From an uncultured Smithella sp. (GTDB lineage Bacteria > Desulfobacterota > Syntrophia > Syntrophales > Smithellaceae): a DNA stretch of 64,000 nt. Shown here one piece after another: positions 1-64,000 of this stretch. The notes beneath the pieces are model-generated. The model was given only the letters and a program-made list of their open reading frames with translations, ran no database searches and had not been told where the DNA came from. Location: the NCBI GenBank assembly GCA_964608995.1, contig CAZSQS010000001.1, positions 25,143 through 89,142 of the forward strand. Reading direction: 5' to 3'. Positions within the stretch are counted from its first letter, which is position 1; every line of letters begins with the position of its first letter. The position numbers were made by a program, and so were the translations under genes.

Positions 1-1
1 T

Positions 2-793
2 GTGCTCCTGGCGGCAACGCTTTGCGGAGGTTGCAACATGCAAAACCAATTTTTGTATTTTCCCAATGATGAATGGCCAACCCCCGCCATGCTGGAGGCC
101 GAGCATCTGGCGCTGTGGCCATCCGGCGCGTCGGACTACCGGGGCCTGATTGCCGCTTCGCTCGCGCCTGCACCCAACGGAACGCTGGTCTTGTTTCACG
201 GAAACGGCGGAACAGCGTGGGACCGCAGTTTTTACATGGAGCCTTTTTCAAAGCTGGGGTTTCGCGTTGTGCTGGCGGAATACCCGAAATACGGGGGGAG
301 GCCCGGCAAGGTCGGCGAAAAGCCGTTTGTGGCCGACGCGCTTGAAACCGTTCGTCTGGCGCACGCCAAGTTTGGCGATCCGCTGTATCTGGTTGGAGAA
401 TCGCTGGGCTGCGGCGTTGCCGCCGCCGTGGCGAAGCAAACAACGATTCCGGTGGCCGGCATTATTTTGATCACCCCCTGGGACACGCTTGCGGCAGTGG
501 CCAAATCCCTGTTTCCGTTTTTGCCCGTCAAATTGGTTTTAACCGACCAATACGACAGCATCGGCAATCTGCTGGCGTTCCCGCGCCGGATTGCCGTGGT
601 CGCAGCCGAGCGTGATGAAATCCTGCCGATTCAACATGCGGAAAATCTCTTTGTGCATCTTCCCCCCGGCCGAAAGAAAATGTGGGTGATTCGCGGGGCG
701 GGGCACAACGACTGGCCGTTTTACGCTGAGGGGTCGCTGTTTCAGGAGGTTACAGATTTTGTGGTCAACCGCTCCTTAGAGAGCGTTCCATGA
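2..793 (+). CDS. alpha/beta-fold hydrolase (N-terminus may be cut by the window edge)
   Basis: ORF track. HGNGG motif, GESLG nucleophile elbow (GxSxG) and a late GAGHND His region. The stop overlaps the next start (ATGA at 790-793). Confidence 0.7.
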   Translation: MLLAATLCGGCNMQNQFLYFPNDEWPTPAMLEAEHLALWPSGASDYRGLIAASLAPAPNGTLVLFHGNGGTAWDRSFYMEPFSKLGFRVVLAEYPKYGGRPGKVGEKPFVADALETVRLAHAKFGDPLYLVGESLGCGVAAAVAKQTTIPVAGIILITPWDTLAAVAKSLFPFLPVKLVLTDQYDSIGNLLAFPRRIAVVAAERDEILPIQHAENLFVHLPPGRKKMWVIRGAGHNDWPFYAEGSLFQEVTDFVVNRSLESVP

Positions 794-1602
794 GCATCCA
801 AAGACAAACAGCGTTGATTACAGGGGCGTCCTCCGGCATTGGTTATGAGCTTGCGCACATTTTTGCAAAACGCGGTTATGACCTCTTGCTGGTCAGCCGA
901 AATGTTTCAAAGCTTGAAGCCCTTTCGGCCGAACTTGAAAAAAACAATGGGGTTTCCGTCACAATCCTGCCTGCGGATCTGTCGCGGCCCGGCTCGGCGG
1001 CGTTGGTGTTTGAGGAAACTGCAAGGCGAAATCTCGACGTTGACGTTCTCGTCAATAACGCAGGTGTCGGCCTCGCCGGCGAACACGTCGAGCAGGATAT
1101 CAGGCGGGTGACGGACCTGATTCAGATCAACACGACGACGCCCACTGAGCTGTGTCTTTTATTCGGGGCACAAATGAAAAAAAAGAAATCAGGCTATATT
1201 TTGAATGTCGCCTCCACCGCCGCCTACCAGCCGGTTCCCTATACCGCGGTTTACGGCGGGTCCAAAAGCTTTCTGCTCAATTTTTCCGAAGCGCTGGCCA
1301 TGGAACTCAAAGACTATAACGTGGGTGTGACCTGTCTTTCACCCGGCCCCACGGACACGGATTTTTTTGCCGCGCTGGGCGTGGAGGGATTGACGCAAAA
1401 GGAGCGGGGATTTTGGGCGAAGAAAAACCGCATGCCGTCGCACGAGGTCGCTGAAATTGGCGTAAGCGCCCTGTTTTCTAAAAAAATCTCGCAAATAGCT
1501 GGCGGTCTCAACGCGCTGATCGCCTTTATGAACCGCCTGGCCCCCAGAAAAGTATCTGCAAACGTCTCCAAAATACTCATGAGGAAGGCAGCCGGTCTTT
1601 AG
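790..1602 (+). CDS. short-chain dehydrogenase/reductase (SDR)
   Basis: TGASSGIGYE Rossmann motif, NNAG, and the YGGSK catalytic YxxxK. Confidence 0.85.
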   Translation: MSIQRQTALITGASSGIGYELAHIFAKRGYDLLLVSRNVSKLEALSAELEKNNGVSVTILPADLSRPGSAALVFEETARRNLDVDVLVNNAGVGLAGEHVEQDIRRVTDLIQINTTTPTELCLLFGAQMKKKKSGYILNVASTAAYQPVPYTAVYGGSKSFLLNFSEALAMELKDYNVGVTCLSPGPTDTDFFAALGVEGLTQKERGFWAKKNRMPSHEVAEIGVSALFSKKISQIAGGLNALIAFMNRLAPRKVSANVSKILMRKAAGL

Positions 1603-1631
1603 AATCCCCCTGTTTGCCCCGGTAGTTTGTC

Positions 1632-2180
1632 TCACGCTTTTTCAAAGTGGTGATAATCCTTCGGCTGATCGAAATTGCCGCCCCAGTGCCAGCCGCGCCT
1701 TAAAAATTCACGGACAACGGGATGATCGCCGGTGAGCACGCCGGGGTTTTGCGGTTTGTAAGAAGCGCCTTCGGGGGCAATCAGGCCGGTGGGGTAGATG
1801 ACGGGATTTTGAACGGGGTTTAAGTCGAAGGCGCGTCCGAAGGCATGGAGCGAAAGTTTATTCGTGCCCGCAATGACGCGAAAATTAAACGACGAGGCGT
1901 TATTGTCGGCCATCGAGGCTTCGTCATCCCAGTCATAGGCGACAATCGGTTTGACCTTCCCTACGGGAAACTTCAGCTTTTCGATGAGTTCAAATATTTC
2001 ATAGATGTCCTCTTCGAGACTGGAATCGACGAGAACTTGACCCGAGTGGCGAAGGCCGTCGAAGGAATAGTAAAAAATATCGCAAAGCGATAACGCATCG
2101 ATAATTTCCAGCGGCGCGGGGCTTCCCTCCACAGTTTCGGCAAAGGTCAGATTGCTGTCGATGACAATGGGCTCAGGCAT
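1632..2180 (-). CDS. M15-family (VanX/VanY/LAS-type) zinc D-Ala-D-Ala peptidase
   Basis: SLHAFGRAFD matches the SxHxxGxAxD zinc motif. C-terminal WHWGGNF..DYHHFE. Overlaps the upstream gene by 8 nt. Confidence 0.7.
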   Translation of the reverse strand: MPEPIVIDSNLTFAETVEGSPAPLEIIDALSLCDIFYYSFDGLRHSGQVLVDSSLEEDIYEIFELIEKLKFPVGKVKPIVAYDWDDEASMADNNASSFNFRVIAGTNKLSLHAFGRAFDLNPVQNPVIYPTGLIAPEGASYKPQNPGVLTGDHPVVREFLRRGWHWGGNFDQPKDYHHFEKA

Positions 2181-4629
2181 GGGAATTCTCCGTCTGGATG
2201 AATTTTTTCAGGCTCTCCTGAAGCGCTTTTTTCTCCCACGAGACTTCGCGGTAGATGTCGCGCACGGTGGCGCAATCGAGGCGGTTAAAGTCTTTCAGCG
2301 CCGGAATCACGAGGACACCCGCAAGATCAATGGCGCCAGGAGAGACAAAAATGCGTTCCTCGCCTTCGGCGTAATACGCATCCGGCCGGTGTTTGGAGCG
2401 TAGAAAGGTCGTCAGCCGATAGCGGCCCTTTTCGTAAAAACAAAAAACATTACATGGCGGCTCCCCGGTTGTCGCAAGCGTCTTTTTCACGGTTTTGAGG
2501 AAGGCCTGAAATCTTTCCGCCAGAGAATTGGCGTTGGTCGCCTCCAGGACCACCATGGCGCGGTCATTTGCGTCCGGTACAAGAATTTGTACGGAATCCT
2601 CCTCTATATTCAATCGGGTCTTGGGGCTTTGCTTTATAAATGGGAGCGCGCCTGCGGGAATCATCTGAAAATGCAGATGGTCCGGCGCGGATGCGCCTGC
2701 CGCCGGGCCGTTGTAAAATACGGTGTAGGCAGGTGAGACGTCGCGGGCGATTTGTAAAAGCGTACCGAGAGAGGAGGCCAGATCCTGCGATCTGTGTTCG
2801 CGGCTGACCACGGTGAAGTGTCGATCAAATATCGGCGCGGGATTGCAAAGGATAAGGAAATCGCCCCGGTAGGTAAGAGCGTGCTGGTCGGGCGGCCGGT
2901 TTTTGTCGCATAAAAAACAGGGGCGACGTCGGATGGATTCCGGATCGACAGCGGCCCGGGCGCTGACGGCGCGCGCCGGGTTGAACTGCAATGTCACGCG
3001 ATAATTTCCGCAATCCAGCTCCCGCGTTTGAGTTTGATCTAGCGCTTGGCAGGCGGACAAAAGCGCGGGCCAGGAGCGTTTTTGGGATTCGAAAAAAGCC
3101 AGGCACAGCTCGGGCAAGGATGTCTCGCTTTTTCCGGGATATTCCGAAAAAAGGCTGGCCTGCGACGTCTCGCCGTAGGGAACGGTTTCAAACCGTTCCC
3201 TACACAGATTTTGTCTGACCGAAATTTCGAGTGTTCGAAGCCGGTCTTTGTAATAGTCGTTGAGGTTTTGCTTTTCAACGCAGAGGGCCGAATCGGTGTT
3301 GTCGGACCAGCGGCGGCAAAGATAGAGGCTTTCGTAGATCCGGCCGATTTTATACTCGCGCGTGAACTTAAGCGCCACGGCGTAATCTTCGCCATAGCTG
3401 ACGTTGGGAAAACCGGTTTGCCTGAGCGCCGCCACATCAAAGGCGCGCGGCGCGCCCATGCCGTTGATCCGAAGCAGGTTGTTATGACCGTTGGCTTTTG
3501 TCCATTCCCGGTGGTCGATGAGCCCCGGCGGGATCGGCTGAAGCTGCTCATTGACGAGTGTATAAGACCCGACGATCATGGCGTAAGGCCCGCGGCGGAG
3601 CTTGTCCACGATTTTTTGCAGAGTCTTGGGCGAGCTGTAAAGATCGTCGGAGTCGAGCTGAACGGCATAGCGGCCGCACAAAGAAGAGTAAACGGCTTCA
3701 TTCCAGCATCCGCCAATGCCCAGATCGCGCCTTGACGGCACAAGGACATGAACATGCGGGGAACGGGCGCTATATTTTTTCAGCACGCAGGCGGTGCCGT
3801 CCGTAGAGAAGTTGTCCACGACCAGAATGTTGAACGGAAAATCCGTCTCTTGCGACAGCGCGCTGTCGAGCGCCTCGCCAATGGTCTTTTTGCGATTGAA
3901 AACAGGAATGATGATACTGGCCTTCCACTGCTCGTCTTTTGGCGGCGCAAGCGTTGTGCGTGTGCGCTGCGGCAGCCAGGCCGAAATGCGCTTCAGGTAA
4001 GCCGTGGCAATCTTTTCGAGCTTTTTCTGGCGTGCGGCGTTTTCTTTGGCCACATAGGCAAAGTGCGCCTCTGACTTGATGCCTGCGTGCTTTGACTTGC
4101 GTATTTTCCTGGCCGACGCACGATACAAGTATTCCGGAAGATGAATCAGTTTGTGATCGATTGAGAGCTTCAGGCGCAGATCATACAGCGCCGTAGAGGG
4201 GTCGTTGGGCAGCGCGCCGTATCGTTGAATCGCCACGAAGATGGCTTTCGCGCAGAGGATATAAAAAGGGCCGAAGTTAAAATCGTCGCGAATTGCGCCC
4301 GTCTGGTAGTCGTTGAGCGGATGCGGCGTGAGAGCGCCTCCCGCATCCACCAGAAAATCTGCAAAGACCAGCCCCGCGCCCGTTTCGCGGGCGAGTGTTC
4401 TGAACCGGTCAAGCGAAAGCGCGTCGCAGGCAATATCAAAGGCCTCATCGGAGACCAGCAGATAGCCGCTCGTTAATTTTTTAAAAAATCCGGCGGGCCT
4501 GTGGATCTCGACGGGTGTGCCGGACATGATGGAACGCTGTGTGGAATCCGGCGGGCACAACAAGGTCTGATCATCCTCGGGGAGATGATAAAGAAGAGAT
4601 GTTCCCAATCGATAAAGGACAGGTTTCAT
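2173..4629 (-). CDS. multidomain protein: unknown N-terminal region + family-2 glycosyltransferase + C-terminal GalT/HIT-like (DUF4922-type) nucleotidyltransferase/phosphorylase domain
   Basis: GT2 signature IIIPVFNRKKTIGEALDSALSQ..NILVVDNFSTDGT..QLDSDD. C-terminal PDHLHFQMIP matches the HxHxQ histidine-triad-like motif. Confidence 0.7.
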   Translation of the reverse strand: MKPVLYRLGTSLLYHLPEDDQTLLCPPDSTQRSIMSGTPVEIHRPAGFFKKLTSGYLLVSDEAFDIACDALSLDRFRTLARETGAGLVFADFLVDAGGALTPHPLNDYQTGAIRDDFNFGPFYILCAKAIFVAIQRYGALPNDPSTALYDLRLKLSIDHKLIHLPEYLYRASARKIRKSKHAGIKSEAHFAYVAKENAARQKKLEKIATAYLKRISAWLPQRTRTTLAPPKDEQWKASIIIPVFNRKKTIGEALDSALSQETDFPFNILVVDNFSTDGTACVLKKYSARSPHVHVLVPSRRDLGIGGCWNEAVYSSLCGRYAVQLDSDDLYSSPKTLQKIVDKLRRGPYAMIVGSYTLVNEQLQPIPPGLIDHREWTKANGHNNLLRINGMGAPRAFDVAALRQTGFPNVSYGEDYAVALKFTREYKIGRIYESLYLCRRWSDNTDSALCVEKQNLNDYYKDRLRTLEISVRQNLCRERFETVPYGETSQASLFSEYPGKSETSLPELCLAFFESQKRSWPALLSACQALDQTQTRELDCGNYRVTLQFNPARAVSARAAVDPESIRRRPCFLCDKNRPPDQHALTYRGDFLILCNPAPIFDRHFTVVSREHRSQDLASSLGTLLQIARDVSPAYTVFYNGPAAGASAPDHLHFQMIPAGALPFIKQSPKTRLNIEEDSVQILVPDANDRAMVVLEATNANSLAERFQAFLKTVKKTLATTGEPPCNVFCFYEKGRYRLTTFLRSKHRPDAYYAEGEERIFVSPGAIDLAGVLVIPALKDFNRLDCATVRDIYREVSWEKKALQESLKKFIQTENSHA

Positions 4630-4650
4630 GAGGCTCTTTTTCAGAGGCGC

Positions 4651-5187
4651 TTAGAAATTCGACATCATCAGTGTCCAGGCCCGCTCCGCCGTATCGCGCG
4701 CGAGTTTGGCCAGAGAATTTTTGCGAGCCGAAGGCAGCAAATTGATATCGTCATCGAGTTTATAGTCCACCGAGCCGGTGACGCCCCGCGATGACCAGAG
4801 GGTTTTCCCGCTGGCTGTCTCGCGGAGGGTTACTTCCATGGTCACCACGGCCCGCTCTTCGGCCGCCAGAATCGATCGGCGGTAGGACAGAGCCGTCGTG
4901 GTGAAGCTCAGCACATTGCCGGCAAGGATGGCGTCCGCCTCGCCTGCGCTGGAGACGGTTTTAAAACGGCTGTTTGACAGGATCTGGTCAATAAACGCCG
5001 TGCGCAGATCATTTTCCAGCTGGGCCTGCGCCGTCATATTGCCAAACGGCGCCACGTAAATTGTGCGGATGTTGGCTCCGATATGCTCGCCCTGCGGCGA
5101 AAACGCGTACCCGCAGCCGAGAACGGCCACCATGAAACCCATGGCGGCAAAGGCAAGAAAACTTTTGCGAAGCAAGGCAGGCGTCAT
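4651..5187 (-). CDS. lptE: LPS-assembly lipoprotein LptE-like
   Basis: Signal peptide with lipobox AVLGC. About 175 aa and immediately downstream of leuS, the conserved leuS-lptE synteny. Confidence 0.55.
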   Translation of the reverse strand: MTPALLRKSFLAFAAMGFMVAVLGCGYAFSPQGEHIGANIRTIYVAPFGNMTAQAQLENDLRTAFIDQILSNSRFKTVSSAGEADAILAGNVLSFTTTALSYRRSILAAEERAVVTMEVTLRETASGKTLWSSRGVTGSVDYKLDDDINLLPSARKNSLAKLARDTAERAWTLMMSNF

Positions 5188-5196
5188 GAGGGCTTC

Positions 5197-7773
5197 CTAT
5201 TTGGCCACGATGTTGACAAGCTTTTTGGGCACGTAAATCACCTTCAGAACTTTGGCATTGCCCAGGAAGGAGATAATCTTTTCATCCGCGAGGGCATCGG
5301 CCTTGATCTTGTCTTCCGGTTCGTCCACCGGGACGGTCAACCGACTGCGGAGTTTTCCATTGATCTGGAGAACAATCGTCATTTCATCTTCACTGGCAAT
5401 GGCCGGATCGAAAACAGGCCAGGGCATGTCGGCTGCGGATTTTGGTTGCCCCAGTATCTGCCAGAGCTCTTCGGTGATGTGCGGAACGATGGGTGTTAAA
5501 AGCAATATCGCCGCTTCGAGCGCTTCGCGCACGACGGACAGCGCTGTCTTATCCTCTTTTTCCGGGCGTTTCACGCCATACAGAACGTTGACCAGTTCCA
5601 TCACCGCGCTGATGGCCGTGTTGAAATGGAAGCGGTCTTCGATGTCCTGCGTGACCTTGGCAATGGTCTGGTGCGTTTTTCGGCGAAGCGCCTTGAACTC
5701 GTCGTTAAGCTCCAGAGAGCCGCTTGCCGCCGCGACGGATTGAATGTCCTCCAGATAATCGTCAAAGATGCGCCACAGGCGGCCCAAAAACCGGAAGGAG
5801 CCATCGACGCCCTGCTCGCTCCATTCCAGATCTTTTTCGGGCGGCGCGGCAAACAGACAGAACATGCGCGCTGTGTCGGCGCCGTAGGTTTTAACCAGAA
5901 AATCCGGATCGATGACATTTTTGAGCGACTTGGACATTTTTTCAGTCTTGCCGACGATCACGTCTTTGCCGCAAAGAGAACATTTGCCGCCCGCTCCCTG
6001 CTCGGGGAAGAGGTAGCCGTGTTCCGGGCATTTCATGGTTTCTTTGCAGACCATGCCCTGCGTGAGCAGATTCGTAAACGGTTCATCCACGCCGACCACG
6101 CCGAAATCGCGCAGCATCTTGGTATAGAAGCGTGCATACAGCAGATGCAAAATGGCGTGTTCGATGCCGCCGATGTACTGATCCACCGGCATCCAGTAGT
6201 CCACCGCCTTGCGATCAAGGCCGGGCTTTGTGTCGCAATGCGGCGAGCAGTAGCGTTCGAAATACCACGAGGATTCGACAAACGTATCCATTGTGTCGGT
6301 TTCGCGTTTGGCCGCGCCGCCGCATTGAGGGCAGGTCGTATTGACAAATTCGGAAAGCGCCGCCAGCGGCGAGCCGCCCTCCGGGCTGAACGTGACATTT
6401 TCCGGCAGCACCACCGGCAGGTCTTTTTCCGGCACCGGTACGATGCCGCACTTATCGCAGGTAATCATGGGAATGGGCGCGCCCCAGTAACGCTGGCGGG
6501 AAATGCCCCAGTCGCGAAGACGGTATTGCACCGTGCGTTTGCCTTTGCCTTCGGCTTCCAGAAATTCGGCGATGGCATCGAGCACTTTCGTGTTTTCCAT
6601 GCCGTTAAATTGGCCGGAATTAACCAGCACGCCTTCATCGACATAGGCTTCGGTCATCGTGGCCGCGTCCAGTTGTTTGTCTTTCGGTTGGATGACGACA
6701 ATCAGCGGCAGATTGAACTTTTTGGCAAATTCGAAATCGCGCTGATCGTGTGTGGGAACCGCCATGACGCAACCGGTGCCGTAATCGGCCAATACGAAGT
6801 TGGCGGCGTAGATGGGCATTTCGCATCCGGTGAGCGGATTGAGGCAGTAGGAATCGAGAAACAGACCTTCCTTTTCATAGTACTCCGAAGTCCGCATCAG
6901 CTTGTCTTGCTTTTTGACTTTTTCGACAAATGTGCGGACGTTGCTTTCGCAGGGCTTTCCTTTGGCCAGTTCCATCACCAGCGGATGCTCGGCGGCCACC
7001 AGCATGAAGGTCGCGCCAAAGAGCGTGTCCTGGCGGGTGGTGAAAACCGAAATGGCGCCTTTCCCGTCAACTCTGGGGAAATCGACCAGGCAGCCGGTGC
7101 TTTTGCCGATCCAGTTTTTCTGCATCGTCATGACGCGCTCGGGCCAGCCGGGGAGCTTGTCGCAATAATCGAGGAGTTCTTCGATATAGGCGGTGATTTT
7201 GAAAAACCACTGATCGAGCACTTTTTCCGTAACTTCCGTGCCGCAGCGCCAGCAAAGCCCGCCTTCGACCTGCTCATTGGCCAGCACCGTGTCGCACTTG
7301 GCGCAAAAATTAACGCTGGAGCGTTTTTTATAGGCCAGGCCTTTTTCGACCATCCAGATAAAGAAGAGCTGCTCCCAGCGGTAATACTCAGGTTCGCAGG
7401 TGGCGACTTCCCGGTCCCAGTCGTAGCTGAAACCCATGCGCTTGAGCTGCTTTTTCATGTGGTCGATGTTTTCATGCGTCCATTTCGACGGATGAATTTT
7501 ATGTTCGATGGCGGCGTTTTCCGCGGGCATGCCGAAAGCGTCCCAGCCGATCGGATGCAGGACGTTGAATCCTTTCATCCGTTTATAGCGGGCCACGACA
7601 TCGCCGATGGTGTAGTTGCGCACATGGCCGATATGGATTTTGCCGGAGGGGTAGGGAAACATTTCCAGCAGGTAGTATTTCTTTTTATCCGGGTCTTCAG
7701 TGACCGCAAACGTTTTTTCGTCTTCCCATTTTTTCTGCCATTTTTCTTCAATGGTGATCGGATCGTATTTCAT
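5197..7773 (-). CDS. leuS: leucyl-tRNA synthetase
   Basis: 858 aa class I aaRS with HIGH-type (HIGHVRNY) and KMSKS motifs, and the typical LeuS N-terminus YDPxxIExKWQxxW. Confidence 0.97.
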
Positions 7774-7911
7774 GATGATGGTAGGCTCCCAAATAAATTC
7801 AATAATTCGGCGATTGGCTTAGCATATTGGTCCTTTTGGCGCAAGGGACAAGCAAAAAGGGTGCATGGGGCGTTGTAAAGGGCTGGAGGCAAATAAAAAA
7901 AGCGCTCTGCG

Positions 7912-8652
7912 TTAAGTTTTCTTGCAGCCAATATGCAGCCAGGTGATCCCGAAGGTCAACGGGAATTTTTCGACGCGGACCATGCCCGCCTTTTCCATAA
8001 TCCGTGAAAATTCATCAGGCGACGGAAAATTCATGATCGAGTCAGCCAGATAGTGATAGGCGGCTGGATTTGAAGAAAAAAGCCTTGCAAAGGTCGGCAG
8101 CAGATAATTCAGATAGACATAGTAGAGAAATTTGAAAAAGCGGTTTTGCACAAACGTCATCTCCAGCACCATCACCTGTCCGCCGGGGGCCGTGACGCGC
8201 AGCATTTCCGACAGGGCGCGCGCACGGTCGGGAATGTTGCGGATGCCAAAGGCGATGCCGGTGGCGTCAAAGGCATTGTCTTCAAAGGGCAGATTCAGCG
8301 CGTCGCCCTGCATAAAGGCAATGCGTCCGGTGAGCCCTTTTGAAACTATTTTTTTCTGGGCGGCTTCAACCATCTGAGGCACAAAGTCAAGGCCGGTGAC
8401 CGAAATGTCCGGATGCGTCAAGGCCGCGGCAATTGCCAGATCCCCCGTGCCGCAGGCGACATCGAGATAGCGGTGGGTGCGAAAAAAAACCATTTTCTTT
8501 GCGGTGAAGTTGCGCCAGTAAACATCGCGTCTCAGGCTCAGAAAGCGGTTTAGAAAATCGTACGAGCCGGTGATGGTCGAAAAGATGTCCCGAACCATCC
8601 GGATGCGCTCCTGATCCGTCGCCGAATTGATGTGAGGATATTTGGGTGTCAC
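7912..8652 (-). CDS. ubiE: demethylmenaquinone / ubiquinone C-methyltransferase (UbiE/MenG family)
   Basis: F..I...YD..N...S.....WR N-terminal pattern and the SAM motif LDVACGTGDL. Confidence 0.85.
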   Translation of the reverse strand: MTPKYPHINSATDQERIRMVRDIFSTITGSYDFLNRFLSLRRDVYWRNFTAKKMVFFRTHRYLDVACGTGDLAIAAALTHPDISVTGLDFVPQMVEAAQKKIVSKGLTGRIAFMQGDALNLPFEDNAFDATGIAFGIRNIPDRARALSEMLRVTAPGGQVMVLEMTFVQNRFFKFLYYVYLNYLLPTFARLFSSNPAAYHYLADSIMNFPSPDEFSRIMEKAGMVRVEKFPLTFGITWLHIGCKKT

Positions 8653-8850
8653 CGGATACTTGCGCTCCCTTCTGAATCGCCGTGCCGGGACTTACCAACC
8701 CAGCGGCGCAAAATCAAGCAGAAATAACTTGAATTCCGGAAGCATATCCCTTATTCATCAGGCTATCTTTTTTGAAAATGAATCTGGCGTTCCTCCGAGA
8801 CCCTGCCGTATGAAAGGCACGCTGATCTGAATCCGAATCGCTTCATTGGG

Positions 8851-10122
8851 GTGGCCATGGCTATAGAAAATTTATCGTTTGAAACCTCCCGCCGGGCGGT
8901 TCGAAAATATCTGATCAGCATTTGTCTGGTTGTCACGCTGGTCATTCTGGCCGTTTTCGGCGGTTTTTATCTCCGCACAGAAAATCTTTTTCGCGAGCAG
9001 CTGGTGAACAATGGCCGCTCTTTTTTCGAAGGGATCGTCATGACCCGCCTGTGGCTGGCTTCCCACGAAGGCGTTTACATCCGCAAAACGCCCGGGACGG
9101 AGGTCAATCCCTACCTTGCGGCCATTCCAGGGCTCAAATTAACGCTTCGGGATGCCGACGGGCAACTCTATATTTTAAAAAATCCGGCCCTGGTGACGCG
9201 AGAGATTTCTCAAATCGCCGAAGGCAAGGGGGTTTTGAGGTTTCATATCACCAGTCTCAATCCCGTTAACCCGTCCAATGCGCCGGACGCATTTGAAAGG
9301 CGTGCGCTGGGGGCCTTTGCCAAAGGGGAGCGGGAAGACTCTACTTTTGAGAAAACCGATCAGGGGCAGGTGTTTCGCTATATGGCGCCGCTTGTCACCG
9401 AAGTGTCGTGTCTTCGCTGTCACGAAGCCCAGGGCTATCGGGCAGGCGATGTCCGCGGCGGAATCAGCGTTACCCTTCCCGCCGGGCAGACGCTCCGGCA
9501 GATGCGGATTCACAGCCTTTATCTGGCGGCCGCCGTAATGGGTGTTATTCTCTTTATTGTTTTCATGGTTTATTTTATTGCAACCTATTTCATCAAGGAT
9601 CTGCGATTGGCCGAGCGCAAACTGTTTGATATGGCCACCACCGATGCGCTGACGGGGGTTTACAACCGGCGCGAAGGATTCCGGAGGCTTGAAGCCGAAG
9701 CCCTGCGCGCCTCCCGCGCGAAAACGCCGCTTAGTGTGATGATGGCGGACATCGATCATTTTAAAAACATCAACGACACCCACGGGCATCAGGTCGGAGA
9801 CGAAGTGCTCAAGCGCGTGGCGTCCACTCTGAAAAACGCTCTGCGGGCCTCCGATATGCTCTGCCGTTACGGCGGAGAGGAATTCCTGATTCTGGCAACG
9901 GAAACGGACCTCGATAACGTGAAGCGTCTGGCCGAAAGGCTTCGCCTCATCGTTGAGGAAATGTCCATCACGCTTTCCGGGGGCGTGGAAATCAAGGTCA
10001 CCCTGAGCTTTGGCGTGGCGCAATACCTGCCCCAGGAAACGCATGAATACGTAATTTTCCGTGCCGATCAGGCGCTTTACCAGGCCAAGCAAAACGGCCG
10101 CAATCGTGTCTGCGTGGGATAA
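8851..10122 (+). CDS. diguanylate cyclase with periplasmic heme-c sensor domain (DUF3365/Tll0287-like)
   Basis: Two TM segments flank a domain containing CLRCH (CxxCH at 9409-9423). C-terminal GGDEF domain (RYGGEEF, DHFKxIND). Confidence 0.85.
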   Translation: MAMAIENLSFETSRRAVRKYLISICLVVTLVILAVFGGFYLRTENLFREQLVNNGRSFFEGIVMTRLWLASHEGVYIRKTPGTEVNPYLAAIPGLKLTLRDADGQLYILKNPALVTREISQIAEGKGVLRFHITSLNPVNPSNAPDAFERRALGAFAKGEREDSTFEKTDQGQVFRYMAPLVTEVSCLRCHEAQGYRAGDVRGGISVTLPAGQTLRQMRIHSLYLAAAVMGVILFIVFMVYFIATYFIKDLRLAERKLFDMATTDALTGVYNRREGFRRLEAEALRASRAKTPLSVMMADIDHFKNINDTHGHQVGDEVLKRVASTLKNALRASDMLCRYGGEEFLILATETDLDNVKRLAERLRLIVEEMSITLSGGVEIKVTLSFGVAQYLPQETHEYVIFRADQALYQAKQNGRNRVCVG

Positions 10123-10139
10123 AACGACTCCGGGAATAG

Positions 10140-10186
10140 AACCTCCCCGCCGCCTGTCTGGAAAGGCGGCGGGGAGGTTGGTTTTT
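10140..10186 (+). terminator. intrinsic terminator between convergent genes
   Basis: 15-bp perfect stem AACCTCCCCGCCGCC / GGCGGCGGGGAGGTT with a 10-nt loop, followed by GGTTTTT. Confidence 0.7.
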
Positions 10187-10679
10187 ATGAGGATTTTATG
10201 AGGATTTTTGTTGCACGGGATTGCGAGGCTGCGCTTTTGGCAACGGTAATATTCAGCACACCGTTTTTGAAGCTGGCCCGGGCCTTGTCCTCGCCGGCTT
10301 CGACAGCAAGCGGGATGAACCGCTCGAAAGAGCCGTAAGAGCGCTCCATGTAGTAATAGTTTTTGCCCTTATCCTCTTTTTCTTCCTTTTTTTCACCCTT
10401 GATGGTCACGCCGTCGGCGGATACCGTTACATCAATATCCAACTCATCAACGCCGGGAAGTTCGGCGCGAATGACGTAGTCCTTATCACTTTCCTTGACG
10501 TCCACAGACGGCAGAAACGATCCCCCACCACCTGCGGTCAGCGATCGCGGCGCGGCATCAACCCCTGAAAAAAAATCGTCAAACAAACTGTTCATCTGTC
10601 GCTGCAGAGCGTAGAAGGGATGATCATCATCACTTCTGGCAGCTCTTGACGCGATCGGCAAAAAGTTTTTTATCCTCAT
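10185..10679 (-). CDS. Hsp20/alpha-crystallin small heat-shock protein (paralog 1)
   Basis: Alpha-crystallin domain (PSVDVKESDKDYVIRAELPGV..FxNGVLNItV). Start moved to the Met at 10679, which has AGGAGG 8 nt upstream. Confidence 0.85.
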   Translation of the reverse strand: MRIKNFLPIASRAARSDDDHPFYALQRQMNSLFDDFFSGVDAAPRSLTAGGGGSFLPSVDVKESDKDYVIRAELPGVDELDIDVTVSADGVTIKGEKKEEKEDKGKNYYYMERSYGSFERFIPLAVEAGEDKARASFKNGVLNITVAKSAASQSRATKILIKSS

Positions 10680-10703
10680 GACCAAAACCTCCTTTCTTTG
10701 ATT

Positions 10704-10731
10704 GCCTTGCACCTTGCACCTTGAACCTTCT
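10704..10731. repeat. heptamer tandem array (GCCTTGC ACCTTGC ACCTTGA ACCTTCT)
   Basis: Read directly. Four 7-nt units lie between the two hsp20 genes, and the last nt overlaps the stop of the upstream hsp20. Confidence 0.6.
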
Positions 10732-11123
10732 TACGCCGCCTGGATTGGAATTTTTTTCGGTTTTACTTTTTCCGCTTTCGGCAATTCCAGGCGCAAAACG
10801 CCGTTTTTCACGGTGGCCGCGATTTTATCGCGGTCAATTTCATCCGAAAGCGTAAAAACTCTCTCATAATCGCCGATCTCATATTCGGAATACATGAGAT
10901 TCGCCCCTGCAATCCGTTCCTCCTCCACCCGGCCGGTCAGGGTCAGAATATTTTTTTCCAACGCGATATCGACCGTTTTTTCGTCCACCCCCGGCATGTC
11001 GGCAATCAGATACAGCGCGTTTTTGTTTTCGTAAATATCGACGCGCGGCACAAAGGTTTTGACGTTGCGCACGCGCTCCGCGGCCGACACATTTTCGGTT
11101 TTCTGTATATCTTTTTCAATCAT
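10731..11123 (-). CDS. Hsp20/alpha-crystallin small heat-shock protein (paralog 2)
   Basis: PRVDIYENKNALYLIADMPGV..VKNGVLRLELPK. AGGAGG lies upstream of the ATG. Confidence 0.9.
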   Translation of the reverse strand: MIEKDIQKTENVSAAERVRNVKTFVPRVDIYENKNALYLIADMPGVDEKTVDIALEKNILTLTGRVEEERIAGANLMYSEYEIGDYERVFTLSDEIDRDKIAATVKNGVLRLELPKAEKVKPKKIPIQAA

Positions 11124-11141
11124 GGCGCATGGCCTCCTTTC

Positions 11142-11579
11142 TTATTTAATCTGAATCTTTTTGGGCAGGTCTTCTTTGATCCGAGGCAGCGTAATGACGA
11201 GTACGCCTTTGTCATAGCGGGCTTCCACGGCCTGCTGATCGATCGGGAAAGGGAGTTGCACGTTTCTCTTGAAAGAACCGATGCCTCGTTCCTGTCGCAG
11301 ATAGACCTCTCCTTCCAAAAGCGCGTCTTGTTTCTTTTGTGCGGCAAGGGTTAAGATGTCTCCGGTGACGGATATATCCAACTTTTCCGGATCAAAACCC
11401 GGAAGTTCCGCGGTAACGATGGCACAGGGGCCTTTTTCCCAGATGTTGATGGCGGGGTATTCCTGAGGCGCCTTTTCTCCTACGCTGGAAAAAAGCCGGT
11501 TCATCTCCCGCTGCAGTTGTAACATTTCCGGCACGACACCGGAAAGCTTCCGAACTCTCCATAAACTTGGGCTGAACAT
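11142..11579 (-). CDS. Hsp20/alpha-crystallin small heat-shock protein (paralog 3)
   Basis: PAINIWEKGPCAIVTAELPGF..YDKGVLVITLPR. Start placed at Met 11579, preceded by AAAGGAGG. Confidence 0.85.
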   Translation of the reverse strand: MFSPSLWRVRKLSGVVPEMLQLQREMNRLFSSVGEKAPQEYPAINIWEKGPCAIVTAELPGFDPEKLDISVTGDILTLAAQKKQDALLEGEVYLRQERGIGSFKRNVQLPFPIDQQAVEARYDKGVLVITLPRIKEDLPKKIQIK

Positions 11580-11654
11580 AAACTTTCCTCCTTTATCACT
11601 TGGGTTTTTTGTGCAAGCACTTGCTCTCATTCATTATTTTTATCATTCATCGCA

Positions 11655-11682
11655 AATATATAAACAAAAAACCGCTTGTCAA
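11655..11682 (-). promoter_or_regulatory. sigma-70-like promoter for the hsp20 operon
   Basis: On the minus strand: TTGACA (11682-11677), 16 nt spacer, TATATT (11660-11655). About 75 nt upstream of the hsp20 start. Confidence 0.4.
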
Positions 11683-11690
11683 GGGCGGAT

Positions 11691-11721
11691 AAATCCCCTT
11701 GACGAGAAGGCAAGGGGATTT
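11691..11721. promoter_or_regulatory. perfect inverted repeat AAATCCCCTTG-N9-CAAGGGGATTT in the divergent heat-shock intergenic region
   Basis: Read directly. 11-bp arms with a 9-nt spacer, between the two divergent promoters. Confidence 0.3.
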
Positions 11722-11766
11722 CATCACTACATCTTGGAAAAAAGACGAGATTATCGCCTTCATCCC

Positions 11767-11795
11767 TTGACACGTCTTGGCCCCGTTCTTATATT
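11767..11795 (+). promoter_or_regulatory. sigma-70-like promoter for gmhA-grpE-dnaK
   Basis: TTGACA (11767-11772), 17 nt spacer, TATATT (11790-11795). 40 nt upstream of the 11835 start. Confidence 0.45.
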
Positions 11796-11834
11796 AGCCG
11801 CGTTTTTAAAGCGTTTTTTACAGAACTACGGGAA

Positions 11835-12425
11835 ATGACTATGAAAGATCATCTGGTTAAAATATTCCGGGAAAGCTGCCGGGTCAAAGAGGCGTTTATC
11901 AACGACAATCTTGGTAAGCTGGCGGAGGTCATCGAGATGCTGACAGGTGCGCTTAAAGCCGGAAACAAGATTTTGATTTTCGGCAATGGCGGGTCTGCGG
12001 CGGATGCCCAGCATCTGGCGGCGGAATTTGTAAATCGCTTTATTATTGAAAGGCCGCCCCTTCCGGCAATCGCGCTTTCCACCGATACCTCCGTTTTGAC
12101 GAGTATTGGAAACGATTACGACTTTTCGGAAATATTTGCCAAACAAATTCGGGCGTTCGGGCAGCCAGGCGACGTGGCCTGGGGCATCAGCACCAGCGGT
12201 AATTCGCCCAATGTGCTCAAAGCCCTGGAAACGGCCAAAAAAATGGGGCTGACCACGCTGGCCTTTACCGGCAAGGATGGCGGGGCAATTGCCCCCATGG
12301 CGGACTATACGCTCAACGTGGCCGCTTCGAGCACCGCGCGCATTCAGGAGGCGCATATCACGGCCGGTCACGCGATCTGTGAGCTGGTCGATATCAGGCT
12401 TTTTCAGAAGCCGGATCTCAAATAA
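11835..12425 (+). CDS. gmhA: SIS-domain phosphoheptose isomerase (GmhA/DiaA family)
   Basis: GNGGSAADAQHLAAEFVNRF and STSGNSPNV motifs; about 195 aa. Confidence 0.7.
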   Translation: MTMKDHLVKIFRESCRVKEAFINDNLGKLAEVIEMLTGALKAGNKILIFGNGGSAADAQHLAAEFVNRFIIERPPLPAIALSTDTSVLTSIGNDYDFSEIFAKQIRAFGQPGDVAWGISTSGNSPNVLKALETAKKMGLTTLAFTGKDGGAIAPMADYTLNVAASSTARIQEAHITAGHAICELVDIRLFQKPDLK

Positions 12426-12443
12426 GTATTCGCGGGAGAAGAT

Positions 12444-13055
12444 GTGAAAACGAAAAAAGATTCAGAGAAAAAAATAAAAGTTCAAACACCCGAAAACGCA
12501 ACGGATGAGCACGCTGAGGCGGGAGCGGACGAAGCCCGGGAAGACGCTCAGGGCCTCGAAGACGCGCTTGACGCTAAAACGCAGGAAGCCAGGGAGCATT
12601 ACGAGCGCTCTTTGCGCCTGGCGGCGGAACTGGACAATTACAAAAAAAGAGCCGCACGGGACCGGGCCGATACGATCAAGTATGGCAAAGAAGAGATCAT
12701 TCGCGACATCCTGCCTTTTTTAGACAGTCTGGACCGGGCGCTGGAGCATAAGGACAGCGCGGACGCGGAGGCGTTCAAGGAGGGCATGGCGCTCATGCAG
12801 GATCAGCTGTTGTGCTGTCTGAAGAAGCATGGTGTGGAAAGGATTGACAGCGAGGGAAAAGACTTCGACCCCAACTTCCACGAGGCGCTCATGCAGGTGG
12901 AAAGCGACCGTCATGATGAAAATCAGGTCGTGACGGAAGTGGAAAAAGGCTATTTGCTAAACGGCAGACTGATTCGCCCATCGCGGGTTTGCGTCTGTAA
13001 AAAGCCGGACATCAATAACCAGAAAAGTAATATCAATGAGGAGACAGGAGAATAG
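12444..13055 (+). CDS. grpE: nucleotide exchange factor GrpE
   Basis: Acidic N-terminus, coiled coil (LRLAAELDNYKKRAARD), C-terminal GYxLxGRLIRPSRV. Directly upstream of dnaK. Confidence 0.9.
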   Translation: MKTKKDSEKKIKVQTPENATDEHAEAGADEAREDAQGLEDALDAKTQEAREHYERSLRLAAELDNYKKRAARDRADTIKYGKEEIIRDILPFLDSLDRALEHKDSADAEAFKEGMALMQDQLLCCLKKHGVERIDSEGKDFDPNFHEALMQVESDRHDENQVVTEVEKGYLLNGRLIRPSRVCVCKKPDINNQKSNINEETGE

Positions 13056-13067
13056 GAGGAAATACAT

Positions 13068-14990
13068 ATGGGAAAGATTATTGGAATTGATTTGGGCACG
13101 ACCAATTCGTGCGTGGCCATTATGGAAGGCGGAGACCCCACGGTTATCGCCAATCAGGAGGGGAACCGCACCACGCCGTCGGTGGTTGCTATCACGGAAA
13201 GCGGCGAGCGTCTGGTGGGTCAGGTGGCCAAACGTCAGGCGATCACGAACTCGGAAAATACCGTTTACGCCGTTAAACGATTGATCGGCCGGAAATATAG
13301 TTCAAAAGAAGTGCAGTACGACGTGAAGATTTCGCCCTATAAGATTACCGAGGCGACCAATGGCGACGGACAGCTGACGGTCCGCGGCAAGAATTATTCG
13401 CCGGCGGAAATTTCGGCGATGATTCTGACAAAAATGAAACAGACCGCCGAAGACTACCTGGGCGAAAAGGTATCGGATGCGGTCATCACCGTTCCGGCCT
13501 ACTTTAACGATTCCCAGCGACAGGCCACCAAAGACGCGGGTCGCATTGCGGGCTTAAACGTGCTGCGCATCATCAACGAGCCGACCGCAGCCGCGCTGGC
13601 CTACGGCCTGGATAAAAAGAAAGATGAAAAAATTGCCGTGTTCGATCTGGGCGGCGGAACGTTTGATATCTCCATTCTGGAACTGGGAGAAGGCGTCTTT
13701 GAAGTCAAATCGACCAACGGCGACACGCACTTGGGCGGCGAGGACTTCGATCAGCGCGTGATGGATTATCTGGTCAATGAATTCAAGAAAGACCAGGGGA
13801 TCGATTTAAGGAGCGATAAAATGGCGCTCCAGCGCCTCAAGGAAGCGGCGGAAAAGGCCAAGATGGAACTGTCCACCACGATGGAGACGGACATCAACCT
13901 GCCGTTCATCACGGCGGATGCCTCAGGTCCAAAGCACATGAACATCAAGCTCAGCCGCGCCAAGCTCGAATCGCTGGTTGAGGAACTCATTGAAAAAGTC
14001 GCGGGCCCCTGCCTGACGGCGATCAAAGACGCGGGCCTTTCGGCTAAAGAAATTGATGAAGTCATTCTGGTGGGTGGCATGACCCGCATGCCGCGCGTTC
14101 AGCAGAAAGTGAAGGAGCTCTTCGGCAAGGAGCCGCACCGGGGCGTCAATCCCGATGAAGTCGTGGCGGTGGGCGCGGCCATTCAGGGCGGCGTGCTGGC
14201 CGGCGACGTTAAAGATGTCCTCCTGCTCGATGTGACGCCTCTGTCGCTGGGTATCGAAACACTGGGCGGCGTGATGACGCGGCTCATCGAAAAGAATACG
14301 ACGATTCCGACCAAGAAGAGCCAGATCTTCTCGACGGCAGCCGACAATCAGCCGGCCGTGAGCATCCATGTGCTCCAGGGCGAGCGCCAGATGGCGGCGG
14401 ATAACCGCACGCTGGGCCGTTTTGAACTGGTGGGCATTCCGCCTGCGCCCCGTGGCGTACCGCAAATTGAAGTGGGCTTCGACATCGATGCCAACGGTAT
14501 CGTGCACGTCAATGCCAAGGATCTGGGTACAGGCAAAGAGCAGAGCATCAAGATCACGGCGTCAAGCGGCTTGAGCGAATCGGAAATTGAAAAGCTTGTC
14601 AAAGACGCGGAAATGCACGCCGAAGATGACAAACGCCGCAAGGAGCTCATTGAAGCCCGAAACTCGGCAGACTCGCTGGTGTATTCCGTTGAAAAGAACG
14701 TGAAGGAATTCGGCGACAAGGTGGATGCGGCGGAGAAGGCAAAAATCGAAGAAGCGATTGCGAAAGTCAAAAAAGCGCTTGAGGGCGATGATCTCGACGC
14801 CATCAAGAAGGCACAGGAAGAGCTGATGAATGTCTCGCACAAACTGGCCGAGGCCATGTATGCCAAGACCGCAGGCGGACCGGGCGGACCGGGCGCCGCA
14901 GGCGGTGCTCAGCCGGGATCAGACGAGCAGGCCGCAGGCAAAAAAGACGACGATGTTGTCGATGCGGATTTTGAAGAAGTGAAAAAGTAA
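13068..14990 (+). CDS. dnaK: molecular chaperone DnaK (Hsp70)
   Basis: [32 protein letters not shown] and the C-terminal [18 protein letters not shown]. Confidence 0.98.
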
Positions 14991-15006
14991 GGCTGTCTGT
15001 TTTTCA

Positions 15007-15041
15007 AGCCCGAAACCATCCAAACGGTTTCGGGCTTTTTT
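15007..15041 (+). terminator. intrinsic terminator after dnaK
   Basis: Stem AGCCCGAAACC / GGTTTCGGGCT with an 8-nt loop, followed by a T6 run. Confidence 0.8.
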
Positions 15042-15096
15042 ATGTATCGACCCGTTGGGCAAAATATTATACAATCCCCGTCCATTGGGGGGGGGC

Positions 15097-15696
15097 ATGA
15101 GGCATATTCGCTTATCGCACAAAAGTTATATCGTTTTTGCAGTCATGGGGTTGGTGCTGGCGGCGTGCAATGCACCCGCTCCGGCCAGCGACGTCAAGGC
15201 TCTAAATAGCGCCGCGCCTGGTTGTCCGGCGGTGACGCTGCTGACGGATAAAGATTTCTTTCCGGCGCTCCTTGACGCCATTGACGGGGCCGAGCGGGAA
15301 ATATACATTTCCATTTTTTCCTTCAAGGCGGGGGTCCATCCCCGAAGTTACCCGGATCGGATCTTAGCCCATCTGAAAAAGGCGGTAAGCCGCGGCGTGG
15401 AGGTCTTCGTCATTCTTGAGGTGGCTGATGATCCGAAAAATTCACTCACGGCGCAGAATCTGAAAACCAAAGCGCTGTTGGAGGAAGGCGGCATTTGCGT
15501 CTATCTGGATTCGCCGAAGAAAACCACCCACACCAAAGCCATGGTCGTGGATCAAAAAAAAGTTTTTTTGGGCAGCCATAATTTTACCTCTTCGGCGCTC
15601 AAGCATAATCATGAACTATCCGTTTTAATTGAACAGCCACAGCTTGCGCAAAATATCCGCGATTATATGCTGAAAATCATTAAGGAGGCCAAATGA
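15097..15696 (+). CDS. phospholipase D-family (HKD) lipoprotein
   Basis: HKD motif HTKAMVVDQKKVFLGSHNFT. Lipobox LAAC after the Met at 15097 (the ORF track starts at 15055). Confidence 0.75.
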   Translation: MRHIRLSHKSYIVFAVMGLVLAACNAPAPASDVKALNSAAPGCPAVTLLTDKDFFPALLDAIDGAEREIYISIFSFKAGVHPRSYPDRILAHLKKAVSRGVEVFVILEVADDPKNSLTAQNLKTKALLEEGGICVYLDSPKKTTHTKAMVVDQKKVFLGSHNFTSSALKHNHELSVLIEQPQLAQNIRDYMLKIIKEAK

Positions 15697-17054
15697 GATC
15701 CTGCCGTTTTTGCCGCGCTATCTTTTTTCTGTTTTTGATGGTGTCATTATGCAGTTGCGCCACGATGCACTCCCGCACACAAGTCATCACGCCTGCCCCT
15801 TCCGAATCCCGGGACCAGGCGGTTGCAAAACCGGAAATTTCGACGCCTCAGCCGGGGGAGAAAGGCGAGGCCGCCCCCCAGAAAGACCAGGCGGCCGAAG
15901 GCGACAAGGCCGACGATGACGAAGAAGAAAAGGCCGTTTTACCCACCGGCCCCTTGCCGGACCGATGGGCGGTCGGTTGTATTCTTCCCCTGACCGGCCG
16001 TTTTGCCGAGGAAGGTAACAAGGCGCTCGATGCGCTGTTGCTCTCAGCGGAGACGTTTAACGTGCGCTATTCCACGCCCTGGAGAATCGTTGTGGCCGAT
16101 TCCGGCGAATCTCCCGAGGGGATGCAAAAAGCCATGGCCTATCTGGCCGATTCGGCCAATGTCATGGGCATTCTTGCCGTGGCCGGGTCAGCCGACGCCG
16201 AAGGCGCAGCGCGGGAAGCCGAAAAGCGCAAGATTCCCCTGATTCTGATTTCATCGAAAGAGGGCCTGACTGAGGGGCGAAGCTATGTGTTTCAGCATTT
16301 TCTGACGCCGACGCAGCAGATGCAGGCGCTGTCCAGATATGCACTGGACCAATTGAACATTGCCATCTTTTCCATTTTATATCCGCGGGATGACTATGGC
16401 GAAGAAATGCTTCGCGCCTTTACCCGGGAAATCGAAAGAGTGGGCGGAAAAATCAACAAAGCCGTTCCTTATGAAAAAACACAGACGGATTTTTCAGAAC
16501 AGATCAGTCAGTTAATCGGCCGGAAACTCGATACGTCGAAGAAGAGCTACGCGACAACCGAAGAAGCCAAGGCAAAGATTTCTGTGGATTTTGAAGGCCT
16601 GTTCATTCCGGACTCGCCCCTTCGGGTCAAGATGATCGCCTCTCAGCTGGCGTTTTATGATGTCAAAGGGTTTCAGTTTTTGGGGACCAGCCTGTGGCAG
16701 GCGCCGGAACTCACCCAAAAAGGCGTGGAATATATTGAGGGCGCCGTGTTTACCGACAGTTTTCTCCGAAACGGATTTCTCCCGGAGACCAACGATTTTG
16801 TCGATATCTATTACACCGCTCACCGTCGGGAACCGGAAAAAATCGAGGCGCTTGCTTACGACACGATGGAGATTGTGCTGGGGATTCTCGAAGATGAAAA
16901 CGTGAAAAGCCGGGAAGATTTTATCGGGACGCTTCGGGCCGTTGAGCTCTTCCAGGGCGCGACCGGCAGCGTCTATTTTCGCGGAAGCTCAGTGGCCCAG
17001 AAAAACGCCTTTTTAATTAAAATTCTAAACGGCAAGCTTGAACAGGTGAGATGA
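15693..17054 (+). CDS. type-1 periplasmic-binding-protein-fold lipoprotein (Leu/Ile/Val-binding / LpoA-like)
   Basis: Signal peptide with Cys lipobox, acidic low-complexity linker, then a PBP1-like domain (GPLPDRWAVGCILPLTGRFAEEG..). Confidence 0.6.
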   Translation: MRSCRFCRAIFFLFLMVSLCSCATMHSRTQVITPAPSESRDQAVAKPEISTPQPGEKGEAAPQKDQAAEGDKADDDEEEKAVLPTGPLPDRWAVGCILPLTGRFAEEGNKALDALLLSAETFNVRYSTPWRIVVADSGESPEGMQKAMAYLADSANVMGILAVAGSADAEGAAREAEKRKIPLILISSKEGLTEGRSYVFQHFLTPTQQMQALSRYALDQLNIAIFSILYPRDDYGEEMLRAFTREIERVGGKINKAVPYEKTQTDFSEQISQLIGRKLDTSKKSYATTEEAKAKISVDFEGLFIPDSPLRVKMIASQLAFYDVKGFQFLGTSLWQAPELTQKGVEYIEGAVFTDSFLRNGFLPETNDFVDIYYTAHRREPEKIEALAYDTMEIVLGILEDENVKSREDFIGTLRAVELFQGATGSVYFRGSSVAQKNAFLIKILNGKLEQVR

Positions 17055-17058
17055 GGAC

Positions 17059-17086
17059 GAGGGTAAGAGGTAAGAGGTAAGAGGGA
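17059..17086. repeat. heptamer tandem array (GGTAAGA x3 plus degenerate flanks)
   Basis: Read directly: gaGGGTAAGAGGTAAGAGGTAAGAGGGA, starting 5 nt after the stop codon at 17052-17054. Confidence 0.6.
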
Positions 17087-17319
17087 CGTAAAAGATAAAA
17101 ATAAGTGTTTATCCACGGTGTCAAAATAACATTCTCGCTTGAATATAATTAAATTTTCTGTTGTCTTCCCGGTCTGGCATATGCTGGATAAACATCCGTG
17201 CCGAAGTCTGTTGAAGGCCCAAGGAACCCGTTCAAACAATATTTAAATTACAGACTTTATTGGCATGACAAACGTAAATTCAATGATAAGAACTTGATCT
17301 GGCAACCGGCAACCGCGCC

Positions 17320-18093
17320 ATGAACGCGTACAAGAAAGGTGATCAATTGACATTGGGAAAATCAACTGTATTTGCAAACAAGCAGGGCGTATCCAGCGCC
17401 AATAGCGGCGCTACTGCCTCAAACACCTTGCCGGATGTATGTCTCACGCAGATAGGCAACGCCGTTGTGCCGATTCCGTATTCCAACACCGCCCAATCTT
17501 CCGATCTTAAAGACGGCAGCAAAACCGTTCATGTTGACAAAGCGTCCGCTGCGATTGACGGCTGCTCCTACAGCAAGAGCACCGGTGACGAGGCGGGTAA
17601 CAAAAAGGGGATTATTTCCGGCACAAAAGGCGACAAGGCGGAATTCGGCAACTACTCCTTTGATGTAAAAATCGAAGGCAAAGGCGTATGCCGCAACACC
17701 GACCTTACGATGCACAACAACAGAAATACGATTGGCATGAATTCGGATTCCTCTGCCGATCCCCCGCCCCCCAAAAACCCTCCGCCCCCTAAAACAACAT
17801 TCCGCTTCAAGGTGTTGGAGCACATCTCATGGGAAAATTACGATCCAGACGCAAAATGCTTCAAGCCGGGCGACGCAAACAACAATCCCATCCAAAACAG
17901 AAAATTCAAAATTCGGTTCTCCGACGGCAGCATTCGCGAAGAAACCACGGATGATGAAGGGATTATTGAACTGAAAGATCAGGATGTGCACTCCAAATTT
18001 GAAGTCATTTTTGAACCGGAAGACGCACGTCTCAATAACAAATACTATCTATTCCATCATGCAATCACCCCGCTGGCAAAGATTCTGGAATAG
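17320..18093 (+). CDS. PAAR-like (DUF4150) spike-tip protein with Pro-rich linker and C-terminal TTR/carboxypeptidase-regulatory-like beta domain
   Basis: LPDVC..VPIPYSN..SKSTGDEAGNKKGIISG..FDVKIEGKGVCRNTDLTMHN matches my recollection of Pfam DUF4150. Linker DPPPPKNPPPPK. C-terminal pattern KFKIRFSDGSIREETTDDEGIIELKD..FEVIF. Confidence 0.8.
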   Translation: MNAYKKGDQLTLGKSTVFANKQGVSSANSGATASNTLPDVCLTQIGNAVVPIPYSNTAQSSDLKDGSKTVHVDKASAAIDGCSYSKSTGDEAGNKKGIISGTKGDKAEFGNYSFDVKIEGKGVCRNTDLTMHNNRNTIGMNSDSSADPPPPKNPPPPKTTFRFKVLEHISWENYDPDAKCFKPGDANNNPIQNRKFKIRFSDGSIREETTDDEGIIELKDQDVHSKFEVIFEPEDARLNNKYYLFHHAITPLAKILE

Positions 18094-18128
18094 GCAGCAG
18101 GTCAGCTACGAAAGATTGAGGACATCAT

Positions 18129-20057
18129 ATGGCAAAGAATAAAAACGAACAAAACGACCCCAAAGGCTGCATTCTGAAGTCTCACCTGCCGGTCATGTTG
18201 CCGGGTGTGGATTATCAGATCAGCATCTATCAACCGTCGGTTGTGATGGATAGTCACATGCACGTGATGAGCGGCGGTTGTTCTCCCCTGCCGTTTTTAT
18301 GGAAACAGCTCGCCGATAAAACCGTCTGCGTTATTGAAACCGCCCATTTGTCTCGAGAGACCATAGAAGGCGCGGGACTGATGATTGGGGTGACGGCGGA
18401 TATGGTCACGCTGCAACCGCTTACAGGCGATCAGGTGGACGTTCCCGGTTCTGCAGGCGAAGAAACACAATACCGGCGGCATTCATTCCGGCAATCCATT
18501 CCAGAGAGCAGAAAGTCAACGAAAGAAATCGGTGATGATTTTATAAAGACCCGGTTCAAGGACGCTTGCCATTATCTCCGAAGCGAACCATTCCACCAAA
18601 CGCTGCAAGCAGATGATGAAACCGGACGGATGCCTTTTTTGCTTTGTGTGATCATGCCGATGGACATGGAGTTTGCCCATCTGGACGGCTACTATGGTCT
18701 TAAAATCTATAATGCGGTTTTAAAATATGACAAGGTGCGGCAGGAAAGCAGGGTCGCCCATTACTGGATGCCCCTGCATGGTCGCTTCTTCAAGAAAAAA
18801 CGTGACGAAAAAATATATGATCAAAGCCATGATCCAAATCCGCTGCAGAACGTGAAAATTGACGCGCAACTCACGGACGAATTTGATAAAAACTTAAAAA
18901 ACATTAAAAAATATGGCTTGCCGGGCATTTATTGTGAAGAGAAGGATGAGATACTAAACAGGGTCAGAATTAACGTCAAAGCAACCCCCTGCATTTTGCC
19001 CGATTCCGAAACCCGGCGATACGAATCATGGGAAAAACAATTGCAAAATACGGAACTGGCAATGCTGGCCAACCCCCTGAAGCTTTTTCCTCTGTTTCAC
19101 TACGACCCGAGGCGCTGGCAGGTGGCTGACACTTACAACGATAATCCTTTTACTCAGGTCAGCGGCAGCGGTCTTTATTTGGGGTTCAAGCTTTACACTG
19201 CGCAGGGATACCGTCCCTGGGATATGCGTTTGCCGGTTTTGAGAGATTTCTACCGCCGCTGCCGTACGGGCAATATCCCTATTCTGAATCACTGTACGCC
19301 AGGGGGTGCCTACAGTTTTGACCGGGAACTGTATTATGAATTTTTGCACCAGAATGATGCAGATGATTCCTATGCAAATCAGGAAAAAGCAGACTGCGGC
19401 GGCGACACCTTGAAATACTTTAACGATAACTTTGTCGCACCTGACGCCTGGCGAAAAGTGCTGGACGCTAAAGTCGGAGGAACCAGGCTGTCCGGACTGC
19501 GCCTGTGCCTGGCGCATTTCGGTGGTGGGACGGACGACGGACTTGCATGGTGCAAACAGATTATTCAATTAATGAAAGACTATGACAACGTCTATGCGGA
19601 CATTTCCTCGTCGATGGCTGACGAATCAAAGCATCCCAAAACGAAAGAAAAAAACCGGGACAGATTTAAAAAACATTTTCGGGACGTCGTTTTTCATGAC
19701 CCGGAATTTAAACAGACGCTTCGTCACCGGATATTATTCGGGTCGGACTGGTATATGACGCTTCTGGACCGTGTGGAATATCTGGAGTATTTTAGAGAGA
19801 CCAAGAAATTTCTGGACGATCTCGACACCAGTCTTTGGTTGCGCTTCACACAGGCCAATCCCTACCGATTCTACCGGCTGGATGAGGCAAACCAGATTGA
19901 CCGGATAAAGGAAAATATTATTGACAGAAGGCAGAATAATGAGAAGGTCCAACAAACATTGAAAAGACTAGACAAAGAACAAATCTCCGAAATCGAACGA
20001 GAAGCTGCCTTCATTAGAATAGCCAATAAGCCTTATGTAAAATATGAGGAATCATAA
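18129..20057 (+). CDS. amidohydrolase-superfamily (Amidohydrolase_2-like TIM-barrel metal hydrolase) protein with ~270 aa insertion; candidate cargo effector
   Basis: Metal-ligand pattern in the canonical order: MDSHMHV (HxH) ... GFKLY ... PILNHC ... LCLAHFGG ... LFGSDWY. The coding region is low in G+C. Confidence 0.6.
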   Translation: MAKNKNEQNDPKGCILKSHLPVMLPGVDYQISIYQPSVVMDSHMHVMSGGCSPLPFLWKQLADKTVCVIETAHLSRETIEGAGLMIGVTADMVTLQPLTGDQVDVPGSAGEETQYRRHSFRQSIPESRKSTKEIGDDFIKTRFKDACHYLRSEPFHQTLQADDETGRMPFLLCVIMPMDMEFAHLDGYYGLKIYNAVLKYDKVRQESRVAHYWMPLHGRFFKKKRDEKIYDQSHDPNPLQNVKIDAQLTDEFDKNLKNIKKYGLPGIYCEEKDEILNRVRINVKATPCILPDSETRRYESWEKQLQNTELAMLANPLKLFPLFHYDPRRWQVADTYNDNPFTQVSGSGLYLGFKLYTAQGYRPWDMRLPVLRDFYRRCRTGNIPILNHCTPGGAYSFDRELYYEFLHQNDADDSYANQEKADCGGDTLKYFNDNFVAPDAWRKVLDAKVGGTRLSGLRLCLAHFGGGTDDGLAWCKQIIQLMKDYDNVYADISSSMADESKHPKTKEKNRDRFKKHFRDVVFHDPEFKQTLRHRILFGSDWYMTLLDRVEYLEYFRETKKFLDDLDTSLWLRFTQANPYRFYRLDEANQIDRIKENIIDRRQNNEKVQQTLKRLDKEQISEIEREAAFIRIANKPYVKYEES

Positions 20058-21298
20058 TGAAAGAAAAAATGGTTATGAAGCGGCCGAAAAAGTTTTTCTG
20101 GTACGCTCTTTTTATGTTGGCCGTCGTCAGTTTGTTGTTAACATCTACCGTTTACGGGGGAGGAAAGAATAAAATGGAATATCTGTATGATGTCAATGAT
20201 GCAATAACATTAATCCCGCAGGTTTACAAAATGAACTCAAGTTCAAGCCTGTCCCTGTTTCCCGTGCCTTTTGACAATGCCGTGGGCACTAACGATATTG
20301 CCAATGCCGTCACTATCTTCAGTTTTCCCGGCGGGAAGCTGGGCCAAAATAATTATTTCCGCAGAGCCTTAGACGATATTCAGGGTGGTGGAACGTATCT
20401 GCCGGTGATTGCGCAAGACCTGATCGGTTTCGGCCAGACGCGGGTATTTTATCTTTTCAATTTCAAAACCAAAGCAGCTGAGGAATACCGGATTGTTTAT
20501 TCGATTGAGGAAACCATAGAACAAATCGCCATTGCGGATGCCCAGAGCAGGCGCTTTATTTTTGAGATACAGGAAAATAAAAGAGGTTCGGTAGATGCAT
20601 GGGACTTTACTAACAAATTACAGTTGATTGACTTGTTCACTAAAGAAATTAAACTGCTGAAGAAAATAGACATTGGTGTCGGATCAACATGGGCAACAGC
20701 ATATGACAGAGTTTTCTTGTGGTATTTTAAAAAACAGGAAATGCAGGTTCTTGATATGAACTTGGCGGCATCGAATCATCCTTTGGTGGATGCTATCAAA
20801 CGCGTCAAGGATAAAGTTGATTTTTCACGGTTTGCGCTTCCCGCGATGTTGCCCTTTGCCATACTATATGGCGGCGACTATGGTTCAACATATATAAGCT
20901 GGGGGGATGGCAGAGACAAAACGCCAAAATTGTTAATCAGTGGTATCGATCAGGTTTCATTTTCTCCCGACGGCAAGTGGGTATCTTTCCGAAAGTACAT
21001 CAACTCACAGCAGGAAAGAACCTATATCATGCCCATCTCCGAAAAATACCCTAATTATCTGGGATCGCCGATCCTGTTGATGAAAGATTATTTTAATCCC
21101 AAAAACTGCGCCTGGACAACCAACCCCATCAGCTTTGTCGGGTCAGACAGCAAGCTTCATCGTTGGGAACTCACAAAGGTAGCGCAACGATCAATCATGG
21201 GAGAAGATGCCGACAAATTTGATACATTCCACGACTACATCGTCGCGAAAGATTTAGAGAAGCTGACCAAGGAAAAGAAGCAGGGATTGGGAAAATAG
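20057..21298 (+). CDS. N-terminally membrane-anchored/secreted beta-propeller-like protein (TolB/PD40-like repeat); candidate immunity protein
   Basis: Basic N-terminus plus hydrophobic helix (FFWYALFMLAVVSLLLTSTVYG) and the PD40-like SFSPDGKWVSF. The start overlaps the upstream stop (TAATG). Confidence 0.45.
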   Translation: MKEKMVMKRPKKFFWYALFMLAVVSLLLTSTVYGGGKNKMEYLYDVNDAITLIPQVYKMNSSSSLSLFPVPFDNAVGTNDIANAVTIFSFPGGKLGQNNYFRRALDDIQGGGTYLPVIAQDLIGFGQTRVFYLFNFKTKAAEEYRIVYSIEETIEQIAIADAQSRRFIFEIQENKRGSVDAWDFTNKLQLIDLFTKEIKLLKKIDIGVGSTWATAYDRVFLWYFKKQEMQVLDMNLAASNHPLVDAIKRVKDKVDFSRFALPAMLPFAILYGGDYGSTYISWGDGRDKTPKLLISGIDQVSFSPDGKWVSFRKYINSQQERTYIMPISEKYPNYLGSPILLMKDYFNPKNCAWTTNPISFVGSDSKLHRWELTKVAQRSIMGEDADKFDTFHDYIVAKDLEKLTKEKKQGLGK

Positions 21299-21323
21299 AA
21301 AAACAGGATGCGGGGTTAGGGGC

Positions 21324-22088
21324 ATGAGAATATTACTGACGAATGATGACGGGATTTATGCGAGAGGGCTTTCGGCTTTATATGAAGAACTGTCTCAGGA
21401 GGCCCAGTGCCTGATCGTTGCGCCGGAAATTGAGCAAAGCGCGGTGGGGCACGCCATTACGCTGTTTCGTCCCCTGATGGTGCGAAGCGCAACCAAGGGC
21501 GGGCATTTTTTGGGATACGCGGTTTACGGAACGCCCGCCGATTGCGTGAAGATCGGCATCAAGGAACTGGCGGGACAGCTGCCGGACATGGTCATCTCCG
21601 GCATCAACCGTGGCGCCAACTGCGGCAACAATGTGATTTATTCGGGAACGGTTTCCGCCGCAACGGAAGCGGCCATGATGGGGGTTACGTCGCTGGCCAT
21701 ATCGCTGGATACCCATCAGGAAGCGGATTTTTCCTTTGCCGCCAAAACCGCCCGCAAGCTGGTTCACTTTCTTTCTGAGAATTCCGCGCTCTCGGGCGGC
21801 GCGTTTAATGTCAACATTCCCTGCCTGCCGGAGGATCAGATCCGGGGCGTGAGGGTGGTCCGTCAGGGCAGGGCTCGAACTATTGAATCGTTCGAGAAGC
21901 GCGTGGACCCGCGCGACAATGTGTATTACTGGATGTCGGGCGAGAAGGTGACGGCGGGCCATGATACTGAAACGGACATCGGGGCGCTTGCCGAGGGCTT
22001 TGTGACTCTGACGCCCATTCACTATGATCTCACGCGGTATGATCTTCTGGACTCCTTAAAAAACCTGATCGAAAAAAATATTGAATAG
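21324..22088 (+). CDS. surE: 5'/3'-nucleotidase SurE
   Basis: MRILLTNDDGI, GINRGANxG, YSGTVSAA. Confidence 0.93.
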   Translation: MRILLTNDDGIYARGLSALYEELSQEAQCLIVAPEIEQSAVGHAITLFRPLMVRSATKGGHFLGYAVYGTPADCVKIGIKELAGQLPDMVISGINRGANCGNNVIYSGTVSAATEAAMMGVTSLAISLDTHQEADFSFAAKTARKLVHFLSENSALSGGAFNVNIPCLPEDQIRGVRVVRQGRARTIESFEKRVDPRDNVYYWMSGEKVTAGHDTETDIGALAEGFVTLTPIHYDLTRYDLLDSLKNLIEKNIE

Positions 22089-22278
22089 ATTCCAATAGAA
22101 AAACATCTTTGCCGTGAAGACTGTGGCAATGACTCACATCTGTCCCGTTTTCTTGTCCCACGACGGGACAGTGTGAAACATGCATGAAACATATTGTTAA
22201 TAAGCCATATTTCGCGTATTTCCCTATAAGATCAAATAAATAATTATATGCCTACGTTAAAGATTTAGATTGTATGAG

Positions 22279-22294
22279 TGGCATATATTGTGCT
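22279..22294 (+). promoter_or_regulatory. candidate sigma-54 promoter (TGGCAT-N5-GTGCT)
   Basis: GG and GC are at the canonical -24/-12 spacing. 47 nt upstream of the 22341 start, in an AT-rich intergenic region. Confidence 0.45.
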
Positions 22295-22340
22295 TTATTA
22301 ATCACCTAACTGACAAAAATAAATTCCCGGGGGTGCGCAG

Positions 22341-22766
22341 ATGATGAAAGAAAAGCATGTTGAAACCGTTATTTCCGGCATCGAACCCATTGCCCTGATC
22401 ATTCGGGATAAATTCAATGAACCCGGCATTCATTTTTTCACCCCTTCAACATTTTCCCAGCAGCTGGCGGCTATGACGCACCCGGCCGGCCACAAAATTG
22501 CCGCGCACGTTCATAATTTTCTGGCGCGGCAGGTGCTATATACACAGGAAGTGCTCATCATCAAAAAGGGAAAAGTGAAGGTGAACCTGTTTACTTCCGA
22601 GCGCGAATTTATCGAGGCCAAAATTTTGGAAACCGGCGATGTGATTTTGCTTTGCGGCGGAGGCCACTCGGTGGAAATGCTTGAAGAAACAACGATGATC
22701 GAGGTCAAGCAGGGGCCATACGCGGGAGACGGAGACAAAACGCGCTTTGACGAGGTTTGCCCATGA
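22341..22766 (+). CDS. cupin-fold protein (WxcM/FdtA-like sugar-nucleotide-associated cupin?)
   Basis: About 140 aa with a beta-rich cupin pattern (HxH..E..G..). Overlaps the aminotransferase gene by 10 nt. Confidence 0.5.
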   Translation: MMKEKHVETVISGIEPIALIIRDKFNEPGIHFFTPSTFSQQLAAMTHPAGHKIAAHVHNFLARQVLYTQEVLIIKKGKVKVNLFTSEREFIEAKILETGDVILLCGGGHSVEMLEETTMIEVKQGPYAGDGDKTRFDEVCP

Positions 22767-23932
22767 TCCCCGTCAACGAGCCGCTTCTGGGACAAAAGGA
22801 AGTGGACTATGTCAATGAATGCCTGCGTACCGGCTGGATATCGTCCGCCGGCCGGTTTATCGAGGAATTTGAAAACCGCTGGGCCGCCTATTGCGACATG
22901 AAATACGGCGTGGCCATGTCCAACGGCACCACGGCCCTTCAGGCGGCTGTCGGCTGCCTTGGCCTCACGCCGGGCGATCGCGTGATACTGCCGAGCTTCA
23001 CGATTATTTCCTGCGCGCAGGCAGTGGTGTATGCAGGCGGCATTCCCGTTTTGGTGGATTGCGATCCGGAGACCTGGTGCATGGATGTCGATGCGCTTCG
23101 CCGGACGGTGGAGCGGGAAATCGGGAAAGGGGATGGCAAGCTCAAGGCGATTATGCCGGTGCATATTTACGGGCACCCGGTGGACATGGATCCGGTGCGG
23201 GAGATGGCCGTAAAATATCAGCTCAAAATCATTGAAGACGCGGCTGAAGTTCATGGCGCAGAATATTTGACCGGACGAAACACGGCCCATCCGCTCTGGC
23301 GTCGCTGCGGCTCGCTGGGCGATATCAGTGTTTTCAGTTTTTACGCCAACAAACTGATCACCACCGGCGAAGGCGGCATGATCCTCACCAATGATCCGGC
23401 GTATGCCGAAAAGGCGCGAAGTCTGCGCAATCTGTGCTTCAAGCCCGAAAAGCGGTTCTTGCACACCGAACTGGGGCATAACTTCCGCCTGACGAATGTG
23501 CAGGCGGCCATCGGGCTTGCGCAGATGGAACGTATTGATGAAATCGTTGCGGCCAAGCGTTGGATGGGGCAGACTTACACGAAATACTTGCAAGATATCG
23601 ACGCGCTGCAACTGCCCTGCGAAAAATCCTGGGCCAGGCAGGTTTACTGGATGTACAGCGTGGTGATTCACGATGGCGTAGGCCTCGATGCCGCCACGTT
23701 TGCCGCAAAGCTCAAGGCAAAGGGCATTGACACCCGTCCGTTTTTTCTGGGGATGCATGAGCAACCCGCATTTTCCGATTTGGGGCTTTTCCAGAACGAA
23801 CGCTATCCGGTGACGGAACGGATCGCCCGTCAGGGGTTTTATCTTCCCAGCGGGCTCACCATTACGGAAGAACAAATTGAACAAGTTGCCGGCGCCGTGA
23901 AAGCGGTTCTGGCTGAACATCGCAAAAATTAG
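22757..23932 (+). CDS. DegT/DnrJ/EryC1/StrS-family PLP-dependent sugar aminotransferase (ArnB-like)
   Basis: Typical N-terminus (PVNEPLLGQKEVDYVNECLRTGWIS) and FSFYANKLITTGEGGM, which carries the PLP lysine. Confidence 0.9.
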   Translation: MPMIPVNEPLLGQKEVDYVNECLRTGWISSAGRFIEEFENRWAAYCDMKYGVAMSNGTTALQAAVGCLGLTPGDRVILPSFTIISCAQAVVYAGGIPVLVDCDPETWCMDVDALRRTVEREIGKGDGKLKAIMPVHIYGHPVDMDPVREMAVKYQLKIIEDAAEVHGAEYLTGRNTAHPLWRRCGSLGDISVFSFYANKLITTGEGGMILTNDPAYAEKARSLRNLCFKPEKRFLHTELGHNFRLTNVQAAIGLAQMERIDEIVAAKRWMGQTYTKYLQDIDALQLPCEKSWARQVYWMYSVVIHDGVGLDAATFAAKLKAKGIDTRPFFLGMHEQPAFSDLGLFQNERYPVTERIARQGFYLPSGLTITEEQIEQVAGAVKAVLAEHRKN

Positions 23933-24009
23933 TGAACACAACGCAAGCAGGATGATTCAAGCCGAAAGGCTTGCGCGAAATTATCTCTGAAACCGTGTGG
24001 AAGGTCAAA

Positions 24010-24795
24010 ATGGAAAAAACACAAACTGTATTCAACGAGTATGCGCGCTATTATGATCTGCTATACCGCGATAAAGACTACAATGCGGAGGCGGACTATG
24101 TCGCCGGGCTGATCCGGCGCCACCTGCCGAAAGCGTCCTCAATCCTTGAGCTGGGCTCCGGCACGGGCAGGCACGCCAGGCTCCTGGCCGAGCGGGGCTT
24201 TGAGGTTTGCGGCATCGAGCGAAGCGCGGAGATGCTGGCCCGGTCGCAAGAGGTGGCCGCGTCTTTTCAAAAGGATACCGGAGAGGACCGTCTGTCGTTT
24301 TTCCTGGGCGATATCCGCACCACAAGGCAAGACAGGACCTTTGATGCGGTGATTTCGCTTTTCCATGTTCTGAGCTATCAGACCACCAACGCCGATGTCC
24401 AGGCTGCATTCGAGACGGCGAGGCATCATCTGACACCGGGCGGGGTATTTGTGTTTGATCTCTGGTATGGCCCGGCCGTGCTCACCGAGCGTCCGGACGT
24501 CCGGATTAAACGGATGGCGGATGAGAAATCCGCCATCACCCGTCTGGCCGAGCCGGTGTTGATTCCCAATGAAAACCGGGTGGATGTCCACTATACGGTT
24601 TTTGTGCGCAATCTCGAGACGAAGGCGATGGCCGAGCTTACCGAAACGCATGCCATGCGCTATTTCTTCGAACCGGAAATAGCCCTGTGGGCGGATAAAA
24701 CCGGGTTTCGGATTTTAGGCGCCGAGGAGTGGCTGTCGGCCAAGCCCATCGGTCCTGATACGTGGGGCGTCTGTTTTTGTTTGCAGGCGCTGTAG
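24010..24795 (+). CDS. class I SAM-dependent methyltransferase
   Basis: ILELGSGTGRHA motif I. Start placed at the Met at 24010, preceded by GGAAGG (the ORF track starts at 23971). Confidence 0.8.
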   Translation: MEKTQTVFNEYARYYDLLYRDKDYNAEADYVAGLIRRHLPKASSILELGSGTGRHARLLAERGFEVCGIERSAEMLARSQEVAASFQKDTGEDRLSFFLGDIRTTRQDRTFDAVISLFHVLSYQTTNADVQAAFETARHHLTPGGVFVFDLWYGPAVLTERPDVRIKRMADEKSAITRLAEPVLIPNENRVDVHYTVFVRNLETKAMAELTETHAMRYFFEPEIALWADKTGFRILGAEEWLSAKPIGPDTWGVCFCLQAL

Positions 24796-24821
24796 TTCCA
24801 GATCAAAAAGAAAGGTTGTAG

Positions 24822-26762
24822 ATGTCGATGAACGAAAGCAAAGAAAGCCAGCATGAGCCGGAAATCAGCGAATCGGGAAACGCGCCTGTTCAGGACTCGG
24901 GCTTTGCAGCGATTTTTTCCTCAAGGCTTTTCGCCCTGGGACTGGCGCTGGTGTCGCTTGTGTTTATTTCATGCTATGTCTTCTTCTTTACGAATTACCA
25001 GGACTTTCTCTACAGCGACATGGGCGGCTTCTGGTGGCGGGCGATAGAGCGCCTCAAGGGCAACACCTTCGAAATAACGCAATACTGGGCCTGGCCGCCC
25101 GGCTACCATATCTTTCTGGCGGAGCTGTTTCGGGTTTTTCTGTGGCTCGGGCTGGAAAGCCTTATCCGTCCGGAAACGCCGCTTGCGATCAATATCCTGT
25201 TGTATGCGGCGTCCGTCTATGCGCTCACGCGCATTTCGGTGCGCTGGTTTAAAAAGCCTCTGTGGGGCGCCATCACCGTGGGGTTTTACATTTTCGGCTT
25301 TCCGGCCTGGTATCTCAATGCGTTTTTGCTTTCCGGCAATCTGGCGCTGCCTTTGCTGGTCATGGCCGCCTGCCTGCTTTATTGCCGCGAGGACTGGCTG
25401 TCGATTGTTTTAGCGGCGGTTCTTTTTGCCCTGGCGTCCTTCGTCCGTCCGTCGGTGGCCCCCTTCGGTCTGGCCTTCGTCATTTATTTTTTCATCCGCT
25501 GGCGCCCAAGCTTTGCCTTTATCGCCCGCGCCGCCGTCTTTTCCGCCATATTTTTTGCGCTGATTGCCCTGGGCATGGCCGAGGTGTCCCGCATCTCCGG
25601 GGGGCGGGTGTCAGGCCTGTCCGCCAATGGTGGCCTGGATTTTATGCTGTCGAATTCACGCCATCATCGCGTCGATATGTTTTATCAGGGGTATCATTGC
25701 ACAATTGGATTGCCGGCCCTGGCTTTCAAGCCGGAAAAAGGTTATTTCAAAACGAATGTGCCGTTTTGGGATCAGGCGTATTACTATCGGCTCGGCTGGG
25801 AGCATATCCGGCATAACCCCTCGCGGCTGATCAAGAATTTTGAACATGTCTGGGACCTGTTTTTTTCGCCGATGCTGCCTTCCAGAGAAACCCCCGGCTA
25901 CAAGTTTTTCCGTCCGGCGTGGGATATCTTTAAATTTCTGATGTTTCTGTCGATGGGCCTTTACCTGTGGTTTGCCAGGCGTCTTTTGCCGGATGAGCGC
26001 CCGCTTTTCGGCTTTCTGATGAGCGTGATGGGCCTGACGCTCCTGGTGAGTTATCTGTTTTCCGGCGAGCCCCGCTATGGCTATGCGATCATTTTTGTTT
26101 TTTATCTTCTTTTCTTCAAACTGGCCGAAATGCTTTTCGCCAACTTTAAGCGCTGGATAAAGGTATTGCTGATGTATGCCGTGGGGGTTTTGCTTGCCGC
26201 CGGCGGCATTATTGCCATTGTCTATTGGCTGGATTCTTATCCCGCGACGATGAGAATGGATATCCGTCCGCTTGCGACGGCCCCGGGTGGGGAAGTGAAA
26301 CTGACCCAGGACATTTCGCGCCTGTTTTTCCCGTTTGCGCGCCTGGGAGGGATTGCCCATCATGAAACAGGGTATCGTCTGAAAGACCCTGTCCGGGTTT
26401 CCGCACGCACGGAGATGGAGATTGCCGGTTTAGTTCCCCTGAAGATGGATTTTGATATCGTCAGCACCTGGCCTTTTATTGTTCTGATCGATGGCCAGCC
26501 GCTGATTGCCGACGAGAACCCCTATTATGTCGATGGGCCAAAAGCGCCGCCCGATGCCGACAAGGGTTTGGAGCGCAAGGCGTTCATCACGCTGAAACCG
26601 GGGCGCCACACGCTGGAGATGGTTTTTGATTTTGACCGGCTGGAAGGCGGCTATGCCATTAATTATAACTATCCCGGACCCGACGGATGGCTGCACCGTA
26701 AAATGGTGGGTGTCAACTCCGGTCCGGTGAGTTTTCATTTGCCAAAAGGAGCCGCCCCGTGA
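24822..26762 (+). CDS. polytopic GT-C-type membrane glycosyltransferase (ArnT/PMT-like) with C-terminal ~180 aa soluble beta-rich domain
   Basis: More than 10 predicted TM helices, the same architecture as the 27812 paralog (shared GLSANGGLDF / GLGANGGLNF loop), and a non-membrane C-terminal region (26229-26762). Confidence 0.6.
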   Translation: MSMNESKESQHEPEISESGNAPVQDSGFAAIFSSRLFALGLALVSLVFISCYVFFFTNYQDFLYSDMGGFWWRAIERLKGNTFEITQYWAWPPGYHIFLAELFRVFLWLGLESLIRPETPLAINILLYAASVYALTRISVRWFKKPLWGAITVGFYIFGFPAWYLNAFLLSGNLALPLLVMAACLLYCREDWLSIVLAAVLFALASFVRPSVAPFGLAFVIYFFIRWRPSFAFIARAAVFSAIFFALIALGMAEVSRISGGRVSGLSANGGLDFMLSNSRHHRVDMFYQGYHCTIGLPALAFKPEKGYFKTNVPFWDQAYYYRLGWEHIRHNPSRLIKNFEHVWDLFFSPMLPSRETPGYKFFRPAWDIFKFLMFLSMGLYLWFARRLLPDERPLFGFLMSVMGLTLLVSYLFSGEPRYGYAIIFVFYLLFFKLAEMLFANFKRWIKVLLMYAVGVLLAAGGIIAIVYWLDSYPATMRMDIRPLATAPGGEVKLTQDISRLFFPFARLGGIAHHETGYRLKDPVRVSARTEMEIAGLVPLKMDFDIVSTWPFIVLIDGQPLIADENPYYVDGPKAPPDADKGLERKAFITLKPGRHTLEMVFDFDRLEGGYAINYNYPGPDGWLHRKMVGVNSGPVSFHLPKGAAP

Positions 26763-27508
26763 ACCCAGACACGACGACGTCCCCGCCGGTTGCGCTGAGC
26801 ATCGTGCTGCCGACCTACAATGAAAAGGATAACATTATCGTTTTGTTGTCTGAGCTGGAGCAAGTGCTTGCGCTGCCTTGGGAGGCCATTGTGGTCGATG
26901 ACGACTCGCCTGATGAAACCTGGCGGGCGGTGTCGGAATTTGCCGCCACGCGTAAAAATATCCGGCTTTTGCACCGCAAAAATATTCGCGGCCTCACCAG
27001 CGCGCTAAACGATGGTCTGGCGCTCGCGCAGGGAAAATTGGTGATGTGGATGGATGTTGATCTGTCCATGCCGCCGCAAAAGATCCCTGAGCTGTTGCGG
27101 GCCATCGAAGCAGGCGCGGACGTGGCGGTGGGCTCCCGCTACGTCCCCGGTGGCGGCGACGCGCGCGCCGTCAATCCTCTGTTGTCGATCCACTGGCTTT
27201 TGAGCAAAATCCTGAGCATCTTAAGCGGCTGGGCGCTGGGGTGCCGTTTTCGCGACTGGTCCAGCGGCTTTATCGTGATGAAGCGTGAGTTTCTGGAGGG
27301 CTACCGCCTCAGCGGCGATTACGGCGAATATTTCATCGCGCTCATTGTTTATTTAATCAAGACGCGCAAGGCCCGGGTGGTTGAAGTGCCCTACATTCTG
27401 GTCCCGCGTGAGCGTGGCGAATCAAAAACCGCCACCAACCTGTGGGGCTTCATCCGGCGCGGCCGAAAATACCTGAGCATGATCGCCCGCCAGCGTCATA
27501 CCTCTTAG
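26759..27508 (+). CDS. GT2 polyprenyl-phosphate glycosyltransferase (ArnC/DPM1-like)
   Basis: SIVLPTYNEKDNI, VVDDDSPDET, DVDLS. About 250 aa with a C-terminal hydrophobic segment. 4-nt overlap with the upstream gene. Confidence 0.8.
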   Translation: MNPDTTTSPPVALSIVLPTYNEKDNIIVLLSELEQVLALPWEAIVVDDDSPDETWRAVSEFAATRKNIRLLHRKNIRGLTSALNDGLALAQGKLVMWMDVDLSMPPQKIPELLRAIEAGADVAVGSRYVPGGGDARAVNPLLSIHWLLSKILSILSGWALGCRFRDWSSGFIVMKREFLEGYRLSGDYGEYFIALIVYLIKTRKARVVEVPYILVPRERGESKTATNLWGFIRRGRKYLSMIARQRHTS

Positions 27509-27811
27509 GGTAGCCTCCCTTGAAATTCTTTCCATTCTTTGCGTATCCCCGGTAAATAAAAATTGACAAAAACAACAGATGCGGCTAATCAGGCTTCTCG
27601 TTTGACATATATTTGTGGCGTTTTCTTTAGCCACCAACTGAAAACGGAAGGGTTTGCTCGATTGCCGCTCAAATCGAGGGTAAAAGAAAATGGATTTTCT
27701 TGGCAAACAAAAAAGAGCTTTACGGCCGAGGTCTGCTCATGACCGAAGTTCCGGAAAGCGCATGAAACGAAGCGGGGCAGGGCCGCCTGTGGCTTTCCCG
27801 AAGGTCATCCT

Positions 27812-29164
27812 ATGATCCGATCCCTGTGGGGGAAGCTTTCCCGGTTCATTTCGGCCCATCCAGGCTGGTTTCTGTGCCTTTTGTCCTTCGCCGTTACTGT
27901 GGTCTATGTATTTTGCTTTACGGAATACTGGACCTACAACGACGACAGCGACGCGGGCGGTTACTGGTTTCGAGCCATTGCCCGGTTTGAAGGCGAGCAG
28001 TTCTCCGTCGATCAGTGGGTCATCTGGCCGCCGCTGTATCACATTATCCTGTCGTGGCTTTTCTATCCGATCAAGTTTCTCGGGCTCTGGGAACACAACC
28101 TGAGCATCATCATCTTTTTGCAGATTCTCTTGGGCAGCGTCAGCATCTACTTTCTGTATCAACTGCTGGTCCGGATTTTTCATAATAAAAAATTAAGTTT
28201 CGATGTTACCCTCTTCTATGTTTTCACCTATCCGGTTGTGTATCTGTATGCTTTTGTCTTTTCCGAAAATATTGCGCTGCCGCTGTTTATCATCGCGCTG
28301 AGTCTGGTGTTTTGCCATACGGACCAGAAGAAATATCTTTTTATCGCTGGGCTCCTCTTCGGCATCTCCATTGGTGTGCGGCCCGCTTTTGTGCTGTTTG
28401 TTCTTCCGGTGAATTTCTATATTTTTGCCTATCGGCACAAAGGGTGGGCCTGGGGAAACGCCGTGGCCTTCGGCATCGCCTTCACGCTCATTTTTTCGGC
28501 CGTTTCTCTGGAAAACTACCGCATCTCCAACGGCGCGGTGAAGGGCCTGGGCGCAAACGGCGGCCTTAATTTCTTTCTGGGCCAGTGCAAAGTGAGCGAG
28601 GTGAATTCCCGGTTTGACAACTGGTATTATATCATCGGCCCGCCCGGCTATGAGGAATACTATGGCAAACGTGTGTTCAATACCACCCATCCCATGTATG
28701 ATCAGGATTATTTTTATGATTTAGGAAAAAAATGCCTCAAAGAAAGAGATGGCGTGATCTGGGAGAATATCGACAAAATCAAATTTCTGTTCGTGGGGCA
28801 GTTGTTTCCCATTGTGCCGTCGGCGTTTGGCGTCTTGTTCTTTATTCCCATTTTTACGGTGATTATTACAGTTACGGCGATTTTGTCATTTTTCATCTGG
28901 CCGGTTCTCTGGGTGAGAAAATACGACCGCTCGCGGCAAAAAATATTATGGGTCTTCTGGAGTTTTATGTTCCTGACCTTCGTTATGGCGTTTTTCTTCC
29001 ATACCGAGCGCCGCTATATCTACAGCCTGATCTTTGTCATCTACGTCATGTTCTTCAGTGTCTTTGCCATTTCGTGGCCACCGTCGCTGGAGTGGATCCG
29101 TCGCTTTTTAGTTGGATCGCAAGACGGAAAAGATGAAACACAGGACGATACCCGTGCGTCTTGA
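27812..29164 (+). CDS. polytopic GT-C-type membrane glycosyltransferase (ArnT/PMT-like), paralog 2
   Basis: Multiple TM helices. The N-terminal region is collinear with 24822..26762 (YWFRAIARFEGEQFSVDQWVIWPPLYHI vs FWWRAIERLKGNTFEITQYWAWPPGYHI). Confidence 0.6.
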   Translation: MIRSLWGKLSRFISAHPGWFLCLLSFAVTVVYVFCFTEYWTYNDDSDAGGYWFRAIARFEGEQFSVDQWVIWPPLYHIILSWLFYPIKFLGLWEHNLSIIIFLQILLGSVSIYFLYQLLVRIFHNKKLSFDVTLFYVFTYPVVYLYAFVFSENIALPLFIIALSLVFCHTDQKKYLFIAGLLFGISIGVRPAFVLFVLPVNFYIFAYRHKGWAWGNAVAFGIAFTLIFSAVSLENYRISNGAVKGLGANGGLNFFLGQCKVSEVNSRFDNWYYIIGPPGYEEYYGKRVFNTTHPMYDQDYFYDLGKKCLKERDGVIWENIDKIKFLFVGQLFPIVPSAFGVLFFIPIFTVIITVTAILSFFIWPVLWVRKYDRSRQKILWVFWSFMFLTFVMAFFFHTERRYIYSLIFVIYVMFFSVFAISWPPSLEWIRRFLVGSQDGKDETQDDTRAS

Positions 29165-29213
29165 TAGGATTTCCTTGCAATGTCCTTACAGCCGGTTGGT
29201 CCATGTATTGAGT

Positions 29214-29258
29214 CACCTCACGAAAGCGCAGGGCGTTGCCCTGCGCTTTCGTGAGGTG
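29214..29258. terminator. 21-bp perfect stem-loop between convergent genes
   Basis: CACCTCACGAAAGCGCAGGGC-gtt-GCCCTGCGCTTTCGTGAGGTG. No clean T-run on either side. Confidence 0.45.
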
Positions 29259-29261
29259 GAA

Positions 29262-30890
29262 TTACTTTTTACTGACTTGATCCTTGAGCCGCTTGATATG
29301 GCCGCGGCCCAGGCCCTTCACTTCACAGCCGAGTTTCAGATATTGACGGATGCGATCATCATCGAGAATGCCGAAGCAGTCAATGACGGCGATGGGGTGT
29401 CCGGCCGCCTTGACGATTTTTTCCGGATCGAGGTTTAAATAGGCCTCATGCCGGACGGCCAAAACCAGTGCGTCAATGTTTTTGAGCGACGCATTGAGAT
29501 CCTTCTGGACGCGCAGGTCTTTGAGCTTTTTCTGGTTGCGGAAAAAGACCGCCTTGCCGTTATTGGGATAGTCGTCCTGATTTTCAAACTCGAACCAGTG
29601 ATCGACGTAGGGGTCGTGCACGCGGATTTCCGCGCCCATTTCGGTTAAACGGCGGATAAGGATTTCGGAGCCGCTGTAACGTGTGTCGCCCACGTCTTCG
29701 CGGTAGGACGCGCCCAGGATCAGCACCTCGGCGCTGGCGATGGGCAGGCTCATGTTGCGAAGCGCGTCGCGCACCAGCTGCGCTGCGTGCAGCGAGCGCG
29801 TGTCGTTGATGTCGATGGCCATGGGCGTCATTTTAAACGTGTCGTCTTCAAAGCCCAGAATGTGGCGGTTGGCCCAGACGCCCAGACCCCCGTCTTTCGG
29901 CAGGCAATAGCCGCCGATGCCGGGGCCGGGAAAAATCATGTTGGAATGCGTCGGACGCACCTTGATGGCTTTTATGACCTTCACCAGGTCCACGCCGTTT
30001 CGCTCGGCAAAGAGGCTCCATTCATCCAGAAACGCCAGAATCGTGGCGCGGTAACTGTTTTCCACGACTTTGGCGGTTTCGGATTCGATGGGCCGATCCA
30101 GAACGGTGAGCGGGAATTTTTTCGTGTTGAGCACTTCGTTTAAAAATTTCACCACCCGTTTTTTGGCCTCTTCATTCACGCCGGAGCAGACGCGCCAGAA
30201 GTCGCGGATGGAGGCGACGTAGTCGCGGCCCGGCATGACGCGCTCATAGCTGTGGGCGATGAGCGGATCGGTGGCGATGCCCCGCGCGCGGAAGACTTTG
30301 CGCATGGCCGGAAGCGCCACCTGCTCGGTGGTGCCGGGCGCAACGGTGGTTTCAATGAGCACCAGGCAATGCGCGGGAATGTGCCGGGCAATGATGTCAA
30401 ACGATTCTTCCAGCGCTGACATTTCCACGTGTCCGTTTCGGACATTGCCCAGTTCGTTTTTGGCGTAGTCGAGCTGCACATCCACCACGACCACGTCTGC
30501 GTGTTTCAGGACATCATAGACAAACGTGGCGACCAGCGTTTTCTTTTTCAGTACGCAGCGCCGGATCATCGGATCGACTTCGGGGTCTTCCGCCTTGACC
30601 GGCGAGATGCCTTCATTGAGCTTGGGAATTTTCCAGTAGCTTCGCGTGCTGGGCCGTTGCATGCCAATGACAAATTTTCCGGACTTCCCGCTCTCATCCG
30701 TTGTGTCGGCGATGATGGCCGCCATGACGGAGCCCACAAAGCCTACGCCCATGACCACGACCACTTCCTGCCCTTTTTTGCGGGCGGCCGCCACAAGCTT
30801 ATCGATGCGCGCGATTTCTTTTTTGTAATCTTCTTTTTTGGGGAGTGGATACTTGATGCCGTCGGGACTGATGGAAACAGATTGCGTCAT
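29262..30890 (-). CDS. nucleotide-sugar dehydrogenase (UDP-glucose/GDP-mannose dehydrogenase family; WecC/TviB-like)
   Basis: Rossmann VVVMGVGFVGSVMA and the catalytic-Cys motif GGYCLPKD. Confidence 0.85.
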   Translation of the reverse strand: MTQSVSISPDGIKYPLPKKEDYKKEIARIDKLVAAARKKGQEVVVVMGVGFVGSVMAAIIADTTDESGKSGKFVIGMQRPSTRSYWKIPKLNEGISPVKAEDPEVDPMIRRCVLKKKTLVATFVYDVLKHADVVVVDVQLDYAKNELGNVRNGHVEMSALEESFDIIARHIPAHCLVLIETTVAPGTTEQVALPAMRKVFRARGIATDPLIAHSYERVMPGRDYVASIRDFWRVCSGVNEEAKKRVVKFLNEVLNTKKFPLTVLDRPIESETAKVVENSYRATILAFLDEWSLFAERNGVDLVKVIKAIKVRPTHSNMIFPGPGIGGYCLPKDGGLGVWANRHILGFEDDTFKMTPMAIDINDTRSLHAAQLVRDALRNMSLPIASAEVLILGASYREDVGDTRYSGSEILIRRLTEMGAEIRVHDPYVDHWFEFENQDDYPNNGKAVFFRNQKKLKDLRVQKDLNASLKNIDALVLAVRHEAYLNLDPEKIVKAAGHPIAVIDCFGILDDDRIRQYLKLGCEVKGLGRGHIKRLKDQVSKK

Positions 30891-30914
30891 AAAAATCTCC
30901 TTAATAAAATGAAT

Positions 30915-31766
30915 TTAACGAATTAAAAGCACCGGAATCGGGCTTTTTTTAATGATGCAGGAGGTGGTGCTGCCGAGGAGCCATTCGCGCAGCCGGTTGT
31001 GGCCGTAGGCGCCCATGACCATGAGCTCGACCGAACCCTGCTCGATAAAGCTCAAAATGTCCTCCGGCTCCCGCCCCGGCAGGATGACCACCTCGCAGTC
31101 CGCCTGCCCGGAAGTTTCGTCGATGTCGTTCATGTCTTCCACTTCCGCCGTCAGGGCCGTCGCCTTTTCTGTGTCGGGCGTGACGATAATGACGGTGAGA
31201 GGCCATTTGGCCCGGCGGGAAATTTCCAGCGAGAGTTTCAGCGCCTTTTTCGCCGGTTCGCTTCCGTCGTAACCCAACCCCATGCTTTCGATTTCGCGAA
31301 AGCTCTCCGGCATGATCCAGACGGGTTTCCCGGCGCGGCGCACCACCGCTTCGGCGACGGAGCCTAAGAGTTCACCCCCCGGCAGATGAAAGTGTTCGCC
31401 TTTTCGCGCCATCAGAATCGTATCCGCCTGCTTAGCCCCGTCGATAATCGCATCGCTGATTTTACCGATGGTCTTGGCGCTGGTTGAGGTCATGCCCGCT
31501 TCTTTGCAGCGCGCTTCGAAGTCCTTGAGAATGGCGTCCGCTTTCTCCTGAAGCGATTTTTCCAGTGTTTCATAGTAGCCGTCGTAGGGGGGAATGCCGA
31601 CCGTGGCGGAAATATCGGTCATGACCGGCCCCTGGAGCATAAAGATGTCGATGACATGCAACGCGGCCAGCGTTGCGTCGATTTTTGGGGCGATATACAA
31701 GCCGTATTGGACGGCGGTGTTGCTGTTGTCGGAACCGTCCACTGGGATCAGGATCGTTTGACTCAT
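30915..31766 (-). CDS. tandem-domain universal stress protein (UspA family)
   Basis: Two Usp domains (ILIPVDGSDNS.. and ..LMVMGAYGHNRLREWLLGSTTSCIIKKSPIPVLLIR). Confidence 0.85.
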   Translation of the reverse strand: MSQTILIPVDGSDNSNTAVQYGLYIAPKIDATLAALHVIDIFMLQGPVMTDISATVGIPPYDGYYETLEKSLQEKADAILKDFEARCKEAGMTSTSAKTIGKISDAIIDGAKQADTILMARKGEHFHLPGGELLGSVAEAVVRRAGKPVWIMPESFREIESMGLGYDGSEPAKKALKLSLEISRRAKWPLTVIIVTPDTEKATALTAEVEDMNDIDETSGQADCEVVILPGREPEDILSFIEQGSVELMVMGAYGHNRLREWLLGSTTSCIIKKSPIPVLLIR

Positions 31767-31796
31767 CGCGTTCTCCTTCCGGCCGGGAAGATGATG

Positions 31797-32450
31797 TTAT
31801 TTGGACTTTTTTTCGAAATGCTTCAGGTCATCGAGCAGACCCGCCACGTCTTTTTCCGACCACACGCGGCTGGACTCGTCCTCTTCGATACCCTCGTCGT
31901 CAGCGGAGGCGCCGTTTTCCTTGTAGGCCAGAAATTTTCCAGCGAGCTTGCCGTTTTTATGCGTTGCTTTTTCTTTCACCTGGCCGTTTTTATAGTAGGC
32001 GATATAGTCGCCGTCACGCCGGTCATTTTTGAAAAATCCCTGTTCCTTAACGGCGCCGTTCTTGAAATAGCAGGTATAGGGGCCATCGAACTTTCCCATG
32101 GAGAAATGTTCTTCTTCGCGCAGTTCGCCGGACTTGTAGTAGCGGCGATAAACGCCGTCGAGCTTGCCGTTTTTATAATGCTCTTCTTCCCGCACATGTC
32201 CGCTTTCAAAGTAGCACACATACGGGCCGTCTTTGAGGCCGTTGACAAACCGGACTTTTTCACGCAGCTGGCCATGGGCGTAGAAGCTTTCCGCCGGGCC
32301 GTCTTTTTTGCCGGACACAAAGTTCAGGCGCGCCATGACCTGACCATTGGAAAAGCAGGAAAGATATTCTCCTTCGAGCTTGCCTTCCTCAAGATATTTT
32401 TTTTCCTTGATCGCACCATTGGGGTAATGAAGAATTTTTTCTTCGGCCAT
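31797..32450 (-). CDS. MORN-repeat (YwqK-like) protein
   Basis: About 8 repeats of the YxNGxLxGxxxxYYxxG pattern. Confidence 0.8.
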   Translation of the reverse strand: MAEEKILHYPNGAIKEKKYLEEGKLEGEYLSCFSNGQVMARLNFVSGKKDGPAESFYAHGQLREKVRFVNGLKDGPYVCYFESGHVREEEHYKNGKLDGVYRRYYKSGELREEEHFSMGKFDGPYTCYFKNGAVKEQGFFKNDRRDGDYIAYYKNGQVKEKATHKNGKLAGKFLAYKENGASADDEGIEEDESSRVWSEKDVAGLLDDLKHFEKKSK

Positions 32451-32479
32451 AATCCGTCCAATCCGTTTGAATAAAATAG

Positions 32480-33589
32480 TTAGAAGCGAACGCCCAGTGT
32501 CAGCAGGCCGTCGATTTGCACGCTTTCGATTTCATGTTCGATTTCCCAGCGGTGTCCCGCGTAGTACCACTGCTCGCCTTCATAGATATCCGCATAAATG
32601 TGGCTATCCTGTGTGCCTTTAGCGGAGTAGTACAACAAATTGACGCGCAGGCCCGCAAATATATTTTGCGTAAAGGCGTAATTTCCTTCAAGCCCGAATT
32701 TGACCGCGTAACCTGTCGCATCCGTGGTCATGATGCGGTTGCGAAGCAGATGATTGTCTTCATCCTTGGCCCACAGATAAGGCGATCCGCCAAGGCTGGC
32801 CGACACATCAAACCGGCCTAATTTGGATTTGAGCAGAAACTCCGCATAAGGCATGTAAAGCCACGACCGGTAGGTGCACACCGGGCCGCCCGCGTAGTCG
32901 TGACCCAGCTGGGGATCCCGCGGATACCATTGATCGAGGTTGCTGGCCACCCAGAAGTAGTCCTGATACAGAAAGCCCGCCCCGACGCCCATGGCGAAAG
33001 AGGACCGGTTGCGAAACTGGCGTTCGAAAATCCAGTAGCGCGCGGACAGATCCGCGCCATGGCCCTGAAAATCCGTTGCGCTTTCCGAATAAACGTCCGG
33101 TTTGTTCCCGTAAAGCTCCGGGTCGTAGTCCCAATCGGAATCCTCCATTTTGCCGCTCAAATTATTGGTGAGATTGCGCATCACTGAGCCGCGAAGCGCA
33201 AAGCGGCGCCCCAGATGAACCTCGCCGCCGACTTCACCCATAATGGCGTTGATGGGCCACTTCAGTTCGCTGATCGGAAAATGCAGCTCTCCGGACGTGC
33301 CTTGTGAAAAGTCCGTGAATTTGCCGCCGATCTGATAGGCGTTGTGGCCGAACTTGTGTCCCGCTGCCACCCAAACCGAGAAGCGCTCGTTGGTGATGGT
33401 TCCATAGCGTCGGTTTGTCAGGTCAAGCGCCGGCTCTTCGGCCGAAACGATGTCGTTAGCCTGCGCGTTTTCCTCATCGGAGGCAACGCTCGCCGGGGAG
33501 GGGCTTTTTGGTTCCGCCCAAACGTTCGCAGAAAGGATCAATGTCAGCACAAAAAAGACGGCCATGCCTGTGCGGATGTTTTTTGTCAT
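32480..33589 (-). CDS. outer-membrane beta-barrel protein (subfamily unclear)
   Basis: Signal peptide (..SANVWA-EP), alternating beta-strand pattern and a C-terminal ..LGVRF aromatic terminus. Confidence 0.5.
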   Translation of the reverse strand: MTKNIRTGMAVFFVLTLILSANVWAEPKSPSPASVASDEENAQANDIVSAEEPALDLTNRRYGTITNERFSVWVAAGHKFGHNAYQIGGKFTDFSQGTSGELHFPISELKWPINAIMGEVGGEVHLGRRFALRGSVMRNLTNNLSGKMEDSDWDYDPELYGNKPDVYSESATDFQGHGADLSARYWIFERQFRNRSSFAMGVGAGFLYQDYFWVASNLDQWYPRDPQLGHDYAGGPVCTYRSWLYMPYAEFLLKSKLGRFDVSASLGGSPYLWAKDEDNHLLRNRIMTTDATGYAVKFGLEGNYAFTQNIFAGLRVNLLYYSAKGTQDSHIYADIYEGEQWYYAGHRWEIEHEIESVQIDGLLTLGVRF

Positions 33590-33785
33590 GGGATTTTTTC
33601 ACCTCGCGGTTTTCAGAATACGAAATATACTGATTTTTTAAACAATTCTGCGGGATATTGCAACCAAAATTCCCGTCTGCCGACAAAAAGGGTTTACTTT
33701 TTTTAAAAACGGAATTAGGGTTTGATGCGCCGGAGACGCGATTCTATTGACCGGTAAAATACTATATATTTAAGAAGCGTTATTC

Positions 33786-34979
33786 ATGATCGTTGCCAAT
33801 TTAGACACCACAAGAGTGGCCATTATCGGTCCCGGGCGGCTCGGCACTTCGTTTGCCTACAAAATGGGGCGAGACGGCAAGCGCGTGGCGATTTATTACC
33901 ATAACTCGGATGTGTGCAAGGCGATCAACCGCGATCACTTAAATCCCATTCATCTGACCGATGATCTGGCCCGCCGCACGGGGGGCATGGAGGCGGTTCC
34001 CAGGCTGTCGCCGAAGGTTTACGCCACCAACGACCTGGAGCATATCGTTGAGAACAACGACTTCATCATTCTGGCCGTGACCATGAACCGGCTGCCGGAA
34101 CTGCTCAATTATCTCAAGCCGATGATTGAACGCAAAAACGGCGACACCTGCCTGATCTCCCCCATCAAGGGGCTCATCGCCGACGAAAGAACGAAGGAGC
34201 TCATCACGCCCTCGCAGCTGATCGCCCACCATCTGTATCATCTGGAACATAAATATCAGGTGGCCTGTATCGGCGGACCCTTCTTCGATGTGGATATCGC
34301 GCTGGGAAAACCCGTGTGCGTCACGGTTGCGGGTAAGCGCCGCACCGCCAATATCATCCGGGACTATCTGCTGATGTTCAACCGCAAGGAGCTCAACGCC
34401 TATTACAATTTTGACGTGATTGGCGTGGAAGCCTGCGGCGCGCTGAAAAACATCGTGGCCAATATCAAGGGCCTGGCGGATTCCCTGGATCTGGGCGACT
34501 CGATGCCCGGCACCATTTTCGCCCGCGCCGGTGTGGAAATCCGGTCTCTCTCTCGGGTGCTGGGCGGGCATTTTCAAGCCTTCCATTCCCAGGCGGGTGT
34601 GGGCGACCTGTATGTCACCATTTCATCGCTCGCCAGCAAAAATTACCGCTACGGGAAATATTTCTACGAACTCTACACGGGCAATCCCATTGAGACCAAT
34701 CTGCGCGTGTTGTCCAAAATCGATGGAACGCCGGAGGGGCCCAATACAATCCGCAACGTGTATAAATACCTGGAAAAGAAAAATATGTACTCGCCGCTTT
34801 TTTCCTGTGCCTACAATATCTTCAACAAGGGTGGCCATAAAGACGCCATTCGGGATATGATCATTGCCGCCTGTCAGTTTGATAAGCGCAAAAACGAATA
34901 CATCGGACCTTTTTCCCGCATGATGTATCGCGTGATTCCCGATTACTGGTACCGGCGGGAAAAAGAATTTTTTGAGTAA
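33786..34979 (+). CDS. NAD(P)H-dependent glycerol-3-phosphate dehydrogenase-like protein (GpsA family, extended)
   Basis: VAIIGPGRLGTSFA Rossmann motif and GALKNIVA. About 60 aa longer than typical GpsA. Confidence 0.65.
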   Translation: MIVANLDTTRVAIIGPGRLGTSFAYKMGRDGKRVAIYYHNSDVCKAINRDHLNPIHLTDDLARRTGGMEAVPRLSPKVYATNDLEHIVENNDFIILAVTMNRLPELLNYLKPMIERKNGDTCLISPIKGLIADERTKELITPSQLIAHHLYHLEHKYQVACIGGPFFDVDIALGKPVCVTVAGKRRTANIIRDYLLMFNRKELNAYYNFDVIGVEACGALKNIVANIKGLADSLDLGDSMPGTIFARAGVEIRSLSRVLGGHFQAFHSQAGVGDLYVTISSLASKNYRYGKYFYELYTGNPIETNLRVLSKIDGTPEGPNTIRNVYKYLEKKNMYSPLFSCAYNIFNKGGHKDAIRDMIIAACQFDKRKNEYIGPFSRMMYRVIPDYWYRREKEFFE

Positions 34980-36948
34980 CGTTGTGACAGCGAAGGGCCG
35001 CGTAAGAAAAACAATTCGACGTTCGATTCGAGGGATGTTCCGGTCAAAAAGGAAGCGCCCGGCGGTGGGCGGCTGTGGCGATCACGTCCAGGAAGGGTAT
35101 AACAACACCATGTGGAAACAAAAACTTGCTGCCCCGGAAGCCGTATTATCGAAAATCGAGCCGGGCATGAGCATCTTTTTAGGTTCGGGGATGTCGGAGC
35201 CGCGCACGCTCGTCAAGCATCTGATGGAATCGCGGCAGCCCAATCTTCAGGATCTGGAACTCATTCAGCTGGTCAGCCTGGGTGATGCCGTGGCCATTGA
35301 CGAGCGCTATGCGCGCAAATTCCGGCTCAAGACGTTCTTTTCCGGATGGCTGGCCTCCGAGGCCATCAGCGCCGGGCGGGTGGATTTAATTCCCAGCCGG
35401 TTTTCACGCATTCCCTGGCTTTTCAAAACCGGTGCGATTAATATCGACGTGGCCTTTATCCAGATCACGCCGCCCGACGACAACGGCTATTCGTACCTCG
35501 TTGGCGCCTCCGCCGAGCGGCAGGCCATGGAAGCCGCCGAAATTGTCGTGGGCGAAATTAACGCCAATGTTCCCCGCACCATGGGGGATACGCTGGTGAA
35601 CATGTCCGATTTTCACTATCTGGTCGAAGCCACGGAAGAGCCGCTTTACGTCGGACGCTGGCCGTTGCAGGACGTTTATCTGAAGATTGCCGCCAATGTC
35701 GCCTCCGTCATTGAAGACGGCAGTTGTATTTCATACGGCATCGGGCCACTTTACGAAGCCCTGGCCAAGACGCTTTCGATGCGGCGGCATCTGGGCGTTC
35801 ATTCGCCCTTCTTCACCGACGCGCTTATGGATCTGGTCAAAAGCGGCGCGGTGACCAACCGCAACAAGGGCGTGTTCCGCGGAAAATGCTGCGCCTCCTA
35901 CGTGATCGGCACGAAAGAGCTGATGACGTGGCTGGACTTAAACCCGCTGGTGGAATTCCAGCCGCAGGATATCGTCATGGATCCGCGCGCCATCGGCCTC
36001 AATGACAACATGGTGGCCATTTTTCCGGCGCGCAAAGTCGATCTGACCGGCGACATTGCCCTGCATATGGGCAAAGGCAACGTGACCGCCGGGCCCGGCA
36101 ATGTGCAGGAGCTTTTCTGGGGCGCGGGGCTCTCCCGGCACGGGCGCACTGTTTTTGCGCTCCCGAGCCGCAACCGCAAGGGGCGGCCCAACATCCTCTT
36201 GTCCGTGGACAAATATCCGTTTCAGTTCAACAACCGTGAATCCATGGATCTGGTGGTGACGGAATTCGGCGTGGCCTTCCTGATGGGCAAGACGCTGCGC
36301 GAGCGCGCGCAGGCGCTCATTGAAATTGCCCATCCCGACGATCGCGCCGAGCTGGTGCGCCAGGCCAAGGAAGCGAAGATGATCTACGCCGATCAGATTT
36401 ATTTTGCCGATTCGGGCAATCTCTATCCCGAGAAAATCGCCTGTTCGCACAAGTTCAAAGACGGGATGACCGTGCGGTTTCGGGCCATCAAGCCCTCCGA
36501 CGAGGAAGAAATGCGCAGGCTGTTTTACCGGTTTTCCGATCAGGCCGTCTATTACCGCTATTTCAGCCCGATCAAGACCATGCCGCATAAAAAAATGCAG
36601 GAATATGTCAACGTCGATTATCGTCACGCCATGTCGATTGTGGCGATCATTGATGATTCCGGCGTTGAAAAAATCATCGGCGAGGGCCGGTATGTGCGCT
36701 CTCAGACCGAGGCATTCGCGGATACCGCGTTCATCGTGGATGAAAACTATCAGGGCCGGGGCATCTCCACCTACCTGTTCAACCTGCTCATCAAGGCGGC
36801 CAGGGAGGATGGCGTTCCCGGATTCAAGGCGGACGTTCTGGAAAACAACCGGGCGATGCTGAAAGTGTATGAAAAGGCGCCCTTCCCGGTGAAAACCGTT
36901 TTATCCGAGGGCGTCTATAAAATATCCATTCCCTTTCAAACCCCCTGA
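34972..36948 (+). CDS. acetyl-CoA hydrolase/transferase-family domain fused to C-terminal GNAT acetyltransferase
   Basis: N-terminal pattern IEPGMSIFLGSGMSEPRTL. C-terminal GNAT region with QGRGISTYLF. The start may instead be the Met at 35110. Confidence 0.75.
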   Translation: MSNVVTAKGRVRKTIRRSIRGMFRSKRKRPAVGGCGDHVQEGYNNTMWKQKLAAPEAVLSKIEPGMSIFLGSGMSEPRTLVKHLMESRQPNLQDLELIQLVSLGDAVAIDERYARKFRLKTFFSGWLASEAISAGRVDLIPSRFSRIPWLFKTGAINIDVAFIQITPPDDNGYSYLVGASAERQAMEAAEIVVGEINANVPRTMGDTLVNMSDFHYLVEATEEPLYVGRWPLQDVYLKIAANVASVIEDGSCISYGIGPLYEALAKTLSMRRHLGVHSPFFTDALMDLVKSGAVTNRNKGVFRGKCCASYVIGTKELMTWLDLNPLVEFQPQDIVMDPRAIGLNDNMVAIFPARKVDLTGDIALHMGKGNVTAGPGNVQELFWGAGLSRHGRTVFALPSRNRKGRPNILLSVDKYPFQFNNRESMDLVVTEFGVAFLMGKTLRERAQALIEIAHPDDRAELVRQAKEAKMIYADQIYFADSGNLYPEKIACSHKFKDGMTVRFRAIKPSDEEEMRRLFYRFSDQAVYYRYFSPIKTMPHKKMQEYVNVDYRHAMSIVAIIDDSGVEKIIGEGRYVRSQTEAFADTAFIVDENYQGRGISTYLFNLLIKAAREDGVPGFKADVLENNRAMLKVYEKAPFPVKTVLSEGVYKISIPFQTP

Positions 36949-37056
36949 TTCCCCTTTTTACCCGTTGAGACAGGTGGCGAAGGGTTTGGCGCGGAGGGGT
37001 TTCTGTCTTAACGGAAGCCAAAACAACGCGGATGATGACGAAGGATTTTGAGGCCC

Positions 37057-38106
37057 ATGGAAGACAAAAAATTGCGCTTGACTGAAACCGTCAAGGGCGC
37101 GGGTTGAGCCTGTAAAATCGGTCCGGGCGACCTGTCTGATATTCTGCGCGATTTGCCGCTGATCTCCGATCCGCATTTATTGACCGGATATGAATACGCG
37201 GAAGATGCGGGCGTGTATCAACTTTCCGACGATCTCGCGCTGGTGCAGACGCTCGATTTTTTTACGCCGATTGTGGATGATCCCTACCTGTTCGGGCAGA
37301 TCGCCGCGACCAACTCCATCAATGACGTCTATGCAATGGGCGGCAAGCCCGTCACGGCGATGAACATTGTCTGCTTCCCCATCAAAACCATGGACAAGGC
37401 CATCCTGCGCGACGTGCTTCGCGGAGGACTCGACAAAATGCGCGAGGCGGGTGTGCTGCTTCTGGGTGGCCACTCCGTGGAGGATGATGAACTCAAATAC
37501 GGCCTGTCCGTCACCGGTCTGATTGATCCGAAAAAAGTTCTTTTCAACCGGGGCGCAAAACCGGGCGATAAGCTGATTCTGACCAAGCCCCTGGGCACGG
37601 GGATTATCAGCACGGCCATCAAGGCGGGCGTGGCCAGCCCCGAGATGATCCGTCAGGCGGCCTCCGTCATGGCCAGGCTCAACAAGACCGCCTCCGAGCT
37701 GATGCTTACGGCAGGCGACATTCACTCCTGCACGGATATTACCGGATTCGGATTTTTCGGTCACGCCTGTGAAACCATCGAAGGCGCTGAGGTGGGGCTG
37801 AATATTGCGGCTTCCGCGCTTCCCGTGCTTGATGGCGTGCAGGATCTGATCGAGACGGGCATGATTCCCGGCGGTCTGTACCGCAACCGGAATTTCCGCA
37901 TTGCCTTTATTGAAAAAGCGCCGTCTTGTCCGGACTGGATTTATGATCTTTGTTTCGATCCACAAACCGCAGGCGGCCTGTTTTTCAGCCTGCCCGCCTT
38001 CAAGGCCCAATCCCTGGTGGAAAAGCTGCGCGACGCGGGCGTGACGGATGCCGCCATCGTAGGAGAGGTGGTCTCCGATCACCCGGGGAAAATCGTCATT
38101 GCGTGA
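37057..38106 (+). CDS. selD: selenide, water dikinase SelD, selenocysteine-containing (UGA at 37105-37107 read as Sec)
   Basis: In frame with ORF 37153..38106. Upstream ATG 37057 gives MEDKKLRLTETVKGAG-U-ACKIGPGDLSDIL, collinear with the E. coli SelD GAGCGCKI active site. Downstream motifs: DDAGVY, TLDFFTPIVDDPYLFGQIAATNSINDVYAMGG, GGHS. Confidence 0.85.
37105..37107 (+). other. in-frame UGA selenocysteine codon of selD
   Basis: TGA sits at the position of the catalytic Cys/Sec. A candidate downstream stem, GGTC-cgggc-GACC, lies at 37120-37132. Confidence 0.75.
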
Positions 38107-38130
38107 CGTCTTTTCCCGATGTCTGATGGT

Positions 38131-38475
38131 TTACACTCTGCCGTATTTGTCTTCCAGCCGTTCGATATCATCTTCGCCGAAATAGCTCCCGGTTTGCACC
38201 TCGATGATCACCAGATCATCGGAAGTGGTATTTTCCAGACGGTGCGTCGCGCCCACCGGAATATCCACCGCGCATCCGGTATTTAAGGGATGTGGCCTTC
38301 CGTCAATGCTCGCGAGGCCTTTGCCCGAAACGGCATACCAGTGTTCCGCCCGCTTTGAATGGCGCTGAAGACTTAAACACCCGCCGGGCGACACCACAAT
38401 CCGTTTCACCTTATGATCCGCCGCATCGGCCAGCACTTCAAAATATCCCCAGGGACGTTTACCTTCGTGATCCAT
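38131..38475 (-). CDS. cupin-domain protein (type II phosphomannose-isomerase C-terminal-like)
   Basis: RPWGYFEVL..KRIVVSPGGCLSLQRHSKRAEHWYAVSG..HRLEN. Confidence 0.7.
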   Translation of the reverse strand: MDHEGKRPWGYFEVLADAADHKVKRIVVSPGGCLSLQRHSKRAEHWYAVSGKGLASIDGRPHPLNTGCAVDIPVGATHRLENTTSDDLVIIEVQTGSYFGEDDIERLEDKYGRV

Positions 38476-38488
38476 TTTCGCCCTGCCT

Positions 38489-39397
38489 CTAATCCGTAAT
38501 TTTAAAATCGATGCTTCCCACAGGCGTTTCCTGCTCGCTGGTTCGGGACCAGATCATAAAGTCAATTCTCCAGTCTCCGGTTATCCCTGGATTAATGGAA
38601 AGAATAGTGAATCCCGGCATATAAAAGCCGTGTGGCCCGTATACCGTGACCTGCCCCCTGGGATCCGTCAGGCGGTATTTGTATAAATACTTGGCCACGC
38701 CGTTTGAATTCAAATAGTCTTTCACCGGCGGCCCGACAAGCCAGGCGCCGAAAACTTTTCCGCGTCCGGTCAGCGCTCCGCGGTTTTGCAGCTCCTTTAA
38801 CGACCAGGTGTTTCGTTTCTCCACAATGCGAAGCTCGGTATCATAGGCGGCATCATCGTAAATGCCGATGCCCATATCCCTGAGCTGCCAGTCCGCGAGG
38901 GCGGGTTTGGGTGCATCCGTTTCCGTCATTGTAAAATTCATGGCCCCAACCGGTCTTTCCTGGCCGCTTGAGCGCGAGAAGATCATAAACTCAATTTTCC
39001 AGTTTCCCGCTATTGAGGGGTTAATAAATATCGTTGTAAATCCCGGCATATAAAAGCCGTGCGGCCCGGACACCGTGACCTGCCCCTTAGGATCGGTCAG
39101 GCGGTATTTGTAAAGATATTCCGCCTGGCCGTTGGCATTGAGATACGTACTGACCGGCGGCCCGACAAGCCAGGCGCCGAACACTTTTCCGCGTCCGGTC
39201 AGCGCTCCGCGGCCTTGGAGCTCTTTGATCGACCAGGTGTTGCGCTTTTCCACGATACGCAGTTCGGTATCGTAGGCGGCATCGTCATAAATGCCGATGC
39301 CCATATCCGTGGGCTGCCAGCCATTGGCGGCCACCGGGAAGACAAAAGCAAAATACATAACGGCGACCGACAGAAAAAATGTATATCGCTTATTCAT
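38489..39397 (-). CDS. secreted protein of unknown function built from two tandem ~140 aa repeats
   Basis: Signal peptide (..FVFPVAANG). Two near-identical units (W..DMGIGIYDDAAYDTELRIVEKRNTWS.KELQ.RGALTGRGKVFGAWLVGPPV...). Confidence 0.6.
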   Translation of the reverse strand: MNKRYTFFLSVAVMYFAFVFPVAANGWQPTDMGIGIYDDAAYDTELRIVEKRNTWSIKELQGRGALTGRGKVFGAWLVGPPVSTYLNANGQAEYLYKYRLTDPKGQVTVSGPHGFYMPGFTTIFINPSIAGNWKIEFMIFSRSSGQERPVGAMNFTMTETDAPKPALADWQLRDMGIGIYDDAAYDTELRIVEKRNTWSLKELQNRGALTGRGKVFGAWLVGPPVKDYLNSNGVAKYLYKYRLTDPRGQVTVYGPHGFYMPGFTILSINPGITGDWRIDFMIWSRTSEQETPVGSIDFKITD

Positions 39398-39456
39398 TTT
39401 CTCCTCTCCTTTTAGATCTATGGCGTCACGGTTAAATAAGACTAAAACCCTTTTTC

Positions 39457-39485
39457 TTGACGTAAATAGTGTTGCGTTCTATATA
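39457..39485 (+). promoter_or_regulatory. sigma-70-like promoter
   Basis: TTGACG (39457-39462), 17 nt spacer, TATATA (39480-39485). 17 nt before the 39502 start. Confidence 0.4.
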
Positions 39486-39501
39486 ACAGCGCAAGGACAT
39501 T

Positions 39502-40188
39502 ATGACAATACCCTATACACTTCGGCTCAGCCGAAAAAGAAAGAAAACGCTTTCGCTTTCGATCGGGAAAAATGCCGAGATCACCGTTTATGCGCCCTGG
39601 TTAACGCCTCCCGCCGAGATCGACCGTTTCATCGATGCAAAGCGCGCCTGGATAGACAAAACCATTCGCAAACAAACCCTGCTTAAGGCGTCGAAAGCGC
39701 CAAAGTCCTATGTGACAGGCGAAACCTTCTATTATCTGGGGCAGGCGTATCCCCTGGAGGCGAAATTTGATCCGCTTGAGCATCAGGGGCTCTGGTTGGG
39801 AAACGGCCGTTTTTTGCTCAACTGTCCGGAAAACCGGGAGATGCGCCGGTATTATTTCGAAAAATGGTATTTTAAAAAGGCGGAAGCGTATCTTCCCGAG
39901 CGCGTGGCGCATTTCAGCTGGCTGCACCAGCTTGCGCCCGGCGGTGTAAGAATCACCCGGGCTCAAAGCCGCTGGGGCTCGTGTTCAGCGGATAACCGTC
40001 TGGCCTTTACGTTTCGCCTGATTCTGGCAACGCCTGCGGCCATCGATTACGTGGTCATTCATGAACTGATGCACATCCGGGAGAAAAATCACTCTTCAAA
40101 ATTCTGGCGGCAGGTGGTAGAAGCCATGCCGCAATATGAAATTTCACGGCGCTGGCTTCGCGATGCTCAGGGCCTCTTTGATTTATAA
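39502..40188 (+). CDS. YgjP-like (DUF45/M48-related, SprT-like) metal-dependent hydrolase
   Basis: HELMHIREKNHS (HExxH...H) and RWGSCS. Confidence 0.8.
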   Translation: MTIPYTLRLSRKRKKTLSLSIGKNAEITVYAPWLTPPAEIDRFIDAKRAWIDKTIRKQTLLKASKAPKSYVTGETFYYLGQAYPLEAKFDPLEHQGLWLGNGRFLLNCPENREMRRYYFEKWYFKKAEAYLPERVAHFSWLHQLAPGGVRITRAQSRWGSCSADNRLAFTFRLILATPAAIDYVVIHELMHIREKNHSSKFWRQVVEAMPQYEISRRWLRDAQGLFDL

Positions 40189-40214
40189 ACGCTTAAAAAG
40201 GCATTGAGTCGGCT

Positions 40215-41105
40215 TTGACCATGGATATTAAGGAAAACATCGATCTGTCTCACCGGGAGTTTCTGACGGATCAATTTCATCAACTCAACCTCGATATTTC
40301 CGACTACACGTTTGCCAACATCTATCTGTTTCGGCAGGTCAGCCGCTATGAAGTCCTCAAGAAGGACTGTGGCGAATTTATTTCCGCCTTCAACCGGCAG
40401 GAACAAAACTACATTCTGCCGCTGGATGATTTGCGGATTTGCGGTCTGGAGATGCTCAAAGGTTTGCTGGACGACGGGAAATTTTTTTTTCCTGTTCCCG
40501 AAGCGTGGCTGGACTTTTTCCCTCAGGACACGTTTTTAGTCACGTATGACGACAGCGAATCGGACTATATTTATCGAACCGAGAATCTGGCTTCTTTTTC
40601 GGGAAAAACCTTTCATCGTCACCGCAACCATCTCAACCAGTTTCTGGGATTGTACCGTCCGGAAGGCAGGCCGCTTCGACCGGACAATGTTTCCGACGCT
40701 CTGGCGGTCCTTCATGAATGGCAGACCGAGTCGGGCCTTTCGCTTGAAGAGACCGATTTTTCCGTGTGCGAAGAAGCGCTTCGGCAATTCTCCGAGCTTG
40801 CGCTGTGGGGCACAATATACTACATAGACGGCAAACCGGCCGGCTTCATCATTGGTGAGGCGCTCAACCGCGACATGTTTTGCCTGCATTTCGCCAAAGC
40901 CTCCAAGCGCTTCCACGGCATTTATGAATTTCTATTCAACGATACGGCCAAAAAGCTGGCCGAGAGTTACCGGTTTTTGAATATGGAAGAAGACATGGGC
41001 AATAAGAATTTGAGAAAAACCAAAACCTCTTATGGACCGGAGCGGATGATTAAAAAATACCGCGTCGGCCTGGCGCACCAAGATGCGAAAGCGGCAAAAC
41101 GATGA
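40215..41105 (+). CDS. DUF2156-like protein (C-terminal domain of lysyl-phosphatidylglycerol synthase family; GNAT-like fold)
   Basis: Recalled pattern: YIYRTENLASFSGKTFHRHRNHLNQF and a GNAT-like C-terminal half. Low certainty. Confidence 0.45.
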   Translation: MTMDIKENIDLSHREFLTDQFHQLNLDISDYTFANIYLFRQVSRYEVLKKDCGEFISAFNRQEQNYILPLDDLRICGLEMLKGLLDDGKFFFPVPEAWLDFFPQDTFLVTYDDSESDYIYRTENLASFSGKTFHRHRNHLNQFLGLYRPEGRPLRPDNVSDALAVLHEWQTESGLSLEETDFSVCEEALRQFSELALWGTIYYIDGKPAGFIIGEALNRDMFCLHFAKASKRFHGIYEFLFNDTAKKLAESYRFLNMEEDMGNKNLRKTKTSYGPERMIKKYRVGLAHQDAKAAKR

Positions 41106-43345
41106 CCCCTCCCGAGATCATTACCTCGTTGCAGGAAGGCGATCAGGGCATTATTGCCGCCATTGACGGTGGCGCATCTCTCACGAGCCGCCTGGCCGGA
41201 ATGGGGCTGGTAACGGGCGCGCGGTTTCGCATCGCTCAGGTCAGCGGCGGATTAATCGTCATTCAGGTCGCCGGCACGCGCATTGCGCTGGGTCAGGGCG
41301 AGGCTTCCAAAATGACCGTCTATAAAATTGATCCGGATGACGCGGTCTGTTCGGCGCCCATTGCCAAAGAAATTTCCGTCGCTTTGGTCGGCCAGCCCAA
41401 CGTGGGTAAATCCACCCTGTTTAATATTCTCACCGGACTTTCACAGCATGTGGGCAACTGGCCGGGAAAAACCGTCGAAAAAAAAGAGGGCGAACATCGC
41501 GCGGACCACGTCCGAATCCGGATGGTCGATTTGCCGGGAACTTACAGCCTGACAGCGTTTTCCGAAGAAGAGCGCGTCACGCGCGACTACATTATCCGCG
41601 AAAAGCCGGACCTGGTGATTCTGGTGCTCAACGCCGCGGCGCTGGAGCGAAGCCTCTATCTGCTCTCGGAGGTTTTGCTTCTGACACATGCCGTGATCGT
41701 TGCGGTCAACATGCTCGATGTGGCGGCCGATCAGGGCACGCAGGTCGATTCGCGCGCGCTCTCGGACGCGCTGGGGCTTCCCGTGATTCCGATGGTCGCC
41801 AAACGAAACAGCGGCATTCGGGAGCTGGTCGATCAGATGGTTGCCTTTGCCGAGGGCAAGATATTGCCGCGCCCCTATCTGCCGGAAGTGTCTGAAGATC
41901 ATCGGGCCATTTACGAAGCCATCATCAGCGAAGTGCGGCCGCTGGTTTCCGAACCCTACACACCCGAGTGGACCGCCGTTAAAATTATGGAGGGCGATCC
42001 GGAAGCCTCGGGCATGGTAGAGCGCATCGCCGATAAAGACGCGTGGGGGCGGATTACGACGCTTTTGAGCAAACACGAAGACGCGCTCCATGCGGTTGTG
42101 AACGGGCGCTATGACTGGATTGAAAAAATGACGCGCGCGACGATGTCGCGGTTTCGCATGGGGCAGGTGGTGCTGACCGATCGCATCGATCACATCCTCA
42201 CGCGTCCCATTTTCGGCATTCCGATTCTTCTGGCCGTCATGGCGGGAGTTTTCTTTTTGACCTACAGCGTGGGCGTGCCGCTTCAGGAATGGATGGCCCG
42301 CGGCATTGACCGCTTCGGCCAGTGGCTGGCGCCGATGCTTGCCGGCGCGCCCGATTGGGTTTCCGGACTCATTCTCGATGGCGTCATCGGCGGTGCGGGA
42401 TCGGTTCTGACCTTTCTACCCATTTTGCTCATCTTTTTCGCCATCATGGCGTTTCTCGAAGACGTGGGCTACATGGCGCGTGCCGCGTTTGTCATGGATC
42501 GCATCATGCATCTGGTCGGCCTCCACGGCAAAAGCTTTATTCCCATGTGTCTGGGATTTGGCTGCAACGTGCCTGCCGTTCTGGGCGCGCGCATCATCGA
42601 GACGCGTAAGGCGCGGATGATTACGCTCCTCTTGATTCCCTTTGTTCCCTGCACGGCGCGCCTGGCCGTGCTGACCCTGGTGTCGGCCGCCGTTTTCGGT
42701 TCTTATGCCGTCTATGTCTCCTGGAGTATTCTGGCGCTCAATATCGCGGTTCTGGGCCTGGCCGGTATTTTCGTCAACAAGACGCTCTGGAAGCAGGATG
42801 CGCCCTTTATCATGGAGCTGCCGATTTATCACCGGCCCGACGCGCGGACGATTGCGCTTGTAATCTGGAACAGGCTTCTGGCTTTTATCCGCAAGGCCGG
42901 AACGGTGATTCTGGGCATCTCCGTCATCATCTGGTTTTTGTCTTATTTTCCGGGCGGCTCCATTGAGCAAAGCTGGCTGGCCGCGTTTGGCCGGCTACTG
43001 GCCCCCCTGGGCGTTCCCTTGGGACTCGACTGGAAAATGATCACAGCGCTTTTGACGGGGTTGGTGGCCAAAGAAACCGTGGTGGCGACGCTGGGTGTTT
43101 TATATTCCGTCGGCGCGGAAGGCCTTTCGGCGGTATTGCCCGGCGTGATGAGCCATGCGTCGGCGGCCGCTTTTTTAGTGGTCATGATGCTCTTTATTCC
43201 ATGCGTGGCCACGATTGCCGTGCTGTATAAGGAAATGAACAGCAATAAATGGTTTTTCGGCGCGCTCGCCCTGACGCTGGCTGTGTCCTACCTGGGCGGC
43301 ATGGGCGCGTATCAACTGGTGAGCTGGCTGGGATTGGGCCCGTGA
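41102..43345 (+). CDS. feoB: ferrous iron transporter FeoB with N-terminal FeoA domain fusion
   Basis: FeoA-like N-terminus (~75 aa), G-domain GQPNVGKST..DLPGTYS, then a polytopic membrane domain. Confidence 0.9.
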   Translation: MTPPEIITSLQEGDQGIIAAIDGGASLTSRLAGMGLVTGARFRIAQVSGGLIVIQVAGTRIALGQGEASKMTVYKIDPDDAVCSAPIAKEISVALVGQPNVGKSTLFNILTGLSQHVGNWPGKTVEKKEGEHRADHVRIRMVDLPGTYSLTAFSEEERVTRDYIIREKPDLVILVLNAAALERSLYLLSEVLLLTHAVIVAVNMLDVAADQGTQVDSRALSDALGLPVIPMVAKRNSGIRELVDQMVAFAEGKILPRPYLPEVSEDHRAIYEAIISEVRPLVSEPYTPEWTAVKIMEGDPEASGMVERIADKDAWGRITTLLSKHEDALHAVVNGRYDWIEKMTRATMSRFRMGQVVLTDRIDHILTRPIFGIPILLAVMAGVFFLTYSVGVPLQEWMARGIDRFGQWLAPMLAGAPDWVSGLILDGVIGGAGSVLTFLPILLIFFAIMAFLEDVGYMARAAFVMDRIMHLVGLHGKSFIPMCLGFGCNVPAVLGARIIETRKARMITLLLIPFVPCTARLAVLTLVSAAVFGSYAVYVSWSILALNIAVLGLAGIFVNKTLWKQDAPFIMELPIYHRPDARTIALVIWNRLLAFIRKAGTVILGISVIIWFLSYFPGGSIEQSWLAAFGRLLAPLGVPLGLDWKMITALLTGLVAKETVVATLGVLYSVGAEGLSAVLPGVMSHASAAAFLVVMMLFIPCVATIAVLYKEMNSNKWFFGALALTLAVSYLGGMGAYQLVSWLGLGP

Positions 43346-43351
43346 CCCGGC

Positions 43352-43693
43352 CTAAACGTTTTTTATCGCTAATTTTGTTTTCAGAAGGTGCAAGGCCTTC
43401 TCCGAACTCTCTACCGTAAAGCCGATACGTCTTTGCTGATGATACAGATGAAGAATAAATATCACATTCCGGCTGGGTCTTTTTAAATCGCGCGCAAACC
43501 AGGTTTTGAAATCCCCGGACCCATGAAGGCGATATTTGCCGTTTAGTAAGGTTGGTTGTTTCACTTCGAAGCTTTCTATTTCAGACCAGGGGATACGTTT
43601 TTGACCAAAAGGAAAATAGTAGGCTCTGAAGAGAATAGACTCGTTCGTCATTTCAACAAGCTTATCTGAATAAATGACGTCTTCGCGCATCAC
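43352..43693 (-). CDS. hypothetical protein (possibly bacterial PH-like domain)
   Basis: ORF only. Tightly packed 3 nt downstream of the PAS gene. No diagnostic motif. Confidence 0.4.
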   Translation of the reverse strand: MMREDVIYSDKLVEMTNESILFRAYYFPFGQKRIPWSEIESFEVKQPTLLNGKYRLHGSGDFKTWFARDLKRPSRNVIFILHLYHQQRRIGFTVESSEKALHLLKTKLAIKNV

Positions 43694-43696
43694 AGG

Positions 43697-44797
43697 CTAT
43701 TTCTCCATCTGCGTTTTTGGCGTATGCTGCGGATAAAGTTTCCGAGTGCACTCGGGACAGATGCCGTGCGTGAATTGGGCGTCGGAGCGCTTTTCAATAT
43801 AGTCTTCAATTGAATTCCAGTAGCCCCGGTCATCGCGGATTTTTTTACACGAGGCGCAAATCGGCAGCAGGCCGCTTAGGGTCTTGACCTCCGAGAGAGC
43901 CTGCTGAAGCTCGGCGATCAGCCGCTCGCGCTCCTGCTCCGCCTGCCTGCGCTCGCGAATGTCGCGGCTGACCGAAACAAACCCGTAAGGCGTTGCGTCT
44001 TCGCGGCGCAGGAGGTTCCCGTTAATCTCGAAGGGGATTTCCCGTCCGTCTTTTGTCAGCATCAGGTATTCCCGCAGGCTTAAATCGCCGTTTGCGGCCT
44101 CAGCGAGGTCCCGTATCATACGATCGCGATCTTTCGGAGAGGCGAAATTATAAATTTTGCGGCCCAGCAATTCATCGCGCTGGTAGCCTCCAATCTGCAG
44201 CGCATACGCGTTGACGAACAGAATCGTGCCTTCAAGGTTTCCCCCGATGACGATGTCCTGCATGGCATCGACGAGTTTCGCGTACAATTCCCGGCTCTCT
44301 CTGAGTTCCTGTTCCACCCGCTTGCGTTCGCTGATGTCGCGGGAAACGCCGTGAAGGCCGATGATCCGGCCCTTTGCGTCGCGGATCGCCCCGATGATAT
44401 CCTCGATCCACACGGTATGGCCGTCCTTATGATAATGCTCCATCTCCAAAGTAATGGTCCTGTCCGGATTTGCTCCCGGTTCCGCGTCTTTTTCCAGTTC
44501 GCGCGCCAGGCATTCCATGGTTACGGCGTAGGTGTCTGGCGTCACCATGTCGGAAAGGTGCTGAATCATTCTTTCTTCCGGAGAAAACCCCAGAATTTTT
44601 TGACTGCCGGGGCTGATATATGTGGGCATCATGTTCATATCCAGCGTCCAGAGCACATCGCGCATATGCTCCGTCAGGAAACGATAGTTTTCCTGATCGA
44701 CGCGCAGGGTGGCCTCCCGTTCGGTCGAAAGGCGCAGGGCTTCCTCGAGCGCCCGGATTTTTTCGAGCAGTTCATCATAGGTTGGTATTTCGGACAT
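43697..44797 (-). CDS. tandem PAS-domain protein with C-terminal Cys4 (CxxC...CxxC) module
   Basis: Two PAS S-box regions, a coiled coil, then LPICASCKKIRDDRGYWNSIEDYIEKRSDAQFTHGICPECTRKLY. Confidence 0.75.
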   Translation of the reverse strand: MSEIPTYDELLEKIRALEEALRLSTEREATLRVDQENYRFLTEHMRDVLWTLDMNMMPTYISPGSQKILGFSPEERMIQHLSDMVTPDTYAVTMECLARELEKDAEPGANPDRTITLEMEHYHKDGHTVWIEDIIGAIRDAKGRIIGLHGVSRDISERKRVEQELRESRELYAKLVDAMQDIVIGGNLEGTILFVNAYALQIGGYQRDELLGRKIYNFASPKDRDRMIRDLAEAANGDLSLREYLMLTKDGREIPFEINGNLLRREDATPYGFVSVSRDIRERRQAEQERERLIAELQQALSEVKTLSGLLPICASCKKIRDDRGYWNSIEDYIEKRSDAQFTHGICPECTRKLYPQHTPKTQMEK

Positions 44798-44815
44798 GGA
44801 GGGCAGCTTCCTCTC

Positions 44816-45244
44816 TTACAGGTGTTCCAGTGTCGCAATTTTCATCCGCAGCTCTTCGGGAATCGACACTTTTGTGTTGTTCCGGTAATCGTAAGTGACA
44901 ACGACACCTTCGCCGTCGGCGGCGAGACGCTTGGCTTTGATGCTGAAGACCTCGTAGCCCATGATAAACCGGTCGTCCTCGAGGGTCAGGATTTTTGAGC
45001 CGACAATGACGGAATCCGGATATTGCAGGGGCATTTTGAAGCGGCATTCTGTGGAGGCCAGAATGATGCCGATGCCCGTGCGTTTTGTGTATTCGGTCAG
45101 CCCCAGGCGGTTGAAGTATTCGATGCGGATGCTTTCAAAATAGCGGAAATAAATAATATTGTTGACATGCCCCATGGCGTCCATTTCTCCCCACGCCACG
45201 GGGATATTCATTGTGACCGTGCAGGCCGTCAAAACATCGTCCAT
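44816..45244 (-). CDS. hotdog-fold acyl-CoA thioesterase (YbgC/4HBT family)
   Basis: V.W.E.D..GHVNN..Y..YFE pattern. Confidence 0.75.
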   Translation of the reverse strand: MDDVLTACTVTMNIPVAWGEMDAMGHVNNIIYFRYFESIRIEYFNRLGLTEYTKRTGIGIILASTECRFKMPLQYPDSVIVGSKILTLEDDRFIMGYEVFSIKAKRLAADGEGVVVTYDYRNNTKVSIPEELRMKIATLEHL

Positions 45245-45411
45245 CTGTCTTCCTCCTGATTGATGAGTGTGTCAGATTAGAACAAGCCTTGGAGCGAAAA
45301 GCAACATAAATGTTCCTTTTTGGCTCCGGGGCTTTTCAGATTTTCACTGGATTTTCCGGCCTGTCTCGGTTACAAAGCGGGCAATTCGAAAAAATAAATG
45401 CGCGGGGAAAA

Positions 45412-46074
45412 ATGAAATCATTTCTTAAATGGACATGCGGCAGCCTGCTGGCGCTTATCCTTTTTGCAGCGGTAATCGGATGGGTGCTTCGGAATCCGCT
45501 TTTGTCGCGGGCCGGGCACTTTATGGCCCCACAGGGGGACTATGCGGCGGATGTTGTCATTCTCGAAGGCAACGATTACATCCGCTCAGGCTTCATCGAC
45601 CTGGGAATGTCTTTGTTACAGGAAGGGAAAATTCAACGTCTGGTCGTCGTGCTCCACCGGATCGCGCCCGCGCACCGGCCGTTTGGCATTGACGGGACCT
45701 ATCCGGAAGCCGTGCGCCGGAAATTGCTGGAGCGTGGTCTGACGCCCGAACAGTTTCAGATCATCGTCTCGCCGATCCGCCATCCGGTCACCCTCAAAGA
45801 AGCCCAATTTGTCCTGAAAGCGCTTGAGGGCGAGAAAATATCGAGCGCCATTTTAGTGGCCCCCTCATTTCACACGAGGCGAAGCTATCTGGCCTATGCC
45901 TACAGCGCGCAGGCCCGGCAGATCAAAATATATCCGCTGGCCTGCTTTACCGAGAACCACTCCGATGTGTGGTGGGAAGATCCGGGCCAGAGGCGCGACT
46001 TCGTCACGGAGGCAGGGAAACTCCTGTATTATCTGGCCGCCCGGCACCTGCCGCTCCAGTTTGAATATCCGTAA
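45412..46074 (+). CDS. DUF218/YdcF(ElyC)-family membrane-anchored protein
   Basis: N-terminal TM helix after the Met at 45412 (the ORF track starts at 45310), then a DUF218-like core (ADVVILEG.., LVAPSFHTRRS). Confidence 0.55.
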   Translation: MKSFLKWTCGSLLALILFAAVIGWVLRNPLLSRAGHFMAPQGDYAADVVILEGNDYIRSGFIDLGMSLLQEGKIQRLVVVLHRIAPAHRPFGIDGTYPEAVRRKLLERGLTPEQFQIIVSPIRHPVTLKEAQFVLKALEGEKISSAILVAPSFHTRRSYLAYAYSAQARQIKIYPLACFTENHSDVWWEDPGQRRDFVTEAGKLLYYLAARHLPLQFEYP

Positions 46075-46100
46075 AGCGCATCTTTCGGGAGAGGGGTGCG

Positions 46101-47471
46101 CTAAAAAATCTTTCCGGGATTTAAAAGACCCTCCGGATCGAGCAGATTCTTGATCCGTTTCATGAGCGTAAAACTCTCGCCGTGCTCGGCCTCCATGAAA
46201 CAGCGCTTGCCGATGCCCACCCCGTGTTCGCCGGTGCAGGTGCCTTCAAACTCCAGCGCCTTTGTGACAATGATCCGGCTGGCCTCCTCCACGCGCGCCC
46301 AGCGCACCGGATCGGCGGGATCATCCATAACGTGAACATGGAGATTGCCGTCGCCTGCGTGCCCGAACAGATAGGCCGTAAGCTCCCGCACCGTGTTTTT
46401 GCAAAATTCCACCATATCGCCGTAGCGCGAAAGCGGCACCGCCACATCCATGATCAGCGGCGAAAGCCCGATATGCCGGCGCTTGATCGATTCATACGTC
46501 TGATGGCGAATCTCCCACAGGCGCCCCCGTTCCGAGGCGCCGATGCCGCAATCGACGGACGCTGCGCCGTTATCCCGGCAAATCTCCTGCACAAACGCCA
46601 TTTCTTCGGCCAGGCCCTGAAGGCTGTAGCCCGTAAATTCCGCAAGCAGTGTCGGGCGCTCGTCAAGTGTCAGCCCCCGGTCGGCGTTTAGCGCCTGCAC
46701 GACATTGGCGTCGAGAAACTCCATGGCGGAAGGCGAAAGCCCCGCGCGCATGACGGCATAGACCGTGTCGGTGGCGTTACGGATGGAAGGAAACGTCGCA
46801 CGCACGGCCATGAAATTGGCGGGGATTCCCACCAGCTTGAGCGTGGCCTCCGTGATCAGGCCCAGCGTCCCTTCCGACCCGGCAAAGAGCGCGGGCAGAT
46901 TGTATCCGGCCGAGGTTTTGCGCGCGCGCGTTCCCGTGTGGATGATCTCGCCGCCCGGCAGCACGACCGTCAGACGCAACACATAGTCTTTCGTCGCACC
47001 GTAGCGCACCGAGCGGATGCCGCTGGCATTGTTGGCGATCATCCCGCCGATGGTGGCCGCTGCGCCCGGATCGGGCGGAAACAACAGGCCGTCGCGGGCA
47101 AGCGTCTGATTGAGTTCCTTGTAAATGACGCCCGCCTGCACATCCACCTGAAAATCATCCGGCCGCACGGCCAGTACGCGATTCATTTGAGAAAAATCAA
47201 TCACCATGCCACCCCGGACGGGAATCGGGTTTCCCTCCAGGCTCGTCCCCGCGCCCCACGCCGTGACGGGAACCCGATGGCGATACGCCCACGCCATCAG
47301 GCGGCTGACCTCGTCCGTCGTGTGCGGCCAGACGACAACGTCCGGCCGGTGCGGGGCGTGAAAGGATTCGTCGTGAGCATGCAGATCCCGGACGGAGACG
47401 CCCGCCGACACACGACGCGCATCAAGCATTTCGGAAAGCTCAGGTAAATGAATAGTTTTATCGATGGTCAT
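46101..47471 (-). CDS. FAD-linked oxidase (GlcD / D-lactate dehydrogenase family)
   Basis: FAD_binding_4 pattern (VVWPHTTDEV..PVTAWGAGTSLEGN) and the C-terminal GTCTGEHGVGIGK. Confidence 0.85.
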   Translation of the reverse strand: MTIDKTIHLPELSEMLDARRVSAGVSVRDLHAHDESFHAPHRPDVVVWPHTTDEVSRLMAWAYRHRVPVTAWGAGTSLEGNPIPVRGGMVIDFSQMNRVLAVRPDDFQVDVQAGVIYKELNQTLARDGLLFPPDPGAAATIGGMIANNASGIRSVRYGATKDYVLRLTVVLPGGEIIHTGTRARKTSAGYNLPALFAGSEGTLGLITEATLKLVGIPANFMAVRATFPSIRNATDTVYAVMRAGLSPSAMEFLDANVVQALNADRGLTLDERPTLLAEFTGYSLQGLAEEMAFVQEICRDNGAASVDCGIGASERGRLWEIRHQTYESIKRRHIGLSPLIMDVAVPLSRYGDMVEFCKNTVRELTAYLFGHAGDGNLHVHVMDDPADPVRWARVEEASRIIVTKALEFEGTCTGEHGVGIGKRCFMEAEHGESFTLMKRIKNLLDPEGLLNPGKIF

Positions 47472-47525
47472 AAATGGCCTCTGTTTAGAAACGTTTTCCG
47501 GTTACCAGTAATAATAAATAAAGAA

Positions 47526-47567
47526 AACCGTCAACCGGTAACTGTTAACCGACTAACCGTTAACTGT
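47526..47567. repeat. six-unit heptamer array AACCGTC AACCGGT AACTGTT AACCGAC(T) AACCGTT AACTGT
   Basis: Read directly. Located 55-95 nt upstream of the minus-strand glcD-like start. Confidence 0.6.
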
Positions 47568-47654
47568 ATTGGCGGATGTAGGGCGCAATCCCCGATTGCG
47601 CCGCGCTCATTCGGTAATCTCTCCGAAAGCGCCCTTGGTGTTTGTATATTTTGC

Positions 47655-47685
47655 GGCGCGTTCGGGGAACGCGCCCTACTTTTTA
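47655..47685 (+). terminator. GC hairpin plus T-run (plus-strand orientation) in the MFS/glcD-like intergenic region
   Basis: GGCGCGTTC-ggg-GAACGCGCC followed by CTACTTTTT. A sister hairpin GGCGCAATC-ccc-GATTGCGCC lies at 47582-47602. Confidence 0.3.
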
Positions 47686-47712
47686 ATGTGTTCCGGCGTA
47701 GCCGGAGACGCC

Positions 47713-49005
47713 CTACGGCAGGGATTGCGGCTTTTGCGGCGGTCGCAGGCGAAGCGCCAGAATCGCGCAGGCAAAGACCAGGCCTGCTGCGATGGCAAAG
47801 GGCAGTGTGTAGCCACCGGTGCGGTCATATAGAAATCCGGCAAAGAGCGGGCTTGCTGCGCTCGCCAGCGTGACGACCGGTGTGGTCCAGCCGACGATCC
47901 GGGAAAAAGGTTTCCGCCCGAAGTAGGCGCCCGTGGCATGCGGTATAAGGACGATCATGCCACCCACCCCGACGCCCGTCAGAACCGAATAAAGATAAAC
48001 GAAGAAAACCTGCCCCGCGTAAAGAAGCGACACGATGCCCGCGCCGGTGCACGTCAGAAAAAAAGCCGCAAGATAACGGCTGGAAATTTTCATTCCCAGA
48101 ACACCGCTGAGCATCCGTCCGAGGATGCTCATGCCCAGCATCAGGCCAAGCGCCGTGGCCGAAACGGTGGGAGAATAATTCAAGTCCTGCAGGTAAGCGA
48201 CCTGATGCGCCGCCATCATATTGTGAGCGAAAAGCAATGCGGAAAATAGCGCCATCAACAACCATAAAGCCTTCGAGCGCAAGGCCTCGCTAAGAGGCCA
48301 GTCCTTGCGGTTGTGACTCGTCGATTCGTCCTGCAAGGCATTTGCGCTTTTAAGCGTCGCCGTCGGATACCCATCCGGAAGCTGGCCTTCTTCTTCCGGT
48401 GAATTGCGAATGAGCCACCCGGCGAGGCCCACGCCCAGAAGAAGGTGGAGTCCGGCCACAATGCCCCAGGTCCACCGCCAGCCCATTTCGCCAATGAGCA
48501 AGCTGATGGCCGGCGGCAGGAAAAATCCGCCGATGCCCCCGGAGGCGAAAAGAAAGCCCAGCGCCAGGGATCGCTTGGAGATAAACCACGAATTAATCAC
48601 GGTGGTGGCGGAAAGATACTCGGCAAACGTCAGGGCCAGCCCGCCCAGGAGGCCGAAAAAAAGATACACCTGCCAGATCTGCGTTGACCACGCCAGACCG
48701 AAAAGCCCGCCTGCCGCCAGGATATTGCCCATCACAATGTTGCTGCGCGCGCCGTACCGGCTGACGCTCCAGCCCGCCAGCGGCCCCAAGAGGCCGCCGA
48801 TCATCAGAAAAAGCGTATAGGGGCCGGACAGGATGGATCGGGTCACCCCGAAATCCGTGCTCATCGCGGGCAAAAAGACGCCGTAGGCGTAGGTGACATT
48901 TCCGCAGATGGCGCCGTAGGCCAGCATGGCGCCGGCCAGAGTGGTCCAGCCGTAAAAACGGATGTTTGGGGAAGTCAATGAAGTGGTCATGGGGGGGAGA
49001 GGCAT
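47713..49005 (-). CDS. MFS transporter (oxalate/formate antiporter-like)
   Basis: 12 predicted TM helices and an OFA-like N-terminal pattern. Confidence 0.8.
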   Translation of the reverse strand: MPLPPMTTSLTSPNIRFYGWTTLAGAMLAYGAICGNVTYAYGVFLPAMSTDFGVTRSILSGPYTLFLMIGGLLGPLAGWSVSRYGARSNIVMGNILAAGGLFGLAWSTQIWQVYLFFGLLGGLALTFAEYLSATTVINSWFISKRSLALGFLFASGGIGGFFLPPAISLLIGEMGWRWTWGIVAGLHLLLGVGLAGWLIRNSPEEEGQLPDGYPTATLKSANALQDESTSHNRKDWPLSEALRSKALWLLMALFSALLFAHNMMAAHQVAYLQDLNYSPTVSATALGLMLGMSILGRMLSGVLGMKISSRYLAAFFLTCTGAGIVSLLYAGQVFFVYLYSVLTGVGVGGMIVLIPHATGAYFGRKPFSRIVGWTTPVVTLASAASPLFAGFLYDRTGGYTLPFAIAAGLVFACAILALRLRPPQKPQSLP

Positions 49006-49129
49006 TTCTTCTTCGTATTTATCTTTTCGGAATTAGGCGTAGATGGCCTGAAGATGAAAATAAAAGCAGGGAAGGGGTTTTGGCCCATTCCCCGCTTGTT
49101 CGGGGTTAATTCTCTTTGCGAATATTACT

Positions 49130-49585
49130 TTACCAGACTTCGGGAAAGGCCATATTGGTGTAAATATCTTCGAGCTTGCTTTTATGGCCGCGTTCCATGC
49201 TGGCCAGTTCCAGAAAGAGATTCTTCTGCGCCTGATCAGCGCTGGCATGGGCCAGCTGCGTGTACATCTGCATGGCTTCGAGTTCACTCTTGATGGCGAT
49301 GACAATCCCTTCGACCGGCTTGAGATCAATGGTCAGCGGCGGCGTTGGCAGTGCGTCTGCGACTTTGTAGTCTTTAGACTCGGAAAACTTCATGCTGCCC
49401 GGATCCTTTTTCAAAAACGCCTCCAGGGTCTCTTTATGGCTTTGCTCTTCCCGGGCAAGATCATTAAAAGTCGCCTTAATATCGGCGTTATTTGCCTTGT
49501 CGGCTACGGCGCGATAAAAGGTGTAGGCGCCAACTTCACGTTCAATGGCAAGGGAAATAATGCTTTTGTATTCTTCCTGGTTCAT
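49130..49585 (-). CDS. ferritin-like / rubrerythrin-family diiron protein (no rubredoxin domain)
   Basis: Two ExxH motifs (EEQSH, ERGH). Start placed at the Met at 49585, preceded by AAGGAG. Confidence 0.7.
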   Translation of the reverse strand: MNQEEYKSIISLAIEREVGAYTFYRAVADKANNADIKATFNDLAREEQSHKETLEAFLKKDPGSMKFSESKDYKVADALPTPPLTIDLKPVEGIVIAIKSELEAMQMYTQLAHASADQAQKNLFLELASMERGHKSKLEDIYTNMAFPEVW

Positions 49586-49770
49586 TCTTTTTTCTCCTTC
49601 GGCAAAATGCCCATGTTGGGTTGGGTGGCAGGGTTGACTGTCAGATGGCTTCAATTCCGCGCAATACCGTTTTACTGCCTTCCTTCTTATAACAAAGAGT
49701 CACTTTCTGTCAAACGCGTTTCGGAAGGTTTAAGAAGGATGGTTTTGTGCAAAAAAAGACTGGGGCATGC

Positions 49771-50004
49771 TCAGGAGACGATCTGCCGGATTTCTTCAAA
49801 ATCCACCCGCTCGCAGAGCGCTTGTTCAATGTCGCTTTGCGCGACTTCATCGTAACGTAAACAAATGCCACAATCCGAGCTGATTTCCTTGGGGACGGGA
49901 ATCAGCTTGTGCGGCAGTTTCTCGGCCTTGAGAATTTTCTCCGCTTTCAGGGCGTAGCTGACCGCCTTGAAAAGCATCACGTAATACGATGTGGATTCGC
50001 TCAT
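49771..50004 (-). CDS. DUF3343 small protein (putative Se/S carrier-like)
   Basis: 77 aa; YYVMLF....A..AEK.LK......LIPVP.EIS.DCG pattern. Start overlaps the yedF stop (ATGA). Confidence 0.65.
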   Translation of the reverse strand: MSESTSYYVMLFKAVSYALKAEKILKAEKLPHKLIPVPKEISSDCGICLRYDEVAQSDIEQALCERVDFEEIRQIVS

Positions 50005-50624
50005 GGGGTCAGCAGGCGTCCGGCGCGGCTCATGGTAGAGGCAATGTCGTACATGTTGGAGACGATGCCGACGGCGAGCTTGTCTTTGATCTCAAAGAAA
50101 TTCAGACAGGTTCCACACACCAGAATCTCCACGCCAGCTGCGGCCAGCTCCTTTAAATCGTCGAGTACGTTGGAGCCCTCGATCGTCAGCTTGACGCCGG
50201 TATTATAGAAAATCATGACATCCGGCTTTGCCTTTTCCAGACAGATCGTATGCAAAAAGGCGCGCATCAGGACGCTCCCGAGTTCATCATTGCCGCGGCC
50301 CATTTTATCTTCGGCGCAGACGATGACGAAAGGCCCGGCGGTTGCGGGAGTGGTATTGCATGAAACGGCCATGTTTTCTGAAGGGACGGGCGCACCCGTC
50401 CTGCGTGTCAGCATGATTTCGAAAATGCCGCCGCCGGCTTTGGTTTCACTCGACACGTCACAGCCCAGTTTGTTCCCCAGGCGCTTGACGTTTTCCAGCG
50501 CCGTTTCGTTATCGACAATCACTTTGACTTGTTCGTTTTTTTCAATCGCTTCCTTGGCCAGCACCACCGGCTGCGGGCAGGCAAGCCCCGCGGCGTTGAC
50601 GATTTTGATTTCATTCATCTTCAA
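50001..50624 (-). CDS. yedF: selenium-metabolism protein YedF (TusA/SirA-like CPxP domain + DsrE-like domain)
   Basis: N-terminal GLACPQPVV (TusA-type CPxP). About 200 aa with C-terminal ..ILVCGTCLNFF, consistent with the TIGR03527-type family as I recall it. Confidence 0.7.
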   Translation of the reverse strand: MKMNEIKIVNAAGLACPQPVVLAKEAIEKNEQVKVIVDNETALENVKRLGNKLGCDVSSETKAGGGIFEIMLTRRTGAPVPSENMAVSCNTTPATAGPFVIVCAEDKMGRGNDELGSVLMRAFLHTICLEKAKPDVMIFYNTGVKLTIEGSNVLDDLKELAAAGVEILVCGTCLNFFEIKDKLAVGIVSNMYDIASTMSRAGRLLTP

Positions 50625-50643
50625 TCCTCAAATCTTCTTTCTG

Positions 50644-51318
50644 CTAATTTTTTGGGAAAAAAGGACAGATAGCCCCGTTGCATTCATCATTGACCGCGTT
50701 GACCGGACAATTTTCATTTGCGCCTTTCGTCGGCAGAATATAATTGTAATTTTTCAGTATTTCAATCGCTTCATGGATGGCAACATAGGAGCTGAGCCGG
50801 CAGCATCGAACGCCGCCGATCTCTCTTAGCTTTTGAGTCGCCGCTAGACTGGCCTCGAAGCTCTTTGCTCGCTCATCGGAGTGAAACGGCGTCGATTTCA
50901 AGACCATGCTCACGATGATGCCTGGCCCCGCGGTAGCGCCGCATATGCCGCAAAAACCACATCCGGCGGCCGGCAATTTCAACCCGCGCATAAACGCCTC
51001 TTTGACATCCTTTTCCGTAAACGGGTAGCCGTTGTTCTTCAGCGCATTCATGAGAACAGCCGGAAGGAGACCGTGAAACCATCCCGCATTGAGCGGTAAC
51101 CTGTTCGATGCGTCCCAGACGTTATTCAACTGATCATAAACATGATCGAACATCGAGACGGCATCCTTTTCCGAATTTTGTAAGACCACCTCCAGAATTT
51201 TAGGGACAAACGAATTGACGGAAGCGGGATTGTTAATGTTAAGCGACCGATAGATACTCGCCATGAATTCATCATAACGATGAAGCCCTTTCATTAACTC
51301 AAATTGTTCTTGATTCAC
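50644..51318 (-). CDS. cysteine-rich protein of unknown function
   Basis: AAGCGFCGICGATAGPG, RCCRLSSY and a C-terminal CPVNAVNDECNGAICPFF. In the operon with yedF. Confidence 0.4.
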   Translation of the reverse strand: MNQEQFELMKGLHRYDEFMASIYRSLNINNPASVNSFVPKILEVVLQNSEKDAVSMFDHVYDQLNNVWDASNRLPLNAGWFHGLLPAVLMNALKNNGYPFTEKDVKEAFMRGLKLPAAGCGFCGICGATAGPGIIVSMVLKSTPFHSDERAKSFEASLAATQKLREIGGVRCCRLSSYVAIHEAIEILKNYNYILPTKGANENCPVNAVNDECNGAICPFFPKN

Positions 51319-51368
51319 TTGCGTATGATCCTTTCGTTTTCAGAAATATGTTCAACTTTATGACCGGC

Positions 51369-51875
51369 TTAACACAGCCAAGACCGGATCTGATGAATTG
51401 ATGGCACGCTGCCGTGGTGTTTGACGTCGCCCCCCACAACCAAAACAGGTGTCAGAAGCACGCCTGTGGATTCGGCGTATTCCTGATAGGGCCGAAGGGC
51501 TTCATCCAGTTGGGGCGACCATTGCCGGGCCTGGCCTTCAAGGCTGTCAATATCCTCGGGCGGGGTCGGCGGATTATTGGCAACAGTGGCAAAGTGTTTC
51601 CAGTCGATCTTAATCCGTGACAACATGGCAATCTCTTTTACCGTTGCGATATTCTTCCCAAGGGAAGCGGCATATTCAATGGCTTGCGCATCGGTATTCA
51701 GTATTTTTTTGACGCAGGACGACGGCAAAAGCTCCTTTGCCAGCTTTTCAACGCGTTGCCCAAGCAGATCACAGCGGGGGCACGCCGCTGCAACGCCGAT
51801 CACCCAGATATCCTTGCTCAAAATGTTACCCCTCCAAACAGGCGCAGCCAAGCGCGCCTGGTCTATAAGTTTCAT
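51369..51875 (-). CDS. thioredoxin-fold CxxC protein
   Basis: IWVIGVAAACPRCDLL (CPRC) and C-terminal TPVLVVGGDVKHHGSVPS. Start moved to the Met at 51875 to avoid overlapping the upstream gene. Confidence 0.5.
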   Translation of the reverse strand: MKLIDQARLAAPVWRGNILSKDIWVIGVAAACPRCDLLGQRVEKLAKELLPSSCVKKILNTDAQAIEYAASLGKNIATVKEIAMLSRIKIDWKHFATVANNPPTPPEDIDSLEGQARQWSPQLDEALRPYQEYAESTGVLLTPVLVVGGDVKHHGSVPSIHQIRSWLC

Positions 51876-51903
51876 TGGAAATGTCCACTGACAAAGAACT
51901 TTC

Positions 51904-53073
51904 CTATTTTTGTACCATTTCCAGCGTGGCCGCCACGCGGGTACGAATTTGGCCGACGTCGCTTTGCGAGTAATCGGTTTCAATTTTTAAGTAAGGCAGC
52001 TTGTGTTTGCCTTCCACATGCTTCTTCACCTTGGTGGATTCAACGTTATACCCGTGACAGGCATGCAGCACCACGTCGATCACGGCATCGGGCTTGAACT
52101 TTTCAATCAGGCGATCAAGTTCAGACAGTCTGCGGTCATTTGGTGTCATGCACGCGCACGGAATTTCCAGATAACGCTTTGAAATCGCCCGGTAGGGGTC
52201 GGTGGTATTCTCATCGATGTGACCCGCGTAAGCCTTTAACCCTGTGCACAAATCCAGTGCTACGATCACACCGCCCGACTCTTCGATAATCTTGAAGACT
52301 TTGGTCGCGTCTCCGCCTACCGGTGTGCCGGTGACCAAAACGCGCGGCGAATTCAGCTTGCCGTGATACACGCCGTCGGCCACGCGCTTTTGCACTTTGG
52401 TCAACGCGTCTTCCATCGCCTTCATCATATCGGCTGTCGTTGCCGCCTGTCCCAGATAGGTCAGGTCATACATTTCCTGCCAGGTCAGCGGCGTCGGGGT
52501 CTGGGCCGCAAAGTCGAGAATCTGATTCAACAGTTTATTTTTCACATTGGCGTTTTTGATTTCAGCTTCGACGTCATCATCCGTGACTTTTGTATTGAAG
52601 GTTGTCTCCAGAAAACCTTTGAGTTTTTTAACCATCCCAGTCCAGTTCTCGAGGGCTTCTTTTTGATCCGGCAACTGCGGCAAATCCATGATGTGGGTGG
52701 GTTTGATGTCAGCAATCAGTTCAAACATCTTTTTCTTGCCGTCACAGGTGGTCTCGCCGATCACCGCGTCGGCCAGCGAATAAAACGGACATGTGTCGGT
52801 TTTGATGAAGCCGTAACTCGACTTGATGAGCGGACAGAGGTTCGCGGGCAGATCTTCTTCAGCCGCCGCGATGGTCTTATCGGCAAAGGCGCACAAAACC
52901 GCAGGAACGGCACCTGCCGCCCGGACAACTTCCAGTGGACCGTATGTGCAATAAATGCCCACAACTGTTTTTCCTTTTTCGCGCTGGGACTGAACATACC
53001 CAATACACCGCTTCGCTGGCTCCCCTGCGAATCCGTCATTAACCAGAGGCTCAATTCCTTCTTTCATAGTCAT
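51904..53073 (-). CDS. BcrC/BadD/HgdB-family protein (2-hydroxyacyl-CoA dehydratase-like; double-cubane-cluster-type reductase candidate)
   Basis: N-terminal VVGIYCTYGPLEVVRAAGAVP, conserved Cys positions (..ETTCDGKKK.., ..HACHGY..), about 390 aa single subunit. Confidence 0.7.
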   Translation of the reverse strand: MTMKEGIEPLVNDGFAGEPAKRCIGYVQSQREKGKTVVGIYCTYGPLEVVRAAGAVPAVLCAFADKTIAAAEEDLPANLCPLIKSSYGFIKTDTCPFYSLADAVIGETTCDGKKKMFELIADIKPTHIMDLPQLPDQKEALENWTGMVKKLKGFLETTFNTKVTDDDVEAEIKNANVKNKLLNQILDFAAQTPTPLTWQEMYDLTYLGQAATTADMMKAMEDALTKVQKRVADGVYHGKLNSPRVLVTGTPVGGDATKVFKIIEESGGVIVALDLCTGLKAYAGHIDENTTDPYRAISKRYLEIPCACMTPNDRRLSELDRLIEKFKPDAVIDVVLHACHGYNVESTKVKKHVEGKHKLPYLKIETDYSQSDVGQIRTRVAATLEMVQK

Positions 53074-53473
53074 GCTCCATAACGCATAAGGTATTTTGGT
53101 CTGGACCTATACATGATGAATAGGAATATATCCAATTCATAAAAGTAATGACTTGGCTTATTATATTCCTCTTATTTATAAATGAAAAATTAGATGCGCG
53201 GCGAAAAGATGTCGGCATTTATCGGCGCTGGCTTCATCCGGAAAAGCAATAAACAGTGTGTGTTTATTGATCGCTGTCATGACCACTACGACGTGGCGAT
53301 GCGAGGGGATGGGCGTAATTAATCCAGTGCGTTAGGAATATTCATCATCACATTGTCCGCAGGCCAAAGCGCCGCGCTGGTGCAGCCGTCAGTTTGAATG
53401 ACGGTGATCCCCGGCGCCACAGGGGAATTACGCTGGCGTGATTAGCCCGGAATGCTGAAGGTGGGCATCGAAC

Positions 53474-55228
53474 CTATTGTCTTCGATGGCGGCGGGTCAT
53501 CGGATGGATTGTCTGGCTTTGTCGCACCCGGTGGCGCAAGGTGATGAGCAGATCTTTTTGTTTCTGCTTTTTTGAGTTGTCTTTTTCCACAAATATTTTT
53601 TTGCCGCTGGCCTCGTCGATGCCCGTCCAGTACGCGAGCGCCGACCAGGTCGAGGGCAGGGGGGTGAAGATTTGCACCTGTTCGGGTGTGAGTGAAAGCT
53701 CGCGGCTGATCCATGTTTGAAGCGCTTGCATGTCTTCTTCGGCGCAGCCGGGATGGGCCGCGATAAAATAATAGGTAAGGTATTGTTTGCGCCCAGTCGA
53801 GGCGTTGATCTTCTCAAAGAGATTTTTGAAATCGATCAGCGTCTGCGCTTTCGGTTTTCCCATGAGCCGGAGCACTCCCGGCGCGCTGTGCTCCGGCGCG
53901 ATTTTCAACTGCCCGGAGATATGATCTTTCGCCAGCGCCCGCAAATAAGCCGCCCCCTGCTTCTTGTCGGCCAGGATCAGGTCATGGCGAATGCCGGAAG
54001 CGACAAAGACGTTTTTGACGCCGGGGATTTTTTTGAGGCGCCCCAGCAGCCGGATTTGTCGGGAGTGATCGTTTCGGAGCGAGGGGCACACGGAAGGGAA
54101 CAGGCAGTGCTTATCGCTACAGGCGCCCAGGGTTTGCTTTCGCGCGCAGTCGATGCCGTACATGTTGGCGGTGGCGCCGCCGACATCAACAAGCGTGCCT
54201 TTAAAATTCGGATGGCGCGCCAGGCTTTCGGCTTCGGCCGCAATGGAGGCTTCGCTGCGGCTTGAGATTGTCCGGCCTTCGTGCAGGGCGATGGAGCAGA
54301 AACGGCACTCGCCGAAACAGCCGCGATGCGTCGTTATCGAAAAGGCAATGGTATCGAGCGCGCGGACGCTGCCCTTCGCTTCATAAAAGGGATGAACAAG
54401 GCGCGTGAAGGGGAGGGCGTAGAGGGCGTCGAGTTCGCTTTGAGATAAAAGCGGCTGGGGCGGGTGATGCACCAGATAACGGTTGGCATGCGCCTGATAC
54501 AGCCCTTTCGCCGTCACGGGGTCCTGATGAGCGTCAAAGGTTTTGAACATGTTGATGAAGGCGTGTTTATCGGCAGCGGCTCTTTCATACGATGGAAGTT
54601 CCAGATAGCCCTCGGGCGGCCGCGCTTCAATGACGCAGGTGCCGCGGATGTTTGACATATCCTGTCCAGAGGCGATCCGGCGCGCAATTTCCAGAATGGC
54701 TCGATCGGCCATGCCGTAAGCCAGAATGTCCGCTCGCGCATCGAATAAAATAGAGCGGCGAATCGAATCGCTCCAGTAATCGTAGTGGGAAATCCGGCGG
54801 AGGCTCGCCTCGACGCCGCCCAGCACCAGCGGTTGGGTGTTTTTGCAATACCGGCGGATGAGATTGGCATAGGCGATGACGGCCCGGTCGGGGCGGCGGT
54901 TGTTGATGCCGCCGGGCGTCAGATCGTCGCCGCGGCGCTTTTTCTGCAAAGCCGTGTAATTGGCGACCATCGAATCCATTGAGCCGCCGGTGATGCCCCA
55001 GAAAAGACGAGGCTCGCCTAATCGGCGGATGTCGTCACCTTTGTCTAGATCCGGCTGTGCAAGCACACCCACCCGAAATCCGGCGGATTCCAGATGGCGG
55101 CCGATCATGGCCACGCCGACAGACGGGTGGTCAATGTAGGCATCACCCGTCACCAGGATAATATCGAGGCTGTCCCATTTTCGATGGACGAGCTCCGCAG
55201 GCGTTGTGGGAAGAAAGAGCGACTTCAT
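53474..55228 (-). CDS. ygiQ: YgiQ-family radical SAM protein (UPF0313)
   Basis: LDIILVTGDAYIDHPS N-terminus and the CFGECRFCS radical-SAM cluster motif. Start placed at the Met at 55228. Confidence 0.85.
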   Translation of the reverse strand: MKSLFLPTTPAELVHRKWDSLDIILVTGDAYIDHPSVGVAMIGRHLESAGFRVGVLAQPDLDKGDDIRRLGEPRLFWGITGGSMDSMVANYTALQKKRRGDDLTPGGINNRRPDRAVIAYANLIRRYCKNTQPLVLGGVEASLRRISHYDYWSDSIRRSILFDARADILAYGMADRAILEIARRIASGQDMSNIRGTCVIEARPPEGYLELPSYERAAADKHAFINMFKTFDAHQDPVTAKGLYQAHANRYLVHHPPQPLLSQSELDALYALPFTRLVHPFYEAKGSVRALDTIAFSITTHRGCFGECRFCSIALHEGRTISSRSEASIAAEAESLARHPNFKGTLVDVGGATANMYGIDCARKQTLGACSDKHCLFPSVCPSLRNDHSRQIRLLGRLKKIPGVKNVFVASGIRHDLILADKKQGAAYLRALAKDHISGQLKIAPEHSAPGVLRLMGKPKAQTLIDFKNLFEKINASTGRKQYLTYYFIAAHPGCAEEDMQALQTWISRELSLTPEQVQIFTPLPSTWSALAYWTGIDEASGKKIFVEKDNSKKQKQKDLLITLRHRVRQSQTIHPMTRRHRRQ

Positions 55229-55445
55229 GTGTTGTGGGTTGTTGTGCATCCGCGATGCTAATAGCGATGTCCTGTGTTTGTCAAGGCGCAGTGCATATTT
55301 TCTGTGTGGTGATGAATTATTCATCAGCCCCTGGGGAAATATTGCTCTGCTTAGGAGATCCTCCGGTACGCAGTGAAGTTCATCGGGAAGTCAGAATCTT
55401 AAGAAGTCCGGATTGATGGATGGTTGAGCCGGAGCTCTGTGTGTG

Positions 55446-55461
55446 TGGCATGTACTTTGCT
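55446..55461 (+). promoter_or_regulatory. sigma-54 promoter TGGCAT-N5-TTGCT
   Basis: Near-consensus -24/-12 elements with canonical spacing, about 30-40 nt upstream of the 55489/55498 start codons. Confidence 0.6.
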
Positions 55462-55488
55462 ATGACGGAGGTCACTATATATTGGGGT

Positions 55489-55854
55489 ATGTCGATCATG
55501 CGCAAAATTTGGGCGGGCATAGCAGGTTTAATTTTACTGGTTTCAATGGTTGCTTTTGCCGCCGATTCGCCCGGCGTTTCAAGCGGGGCGCCTGGAATGA
55601 CTGAAAAAGCCGGTGCTGTTAAAACCGCCAGAATGAACGCGCGCGGTAAAGTGGTCGAGATGACACAAACCACCGTCAGCATTGAGCGGCAGATTAAAGG
55701 CGCATCTGAAATGATGGACTTTCAGATCGATGGGCCACTCCAGGGAATAGCCGTAAATGATGTCGTGAAAATTGTTTACACGGAGAAATCAGGAAAGCTC
55801 ATCGCTATTAAAATTGTCCGTGTGCCTCAAGGGGAAAAAACCGTCAAGCGGTGA
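55489..55854 (+). CDS. small secreted protein of unknown function
   Basis: Signal peptide MRKIWAGIAGLILLVSMVAFA-AD. The start is 55489 or 55498; the ORF-track start at 55420 lies upstream of the promoter. Confidence 0.45.
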   Translation: MSIMRKIWAGIAGLILLVSMVAFAADSPGVSSGAPGMTEKAGAVKTARMNARGKVVEMTQTTVSIERQIKGASEMMDFQIDGPLQGIAVNDVVKIVYTEKSGKLIAIKIVRVPQGEKTVKR

Positions 55855-55941
55855 TTTAAAGCTTGCCGGGTTGCGATGCTAGAAGAGGCCCTTATGCGTT
55901 ATAAGGGGAATTGTAAACTGATAACAAGGAGGATTTTAGAA

Positions 55942-56196
55942 ATGAAGCGTTTGGTATTGTTTGTTGTGGCAGCTATGTTTATGTTCACCACGATGGCCAT
56001 TGCGGCTGAAAAAGCAGCAGAACCGGCAAAGGCCGCAGCTGCCGTAGCAGCGCCTGCAGCAGAGCCCGCAAAGGCTGATGTGAAAAAGGCTGACAAGAAG
56101 GCCGTAAAAGCGGAAGCCAAGGCCGCAAAGAAAGACGAAAAGAAAGCAGAAGCCGCTCCTGCAGCGCCGGCTCCTGCAGCGCCGGCCGCTAAATAA
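55942..56196 (+). CDS. small secreted Ala/Lys/Pro-rich low-complexity protein
   Basis: AAGGAGG RBS 8 nt upstream of the ATG at 55942, signal peptide ..TTMAIA-AE, then AEPAKA/KKA/APAAP repeats. Confidence 0.45.
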   Translation: MKRLVLFVVAAMFMFTTMAIAAEKAAEPAKAAAAVAAPAAEPAKADVKKADKKAVKAEAKAAKKDEKKAEAAPAAPAPAAPAAK

Positions 56197-56221
56197 ATTC
56201 AGCTCCGGAACGCAATCTAAA

Positions 56222-56252
56222 AAGGATGGGGATTTCCCCATCCTTATTTTTT
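56222..56252 (+). terminator. intrinsic terminator
   Basis: AAGGATGGGG-attt-CCCCATCCTT followed by ATTTTTT. Confidence 0.8.
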
Positions 56253-56336
56253 GGGGTGCGCCGGGCGATTAAAAGCCGGCTTTGCGTCGTCGTCAAATCC
56301 TTTTCTTTGTGCTATAAGCCGTTAAAAATTGTGGCC

Positions 56337-57890
56337 ATGGCAATGTTGAACCGTATAACCGCATCTTTTAATCATCTGTCTCTTCGCATCAAGCTCATCT
56401 CACTGGCTGTTTTTGGCCTGGCCCTGACTATGGCGGCCTGGGGGGTTGTTCAGATCCGGGCGCTCGATGCCATTCTTGTGGAGCAGCAGTCTAAAAAGAT
56501 TGAGGGCGTGGCCGAAACCGTCAGCACATTCTACGAGCATTTTCCAACCAGGCAGGGGATCGCGACACTGGATTCCGCCCTTAAGGATTTTTTACAGGCA
56601 GATGCAAGGCTTGCGCGCATTGATATTTTCGACGTCAGATCGAAGAGAGCGCATTATGTCGCGGGAGCCAGCCGCGTTGCATATGACTGGCCGGAAAAGG
56701 CCGTTGCCGAGGTCAGTCTGAAGGGAAAGGTCCGGTATCTCAAACTGGAAACGGAAGGCGGGCCAGCGCTGGCGGTCTTGTATCCCCTGGCGGAACCATC
56801 AAAGGGCGGCCGGGCGGTGGTGGCGGTGATGACGTTCATGCGCGCCAGCAATGAAATTCTTGCGAGCGCGGGGCAGCTCATGATTATCAGCAGCGTCGGG
56901 CTGCTGGCGGTGATTTTGCTTTTGCTCGCCGTCAGTTATGGATGGATGATCGGACGTCCTCTGAAATCCATGATCGATACCATCGATGAATCTCAAAAAG
57001 GACAATATCTGAAGCGTGTCGATATGACGCGGCGAGACGAGTGGGGGCAACTGGCCGATCATTATAACCGGATGGCGGATGAAATCCAGAATGTGATGGC
57101 CCGCAATCTGGAGTTGACGCATCACCTGGAAGACCGGGTCCAGGAGGAAACCCTCAAGGTGGTTGAATTGCAAAAGCAGGTCGATGATCTCAAGCGCCTG
57201 ACGACGCTGGGCCATCTGACGGCTAATCTGGCGCATGACCTGGGAACGCCCCTGCATTCGATCGCGGGCCTGGCCAGCCTTCTTTTGGAGAAGGGGGAAC
57301 TGGCTGAGCCTGTGACGCATAAACTGAAGCTGATCGTTGAACAGACCCGGCGGCTGGATCACGTTATTCAAAATGTCCGCCGGGCGACCCGGTTGCCCGA
57401 ACCGCATTTTGAGCCTTTGACCGTTGAGGAAATTTTGTCCGAAACGCTTCCGCTCATCGAGCCGCTGATGAAAAAAAATGGGGTGGGTGTCTCGGTGGTG
57501 TGTGATGACGCGACAGAGGCCTTCTATGCGGATCGATATCGCGTTCAGACAGTGATCCTCAACATCATCCAGAATTCGCTCGATGCGCTGCCCCGGGGCG
57601 GGCAGATTTCCATCCATGCCGAAGCACTTGAAAACCGTTTTATGAAGCTTTGTGTTTCGGATACCGGAGAGGGAATTCCGCAGGATGTGCTCGATAAGGT
57701 CTGCGAACCCTTTTTCAGCTCTCATCGGGAGGAGGGGATGCGGGGGCTCGGACTGGCCATTGTGCGTGACATTATGAAAACACACGGCGGACAAGTGGAC
57801 ATCCACAGCACTCCCGGCGAGGGGACGTCTGTAACGCTCTTGTTTCGTCTGTCAGAGGCCGACGGCAAGGGGCGGGTGCCAAACGTTTAG
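56337..57890 (+). CDS. sensor histidine kinase (periplasmic domain-HAMP-HisKA-HATPase)
   Basis: H-box LTANLAHDLGTPL, N-box IIQNSLDA, G-boxes DTGEGI and GLGLAI. Start moved to 56337 because 56226 lies inside the terminator hairpin. Confidence 0.85.
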   Translation: MAMLNRITASFNHLSLRIKLISLAVFGLALTMAAWGVVQIRALDAILVEQQSKKIEGVAETVSTFYEHFPTRQGIATLDSALKDFLQADARLARIDIFDVRSKRAHYVAGASRVAYDWPEKAVAEVSLKGKVRYLKLETEGGPALAVLYPLAEPSKGGRAVVAVMTFMRASNEILASAGQLMIISSVGLLAVILLLLAVSYGWMIGRPLKSMIDTIDESQKGQYLKRVDMTRRDEWGQLADHYNRMADEIQNVMARNLELTHHLEDRVQEETLKVVELQKQVDDLKRLTTLGHLTANLAHDLGTPLHSIAGLASLLLEKGELAEPVTHKLKLIVEQTRRLDHVIQNVRRATRLPEPHFEPLTVEEILSETLPLIEPLMKKNGVGVSVVCDDATEAFYADRYRVQTVILNIIQNSLDALPRGGQISIHAEALENRFMKLCVSDTGEGIPQDVLDKVCEPFFSSHREEGMRGLGLAIVRDIMKTHGGQVDIHSTPGEGTSVTLLFRLSEADGKGRVPNV

Positions 57891-57902
57891 CGAAAACATA
57901 CG

Positions 57903-59258
57903 TCACACCTGCCGGGGAGAGACGGGTACGCTCTCTTGCGTCAGTCCCCAGCGGCGAATTTTTGTTCTCAATGTTTTGCGGTCAATGCCCAGTATTTCCG
58001 CTGTTTTGGTCTGATTCCAGTTCGTTTCCTGAAGAGTTTTTAAAATCTGCTGCCGCTGGGCGTCCTCAAGCGGCGTGATGAAAGAAGCTTCCGCGGGGCG
58101 GCGCGCGATGCTCTGTGGGCGGAATCGCGGGGGCAGGTACTCGGGGATGATCACTGAAAACGGTGACAGAAGAAGGGTCTGCTGCAGCACGTTTTCCAGC
58201 TCGCGTACATTTCCCGGCCAATCGTAATGCATGAGGATTTCAACCGTCTCCGGCGACACGCGCACGGCGTCGCAGCCCATTTTCGTGAGCATGGCGTCAA
58301 TCAAAAGCGGAATATCTTCGATGCGTTCCCTCAGGGGCGGTACGCTGAGCCGCACAATAAAGCGGTACAACAGGTCCAGGCGAAACCGGCCGTTTTTTAT
58401 CTCGTCATCAATGTTTTTGTTGGAGGCGGCAACGACGCGCACTTTGACATGACGCACATCATGCCCGCCGATCCGGCGCACTTCGCCATCCTGCATGAAT
58501 CGCAGAAGTTTGCTTTGCAAAGCGGTGGACATCTCGGAGATTTCGTCGAGAAAAATGGTTCCCCCCTCGGCTGTTTCGAGAAGCCCCATATGGCGCTGGT
58601 CAGCGCCCGTGAAGGCGCCTTTTTCATACCCGAAGAGTTCTGACTCCAGCAGATTATCCGGAATGGCGCCGCAGTGGACCACGACAAAGGGATTGTGGTT
58701 TCGAGAGGACATCGAGTGAAGGGAGCGGGCCGTGAGCTCTTTGCCCGTGCCGCTTTCTCCCTCAATCAGCACGCTGGCCTGCGAATCTGCCACACGGGCG
58801 ATTTGTTTATAAAAGCCGATCATGGCCGCCGAGGCGCCGGTGAATTTTGTCTCCCGGTCGGTCTGGGGTTGAGGGCTCATGCGGTTTTCGCGCAGTTCTC
58901 GAAGTTCCAGAATTTTTTTGACCAGCGCCCGGCTGTCTTCGGGTGAAAAAGGTTTGCTGATGTAATCCCATGCGCCTGACCGGATGGCCTCCATCGTCGT
59001 TTCCAGAGATCCGTAGGCGGTCATCAGCACAACGGGGAGATTCGGATGGCGGGCGTGAATTTCCTTTAGAAATTGCAAACCGTCCATATCCGGCATGCGG
59101 ATATCGGACATCAATAAATCGTAAAGGGTTAAGTCTTGTTCCAGAGCCGTGCGCGCGGAGGTAAAGGTATCCACCACATACCCGTCGCTCTCCAGCGCTT
59201 CCTGTAAAAATTCACAGGCCACGGCGTCGTCATCAACAACCAGAATTCGCGCGGTCAT
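57903..59258 (-). CDS. sigma-54-dependent response regulator (NtrC family: REC-AAA+-Fis HTH)
   Basis: REC domain (ILVVDDD..D), GESGTGKE Walker A, the GAFTGA sigma-54 contact loop and a C-terminal HTH. Confidence 0.9.
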   Translation of the reverse strand: MTARILVVDDDAVACEFLQEALESDGYVVDTFTSARTALEQDLTLYDLLMSDIRMPDMDGLQFLKEIHARHPNLPVVLMTAYGSLETTMEAIRSGAWDYISKPFSPEDSRALVKKILELRELRENRMSPQPQTDRETKFTGASAAMIGFYKQIARVADSQASVLIEGESGTGKELTARSLHSMSSRNHNPFVVVHCGAIPDNLLESELFGYEKGAFTGADQRHMGLLETAEGGTIFLDEISEMSTALQSKLLRFMQDGEVRRIGGHDVRHVKVRVVAASNKNIDDEIKNGRFRLDLLYRFIVRLSVPPLRERIEDIPLLIDAMLTKMGCDAVRVSPETVEILMHYDWPGNVRELENVLQQTLLLSPFSVIIPEYLPPRFRPQSIARRPAEASFITPLEDAQRQQILKTLQETNWNQTKTAEILGIDRKTLRTKIRRWGLTQESVPVSPRQV

Positions 59259-59298
59259 GTTTTGTTCCGATCTTTTCCTGAAAAACATTAGTTATGAT

Positions 59299-59691
59299 TC
59301 AGATCATTCCGATCAGGTTAAGCCCGAGGAAAAACGCGGCAAGCATCGTTATCATCGACAGACGCCCCAGCCAGCGGTGTAAAGGGCGAAGCGCCGGTTT
59401 CGGGGGCGCCTTTACCATATGAAGCCCCAAAGACAATATCAGCGCAATCCCCACAAGCGCGGCAAGCCCGATGCCCTGATGCAGCCCTGCCAGATGGGAT
59501 GAACCGGAACTTGCGACATGGGCAAACACCCCTGCAGCGCCCGCCCACAGAAGCGCGGTTCCCGCCGTATTGAATCCCCTGTGAATTTTCAGCCAGCTCT
59601 TTTTTTTTCGCCCCAGCATGGCCATGCTCACGCCGAAAACCAGACACAAAAGCGCGACGGTCATCAAGGACAGGTGAATAAGAATCAGCAT
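59299..59691 (-). CDS. four-helix integral membrane protein, unknown function
   Basis: Hydrophobicity pattern with several conserved-looking His. No diagnostic motif. Confidence 0.45.
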   Translation of the reverse strand: MLILIHLSLMTVALLCLVFGVSMAMLGRKKKSWLKIHRGFNTAGTALLWAGAAGVFAHVASSGSSHLAGLHQGIGLAALVGIALILSLGLHMVKAPPKPALRPLHRWLGRLSMITMLAAFFLGLNLIGMI

Positions 59692-59735
59692 GCGGCCAGG
59701 CTCCGAATCCGTTGAGGGATCTTTGTTTGCGTATC

Positions 59736-60575
59736 CTAAAGAATGATTTCCAATCCCTGATGCATGGCGAAGCAGTCCAGATCGGCGTGACTTTTGTCAA
59801 TCAATTCGCGGCAGCGGGCAATCATGGCGTCGATATCCTCATCGTGCCGGTCCTGATTGTGGTGAAACAGTCCCAGACGGGCAACGCCCGATTCAAGGGC
59901 AAGCCTCACCGCCTGTTCAATGGTGGAGTGCCCCCAGCCCCGGCGCTTCGGATATTCGTCATCACGGTATTCCGCGTCGTGAACCAGCAAATCCGCGCCG
60001 CGGGAAAATTCCAGGTAGTCTGTATAAGGCAGGCCGCCTTCGTGGATATGGCCCAGTTCATTGTCCGTCAGAAAGACGAAGCTGTGGCCGTTTTCTGTAA
60101 ACCGGTAGCCGGTTCCCTGGTTGGGATGCGAAAGCGCAATCGGTTCTATCGTCATCTCCCCTAACTGGTAATGTCCATTGCAGGTGTCTGAATAATCGAC
60201 GACGGCGTGGACCTCTTCGTAATTGACCGGAAAGTAAGGCGCGGACATGACGCGCGCGAGCATCTCGCGGATGGAATCCTGGGCGAAGGCGCATCCCCAC
60301 ACGGTCAGACGGGTTTTTTCAAAGTAGAGCGGTTTGAAAAAGGGAAACCCCATGATGTGATCCCAGTGGGCATGCGTCAGAAGCAAAGTGAAGTGTTGAA
60401 TGCCTTCCGCCATGAGTGCATTGCCGGCTTCGCGGATGCCCGATCCGGCATCGACGAGCAAAACATCTCCACGTGCATTGCGAATTTCCAGAGAGGTTGT
60501 GTTGCCGCCGTAACGTAAGTAGTTTTTTCCGGATACGGGAATGGAGCCTCTGGCTCCAAAGCAGCGTATGATCAT
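59736..60575 (-). CDS. MBL-fold metallo-hydrolase
   Basis: LLLTHAHWDH (HxHxDH). Confidence 0.8.
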   Translation of the reverse strand: MIIRCFGARGSIPVSGKNYLRYGGNTTSLEIRNARGDVLLVDAGSGIREAGNALMAEGIQHFTLLLTHAHWDHIMGFPFFKPLYFEKTRLTVWGCAFAQDSIREMLARVMSAPYFPVNYEEVHAVVDYSDTCNGHYQLGEMTIEPIALSHPNQGTGYRFTENGHSFVFLTDNELGHIHEGGLPYTDYLEFSRGADLLVHDAEYRDDEYPKRRGWGHSTIEQAVRLALESGVARLGLFHHNQDRHDEDIDAMIARCRELIDKSHADLDCFAMHQGLEIIL

Positions 60576-60754
60576 GTTCCATCCTTTACGATGCCATTAT
60601 AACGCTATAATACTGAAATCCTGATTTTTTTCAAGCAGGAACTCATCCATGACGTTATCCCTTTTTTAAGCCTCAGGGGGCTTCGTCCGTTTACGGGACA
60701 TGCAACGCCGATGTTTGGGGATTAAAAAAGGGATGCGTCTGGAAGGAAGGGAAG

Positions 60755-60775
60755 CGGGCGGGGAGTCCCCGCCCG
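60755..60775 (-). terminator. GC-rich hairpin after hydrolase paralog 1
   Basis: CGGGCGGGG..CCCCGCCCG, 10 nt past the stop. On the minus strand a T-run follows about 25 nt later. Confidence 0.35.
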
Positions 60776-60784
60776 TCTTGAGGA

Positions 60785-61798
60785 TTACCAGTTTTTGTAC
60801 TGCGCCGTCCACTTGCCGCCGCAGAAATAGCAGTTGGCGCCAATGAACATGCTCTGACGATCTGTTTCATCAGCCAGATGCCAGCGCAGCCAGGCCGTCA
60901 TCGCGGAGAGCCCTTCGCGCGCGGCGTTGATGTGATCCACGCCATCGAGGATCCCGTACCAGACGGGCACGGTCGTGTTGCGGTAATCGCGAGCGACATT
61001 CGAGCTCGAAAGCGTATCGGCCGATCCGACAAAATACATCGTCGGGTTGCTAAGCTTTGTGGGGCCGTTGCCGTCGAACGATCCGCCGCCGCAGTGAATT
61101 GTGGTGGAAAGTCGCGAGTCATTGGCAATGGCAAAGGTGGTGATGGACCCCATCGAATGCCCGCCCGCCGCAATTCTGGTGGTGTCGAGCTTGCCATAGT
61201 AAGCGCTTGAGCTGCGACCGTTTTGCGTAATCAGCCAGTCCATCGCGGCGGTCATTTCCGTGCCGTCGCCGGTGGAGACTTCACTATAGACGACAAATCC
61301 ATGCGACGCGATTCGCTTCAGATGATCTTCGTAATCGGCCGGCTCAGATCCGCCGCCCGGGCCCCAGATGAAAATGGGGTGTTTGGAAACGCCCTGGCTT
61401 CCCAGGCTGGAGGGTCTCACCACCCAGCCTTCGCGGCCGGGCCCGGTGCTTTTGTCGATGGTGGTTGCAAACGGGCCATTGGTTTCAATGCTTGATACGG
61501 CCGGCAGGATACCGCCGCCGGAGCTGGAAGACGAGGACGACGAAGATGACGAGCTCGATGATGAAGAGGAAGTGTTAAACCACCACGACCCGGAGGAAGA
61601 TGAACTTGACGATGAAGAACTGCTGGTGGAGAACCACCACGACCCGGAGGTGGAAGAACTGGAGGAAGAACTCGAAGACGAAGAGCTGCTGGAGCTCCAC
61701 CACCATTGCGCGTTACCGGTTGACACAAACATGCCCGTGATGAACAGGCACACCGCCACTGAAAGTGTAAGCTTCCGTATTAATTTTTTTCTGTCCAT
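60785..61798 (-). CDS. secreted PETase/cutinase-like alpha/beta hydrolase with N-terminal Trp/poly-Ser module (paralog 1)
   Basis: Signal peptide ..TGNA-QWWW. W/S module at 61511-61708. The catalytic domain is collinear with remembered IsPETase/Thermobifida cutinase blocks (IASHGFVV; YGKLDTTRIAAGGHSMGS; GVDH; AWLRWHLADETDRQSMF; C-terminal Cys pair). Confidence 0.7.
   Translation of the reverse strand: MDRKKLIRKLTLSVAVCLFITGMFVSTGNAQWWWSSSSSSSSSSSSSSSTSGSWWFSTSSSSSSSSSSSGSWWFNTSSSSSSSSSSSSSSSSSGGGILPAVSSIETNGPFATTIDKSTGPGREGWVVRPSSLGSQGVSKHPIFIWGPGGGSEPADYEDHLKRIASHGFVVYSEVSTGDGTEMTAAMDWLITQNGRSSSAYYGKLDTTRIAAGGHSMGSITTFAIANDSRLSTTIHCGGGSFDGNGPTKLSNPTMYFVGSADTLSSSNVARDYRNTTVPVWYGILDGVDHINAAREGLSAMTAWLRWHLADETDRQSMFIGANCYFCGGKWTAQYKNW
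61511..61708 (-). repeat. coding low-complexity module QWWW-S16-TSGSWWF-STS11-GSWWF-NTS17-GGG
   Basis: Read from the translation. The Ser runs use mixed TCN and AGC codons. Confidence 0.8.
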
Positions 61799-61830
61799 GA
61801 AAAATACCTTCCTTTGTCAGCTTGTTGACA

Positions 61831-61853
61831 GCGGGCGGGAAAAACCCGCCCGC
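61831..61853 (-). terminator. GC-rich hairpin between the two hydrolase paralogs
   Basis: GCGGGCGGG-aaaaa-CCCGCCCGC, 10 nt past the stop of paralog 2. No T-run on the minus strand. Confidence 0.3.
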
Positions 61854-61862
61854 TTTGTCAAA

Positions 61863-62867
61863 TCACCAGTTTTTGTACTGGACATCCCACATGCCGCTGC
61901 AGAAATAGCAGTTGGAGCTGATAAACATGCTCTTGCGGGAGGTTTCATCGGCGATCTGCCAGCGCAGCCAGGCGGTAATGGCCGGCAGCGCCTCGCGCGC
62001 CGCGCTGATGTGATCCACGCCGTCCATTTCGCCAGACCACACCGGTACCGTGGTGTTGCGGTAGTCGCGCTGCACATTGGACAGGGCCGCGGAATCTTCC
62101 GTGCCCACGACATACAGAGCTGGCTTACGCAAATTTTTAGGACCATTGCCGTCAAAAGAACCGCCGGCGACATGAATGGTGGTTTTCAGGCGCGAGTCGG
62201 TGGCAATGGCAAACGTGGCGATCGATCCGCGGGAATGGCCGCCCGCCGCGATCCGGGTTGTGTCGAGTTTGCCGTAGTATTTGCTGGAGGAGGTGCCGTT
62301 TTCTTTAATCAGCCAGTTCAGGGCGTTGGTCATCTCCGAGCCGCTGTTGGAGGACACTTCAGAATAAACGACGAAGCCATGCGACGCCCAGCGTCTCAAG
62401 TGATCTTCGTAGCTGCTCGGTGTCGAACCTGCGCCGGGGCCCCAGATAAAGATGGGATGTTTGGACACGCCCTGGCTGCCAAGCGTTGTGGGACGAGCTA
62501 CCCAGCCGGATCGGCTGGAGCCGACATTTTTGTCGATCGTGACCGCAAAAGGTCCTGTAGTTTCAATGCTGGATACCGCGGGCAAAACGCCGCCGCTTCC
62601 CGAGGAGCTCGACGAGGAGCTTGATGAGGAGCTCGATGACGAAGAGGAGGTGTTAAACCACCACGACCCGGAGGAGGATGAACTGGACGAAGAGGAGGTG
62701 TTAAACCACCACGAGCCGGAGGTGGAAGAACTCGAGGAAGAACTCGAAGACGAAGAACTGCTGGTGCTCCACCACCACTGAGCGTTAACCGTTGACACAA
62801 ACATACCCGTCATCAACAGGCATGCAAGAGCGATCATGATCAATTGCCGCTTTGATTTTTTTTCCAT
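61863..62867 (-). CDS. secreted PETase/cutinase-like alpha/beta hydrolase with N-terminal Trp/poly-Ser module (paralog 2)
   Basis: Same architecture as paralog 1, with nucleophile elbow GGHSRGS. W/S module at 62586-62780. Confidence 0.7.
   Translation of the reverse strand: MEKKSKRQLIMIALACLLMTGMFVSTVNAQWWWSTSSSSSSSSSSSSSTSGSWWFNTSSSSSSSSSGSWWFNTSSSSSSSSSSSSSSSSGSGGVLPAVSSIETTGPFAVTIDKNVGSSRSGWVARPTTLGSQGVSKHPIFIWGPGAGSTPSSYEDHLRRWASHGFVVYSEVSSNSGSEMTNALNWLIKENGTSSSKYYGKLDTTRIAAGGHSRGSIATFAIATDSRLKTTIHVAGGSFDGNGPKNLRKPALYVVGTEDSAALSNVQRDYRNTTVPVWSGEMDGVDHISAAREALPAITAWLRWQIADETSRKSMFISSNCYFCSGMWDVQYKNW
62586..62780 (-). repeat. coding low-complexity module QWWW-poly-S-SGSWWF-poly-S-GSWWF-poly-S
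   Basis: Read from the translation. Confidence 0.8.
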
Positions 62868-63152
62868 AAAAAACCTTCCCCTTTCAACAACATCTGTTGT
62901 TTTGTATATTGAATTGTTGCGCAGGGATCGAAATCATTAATCCGTATGATTTGAAGCCTGCTCCCCTGTACGCATTTCACCTTTCCGTCCGCGCACTTTA
63001 ACCTCCCGGACGCGGCGCTTCGGTTGGCCTTTTTTGCGTTGGTCGCTTCCGGGAAGCGCCATTTCTTTATTTTCACCTCCTCGCCAGATTTCTTTCGTAT
63101 TTCGGTTTGTTTCGTCATCCGATAAATCATTCCGTTATGCGATACAATATTT

Positions 63153-63168
63153 TGCATTATTTGTGCCA
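63153..63168 (-). promoter_or_regulatory. sigma-54 promoter (minus strand TGGCAC-AAATA-ATGCA)
   Basis: The reverse complement of TGCATTATTTGTGCCA has a perfect -24 TGGCAC and a -12 TGCA at canonical spacing. It points toward the hydrolase genes. Confidence 0.55.
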
Positions 63169-63335
63169 TCGGTTCCGACGCGGCACATTGATCACAATTA
63201 ATTAATATCATTAATGAATAAATGAATTGCATTTTTGCTGATATTTGAATATGTATTATAAAAAAACAGTAGCTGTTTCATAATTGAACATCTTGGGATA
63301 GAAAAATCCAGGGTGGATAATAAAGAGTTGAGAAT

Positions 63336-64000
63336 ATGCCGATTGCCTTTCAAAAATTCGTAGAGAATCTGTCGGCGCGACAGGCGCTGCAGCAAATATC
63401 GCCCCTTGAAGAAAAATTTATAAATATCAAGCTCGAATGGGAAAAATTCGTTGCCGGCAAGGACGACATCGACACCTGCGTTGTCCCGGAAGAGATTCTT
63501 GCGTCATGGCGATCTTATCGCCTTGTGCACATGGACGCCGCGACGCAGGAGCTTCCGAATTTCCGCATCCTCCGGGGCGGTGACTTGGCGGATTTACTGG
63601 CGGTTAATCACGAATTCATAGACTTAAGCCGGCCCTTTCTGGACAATCTTTATGAATTTATGAAAGATTCCGGATTTGCCATTGTGCTGTTCGATGCCCG
63701 CGGGTTTATTCTGGATGCCCGCCATGATGAAAAATACCTGGAAACGCATCAGTTTTCACGCTGGTCGCCGGGGGTGCAATGGAGCGAGAGGATCGCCGGC
63801 AATAATATCATTTCCTTTATCCTGGCGTCGAAAAAGCCCTGTCAGCTCTTCGGTCCGCACCACTATATGCAGATGTATCACTACGTGACCGCGTCCGGCG
63901 CGCCGATCTTCAATCCCGACGGTGAGCTCATCGGCGGCATTGCCATGTCTTCCCACCTGTATGCCTCCAATGATCACACGCTGGGCATGGCGGTTGCCGC
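63336..64000 (+). CDS. AcoR-like sigma-54-dependent activator, N-terminal sensor (GAF-like) part only; runs off the window
   Basis: Open frame from ATG 63336 to the window end with no stop (not in the ORF track). The pattern EEILASWRS..FAIVLFDARGFILDA..PGVQWSERIAGNNIIS..TASGAPIFNPDGELIGGIAMS resembles AcoR-family N-termini (G..WSE...GTNAIGT...TCSAAPI.D..G...GVLD.S). Confidence 0.6.
   Translation, partial: MPIAFQKFVENLSARQALQQISPLEEKFINIKLEWEKFVAGKDDIDTCVVPEEILASWRSYRLVHMDAATQELPNFRILRGGDLADLLAVNHEFIDLSRPFLDNLYEFMKDSGFAIVLFDARGFILDARHDEKYLETHQFSRWSPGVQWSERIAGNNIISFILASKKPCQLFGPHHYMQMYHYVTASGAPIFNPDGELIGGIAMSSHLYASNDHTLGMAVA

Follow-up and report, generated by a model that had tools for sequence, protein, structure and literature searches.

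The three genes described here, which lie in a 64,000-nucleotide stretch of DNA from an uncultured Smithella sp. (the window), most probably form a horizontally acquired T6SS effector/immunity cassette that varies between strains and consists of a carrier, a metal-dependent hydrolase and an exported immunity protein, likely directed at the envelope. Contig L076, from a near-identical strain, matches window positions 14836-17056 at 99.6% and 21323-29161 at 95.8% and lacks positions 17057-21322, so that the lipoprotein gene and surE are only 9 nt apart there. Thus, the limits drawn in the initial annotation match those of a real indel nearly base for base, and the module is a strain-variable insert with an empty site in the near-identical strain. 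Neither direct repeats nor mobility genes were found flanking the cassette.

The insert is bounded by a Peripla_BP_6 lipoprotein gene (15693-17054) and by surE (21324-22088, SurE Pfam label), and its three co-directional ORFs, all intact, were located as initially annotated (Table 1). The TAATG overlap of genes 2 and 3 was likewise found, while the gap between genes 1 and 2 measures 35 nt instead of the 36 nt reported before. Ribosome-binding sites of the cassette genes look good, and no terminator-like site was detected on the + strand between gene 3 and surE. The module had been described as an AT-rich island; G+C is indeed lower (48.6, 47.2 and 43.3% for genes 1, 2 and 3, against a mean of 53.9%, sd 3.8, for the remaining 56 ORFs of the window), but the contrast is milder than counts on single lines had suggested, and with z values of -1.4, -1.7 and -2.8, respectively, only gene 3 is a clear outlier.

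Table 1. Features of the cassette (window coordinates)
Feature	Position	Strand	Basis or remark
Whole module, strain-variable	17057..21322	+	4,266 bp, three co-directional genes
Promoter-like site 5' of gene 1, TTGGCA-16-AATGAT	17260..17287	+	Consensus scan only, 9/12 matches
Gene 1 (257 aa), T6SS PAAR-like (DUF4150/PIPY) spike-tip protein with C-terminal extension	17320..18093	+	PF13665, homolog alignment
PIPY/DUF4150 domain, aa 34-139; V-P-I-P-Y motif, aa 50-54	17419..17736	+	Pfam match
Proline-rich linker, SADPPPPKNPPPPKTT region, aa ~143-160	17746..17799	+	Read from translation; kept in homologs
g1C, C-terminal β-sandwich, aa ~159-247, presumed cargo-coupling domain	17794..18060	+	AF2 model
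Gene 2 (642 aa), putative amidohydrolase-superfamily (PF04909) effector of TsxE type, without signal peptide	18129..20057	+	Pfam, AF2, homologs
Gene 2 N-terminus, aa 1-32, candidate docking segment	18129..18224	+	Conserved yet predicted to be disordered
Metal-binding motif D41-x-H43-x-H45, first barrel strand	18249..18263	+	Homolog invariance; strand from model
Gene 3 (413 aa), putative exported immunity protein, TsxI-like family	20057..21298	+	TAATG overlap, place downstream of gene 2, family profile
Signal peptide or anchor of Sec type, aa 1-~35, with conserved TTxYGG at its end	20057..20161	+	By inspection
PD40-like blade motif …FSPDGKW…, aa ~296-335	20942..21061	+	Homolog alignment, PD40 profile

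Gene 1 matches the DUF4150 model, as the initial annotation had proposed, with E = 1e-35 to PF13665 over the full model (positions 3-108 of 108). In the homolog alignment Y54 of the PIPY motif, which was defined by Sachar et al. 2025 (PMC11883445), is invariant, and P51 and P53 are nearly so. Homologs of gene 1 begin with 'MG(K)STVF', and an AAGGTGA motif is found upstream of that point; thus, judging from the sequence, the true start is probably the TTG at 17353 rather than the ATG at 17320. In the AF2 model of gene 1, confidence is high (pLDDT 80-90) for the C-terminal β-sandwich (g1C) alone, whose best local fold matches are the β-sandwiches of CnaB, SdrD-B and SpyCatcher (probability 0.82-0.95, E 0.2-0.5). 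The TTR domain proposed earlier thus has weak support, and at the level of fold class only; no Pfam TTR or CarboxypepD_reg match was obtained for gene 1.

TTR-type extensions on VgrG and PAAR proteins recruit cargo, e.g. EAEC VgrG1-TTR with Tle1 (PDB 6SJL). In the same way, g1C is a small β-sandwich on a spike component placed before a separately encoded enzyme effector, although 6SJL, while top-ranked as a fold match of g1C, is a weak one (E = 0.12, probability 0.13). Distant proteins made of PIPY plus a β-domain also precede genes for PLD-type and PLC-type enzymes. To our knowledge, the characterised PIPY proteins carry a fused toxin, the TseV effectors among them, whereas here the putative toxin is encoded by a separate gene and gene 1 ends in the small β-sandwich. 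With PIPY proteins such as A. tumefaciens Tde2 and S. bongori TseV1-4 (PMC11883445) gene 1 shares the full PF13665 domain and the PIPY motif, and as in PIPY systems its relatives sit downstream of VgrG and DUF2169. Unlike in PIPY/DUF2169 systems, gene 1 has no adjacent DUF2169 or VgrG in the 64-kb window.

The amidohydrolase fold suggested for gene 2 was recovered by PF04909 (E = 3.8e-11) and in the AF2 model (pLDDT 81, pTM 0.86), in which an amidohydrolase barrel is formed. Residues D41, H43, H45, E181, K354, H388, H463 and D540 are invariant across 28 homologs, and gene 2 is, as sequence and model predict, a very divergent TIM barrel of the amidohydrolase superfamily with an intact set of metal ligands. 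The best Foldseek matches of the model are ACMSD, γ-resorcylate decarboxylase and lactonases, with low TM-scores and no peptidoglycan hydrolase among the closest. Pfam detected no LysM or other peptidoglycan-binding module in gene 2 itself. The first 32 residues have pLDDT <50 and a mean top-residue frequency of 0.61, compared with 0.39 in the insertion that follows, and may serve as a docking segment.

Gene 3 matched none of the Pfam, NCBIfam and PADLOC models. All 33 aligned homologs have a basic N-terminus that runs into a hydrophobic stretch, which suggests a periplasmic location. For the β-propeller assigned to gene 3 in the initial annotation, the homologs give no more than a PD40 blade signal that recurs below threshold (in 26 of 33, best E 0.0046), with S303, P304, D305, G306 and W308 invariant in the homolog alignment. 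Two long repeat proteins match positions ~267-312 of the gene 3 family profile 12 to 21 times.

An amidohydrolase had been regarded as outside the known effector classes. This does not hold, because TsxE/TsxI of M. xanthus (MXAN_5572/5571), encoded downstream of vgrG2, is an experimentally validated T6SS effector-immunity pair (Troselj et al. 2018, PMC5801462); TsxE consists of LysM and amidohydrolase-2, and the cells it intoxicates round up (PMC5801462), and an effector class with this fold is therefore already known. The link of the window to TsxE/TsxI is made through Corallococcus genes of the same architecture. Gene 2 finds the Corallococcus LysM-AH2 proteins at phmmer E ~1e-44, one of them (L063) with VgrG upstream, and the ORF that follows the Corallococcus TsxE-like gene is picked up by the gene 3 family profile (E = 3e-11). 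By these sequence comparisons, genes 2 and 3 are distant relatives of the TsxE/TsxI-like Corallococcus genes: a D-x-H-M-H-x-x-S-G-x-C motif is shared, and gene 2 reaches an identity of only some 24-35% in the best tblastn segments. Common to TsxE/TsxI and the window are the amidohydrolase-2 catalytic domain, the immunity gene directly downstream and the suspected target in the cell wall or periplasm; PAAR or VgrG linkage is common to the TsxE type and the window, and the N. exedens homolog carries PAAR. The differences are that gene 2 has no LysM and is paired with a dedicated DUF4150/PIPY carrier bearing a β-sandwich extension, whereas TsxE is associated directly with a vgrG, that the window cassette is unlinked to T6SS genes, and that gene 3 has a clear Sec-type signal by inspection.

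Relatives of gene 2 are encoded at 68 genomic loci, and neighbours were counted over 69 after adding the window-identical contig L001. Gene 3 lies downstream of gene 2 in 55 of the 69 loci, or in 60 when the family profile is used; upstream of gene 2, the N-terminal part of gene 1 (g1N) is present in 29 and g1C in 28. Desulfobacterota relatives have gene 1 before genes 2 and 3, and a reverse look-up from one gene 1 homolog showed genes 2 and 3 downstream in all 5 of the places listed, in closely related contexts. The domain g1C occurs as its own ORF or fused to g1N, to gene 2 or to both, and some relatives have g1N, g1C and gene 2 together in a single polypeptide. One-protein fusions of DUF4150 and AH2 were seen in P0004, P0012, P0013, P0095, L021, L031 and L044, a PAAR+LysM+AH2 fusion in L040 and an Hcp+AH2 fusion in L061, while in five lineages (L037, L045, L051, L054, L059) AH2 is fused to OmpA, PG_binding_1 or LysM modules. 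Identities to the window of genes 2 and 3 correlate over all 36 pairs (r = 0.94), and over the 15 pairs with a gene 1 the value is 0.88 for genes 2 and 3 versus 0.52 for gene 2 and g1N; shared phylogeny accounts for part of the correlation between genes 2 and 3. As in polymorphic toxin loci of Rhs/CDI style, relatives contain tandem gene 3 arrays and arrays of 5'-truncated gene 2 copies, each with its own gene 3. Unlike the orphan cassette arrays of those loci, the window holds a single complete copy, and the truncated copies of relatives lack one catalytic strand of an enzyme that has only a single domain, where Rhs/CDI-style toxins have a separate toxin domain.

DUF4150, VgrG, DUF2169 and core T6SS genes are recurrently found ahead of the homologs of genes 2 and 3, as the effector/immunity proposal had required. 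Of the 40 loci whose upstream sequence extended over 8 kb or more, 15 had VgrG in the fetched flanks, mostly upstream and on the same strand, and 23 had some T6SS marker there (VgrG, TssB/E/F/K/M, TssA-like, ClpV-like, DUF2169). In relatives the unit is commonly downstream of VgrG-DUF6484-DUF2169 and core T6SS genes, with the order TssC-Hcp-VgrG-DUF6484-DUF2169-…-g1-g2-g3 in L079. Conserved order, T6SS linkage in relatives and the fusions thus support the effector/immunity reading, and of the contractile systems considered in the initial annotation the T6SS is retained and the eCIS option dropped. The absence of VgrG, DUF2169, Hcp and Tss genes from the 64-kb window was confirmed. A VgrG'-DUF2169-KS-like-PIPY cluster comes from the same sequencing runs as the cassette; its longest contig is of identical length, 234,483 bp, and the cluster probably lies elsewhere on the contig that carries the cassette.

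Delivery could be the same with a periplasmic or envelope target other than peptidoglycan; lipid-linked precursors, head groups of lipid A or phospholipids and periplasmic metabolites would be among the candidates, and the reaction of gene 2 need not even be a hydrolysis but could be, for example, a decarboxylation. Many PF04909 enzymes are decarboxylases, the best fold matches belong to decarboxylases (ACMSD, γ-resorcylate decarboxylase) and to lactonases, the window gene 2 has no peptidoglycan-binding module, and we know of no peptidoglycan hydrolase of this fold. However, modules of the LysM, PG_binding_1 and OmpA-like types are repeatedly fused to AH2, in five lineages, and TsxE-intoxicated cells become round (PMC5801462), so a different envelope target is a minority view, though one to be taken seriously. 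It is rather improbable that the cassette is stranded or held in reserve, not fired in this host, and of benefit mainly through gene 3 resistance to neighbours with the same toxin or as recombination stock. The window without T6SS genes would agree with this, as would the reported requirement of PIPY domains for a cognate DUF2169 (PMC11883445) and the identity of just 43% over the domain between gene 1 and the one further PIPY protein seen in this organism, but the three ORFs are intact with conserved catalytic residues, the ribosome-binding sites look good, a promoter-like site is present, and similar unlinked units recur, one of them on a complete Smithellaceae chromosome that also holds a VgrG-linked copy (L003 vs L015).

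PAAR-type tips are also found on other contractile tails, and together with the T6SS-free window this could point to delivery by an eCIS, a tailocin or a phage tail. The neighbours in relatives are T6SS-specific (TssB, TssC, TssF, TssK, TssM, Hcp, VgrG, DUF2169) and AH2 is fused to Hcp, which makes this highly improbable; the delivery system type is the T6SS, not eCIS. Since the PF04909 family consists mostly of metabolic enzymes, and many Fibrobacterota pairs of genes 2 and 3 have no T6SS marker within 10 kb, an ordinary metabolic enzyme and its periplasmic partner beside an unrelated PAAR-like gene by chance might also be imagined. Against this, AH2 occurs in one polypeptide with DUF4150, PAAR or Hcp, relatives contain immunity-gene arrays and truncated cassettes, the cassette is strain-variable and the TsxE/TsxI precedent is validated (PMC5801462), and its probability is next to negligible.

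In the preferred reading, that of a T6SS effector/immunity cassette, the gene 1 PIPY protein would cap the VgrG spike, and its proline linker and β-sandwich would provide the link to gene 2 as a cargo encoded separately, probably via the conserved disordered N-terminus of the latter. Being away from any T6SS gene, the cassette would depend on a VgrG and a DUF2169 chaperone from another locus, and the candidate cluster on what is probably the same contig could supply them in trans. The gene 2 metal-dependent hydrolase, which has no export signal, would travel on the spike into neighbouring cells and would there most likely attack peptidoglycan or another periplasmic envelope component. The gene 3 protein would be exported by Sec to the periplasm of the producer and there neutralise toxin arriving from sibling cells.

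The initial annotation placed three co-directional ORFs between a lipoprotein gene and surE; they are present as described, the lipoprotein being of the Peripla_BP_6 family, and the coordinates given for them delimit a true strain-variable cassette, since 17057-21322 (4,266 bp) is missing from L076, a contig from a near-identical strain with an empty site, where the gap between the lipoprotein gene and surE is 9 nt. The gene order in L076 is dnaK'-PLDc_2-Peripla_BP_6-surE, followed by the same downstream genes as in the window, and its identity to the window is 99.6% over 14836-17056 and 95.8% over 21323-29161. The spacing between genes 1 and 2 is 35 nt, not the 36 nt first counted, whereas the coupling of genes 2 and 3 by a TAATG overlap was confirmed; a GAGGA ribosome-binding site lies ahead of gene 2. 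The contrast in composition is real but only moderate: G+C contents are 48.6% (gene 1), 47.2% (gene 2) and 43.3% (gene 3), while the remaining 56 ORFs of the window average 53.9% (sd 3.8).

Coordinates of the three cassette genes in the window
Gene	Position	Orientation	Basis
Gene 1	17320-18093	co-directional with genes 2 and 3	ORF call
Gene 2	18129-20057	co-directional with genes 1 and 3	ORF call
Gene 3	20057-21298	co-directional with genes 1 and 2	ORF call

Arrival by tRNA/att-type integration was considered and rejected, given the lack of any tRNA gene in the window and of direct repeats flanking the cassette; inside the cassette, no mobility gene was found. Three GGTAAGA copies lie in tandem at the insertion's left edge (17062-17082) and may have been left by an insertion or recombination event. 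Among the genes in the downstream stretch (21323-29161) are those for DegT aminotransferase, methyltransferase and glycosyltransferase functions; this stretch may be a surface-polysaccharide region, itself prone to recombination. Elsewhere in the window, two small ORFs on the minus strand (43355-43693 and 62843-63232; ∼42% G+C, z about -3.1) may be other foreign genes. As for what the cassette encodes, a defence system or another curated family was rejected, because NCBIfam and PADLOC models gave no match for any of the three genes.

Gene 1 matches PF13665 (Tox-PAAR-like, formerly DUF4150), as had been read from the sequence, with E = 1e-35 over model positions 3-108 of 108 and a score of 122.6 bits (curated cut-off 31). 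A V-P-I-P-Y motif is found at aa 50-54, in which Y54 is invariant and P51 and P53 are nearly invariant among 35 homologs; this motif was defined by Sachar et al., who renamed the domain 'PIPY' on its account (PMC11883445). Homologs of gene 1 start at 'MG(K)STVF' and a Shine–Dalgarno-like AAGGTGA fits a TTG at 17353; therefore, this TTG is probably the true start and the annotated ATG (17320) is probably wrong. A PPPPKNPPPPK linker leads to a C-terminal domain of ∼90 aa, and because the PIPY half was poorly predicted by AF2 (pLDDT <50), only this C-terminal domain, which alone is confident (pLDDT 80-90), can be interpreted. Its best local Foldseek matches are the β-sandwiches of SdrD-B, CnaB2 and SpyCatcher (probability 0.82-0.95, E 0.2-0.5), which belong to the same prealbumin/transthyretin-like fold class as TTR. 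Hence, the proposed TTR domain is at most weakly favoured, at the level of fold class (local Foldseek E 0.2-0.5), and a search of gene 1 for a Pfam TTR-clan match returned none.

In gene 2, the Pfam match to the amidohydrolase-2 domain (AH2, PF04909) has E = 3.8e-11 and is limited to aa 352-584, and D41, H43, H45, E181, K354, H388, H463 and D540 are invariant across 28 aligned homologs. AF2 predicts a TIM barrel (pLDDT 81, pTM 0.86) that is interrupted twice, by a helical insertion at about aa 54-161 and by a β-rich one at about aa 195-290. Among PDB structures, this model comes closest to ACMSD, γ-resorcylate decarboxylase, a COG3618 amidohydrolase and a lactonase (E ∼1e-4, TM ∼0.45 on target); a sequence-profile search of the PDB gave nothing meaningful. 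Taken together, the Pfam match, the invariant residues and the barrel matches show gene 2 to encode a very divergent member of the amidohydrolase superfamily in which the catalytic residues are intact and which lacks a signal peptide.

Gene 3 has no match in Pfam, NCBIfam or PADLOC models and no sequence relatives in the PDB by profile search. Its family comprises 198 representative clusters at E ≤ 1e-10, i.e. about 200 at 50% identity. By inspection, the N-termini carry a basic region, a hydrophobic stretch and a TTxYGG motif conserved in all 33 aligned homologs, and we read them as a predicted Sec signal or signal anchor. Of the β-propeller suggested for this protein, the sequences show a single recurrent PD40 blade motif (FSPDGKW), matched below threshold in 26 of the 33 homologs (best E 0.0046), and long repeat proteins match the family profile at positions ∼267-312 only. 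A whole β-propeller is a plausible prediction for gene 3. One homolog of 652 aa (P0145) is fused to ankyrin repeats.

The view that amidohydrolases are not a known effector class is contradicted by Myxococcus xanthus, in which Troselj et al. (2018) described TsxE (LysM plus amidohydrolase-2) and TsxI downstream of vgrG2, a genetically validated T6SS effector-immunity pair; the N. exedens TsxE homolog carries a PAAR domain (PMC5801462). In our comparison, M. xanthus TsxE was represented by Corallococcus proteins of the same architecture. Gene 2 finds the Corallococcus LysM-AH2 proteins by phmmer with E = 2.7e-44 and 9.4e-44 (loci L063 and L069), and in the former locus VgrG lies 2.5 kb upstream. 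The Corallococcus relative has 768 aa and starts with MKNYTVQDGDT, compared with METYVVKDGD as encoded by the published TsxE primer; the primers themselves had no DNA-level match in the Corallococcus loci, as expected for a different genus. A gene 3 profile (A2) built without myxobacterial sequences detects the ORFs downstream of the Corallococcus TsxE-like genes (E = 3e-11 and 4e-11). Given these matches of both genes to their Corallococcus counterparts (∼1e-44 for gene 2 and 3e-11 for the gene 3 profile), we assign genes 2 and 3 as distant members of the TsxE/TsxI type. The two systems share an AH2 domain (PF04909), whose metal site is intact in gene 2 (HxH, H388, H463 and D540 invariant), and a partner gene directly downstream of the effector, which in the window overlaps gene 2 through TAATG. 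Unlike TsxE with its LysM, the gene 2 of the window has no Pfam match to LysM or another peptidoglycan-binding module, although such modules are found in its relatives. A 2023 review gives no further mechanism for TsxE, and literature searches on DUF4150, Geobacter or PF04909 amidohydrolases together with T6SS yielded nothing relevant.

A genome scan gave 68 loci encoding relatives of gene 2, or 69 with the window-identical L001. Gene 3 lies downstream of gene 2 in 55 of the 69 by single-sequence search and in 60 by family profile. The PIPY domain and the C-terminal β-sandwich of gene 1 occur upstream of gene 2 in 29 and 28 loci, respectively, all in Desulfobacterota (Smithella, Syntrophaceae, Geobacter, Desulfuromonas and Pelotalea). 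Geobacter sulfurreducens also encodes a homolog, P0075. The boundary between carrier and cargo floats among these relatives: the two parts of gene 1 may be separate ORFs (L016, L017, L019, L023, L025, L029 and L033), the β-sandwich may be fused to gene 2 (L019, L026 and L030), or all three may form one protein (L021, L031 and L044; P0004, P0012, P0013 and P0095). In longer relatives from other phyla, AH2 is joined to a canonical PAAR and LysM (L040), to Hcp (L061), or to OmpA, PG_binding_1 or LysM (L037, L045, L051, L054 and L059). Distant PIPY-plus-β-domain proteins also precede other separately encoded enzymes, so that the layout is general; in L083 a PLD-type gene follows, with Sel1-repeat genes downstream, and in L085 VgrG and DUF6484 come before the protein and a Zn-dependent phospholipase C is encoded two genes further on.

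Relatives also show hallmarks of polymorphic toxins, namely tandem gene 3 arrays and 5′-truncated gene 2 cassettes. In L002 (12560-20033) and L078-L082, arrays of truncated gene 2 copies, each followed by its own gene 3, resemble the orphan cassettes of Rhs/CDI loci; the truncated copies start at about aa 166 and therefore lack the HxH strand. In the Smithella loci L078-L082, the gene 1 homolog is directly preceded by a DUF559 (endonuclease-like) gene of 154 aa and one of ∼790 aa that matches HEAT_2 only faintly. Identities of gene 2 and gene 3 to those of the window correlate with r = 0.94 overall; in the 15 pairs bearing gene 1, r is 0.88 for gene 2 versus gene 3 and 0.52 for gene 2 versus the PIPY domain. 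These values are consistent with a cognate pair that co-evolves while its carrier is more conserved, with shared phylogeny contributing too.

Linkage of the homologs to injection-system genes was also found. Clustering with a Pfam check identified VgrG, DUF6484, DUF2169, TssB, TssF, TssK and TssM among the neighbours of many relatives, and clustering alone added ClpV-like, TssA-like and TssE-like genes. Where 8 kb or more of upstream sequence was at hand (40 loci), the fetched flanks contained VgrG in 15, usually upstream in the same orientation, and some T6SS marker in 23. A reverse look-up from a gene 1 homolog gave the order TssC-Hcp-VgrG-DUF6484-DUF2169-...-gene 1-gene 2-gene 3, followed by two truncated gene 2 copies, each with its gene 3 copy. 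Proteins with weak β-ketoacyl-synthase similarity (PF00109) occur in the flanks of gene 1-type genes at 22 loci, often paired, mostly between DUF2169/DUF6484 and the PIPY gene and 1-5 kb upstream (L005, L007, L016, L022, L023, L025 and others). Just upstream of gene 1 in seven loci (L016, L019, L023, L025, L026, L029 and L033; e.g. L023 6958-8112 and 8093-8692) lies the gene for a 385-aa protein with an HEMSH motif and a TDNDG β-domain motif, and after it an ORF of 188 aa whose hydrophobic N-terminus resembles a signal peptide (representative L026 8589-9152); neither has a Pfam match, and the pair looks like a second effector/immunity pair.

In the window itself, T6SS genes were sought by tblastn with 13 neighbour families (including VgrG, DUF2169 and the Tss core) and by comparison with the full set of 605 ORFs from the neighbourhoods of the 68 loci; neither gave a T6SS match, in agreement with the initial annotation. 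Since a functional spike of a PIPY domain with VgrG reportedly requires a cognate DUF2169 (PMC11883445) and none lies within the 64 kb, what sets this cassette apart is its orphan position alone. Short contigs from the same sequencing runs as the proteins of the window encode a second PIPY protein, P0347. On L071 (1-6914; also L072-L075) it is preceded by a VgrG C-terminus, DUF2169 and a KS-like protein, and followed by a 504-aa protein with a HEMGH zinc-peptidase motif (HExxH), a 191-aa lipoprotein, and proteins of 122 and 457 aa; this second T6SS cargo locus is probably from the same organism. The VgrG'-DUF2169-PIPY cluster probably lies on the 234,483-bp contig of the window, since the longest contig for P0347 is equal in length to that for the window's own proteins. 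Because of this cluster, its shared runs and its probable position on the same contig, it is very likely that the organism possesses a T6SS spike locus from which gene 1 could be served in trans. Orphan and VgrG-linked copies coexist in one complete Smithellaceae chromosome (L003 and L015).

In our model, the PIPY domain of gene 1 would cap VgrG with the assistance of DUF2169, and its proline linker and β-sandwich would hold the cargo enzyme encoded by gene 2. The likeliest handle on the enzyme would be its conserved, predicted-disordered N-terminus, because this is the part joined to the β-sandwich in fused versions. The enzyme would be fired into neighbours and hydrolyse some periplasmic component of the envelope, with peptidoglycan as the likeliest target, and the gene 3 product, predicted to be exported, would protect kin. 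A bolder version, which we put forward tentatively and consider rather unlikely, is that the TsxE-type barrel performs an envelope-damaging reaction new among T6SS toxins (e.g. peptidoglycan cleavage or deacetylation by the HxH, Lys, His, His, Asp metal centre), with the gene 1 β-sandwich as a dedicated portable cargo-docking domain by which the PIPY tip, though encoded at an orphan locus, could work with a VgrG and DUF2169 that are not its cognates.

The effector/immunity reading of the cassette was largely right, as judged from the PF13665 match of gene 1, the T6SS-linked relatives and the fusions to DUF4150, PAAR or Hcp, and the cassette belongs to a known kind of effector, not to a new class. 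The AH2-fold T6SS effector type is extended far beyond M. xanthus TsxE/TsxI, the sole validated pair and biochemically uncharacterised, to relatives spread over anaerobic Desulfobacterota (Smithella, Syntrophaceae, Geobacter, Desulfuromonas), Fibrobacterota and Myxococcota. PIPY, PAAR and Hcp all serve as T6SS carriers of the AH2 domain, and its fusions to modules that bind peptidoglycan are frequent; together these give a concrete, testable hypothesis on the target of the TsxE type. Moreover, gene 3 defines a previously unannotated family of putative immunity proteins, and the two strains form a natural presence/absence pair for studying the movement of such cassettes and the possible use of spike components in trans by orphan PIPY modules.

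Follow-up and report, generated by a model that had tools for sequence, protein, structure and literature searches.

Organization of the island

The window, a 64-kb stretch of DNA from an uncultured Smithella sp., contains three adjacent genes on the forward strand, encoding a PAAR-like protein, a 642-aa protein of the amidohydrolase superfamily (below, the hydrolase) and a 413-aa partner. Their features are as follows.

17055..21323, + strand: three-gene predicted effector island between an LppC/Peripla_BP_6-like gene and surE (GC content, flanking genes, tblastn)
17320..18093, + strand: predicted spike-tip protein, 257 aa, with a PAAR-like domain fused to an adaptor-like module, Mod125 (Pfam, Geobacter matches)
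17419..17736, + strand: Tox-PAAR-like domain (PF13665, DUF4150), residues 34-139 (Pfam, E 1e-35)
17737..18090, + strand: Mod125, residues 140-257, a proline-rich linker and a beta-rich module of ~110 aa (Geobacter match)
18129..20057, + strand: predicted TsxE-family effector of amidohydrolase fold, 642 aa (ORF, Pfam, AlphaFold2, Foldseek, TsxE homology)
18249..18263, + strand: D41-x-H43-x-H45, candidate metal-ligand motif where barrel strand beta1 ends (conservation; modelled strand 38-45)
18264..18635, + strand: Insert 1, a largely helical segment (residues 46-169) that separates beta1 from beta2 (DSSP on the model)
18636..18680, + strand: strand beta2 (170-176) and the invariant motif M178-D179-M-E181-x-x-H184 (conservation, model)
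18681..19082, + strand: Insert 2 (residues 185-318), with a beta-rich subdomain ahead of helices (DSSP on the model)
19083..19883, + strand: barrel strands beta3-beta8 with H324, R328/R329, K354, H388, H463, D491 and D540 (Pfam, DSSP, conservation, Foldseek)
19884..20054, + strand: C-terminal helical extension, residues 586-642 (model helices)
20057..21298, + strand: predicted periplasmic beta-propeller, 413 aa, putative cognate immunity protein of the TsxI family (homology, AlphaFold2, signal peptide)
20057..20161, + strand: signal-peptide-like N-terminus of the partner, residues 1-35 (73 homologues; modelled lone helix 11-34)

The genes are closely packed: 35 nt separate the PAAR-like gene from the hydrolase ORF, which starts with ATG, and the TAA stop codon of the latter overlaps the ATG of the partner gene by 1 nt. 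None of the three ORFs is interrupted or truncated, and the conserved residues are all in place. The GC content of the island is 0.46, compared with 0.535 for the whole window, and it is flanked by housekeeping genes (grpE, dnaK, PLD-like, LppC-like, surE and DegT). None of these flanks (grpE, dnaK, PLD, LppC, surE, DegT) was shared by 70 related loci, and the insertion site is thus not common to them. Searches of the 64-kb window by tblastn with the Geobacter VipA, VipB, Hcp, VgrG, DUF6484, HEAT, g347 and DUF2169 proteins detected none of the corresponding genes. The cassette is therefore an orphan island as far as type VI secretion system (T6SS) core genes are concerned, and delivery would depend on loci outside the window. 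A promoter and terminator scan of the island was uninformative.

The two halves of the 257-aa protein correspond to two separate genes in Geobacter sulfurreducens. The PAAR-like half is 62% identical to a 126-aa PAAR-like protein of the T6SS cluster of that organism, and Mod125 (~115 aa) is 51% identical to the product of a separate 125-aa gene located between the PAAR-like gene and the hydrolase homologue. In Pfam, both the window and the Geobacter copies of Mod125 gave only sub-threshold matches to prealbumin-like or Ig-like families (SpaA, E 0.03), and a fold of one of these types may be suggested by sequence. We propose that Mod125 is a cargo adaptor for the hydrolase. NCBIfam had no family for the PAAR-like protein, the hydrolase or the partner.

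An amidohydrolase barrel with two inserts

The motif series on which the initial annotation had based an amidohydrolase-superfamily assignment was located, in order, in the translation of ORF 18129..20057: MDSHMHV (40-46), GFKLY (352-356), PILNHC (384-389), LCLAHFGG (459-466) and LFGSDWY (536-542), followed by a charged C-terminal segment (591-628). The only Pfam family reported for the hydrolase was Amidohydro_2 (PF04909; 43.7 bits against a curated gathering cut-off of 26.4, E 3.8e-11); the TatD model was not matched. The Amidohydro_2 match spans only residues 352-584, corresponding to profile positions 109-289 of 289, which leaves the N-terminal ~350 residues uncovered by this model. The same model was also matched by 46 of 56 distant relatives. 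PDB sequence and profile searches with the full protein, a 97-sequence profile or the barrel half alone yielded no meaningful match. Homologues are publicly annotated only as "amidohydrolase family protein" or "predicted TIM-barrel fold metal-dependent hydrolase".

An AlphaFold2 model of the hydrolase (pLDDT 85.2, pTM 0.88) had eight barrel strands. Its best Foldseek neighbors in the PDB were ACMSD, 2,6-dihydroxybenzoate decarboxylase, LigI, a COG3618 lactonase and TatD; the probability was 1.00 for ACMSD, 2dvt, LigI and 4dlf, with target-normalised TM-scores of 0.42-0.59, whereas identity to any solved structure was 11-13%. No viral structure was matched at E <= 0.001. Structure prediction thus recovered an Amidohydro_2-type (beta/alpha)8 barrel, and the Pfam match, the order of the ligands and the structural neighbors of the modelled barrel all agree with membership in the amidohydrolase superfamily.

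A single insertion of ~270 aa had been proposed at about residues 60-330. Extra material is indeed present in this region; however, it is not one contiguous block, since barrel strands beta2 (170-176) and beta3 (319-325) of the AlphaFold2 model lie within it, and two inserts flank beta2. Insert 1 is formed by helices (54-61, 66-72, 76-94, 119-127, 131-152 and 154-162 by DSSP), whereas Insert 2 contains strands 196-201, 206-216, 264-272, 275-283 and 286-289, and the two are separated by the invariant MDMxYxH motif (178-184). Among 131 relatives, 83-336 residues (median 126) separate HxH from MDM, and Insert 1 is therefore found throughout the family. The pair of inserts around beta2 is a hallmark of the whole family and is not peculiar to the window protein. 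No Pfam family was detected in either insert at E <= 5, and neither has a match in the PDB.

The candidate metal ligands are strongly conserved. D41, H43 and H45 were invariant in the A1 alignment; in the A2 alignment, H45 was invariant and D41 and H43 were conserved at >=90%, and among the 56 distant relatives the Asp of DxHxH was invariant and both His residues were >=90% conserved. H324, R328/R329, K354, H388, H463, D491 and D540 were likewise invariant or nearly so among relatives, and the ligand positions as a set were invariant or >=90% conserved in 97 close relatives and in 56 distant ones. The remaining modelled strands comprise residues 319-325, 353-355, 385-388, 459-462 and 488-491, and a two-residue strand ends at F537, three residues before D540. 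H43/H45, H388, H463 and D540 are located at or just past the predicted ends of beta1, beta5, beta6 and beta8, respectively. Judging from these strand positions and from what is known of the family, the conserved His, Asp and Lys residues would meet at one predicted metal site.

The C-terminus had been described as carrying a coiled-coil-like tail. Instead, it was modelled as confident helices (587-603, 605-610, 616-631 and 634-641; pLDDT 90-98), which argues against a disordered tail, and 4 of 57 positions of this extension were >=90% conserved in the A2 alignment.

These features can be compared with those of Amidohydro_2 enzymes, such as ACMSD, gamma-resorcylate (2,6-dihydroxybenzoate) decarboxylase, LigI lactonase and COG3618 lactonases. 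The hydrolase shares with them the (beta/alpha)8 barrel, HxH on beta1, His on beta5, His on beta6 and Asp on beta8. It differs in having ~260 extra residues in two inserts, a helical C-terminal extension, and the additional invariant residues beta4 Lys, D179, H184, H324, R328/R329 and D491. Its context is also that of a toxin-immunity pair, whereas theirs is catabolism. Solved members of this clade are mainly decarboxylases, lactonases and hydratases rather than peptidoglycan amidases; therefore, the fold alone gives no pointer to peptidoglycan.

Homology to TsxE and TsxI of Myxococcus xanthus

TsxE and TsxI (MXAN_5572/MXAN_5571) of Myxococcus xanthus were established by genetics in 2018 as a T6SS effector-immunity pair (Troselj et al. 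2018, PMC5801462). T6SS-dependent killing that is neutralised by the immunity protein was demonstrated in M. xanthus TsxEI only, and cells attacked by TsxE round up (PMC5801462). We identified TsxE as protein P0390, whose N-terminus (METYVVKDGD) and internal sequence IYEHPD agree with the published primers; its locus has the order VgrG-TsxE-TsxI, and the downstream protein begins with MEPNKD and ends with KPDGK, as the primers require.

The hydrolase matched TsxE end to end (residues 1-616) in BLASTP, with E 3e-44 and 23% identity, and hhalign gave a probability of 100% (E 2e-58). The HxH strand, both inserts, the MDMxYxH and HYxPRR motifs and all candidate ligands are common to the two proteins, and both are linked to T6SS spike genes. 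Thus, the window hydrolase does not represent a new effector class, and the suggestion of a candidate new effector fold has to be abandoned, as this end-to-end homologue has been known as an Amidohydro_2-type T6SS effector since 2018 (PMC5801462).

The two proteins also differ in several respects. The MDM-to-HYDPRR spacing is ~145 residues in the window hydrolase and 77 in TsxE, so that Insert 2 of the former is ~70 residues longer, whereas an additional helical insert separates beta5 from beta6 in TsxE only. LysM was matched marginally by TsxE (E 9e-4) and not by the window hydrolase; it is an accessory feature that most relatives lack. In addition, tsxE directly follows vgrG2, whereas the window hydrolase is linked to the PAAR-like and Mod125 protein. 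With these data, the toxin with which M. xanthus kills less-fit siblings is placed in a much larger family. A literature search for a biochemically characterised T6SS effector of amidohydrolase fold found only the genetic work on TsxE; Tse8 is a member of the amidase-signature family, which is unrelated.

The partner is located downstream of the hydrolase, as TsxI is of TsxE, and is homologous to it: its profile matched TsxI with a probability of 94.8% (hhalign, E 5e-8, 294 columns) and the Corallococcus counterpart with a probability of 97% (E 1e-10). It is 46% identical to the product of the gene downstream of the G. sulfurreducens hydrolase. The AlphaFold2 model (pLDDT 88) matched WD40 propellers in Foldseek at E 3e-9. 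None of 277 partner homologues had a Pfam family of its own, and ankyrin-type families were seen in a single fusion protein (P0142).

Nearly all of 73 partner homologues had a basic n-region, a hydrophobic core of 15-20 residues and a small-residue c-region (..VYG/GG); the few exceptions start within the hydrophobic core and appear to be truncated at the N-terminus. These signal peptides, together with the peptidoglycan-binding domains fused to relatives of the hydrolase (see below), are consistent with the earlier proposal of an envelope-located partner, and since the partner is sited in the envelope, the target is probably periplasmic. It should be noted that, whereas the signal peptide is clear on the window partner, M. 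xanthus TsxI has no obvious one, and a periplasmic site is thus not established family-wide.

Genomic context and domain fusions

A word-indexed search yielded 290 hydrolase homologues, and an exhaustive search yielded 290, 1572 and 2820 clusters (defined at 50% identity) at E <= 1e-30, 1e-10 and 1e-3, respectively. The closest hydrolases were from Smithella and Syntrophaceae, and the family extends over Desulfobacterota (Geobacter, Smithella, Syntrophus, Desulfuromonas), Myxococcota, Fibrobacterota, Acidobacteriota and SAR324. In G. sulfurreducens, whose genome has two T6SS clusters, the cassette follows VgrG within a cluster (VipA-VipB-Hcp-...-VgrG-DUF6484-HEAT-g347-PAAR-like-Mod125-hydrolase-partner-DUF2169), and the same cassette was seen in dozens of other genomes. 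The hydrolase homologue inside this cluster is left out of the Geobacter T6SS effector list published in a study of electron-sharing (DIET) co-cultures.

We surveyed the context of the hydrolase in 59 genome loci, of which 53 were testable for the partner. The partner was directly downstream in 48 of the 53, a PAAR-like domain or Mod125 was upstream of, or fused to, the hydrolase in 29 of 48 loci, and VgrG was located within 10 kb in 21 of the 59. At least one cassette or T6SS-context element was present in 58 of the 59 loci, which argues against an ordinary metabolic role. In loci of Geobacter, Pelotalea and Desulfuromonadaceae, the cassette is bordered by DUF2169 genes. Tandem partner genes, from two to eight, were observed in 14 loci, and one Smithella locus (L004) contains 5'-truncated copies of the hydrolase, each followed by its own partner; such arrays and truncated copies are arms-race signatures. 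A single Smithellaceae chromosome carries both a VgrG-linked cassette (L017) and another (L005) that lacks T6SS genes in the 10 kb around it.

Fusions were also observed. The PAAR-like domain, Mod125 and the hydrolase were found in all four arrangements: as three genes, with the PAAR-like domain joined to Mod125, with Mod125 joined to the N-terminus of the hydrolase, and as a single polypeptide. Distant relatives were fused to Hcp (3, and 1 more matching the related TssD model), to VgrG-type DUF2345 (1) and to classical PAAR domains. The view that the hydrolase is a delivered enzyme tied to the PAAR-like gene holds, as it agrees with the TsxE homology, with the fused genes and with a VgrG/T6SS context that is conserved. 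Peptidoglycan-type domains were detected among 56 long relatives (OmpA in 6, PG_binding_1 in 4 and LysM in 2), and one relative, P0400, unites LysM, PG_binding_1, the hydrolase domain and a CHAP domain. These fusion patterns lead to testable hypotheses, namely that Mod125 is a cargo adaptor, that the substrate is peptidoglycan and that the propeller is a periplasmic inhibitor.

Proposed function and alternative explanations

Taken together, these data make it likely that genes 17320-21298 form a T6SS effector-immunity cassette of the TsxE/TsxI family. For the window itself, the outcome is the annotation of an orphan effector-immunity island. In the mechanism that we propose, the 642-aa cargo toxin would bind Mod125 on the PAAR-like protein, which would in turn cap a VgrG spike encoded elsewhere, and contraction of the sheath would push the spike and toxin into the periplasm of a neighboring cell. 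There, the toxin would act as a metal-dependent hydrolase, with H43/H45 (beta1), H388 (beta5), H463 (beta6) and D540 (beta8) as candidate ligands together with the invariant K354 (beta4), and the two family-specific inserts flanking beta2 would probably shape the substrate site. Peptidoglycan would be the most likely substrate, a best guess that rests on the predicted periplasmic location of the immunity protein, on the LysM, OmpA, PG_binding_1 or CHAP domains of relatives and on the rounding of cells attacked by TsxE. Kin would be shielded by the Sec-exported beta-propeller encoded by the translationally coupled downstream gene, which would bind the toxin in the periplasm.

It is also possible, although we propose it only tentatively, that the TsxE-like family is a mechanistically new class of T6SS toxins, in which a metal-dependent barrel acts on peptidoglycan or another envelope polymer with chemistry unlike that of characterised T6SS effectors, the inserts serve as a substrate platform, a prealbumin-like Mod125 as the adaptor and a periplasmic seven-bladed propeller as the inhibitor. 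If this chemistry were confirmed, an enzyme of the amidohydrolase superfamily would join the interbacterial toxins. Known T6SS peptidoglycan effectors include Tae amidases, which have NlpC/P60 or CHAP folds, and Tge glycoside hydrolases, and their immunity proteins (Tai and Tgi) are periplasmic. The window pair resembles these systems in that a predicted periplasm-acting enzyme without a signal peptide is paired with a Sec-exported immunity protein, and P0400 has a CHAP domain. However, the fold and predicted chemistry of the hydrolase are unrelated to theirs (a metal-dependent TIM barrel versus Cys-His papain-like or lysozyme-like enzymes).

The same effector-immunity pair might instead act on a different periplasmic substrate, such as a membrane lipid, a lipid A/LPS component, a lipoprotein or a small metabolite, for example by a lactonase-, esterase- or phosphotriesterase-like reaction. 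The nearest structures are lactonases, decarboxylases and hydratases with no amidases among them, the window hydrolase has no peptidoglycan-binding domain, just 12 of 56 long relatives have one, and periplasmic immunity would suit any envelope target. Nevertheless, we consider this unlikely: the unrelated LysM, OmpA and PG_binding_1 domains and the CHAP amidase were fused in different lineages, whereas no lipid-binding domain was found, and the rounding of TsxE-intoxicated cells is a typical cell-wall phenotype.

It could also be argued that the window cassette is a stranded remnant that no longer delivers a toxin and is kept mainly for immunity against neighbors with the same toxin. The lack of a T6SS or adaptor gene in 64 kb, the low GC content of the island amid housekeeping genes, and the immunity-only arrays and truncated effector copies of relatives are consistent with this idea. 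It appears improbable, however, as the three ORFs are intact and full length, the conserved residues are kept and the genes are tightly coupled. Moreover, split T6SS loci are normal in relatives, as illustrated by the two clusters of G. sulfurreducens and by the two Smithellaceae cassettes described above.

A further possibility is a T6SS-delivered effector that works in the cytoplasm, either as a metal-dependent nuclease like TatD or in some other way. PAAR-like (DUF4150/PF13665)-dependent cargo effectors with DUF2169 adaptors, such as Agrobacterium Tde2, are known, and many of them are nucleases. As in those systems, a PAAR-like domain is directly upstream of, or fused to, the effector; however, the window toxin is an amidohydrolase barrel, Mod125 is additionally present between the PAAR-like domain and the cargo, and the 64-kb window has no DUF2169 gene. 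TatD DNases belong to the same superfamily and are among the Foldseek neighbors of the model (4p5u, target-normalised TM 0.54; 1xwy; 1j6o), and M. xanthus TsxI has no evident signal peptide. On the other hand, TatD ranks below the better Foldseek matches, which like the Pfam match are of Amidohydro_2 type, and the family has an invariant Lys on beta4, whereas Seibert and Raushel are said to have described in 2005 a Glu at this position in TatD-type centres. The large barrel inserts, the signal peptides seen in nearly all 73 partner homologues and the peptidoglycan-binding fusions of relatives also distinguish the hydrolase from TatD DNases. As the TatD motif set (beta4 Glu, best match to TatD) was not found, we rejected the TatD-like nuclease, and a cytoplasmic target is very unlikely.

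Finally, an ordinary metabolic amidohydrolase (an aromatic-acid decarboxylase or lactonase of a catabolic operon) located beside a PAAR-like gene by chance would agree with the metabolic nature of the Pfam family and structural neighbors and with the generic public annotations, but is effectively refuted: the gene has no catabolic neighbors, 58 of the 59 surveyed loci have a cassette or T6SS-context element, members of the family are covalently joined to PAAR-like, PAAR, Hcp or VgrG-type domains, and the hydrolase is a homologue of TsxE, a genetically proven toxin.

Homology of the hydrolase and its partner to TsxE and TsxI

The cassette in the window consists of three genes:

17320..18093, plus strand, Tox-PAAR-like (PF13665) ORF, Pfam E 1e-35
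18129..20057, plus strand, hydrolase, ATG start, 642 aa
20057..21298, plus strand, partner (predicted immunity protein), 413 aa

The hydrolase ORF and the motif series listed for it in the initial annotation were confirmed, as all quoted motifs were found: MDSHMHV (residues 40-46), GFKLY (352-356), PILNHC (384-389), LCLAHFGG (459-466) and LFGSDWY (536-542), with a charged C-terminal segment at residues 591-628. The only Pfam family detected in this protein was Amidohydro_2 (PF04909; 43.7 bits versus a curated cut-off of 26.4), and the match was restricted to residues 352-584, corresponding to profile positions 109-289 of 289.

Previous work in M. xanthus showed that killing by the T6SS depends on TsxE (MXAN_5572), a protein with LysM and amidohydrolase 2 domains whose gene lies downstream of vgrG2, that TsxI (MXAN_5571) protects against TsxE and that attacked cells lacking tsxEI round up; the killing mechanism was described as unknown (Troselj et al. 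2018, PMC5801462). In our homologue collection, TsxE is P0390 (669 aa), whose METYVVKDGD start and internal LIYEHPD agree with the published cloning primers. Its gene is flanked by a VgrG gene and by an ORF of 383 aa whose product starts with MEPNKD and ends with KPDGK, in agreement with the tsxI primers. BLASTP aligned residues 1-616 of the window protein with residues 56-651 of TsxE (E 3e-44, 23% identity), and comparison of the hydrolase family profile with TsxE by hhalign gave a probability of 100% (E 2e-58). The partner profile matched both TsxI (hhalign probability 94.8%, E 5e-8, 294 columns) and its Corallococcus counterpart (97%, E 1e-10). Thus, the entire effector-immunity pair is homologous to TsxEI, and sequence comparison places the window protein as a predicted new, distant T6SS effector of the TsxE family and the partner in the TsxI family. 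The earlier proposal of a new effector fold was not borne out, since the protein is homologous to a proven effector. The family is sizeable (290, 1572 and 2820 clusters at E <= 1e-30, 1e-10 and 1e-3, respectively), structurally unsolved and biochemically uncharacterised. In our literature search, later papers mentioning TsxE added no biochemistry, and no paper besides the TsxE work described an amidohydrolase-superfamily T6SS effector.

Predicted fold of the hydrolase

An AlphaFold2 model built from a 97-sequence alignment (mean pLDDT 85.2, pTM 0.88) predicts a (beta/alpha)8 barrel, defined by DSSP strands.

Strands of the predicted barrel (DSSP of the model), each with the conserved residues at its end or just beyond
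beta1, residues 38-45: H43, H45
beta2, residues 170-176: D179, E181, H184
beta3, residues 319-325: H324
beta4, residues 353-355: K354
beta5, residues 385-388: H388
beta6, residues 459-462: H463
beta7, residues 488-491: D491
beta8, residues about 536-537: D540

Among 97 close relatives, D41, H43, H45, M178, D179, E181, H184, H324, R328, R329, K354, N387, H388, H407, H463, D491 and D540 were invariant or nearly so, and the ligand positions were kept also in 56 distant relatives with column identity averaging 10%. K354 may either be carboxylated and act as the bridging ligand of a binuclear centre (subtype I in the scheme of Seibert and Raushel) or bind the substrate.

A single insertion of ~270 aa had been proposed after the HxH strand. 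Because beta2 falls between residues 46-169 and ~185-318, the extra material instead forms two inserts in the model, the first helical (46-169) and the second beta-rich (about 185-318). Neither matched any Pfam family at E <= 5. Both occur family-wide, and in 131 relatives the HxH-to-MDM spacing was 83-336 residues and the MDM-to-HYDPRR spacing 70-263 residues. The C-terminal "tail", in which 4 of 57 positions were at least 90% conserved, was modelled as helices at pLDDT 90-98 and is therefore unlikely to be disordered.

No PDB chain matched the hydrolase by sequence or profile search. When the model was compared with the PDB by Foldseek, Amidohydro_2-type barrels ranked first (ACMSD 4eri, E 3.7e-4; 2,6-dihydroxybenzoate decarboxylase 2dvt; LigI 4dia; COG3618 lactonase 4dlf, target-normalised TM 0.59), ahead of TatD 4p5u (0.54). 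Identity to these neighbours was 11-13%.

The partner as a predicted immunity protein

The effector TAA stop shares 1 base with the partner ATG, which has GAGGA 8 nt upstream. The partner matched no Pfam or NCBIfam family, and shares 46% identity (E 6e-129) with the product of the gene following the G. sulfurreducens hydrolase. None of 277 partner homologues had a Pfam family of its own; the fusion protein P0142 carries ankyrin-type families. The N-terminus of nearly all 73 aligned homologues has a basic n-region, a hydrophobic core of 15-20 residues and a small-residue c-region (e.g., ..TTVYG/GG or ..AIAHG/A), and is predicted to be a Sec signal peptide. The few exceptions start within the hydrophobic core and look N-terminally truncated. 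The AlphaFold2 model (pLDDT 88) contains a lone N-terminal helix, about 28 strands and two C-terminal helices, and Foldseek matched it to WD40 propellers (E 3e-9). In contrast to nearly all of these 73 Desulfobacterota-type partners, TsxI (L071 8022-9173) has no obvious signal peptide (MEPNKDPFLLTPQLPAPAAP...), so in Myxococcus TsxE may act in the periplasm or elsewhere.

Tandem arrays of propeller genes were observed behind a single hydrolase gene. Locus L031 (12132-20556) has as many as about 8 copies, fragments included, L027 (11944-18209) has 4, and L033, L054 and L052 have 3 each. Such arrays are typical of immunity-gene accumulation.

Linkage to the T6SS spike and context in other genomes

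Two parts are fused in the window PAAR-like protein. The first (residues 12-138) shares 62% identity with the 126-aa G. sulfurreducens PAAR-like protein, and the second (residues 138-247), a module designated Mod125, shares 51% with the product of the separate next gene (125 aa) in that organism. Mod125 had weak prealbumin-like matches (E 0.03) in two independent copies. Across genomes, PAAR-like, Mod125 and hydrolase occurred in four fusion states:

three separate genes: G. sulfurreducens
PAAR-like+Mod125: window
Mod125+hydrolase: P0106, P0110, P0111, P0115, P0117, P0118, P0241
PAAR-like+Mod125+hydrolase: P0004, P0012, P0013, P0095

Distant hydrolase relatives were also fused to Hcp (3, plus 1 matching the related TssD model), to VgrG-type DUF2345 (1 case) and, in Nannocystis P0398, to a classical PAAR.

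An N-terminal EQNDPxG motif is nearly invariant across the hydrolase family (EQNDPKG in the window, residues 7-13, nt 18147-18167; pLDDT 39-57, low) and lies directly past the junction in Mod125+hydrolase fusions. It is possible that this segment docks onto Mod125.

In G. sulfurreducens (L002), the gene order is VipA-VipB-Hcp-x-LysM-VgrG-DUF6484-HEAT-g347, directly followed by PAAR-like-Mod125-hydrolase-partner-DUF2169. We surveyed 67 loci, one genome per species, searching ORFs with the cassette and Geobacter T6SS proteins; 59 loci had a hydrolase match at E < 1e-20 and were counted.

Context of the hydrolase gene in the surveyed loci
partner homologue directly downstream: 48 of 53 loci with room
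PAAR-like or Mod125 directly upstream or fused: 29 of 48 loci with room
VgrG within 10 kb: 21 of 59
any T6SS marker: 34 of 59
at least 2 partner copies: 14 of 59
at least 1 element of cassette or T6SS context: 58 of 59

The 347-aa g347 protein (L002 8132-9175, GSU3181 type) is absent from the window; elsewhere its gene, like those for the HEAT-repeat protein and DUF6484, is a conserved part of the cassette and precedes the PAAR-like gene. Its only match was a marginal one to the ketoacyl-synthase N-terminal domain (E 9.5e-5). Instead of being a toxin, it may assist loading or serve as an accessory factor. A Geobacter T6SS study gave GSU3182 (PAAR-like) and GSU3181 as effector-related, naming the latter type effector "tse4, fatty acid metabolism protein", and omitted the hydrolase.

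In a Smithella MAG (L004; JAGPFC010000036.1, 8989-20977), three additional hydrolase-partner pairs come after a full-length one. The hydrolase copies in these three are 5'-truncated, beginning at residues ~151, ~151 and ~377, so the HxH strand is missing from each. A shared repeat that encodes a peptide stretch (..KKSGCSERFRCKAREEP..GEAYIAIRRTGRFA..) precedes the first and the second of the truncated copies. The locus has the appearance of displaced effector fragments arrayed with immunity genes, which suggests diversification by recombination; comparable arrays of toxin fragments and immunity genes are known in polymorphic toxin systems. In a Candidatus Gracilibacteria MAG (L037 1783-5403), a 1207-aa ORF contains both a TsxE-like hydrolase and a Peptidase_M19 (membrane dipeptidase) segment, and a partner homologue is next. 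This is odd, since no T6SS is known from the lineage; a binning artefact, an effect of the alternative genetic code or delivery by another route could explain it.

Proposed mechanism and candidate substrate

We propose that the hydrolase would ride on the PAAR-like tip via Mod125, be delivered into the recipient periplasm and hydrolyse an envelope substrate there, and that the propeller would block it in kin cells. The fold family with its conserved ligand series, the homology to TsxE/TsxI, the spike linkage and fusions, and the partner export signals support the original idea that this amidohydrolase-fold enzyme is delivered and has its target in the envelope.

Of the candidate substrates, peptidoglycan leads, because peptidoglycan-binding domains of three unrelated kinds occur fused to the hydrolase across different lineages (OmpA in 6, PG_binding_1 in 4 and LysM in 2 of 56 long relatives), and because TsxE has LysM and attacked cells round up (PMC5801462). 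P0400 combines LysM, PG_binding_1, hydrolase and CHAP amidase in one protein, and a Desulforapulum homologue carries an OmpA domain. However, the closest solved structures are decarboxylases, lactonases and hydratases, the window hydrolase has no binding domain of its own, and TsxI is missing an obvious signal peptide.

The window island and its surroundings

The island (17100-21300) has a GC content of 0.46, versus 0.535 over the entire window. Homologues of VipA, VipB, Hcp, VgrG, DUF2169, DUF6484, HEAT and g347 were not found in the 64 kb, and the island flanks were found in none of the fetched loci. Thus, this is an orphan cassette. Orphan (L005) and VgrG-linked (L017) cassettes coexist on one chromosome in a Smithellaceae genome, and the T6SS genes of G. 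sulfurreducens are divided over two loci. Since its three ORFs are intact and retain every conserved residue, the window cassette is probably functional.

Housekeeping genes surround the cassette, with grpE, dnaK, PLD-like and LppC-like genes before it and surE and DegT after it. The gene surE shares the island's strand and follows 25 nt downstream. Two adjacent small minus-strand ORFs (130 and 162 aa; window 10731-11630) upstream of grpE-dnaK (12444-14990, plus strand) look by eye like HSP20-type small heat-shock proteins, so the island's neighbourhood would be chaperone and housekeeping. Further downstream are genes for two large membrane proteins, both multi-pass and, by eye, apparently paralogous:

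24822-26762, plus strand, putative ArnT/PMT-like glycosyltransferase
27812-29164, plus strand, putative ArnT/PMT-like glycosyltransferase

Their hydrophobic sequences suggest these assignments. The pair lies among sugar-modification genes, namely a DegT aminotransferase and a methyltransferase (Pfam) and glycosyltransferase-like and UDP-sugar-dehydrogenase-like ORFs (by eye only), and the region resembles a cluster for cell-surface glycans that has no relation to the toxin cassette.

Follow-up and report, generated by a model that had tools for sequence, protein, structure and literature searches.

Tandem PETase-family hydrolases from a Smithella syntroph with a tryptophan/poly-serine module, predicted to be disordered, at their putative mature N-termini

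A tandem pair of hydrolase genes

The window analyzed here, the whole stretch of 64,000 nucleotides taken from contig CAZSQS010000001.1 of an uncultured Smithella sp., contains two neighboring open reading frames on the minus strand, which we designate genes B and A. A sequence-only reading of this DNA had proposed tandem paralogs in an apparently anaerobic lineage. Both genes were found where it had placed them, on the same strand and encoding proteins that are 75% identical (337 aa for A, 334 aa for B), and the host is a Smithellaceae syntroph of manure biogas digesters; runs SRR8925793 and SRR8925803 come from pig manure. The features of the pair, all on the minus strand, are as follows.

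62874-62881, minus: ribosome-binding site of gene B, GGGGAAGG, read from the sequence
61863-62867, minus: gene B, first of the pair, a 334-aa putative secreted PETase-family hydrolase (open reading frame and Pfam PF12740); triad S212/D258/H286, Arg213 directly after the nucleophile
62781-62867, minus: predicted signal peptide of B, residues 1-29, ending VNA before Q (sequence features and homology)
62589-62780, minus: Trp/poly-Ser module of B, residues 30-93, QWWW-ST-S13-TSGS-WWF-NT-S9-GS-WWF-NT-S16-GSGG
61866-62588, minus: catalytic alpha/beta-hydrolase domain of B, 241 aa
61807-61812, minus: ribosome-binding site of gene A, GGAAGG, 8 nt 5′ of the ATG, read from the sequence
60785-61798, minus: gene A, second of the pair, a 337-aa putative secreted PETase-family hydrolase (open reading frame, PF12740, PDB relatives, structural model and Foldseek); triad S215/D261/H289, Met216 directly after the nucleophile, extra Cys236
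61709-61798, minus: predicted signal peptide of A, residues 1-30, ending GNA before Q (sequence features and homology)
61511-61708, minus: Trp/poly-Ser module of A, residues 31-96, QWWW-S15-TSGS-WWF-ST-S11-GS-WWF-NT-S17-GGG
60788-61510, minus: catalytic alpha/beta-hydrolase domain of A, 241 aa, with the C-terminal CYFC pair C323/C326

Independently assembled contigs from six sequencing runs reproduce the locus and the exact tract lengths with zero indels, and the agreement of these separate assemblies indicates that the locus is not an assembly artefact.

The catalytic domains belong to the cutinase/PETase family

Both proteins match the Pfam family PF12740, 'PET hydrolase-like', at 43.4 bits (A) and 47.4 bits (B) against a gathering cut-off of 28, and the catalytic motifs noted earlier (ASHGFVV, GGHS(M/R)GS, GVDH, AWLRW and the C-terminal CYFC) are all found. 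Residues S215, D261 and H289 (A numbering) are invariant across 53 sequences, with the nucleophile residing in G-H-S-x-G. In a structural model of A, the catalytic domain is predicted with pLDDT > 95 and its top Foldseek matches are PETases and cutinases, including 9hl5 at an rmsd of 1.8 Å and 36% identity. Judged from sequence and model, A and B are Ser-Asp-His alpha/beta-hydrolases of the cutinase/PETase family. This upholds the family assignment made earlier, with the refinement that IsPETase and the Thermobifida cutinases, named there for comparison, are not the nearest relatives: identity to these is ~22%, as against 36% to the type III branch. The closest enzymes are the type III PETases and P. 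mendocina cutinase group, comprising HaloPETase1 (9HL5), dsPETase05 (9K0H), PmC/lipase (2FX5) and R75estA, with 31-36% identity, rmsd values of 1.7-1.8 Å and, for the best PDB sequence relatives of A, E = 1e-37. Among solved structures the nearest are HaloPETase1 and dsPETase05, at 36% identity and 1.8 Å, and the P. mendocina lipase.

With this group, A and B share the triad in GHSxG, the position of the C-terminal CxxC disulfide (CYFC in A and B, CDLC in the type III group), and the lack of an aromatic at the position of IsPETase Y87. In a HMMER alignment to 9hl5, this position (T88 in HaloPETase1) is occupied by Gly149 in A and Ala146 in B, such that both proteins lack an aromatic pi-stacking clamp, as type III enzymes do. 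Other features of the group are not shared. The subsite-I triplet Thr/Gln/Tyr, reported as strictly conserved among type III enzymes (PMC12442448), is replaced by Gly or Ala, Met216 (A) or Arg213 (B), and His235 (A) or His232 (B). Of the two type III disulfides (C64-C126 and C273-C276), only the C-terminal pair is present, as C323/C326 in A, where W125 and A185 replace the cysteines of the first. Also missing is the four-residue 'pfqp' insertion before Y180, and the hosts of the type III group are marine aerobes rather than anaerobic syntrophs. Because the aromatic clamp of PET hydrolases is replaced by Gly/Ala and His, we use 'PETase' as a family label and not as a predicted activity; without the subsite-I signature and with one of the two disulfides, activity on PET is not implied. 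The natural substrates are most likely insoluble esters, such as lipids, waxes, cutin or suberin and aliphatic polyesters, from which fatty and hydroxy-fatty acids would be released.

Signal peptides and reading frames

Both proteins begin with the features expected of a Sec/SPase I signal peptide, namely a basic n-region (MDRKKLIRK in A, MEKKSKRQ in B), a hydropathy peak at residues 10-25, and small residues at -3/-1. These segments are homologous to the signal peptides of two relatives that lack the module (P0002 and P0005), and the -3/-1 rule together with this homology points to cleavage immediately before QWWW. A lipoprotein assignment was considered and rejected, as neither protein contains the SPase II lipobox [LVI][ASTVI][GAS]-C. 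The candidate cysteines, Cys17 in A (VAV-C, with Val at -1) and Cys16 in B (ALA-C, with Lys and Arg among the preceding six residues), lie within the hydrophobic core of the signal peptide.

Automatic gene callers treated this region differently: on Logan contigs they left only 211 aa of A and 152 aa of B and placed short acidic open reading frames on the strand opposite A and B. These are precisely the calls to be expected if the true starts lay downstream of the module or if an acidic frame on the other strand were the real gene. We consider an annotation or assembly artefact of this kind extremely improbable, given that the shortened products begin within the conserved hydrolase core and lack the signal peptide that all close homologues have, that strong ribosome-binding sites precede the upstream ATGs, and that the reading frame is kept through whole-codon indels between A and B in a sequence on which six assemblies concur. 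For the same reasons (signal peptides, ribosome-binding sites and kept frame), a 418-aa open reading frame on the plus strand (61368-62624) was rejected as a gene. The strand opposite a poly-Ser coding tract is itself open and encodes an acidic frame, and standard gene callers consequently shorten such genes. Since the module region is mis-called in this way, protein databases may not contain such modules, and poly-Ser modules may be commoner than is apparent.

A Trp/poly-Ser module inserted at the predicted signal-peptidase site

The three blocks of a Trp cluster followed by 9-17 serines that had been described for each protein are present as uninterrupted Ser runs of 15/11/17 residues in A and 13/9/16 in B, preceded in order by WWW, WWF and WWF. 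The module of A is 71% Ser and contains 9 aromatic residues. A and B agree at every one of the nine aromatic positions, in line with the earlier observation on the Trp positions, whereas their Ser runs differ in length; the aromatics are thus the constrained feature. In the model of A, residues 22-92 are disordered and the module has pLDDT < 50 and no secondary structure. The module represents a clean insertion of 62-64 residues at the signal-peptidase site, bounded upstream by the homologous signal peptides and downstream by a homologous start of the catalytic domain, (G)G-(I/V)LPAVSSIE, and it is missing from 120 of the 120 closest homologues, syntenic relatives included.

Searches for related modules agree with the initial impression that the array is without precedent. 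Within the window, six-frame translation places WW[WF] ahead of a Ser run only in the modules of A and B, and a DNA pattern for the array matches only four junctions, all within these modules (0 matches in 100 shuffles). In Pfam and NCBIfam the module matches no family, with sub-threshold low-complexity matches in NCBIfam only. A phmmer search of 1.84 billion representatives returned a sole match, P0121, which was dismissed because it is a spurious translation, lacking poly-Ser, of DNA repeated 9x in tandem, and a profile built from both modules found no match at E ≤ 10 among 5.8 billion proteins. At the DNA level, genome contigs were scanned with a loose pattern for W-W-[WF], eight Ser-like codons and W-W-[WF], in which WSN also matches TGN; this gave at least 275 matches, and all those listed are out-of-frame (TGG)n-type repeats with stops. 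With a tighter WWF...WWF scan of metagenome contigs, few of the matches listed were Ser-rich, their frames were open for 24-82 aa only, and the real open reading frame lay on the opposite strand.

The module appears to have been copied between the paralogues and retained

The B module contains a 48-nt unit (16 codons) repeated 2.2 times at 91%, from which we conclude that the module grew by tandem duplication. A sliding-window comparison further delimits the following tract.

61550-61735, minus: part of gene A (residues 22-83) homogenized with 62628-62807 of gene B

Nucleotide identity between A and B is 87-95% in this tract and 55-78% elsewhere, and its homogenization is also reflected in dS (0.56 versus 1.26). 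The module is the part in which the two genes are most alike, although in their catalytic domains A and B resemble one another no more than they resemble module-less relatives; one paralogue therefore acquired the module from the other, apparently by gene conversion, and both have retained it.

The Ser tracts draw on all six Ser codons. The earlier description of a mixture of all TCN codons and AGC is correct as far as it goes, and AGT is to be added. On the strength of this mixed codon usage and of the identical sequence in six assemblies, a slipped repeat or an assembly artefact was rejected. Codon differences between the two modules comprise 19 synonymous and 4 non-synonymous changes, giving an omega of ~0.18, equal to that of the catalytic domain, a figure weakened by the partly arbitrary codon alignment within homopolymeric Ser runs. 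By this codon-level evidence the module is under purifying selection, which supports the earlier proposal that the tracts are maintained at the level of the protein.

These data also bear on whether the module might be a recent, nearly neutral low-complexity expansion without function, as low-complexity insertions can be. Its growth from a 16-codon unit would fit such an origin, as would its restriction to one strain-level lineage without known relatives, which limits any argument from conservation. A functionless expansion nevertheless seems very unlikely to us, as the module is in frame in both paralogues with the 19:4 ratio given above, was retained after its spread by gene conversion, and shows neither SNPs nor length variation in six samples despite a repetitive coding sequence, whose interleaved Ser codons resist slippage.

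A possible tether to hydrophobic surfaces

Between signal peptide and hydrolase, 63 of 120 homologues carry a ~135-aa beta-domain, and in others the same place is taken by dockerins or by an apparent lipobox Cys that leads into a low-complexity tether rich in Gly/Ser/Ala/Asp, the latter arrangement being mostly of a Myxococcota type. For the beta-domain, Pfam and PDB profile searches gave only insignificant beta-sandwich matches, and we did not adopt a CBM name on such grounds; Foldseek matches of the full-length model were dominated by the hydrolase domain. As the slot holds a beta-domain, a dockerin or a lipid anchor in homologues, it appears to serve localization across the family.

We propose, with a probability of roughly 0.4, that the module of A and B is a fold-free, multivalent tether with a putative function in binding hydrophobic surfaces. 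A and B would be Sec-exported serine esterases that free fatty and hydroxy-fatty acids from insoluble esters, and the module would be a translated, selected and intrinsically disordered localization segment at the mature N-terminus, occupying the slot held in homologues by a folded beta-domain, dockerin or lipid anchor. Its WWW, WWF and WWF clusters might be the points of adhesion, partitioning into a hydrophobic surface, while the poly-Ser runs would serve as hydrophilic, flexible spacers by which the clusters stay soluble and bind jointly with the strength of three contacts, such that the lid-less catalytic domain is kept at the substrate interface. Several considerations count against this tether. 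Binding to the cell envelope, or self-association, is an equally possible role for the nine exposed aromatics, and the module could be lost as a propeptide. Moreover, the inferred export past the periplasm would, in a Gram-negative host, require a further secretion step, of which the window contains no evidence.

Hydrolases that adsorb to hydrophobic polymers or lipid surfaces through a few exposed Trp residues offer parallels. In a CBM2, the aromatic triad W9/W44/W63 drives binding to PET (PMC10577388), and lipoprotein lipase attaches to lipid and lipoproteins through a Trp-rich loop (PMC8319833). In both cases a folded domain (beta-sandwich CBM or PLAT) presents the aromatics, whereas those of A and B reside in a chain predicted to be disordered, whose low pLDDT and lack of a family match set it apart from type A CBMs and PHA-binding domains; the likeness is one of analogy and not homology. 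The fusion of anchor peptides, hydrophobins or CBMs to cutinases and PET hydrolases follows the same idea of raising the adsorption of a lid-less polyesterase with a surface binder on a flexible linker (PMC10577388), although these are laboratory constructs that use folded modules or amphipathic peptides, and the A/B element is natural, repetitive, fold-free and N-terminal. No known enzyme of the type III and P. mendocina group has such a module.

Aromatic clusters might instead retain the enzymes on the cell that makes them. Here they would enter the interfacial region of the outer membrane, of LPS or of some other layer of the envelope, with the poly-Ser acting as a stalk that spans the envelope, so that an energy-limited syntroph captures the fatty acids it releases. 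Trp favors membrane interfaces, and some homologues have, at the same position, an apparent lipobox Cys and low-complexity tether, or dockerins, by which an enzyme is held on a cell-bound scaffold; the lipoprotein lipase loop, too, binds vesicle membranes (PMC8319833). We regard cell-surface retention as unlikely, given that A and B lack a lipobox, that three-residue clusters are weak anchors, and that the window holds nothing that ties the pair to an envelope-attachment system.

Polyserine linkers provide a further comparison. Segments of 39-44 residues with ~80% Ser occur widely among the polymer-degrading enzymes secreted by Teredinibacter, Saccharophagus and Cellvibrio (PMC2699552), and in T. 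turnerae, S. degradans and C. japonicus they resemble the A/B module in their long runs of almost only Ser and in occurring on secreted enzymes acting on insoluble polymers, carbohydrate esterases included (PMC2699552). By this precedent, the module might be a passive stalk or a protective or processing region, possibly O-glycosylated or a propeptide, that promotes solubility, protease resistance or folding, with no binding role for Trp. The window does encode a PMT_2-family glycosyltransferase (27812-29164), but this lies > 30 kb from A and B and has no evident link to them. Furthermore, the Cellvibrionaceae linkers have a catalytic domain on one side and a folded CBM or second catalytic domain on the other, whereas only a signal peptide lies N-terminal of the module in A and B, proteins of the Desulfobacterota. 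The module has 67-71% Ser over 64-66 residues, divided by aromatic triplets into shorter runs of 9-17 at the mature N-terminus. The constraint on the nine aromatics while run lengths vary counts against a passive region. We consider this explanation quite unlikely.

If the tether reading is correct, obligately anaerobic syntrophs deploy surface-targeted extracellular esterases, with a bearing on lipid and polyester turnover in digesters. Much work in polyesterase engineering has been devoted to fusing CBMs, hydrophobins and anchor peptides to lid-less cutinases for adhesion to plastics, and a natural, structure-free alternative of ~65 residues would be easy to test and transplant. A bolder version, to be held only tentatively, is that the module is a natural 'sticker-and-spacer' adhesion device that arose de novo by tandem duplication of 16 codons at the mature N-terminus of a polyesterase, spread to the paralogue by gene conversion, and constitutes the first natural disordered module for substrate binding or surface condensation on an enzyme of the cutinase/PETase family. 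On this view it could serve as a minimal tag for hydrolases of PET, PBAT or PCL, and it would represent extracellular low-complexity modules of a kind systematically overlooked by present gene callers.

Genomic context and hairpins

Four further features lie beside or between the two genes.

63336-64000, plus, continuing beyond the window: 5′ part of a divergent GAF-domain sigma-54 activator gene
63153-63168, minus: sigma-54-type -24/-12 element, TGGCAC-AAATA-ATGCA, 286 nt upstream of B
61825-61861, minus: stem-loop between B and A, TTGACAAAGCGGGCGGG-TTTTT-CCCGCCCGCTGTCAA, without a U-tract
60752-60779, minus: stem-loop after gene A, GACGGGCGGGG-ACT-CCCCGCCCGC, -23.8 kcal/mol

Thus, a GG-N10-GC element upstream of B is accompanied by an adjacent sigma-54 activator. 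The element recurs at the aligned position in two related loci (L002 and L249) with diverged spacers, and the activator, which probably regulates the pair, is 67% identical to the full-length MimR_N/PAS/Sigma54_activat protein that L002 encodes in the corresponding place. Among the genes of syntenic loci are a Lipase_2 lipase, a patatin, more alpha/beta-hydrolases and CoA-transferases, and by this comparison A and B sit in a conserved lipolytic island under predicted sigma-54 control.

A search of the window against Rfam gave no match. The hairpin that was reported to follow each gene copy is found in both places: the two stem-loops fold better than 200 of 200 shuffles, and the window has no others of this kind. 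The one between the genes (-29.6 kcal/mol, z = -4.5) is a candidate partial terminator or mRNA stabilizer, and the one after A is a probable terminator. Their suggested duplication along with the gene needs refinement in one respect. L002, which lacks the module, has a near-identical hairpin with a T-run 3′ of the orthologous second gene, which indicates that the hairpins are older than the module.

A tandem pair of hydrolases carries an aromatic/polyserine module

The two hydrolase genes lie head to tail, and their products share 75% identity:

61863-62867, minus strand: gene B, an ORF of 334 amino acids
60785-61798, minus strand: gene A, an ORF of 337 amino acids

As read from the sequence, each protein begins with a signal peptide comprising basic and hydrophobic segments and ending in (G/V)NA, after which the module follows:

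A: QWWW-S15-TSGS-WWF-ST-S11-GS-WWF-NT-S17-GGG
B: QWWW-ST-S13-TSGS-WWF-NT-S9-GS-WWF-NT-S16-GSGG

The modules are 67-71% Ser and contain nine aromatic residues in three clusters, whose positions are identical in A and B; the lengths of the Ser runs vary between the two, and all six kinds of Ser codon are interleaved within them. A six-frame translation of the window contains no further WW[WF] cluster joined to a Ser run, and matches to a DNA pattern for the array are confined to the A and B module junctions, with none in 100 shuffles. The locus was also recovered in contigs from six separate sequencing runs at 99.9-100% identity, with no indels and few SNPs, none of them inside either module. 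This agreement rules out an assembly artefact and establishes that the observation is real. The sequence-only reading, which described tandem paralogues bearing three repeats of a Trp cluster and poly-Ser, with mixed Ser codons and Trp positions kept between the copies, is thus confirmed on each of these points. In an AlphaFold model, residues 22-92 lack secondary structure and have pLDDT values under 50, which predicts a disordered module. The feature is well supported and unusual, representing a known enzyme family that bears a new kind of accessory element.

The catalytic domain is a distant sister of type III PETases

Both catalytic domains match Pfam PF12740 ('PET hydrolase-like'), scoring 43 and 47 bits for A and B, respectively, at a cut-off of 28 bits. 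The closest solved structures by sequence are 9hl5, 9w68, 9k0h (E = 1e-37) and 2fx5 (P. mendocina lipase/cutinase), with weaker matches to LCC, IsPETase and Thermobifida enzymes (E = 1e-6 to 1e-8). The model of A, built on an alignment of 53 sequences, has pLDDT >95 over residues ~100-337, and Foldseek places HaloPETase1 (36% identity, rmsd 1.8 A), dsPETase05 (36%) and 2fx5 (31%) above IsPETase (~22%, ~3 A). Residues S215, D261 and H289 are invariant throughout the family alignment. These results uphold the original assignment to the cutinase/PETase family; the likeness to IsPETase and Thermobifida enzymes holds at the level of the family, the nearest relatives being HaloPETase1, dsPETase05 and 2fx5.

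The 'type III' PETases, a proposed group defined by HaloPETase1, lack an aromatic clamp (T88) and have Q157 directly following the nucleophile, together with Y180 and two disulfides, C64-C126 and C273-C276 (PMC12442448). Transfer of these residues onto A and B through a HMMER alignment reveals a mixed match. As in type III enzymes, the aromatic clamp is missing (Gly149 in A, Ala146 in B) and the C-terminal CxxC is kept, as CYFC. In contrast to type III enzymes, the nucleophile is followed by Met216 (A) or Arg213 (B), Arg being the consensus of this clade, His replaces Y180, and the first disulfide is missing (W125 and A185 occupy its positions). By this alignment, the A/B domain belongs to PF12740 and stands outside the type III group, as its distant sister, and PET hydrolysis is not inferable. 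At the position after the nucleophile (residues A216/B213), A shares Met with classical cutinases and B has Arg; A also has an extra unpaired Cys beside the conserved His235 (compared residues A236/B233); these differences hint at functional divergence of the copies.

No relative of the module was found

A phmmer search of 1.84 billion representative proteins with the module returned one match, a spurious translation of tandemly repeated DNA, which we rejected as a relative. A two-sequence module profile yielded nothing at E <= 10 among 5.8 billion proteins, and full-length A and B have no record in the protein data searched. In Logan contigs, the gene caller shortened A to 211 amino acids (P0001) and B to 152, and predicted short acidic ORFs that cover the modules on the other strand. 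In the window, an open acidic ORF spans 61368-62624 (plus); mis-called coding occurs at 102-353 (-), 562-1020 and 1463-2098 on Logan contig L001 and at 1-456 (-) on L126. That the module itself is an artefact of annotation is very improbable. Because the poly-Ser region is mis-called in this way, protein databases are largely blind to such modules, which are therefore systematically missing from databases built on such calls, and the protein-level negatives are weakened. Two DNA-level pattern scans gave, among the matches listed, only out-of-frame simple repeats. The earlier statement that the array lacks a precedent accordingly stands for the proteins searched and, at the DNA level, for the matches listed, that search being short of exhaustive.

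The module occupies a slot used for localisation

When the N-termini of A and B are aligned with those of the module-less relatives P0005 and P0002 and the third-lineage homologue P0003, the signal peptides are homologous (for example, MDRKKLIRK...CLFITGM versus MDRKSFRK...CLFLAGM), and so is the sequence that opens the mature enzyme, (G)G-(I/V)LPAVSSIE. Between the two, the module appears as a single 62-64-column gap exactly at the predicted signal-peptidase site, which identifies it by alignment as an insertion. WW[WFY] and runs of five Ser are both absent from the 120 best homologues, and the contents of this slot vary among them. Extensions of 111-200 residues fill it in 63 of the 120; residues 21-154 of one homologue, P0009, are modeled as a confident all-beta domain (~135 amino acids, pLDDT above 90) with no sequence match in Pfam or PDB, probably a targeting domain. 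Others carry dockerins (the anaerobe homologues P0016, P0024, P0057 and P0087), two of them fused to a GH11 xylanase or CE1 esterase module, which suggests that the hydrolase clade acts on plant cell-wall esters in cellulosome-like systems. Some have what looks like a lipobox Cys with a low-complexity tether after it, and a few the signal peptide alone. Given these varied contents, the slot is the place where this family puts localisation devices.

We propose, with a probability of roughly 0.4, that the module is a multivalent hydrophobic-surface tether. Its aromatic clusters would adsorb onto the surface of the ester substrate, the poly-Ser spacers would hold the clusters hydrated and independent, and the lid-less catalytic domain would thereby be concentrated at the interface. 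Folded proteins offer precedents for such physics in the lipid-binding Trp-rich loop of lipoprotein lipase (PMC8319833) and the Trp triad through which CBM2 binds PET (PMC10577388). The Ser runs are similar to polyserine linkers found in Cellvibrionaceae enzymes (PMC2699552), but have no folded partner attached. The main rival, retention on the producer's own envelope, is made plausible by the lipobox-plus-tether and dockerin homologues, though we consider it somewhat doubtful. Less likely is that the module forms a passive or glycosylated stalk, or a propeptide. A PMT_2-family GT-C glycosyltransferase ORF (27812-29164, plus), a GT2+DUF4922 protein (2173-4629, minus) and a UDP-glucose dehydrogenase (29262-30890, minus) lie >30 kb from A and B with no link found, and would bear on the module only if its Ser runs were O-glycosylated. 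The tether remains a proposal, and the function of the module should be directly testable.

The module probably postdates the gene duplication

Between A and B, the modules differ by 19 synonymous and 4 non-synonymous codon changes (dN 0.10, dS 0.56, values limited by the partly arbitrary codon alignment within Ser homopolymers), and the catalytic domains have dN 0.21 and dS 1.26. In sliding windows, residues 22-83 form a homogenised tract with nucleotide identity of 87-95% (third-position 0.70-0.90), against 55-78% (0.25-0.6) outside it. A 48-nt unit is repeated 2.2 times in the B module, showing that the module grew by tandem duplication; a near-neutral expansion seems a slim prospect.

The catalytic domain of B is equally close to P0002 (75%), P0005 (73%) and A (73%). 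The hairpins that had been noted after each gene copy are indeed present, stable and unique in the window, each starting 10-11 nt after the stop codon of its own gene. The one after A has a nearly identical orthologue, followed by a T-run, after P0002, the second gene of the pair on JGI contig L002; this marks A and P0002 as positional orthologues. The hairpin between B and A has no U-tract and perhaps does no more than attenuate read-through. Both are terminator-type elements older than the module. In the most parsimonious reading of these comparisons, the tandem duplication would predate the split from the L002 lineage, with the module arising later in one copy, passing into the other by gene conversion, and being kept in both.

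An apparent lipolytic island under sigma-54 control

One of the source runs, SRR8925793, derives from a full-scale biogas digester that is fed pig manure and runs at ambient temperature (PMC13644194). The LeuRS of the window shares 86-92% identity with sequences labelled Smithella or Smithellaceae, and other genes nearby encode rubrerythrin, an HGD-D dehydratase component, radical-SAM proteins and FeoB. The following elements lie upstream of B or at equivalent positions in L002 and in L249, a third-lineage contig, the counterparts being located by alignment to the window element:

63336-64000 (window end), plus strand: GAF-domain ORF, divergent from gene B
63153-63168, minus strand: -24/-12 element TGGCAC-AAATA-ATGCA, 286 nt upstream of B
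L002 8731-8746: -24/-12 counterpart TGGCAT-GGTGA-ATGCA
L249 ~5652-5667: -24/-12 counterpart AGGCAT-GGGGG-ATGCA

The GAF ORF shares 67% identity with a full-length MimR_N/PAS/sigma-54 activator found at the equivalent position on L002, beside the tandem P0005 and P0002 genes. In the third lineage, the same activator adjoins a single hydrolase copy (P0003), after which comes a Lipase_2 lipase. Across the three lineages, the -24/-12 element keeps its GG and GC cores and the spacers have diverged; in all three, the element lies upstream of the first hydrolase gene and adjoins the divergent GAF/PAS sigma-54 activator. The syntenic loci also hold CoA-transferases, patatin and additional alpha/beta-hydrolases. 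From the element, the activator and these lipolytic neighbors, A and B appear to be part of a lipolytic island, under sigma-54 control, in a fatty-acid-oxidising syntroph, and we infer that their natural substrates are insoluble aliphatic esters.

The island covers 1253-5298 and 11024-18376 of L002 and 1304-3204 and 7202-8635 of L249, and comprises two CoA-transferase subunits, patatin, a Lipase_2/Lipase_C lipase, several more alpha/beta-hydrolases and a third PETase-family gene. A second conserved block (AAAATGCAA...TAATT), ~70 nt upstream, may be where the activator binds. Directly downstream of A (59299-60575, minus) are genes for an MBL-fold hydrolase (Lactamase_B_2) and a cytochrome b561-like membrane protein, an order also kept on Logan contigs, each of which matches the window at 99.9% identity or more.
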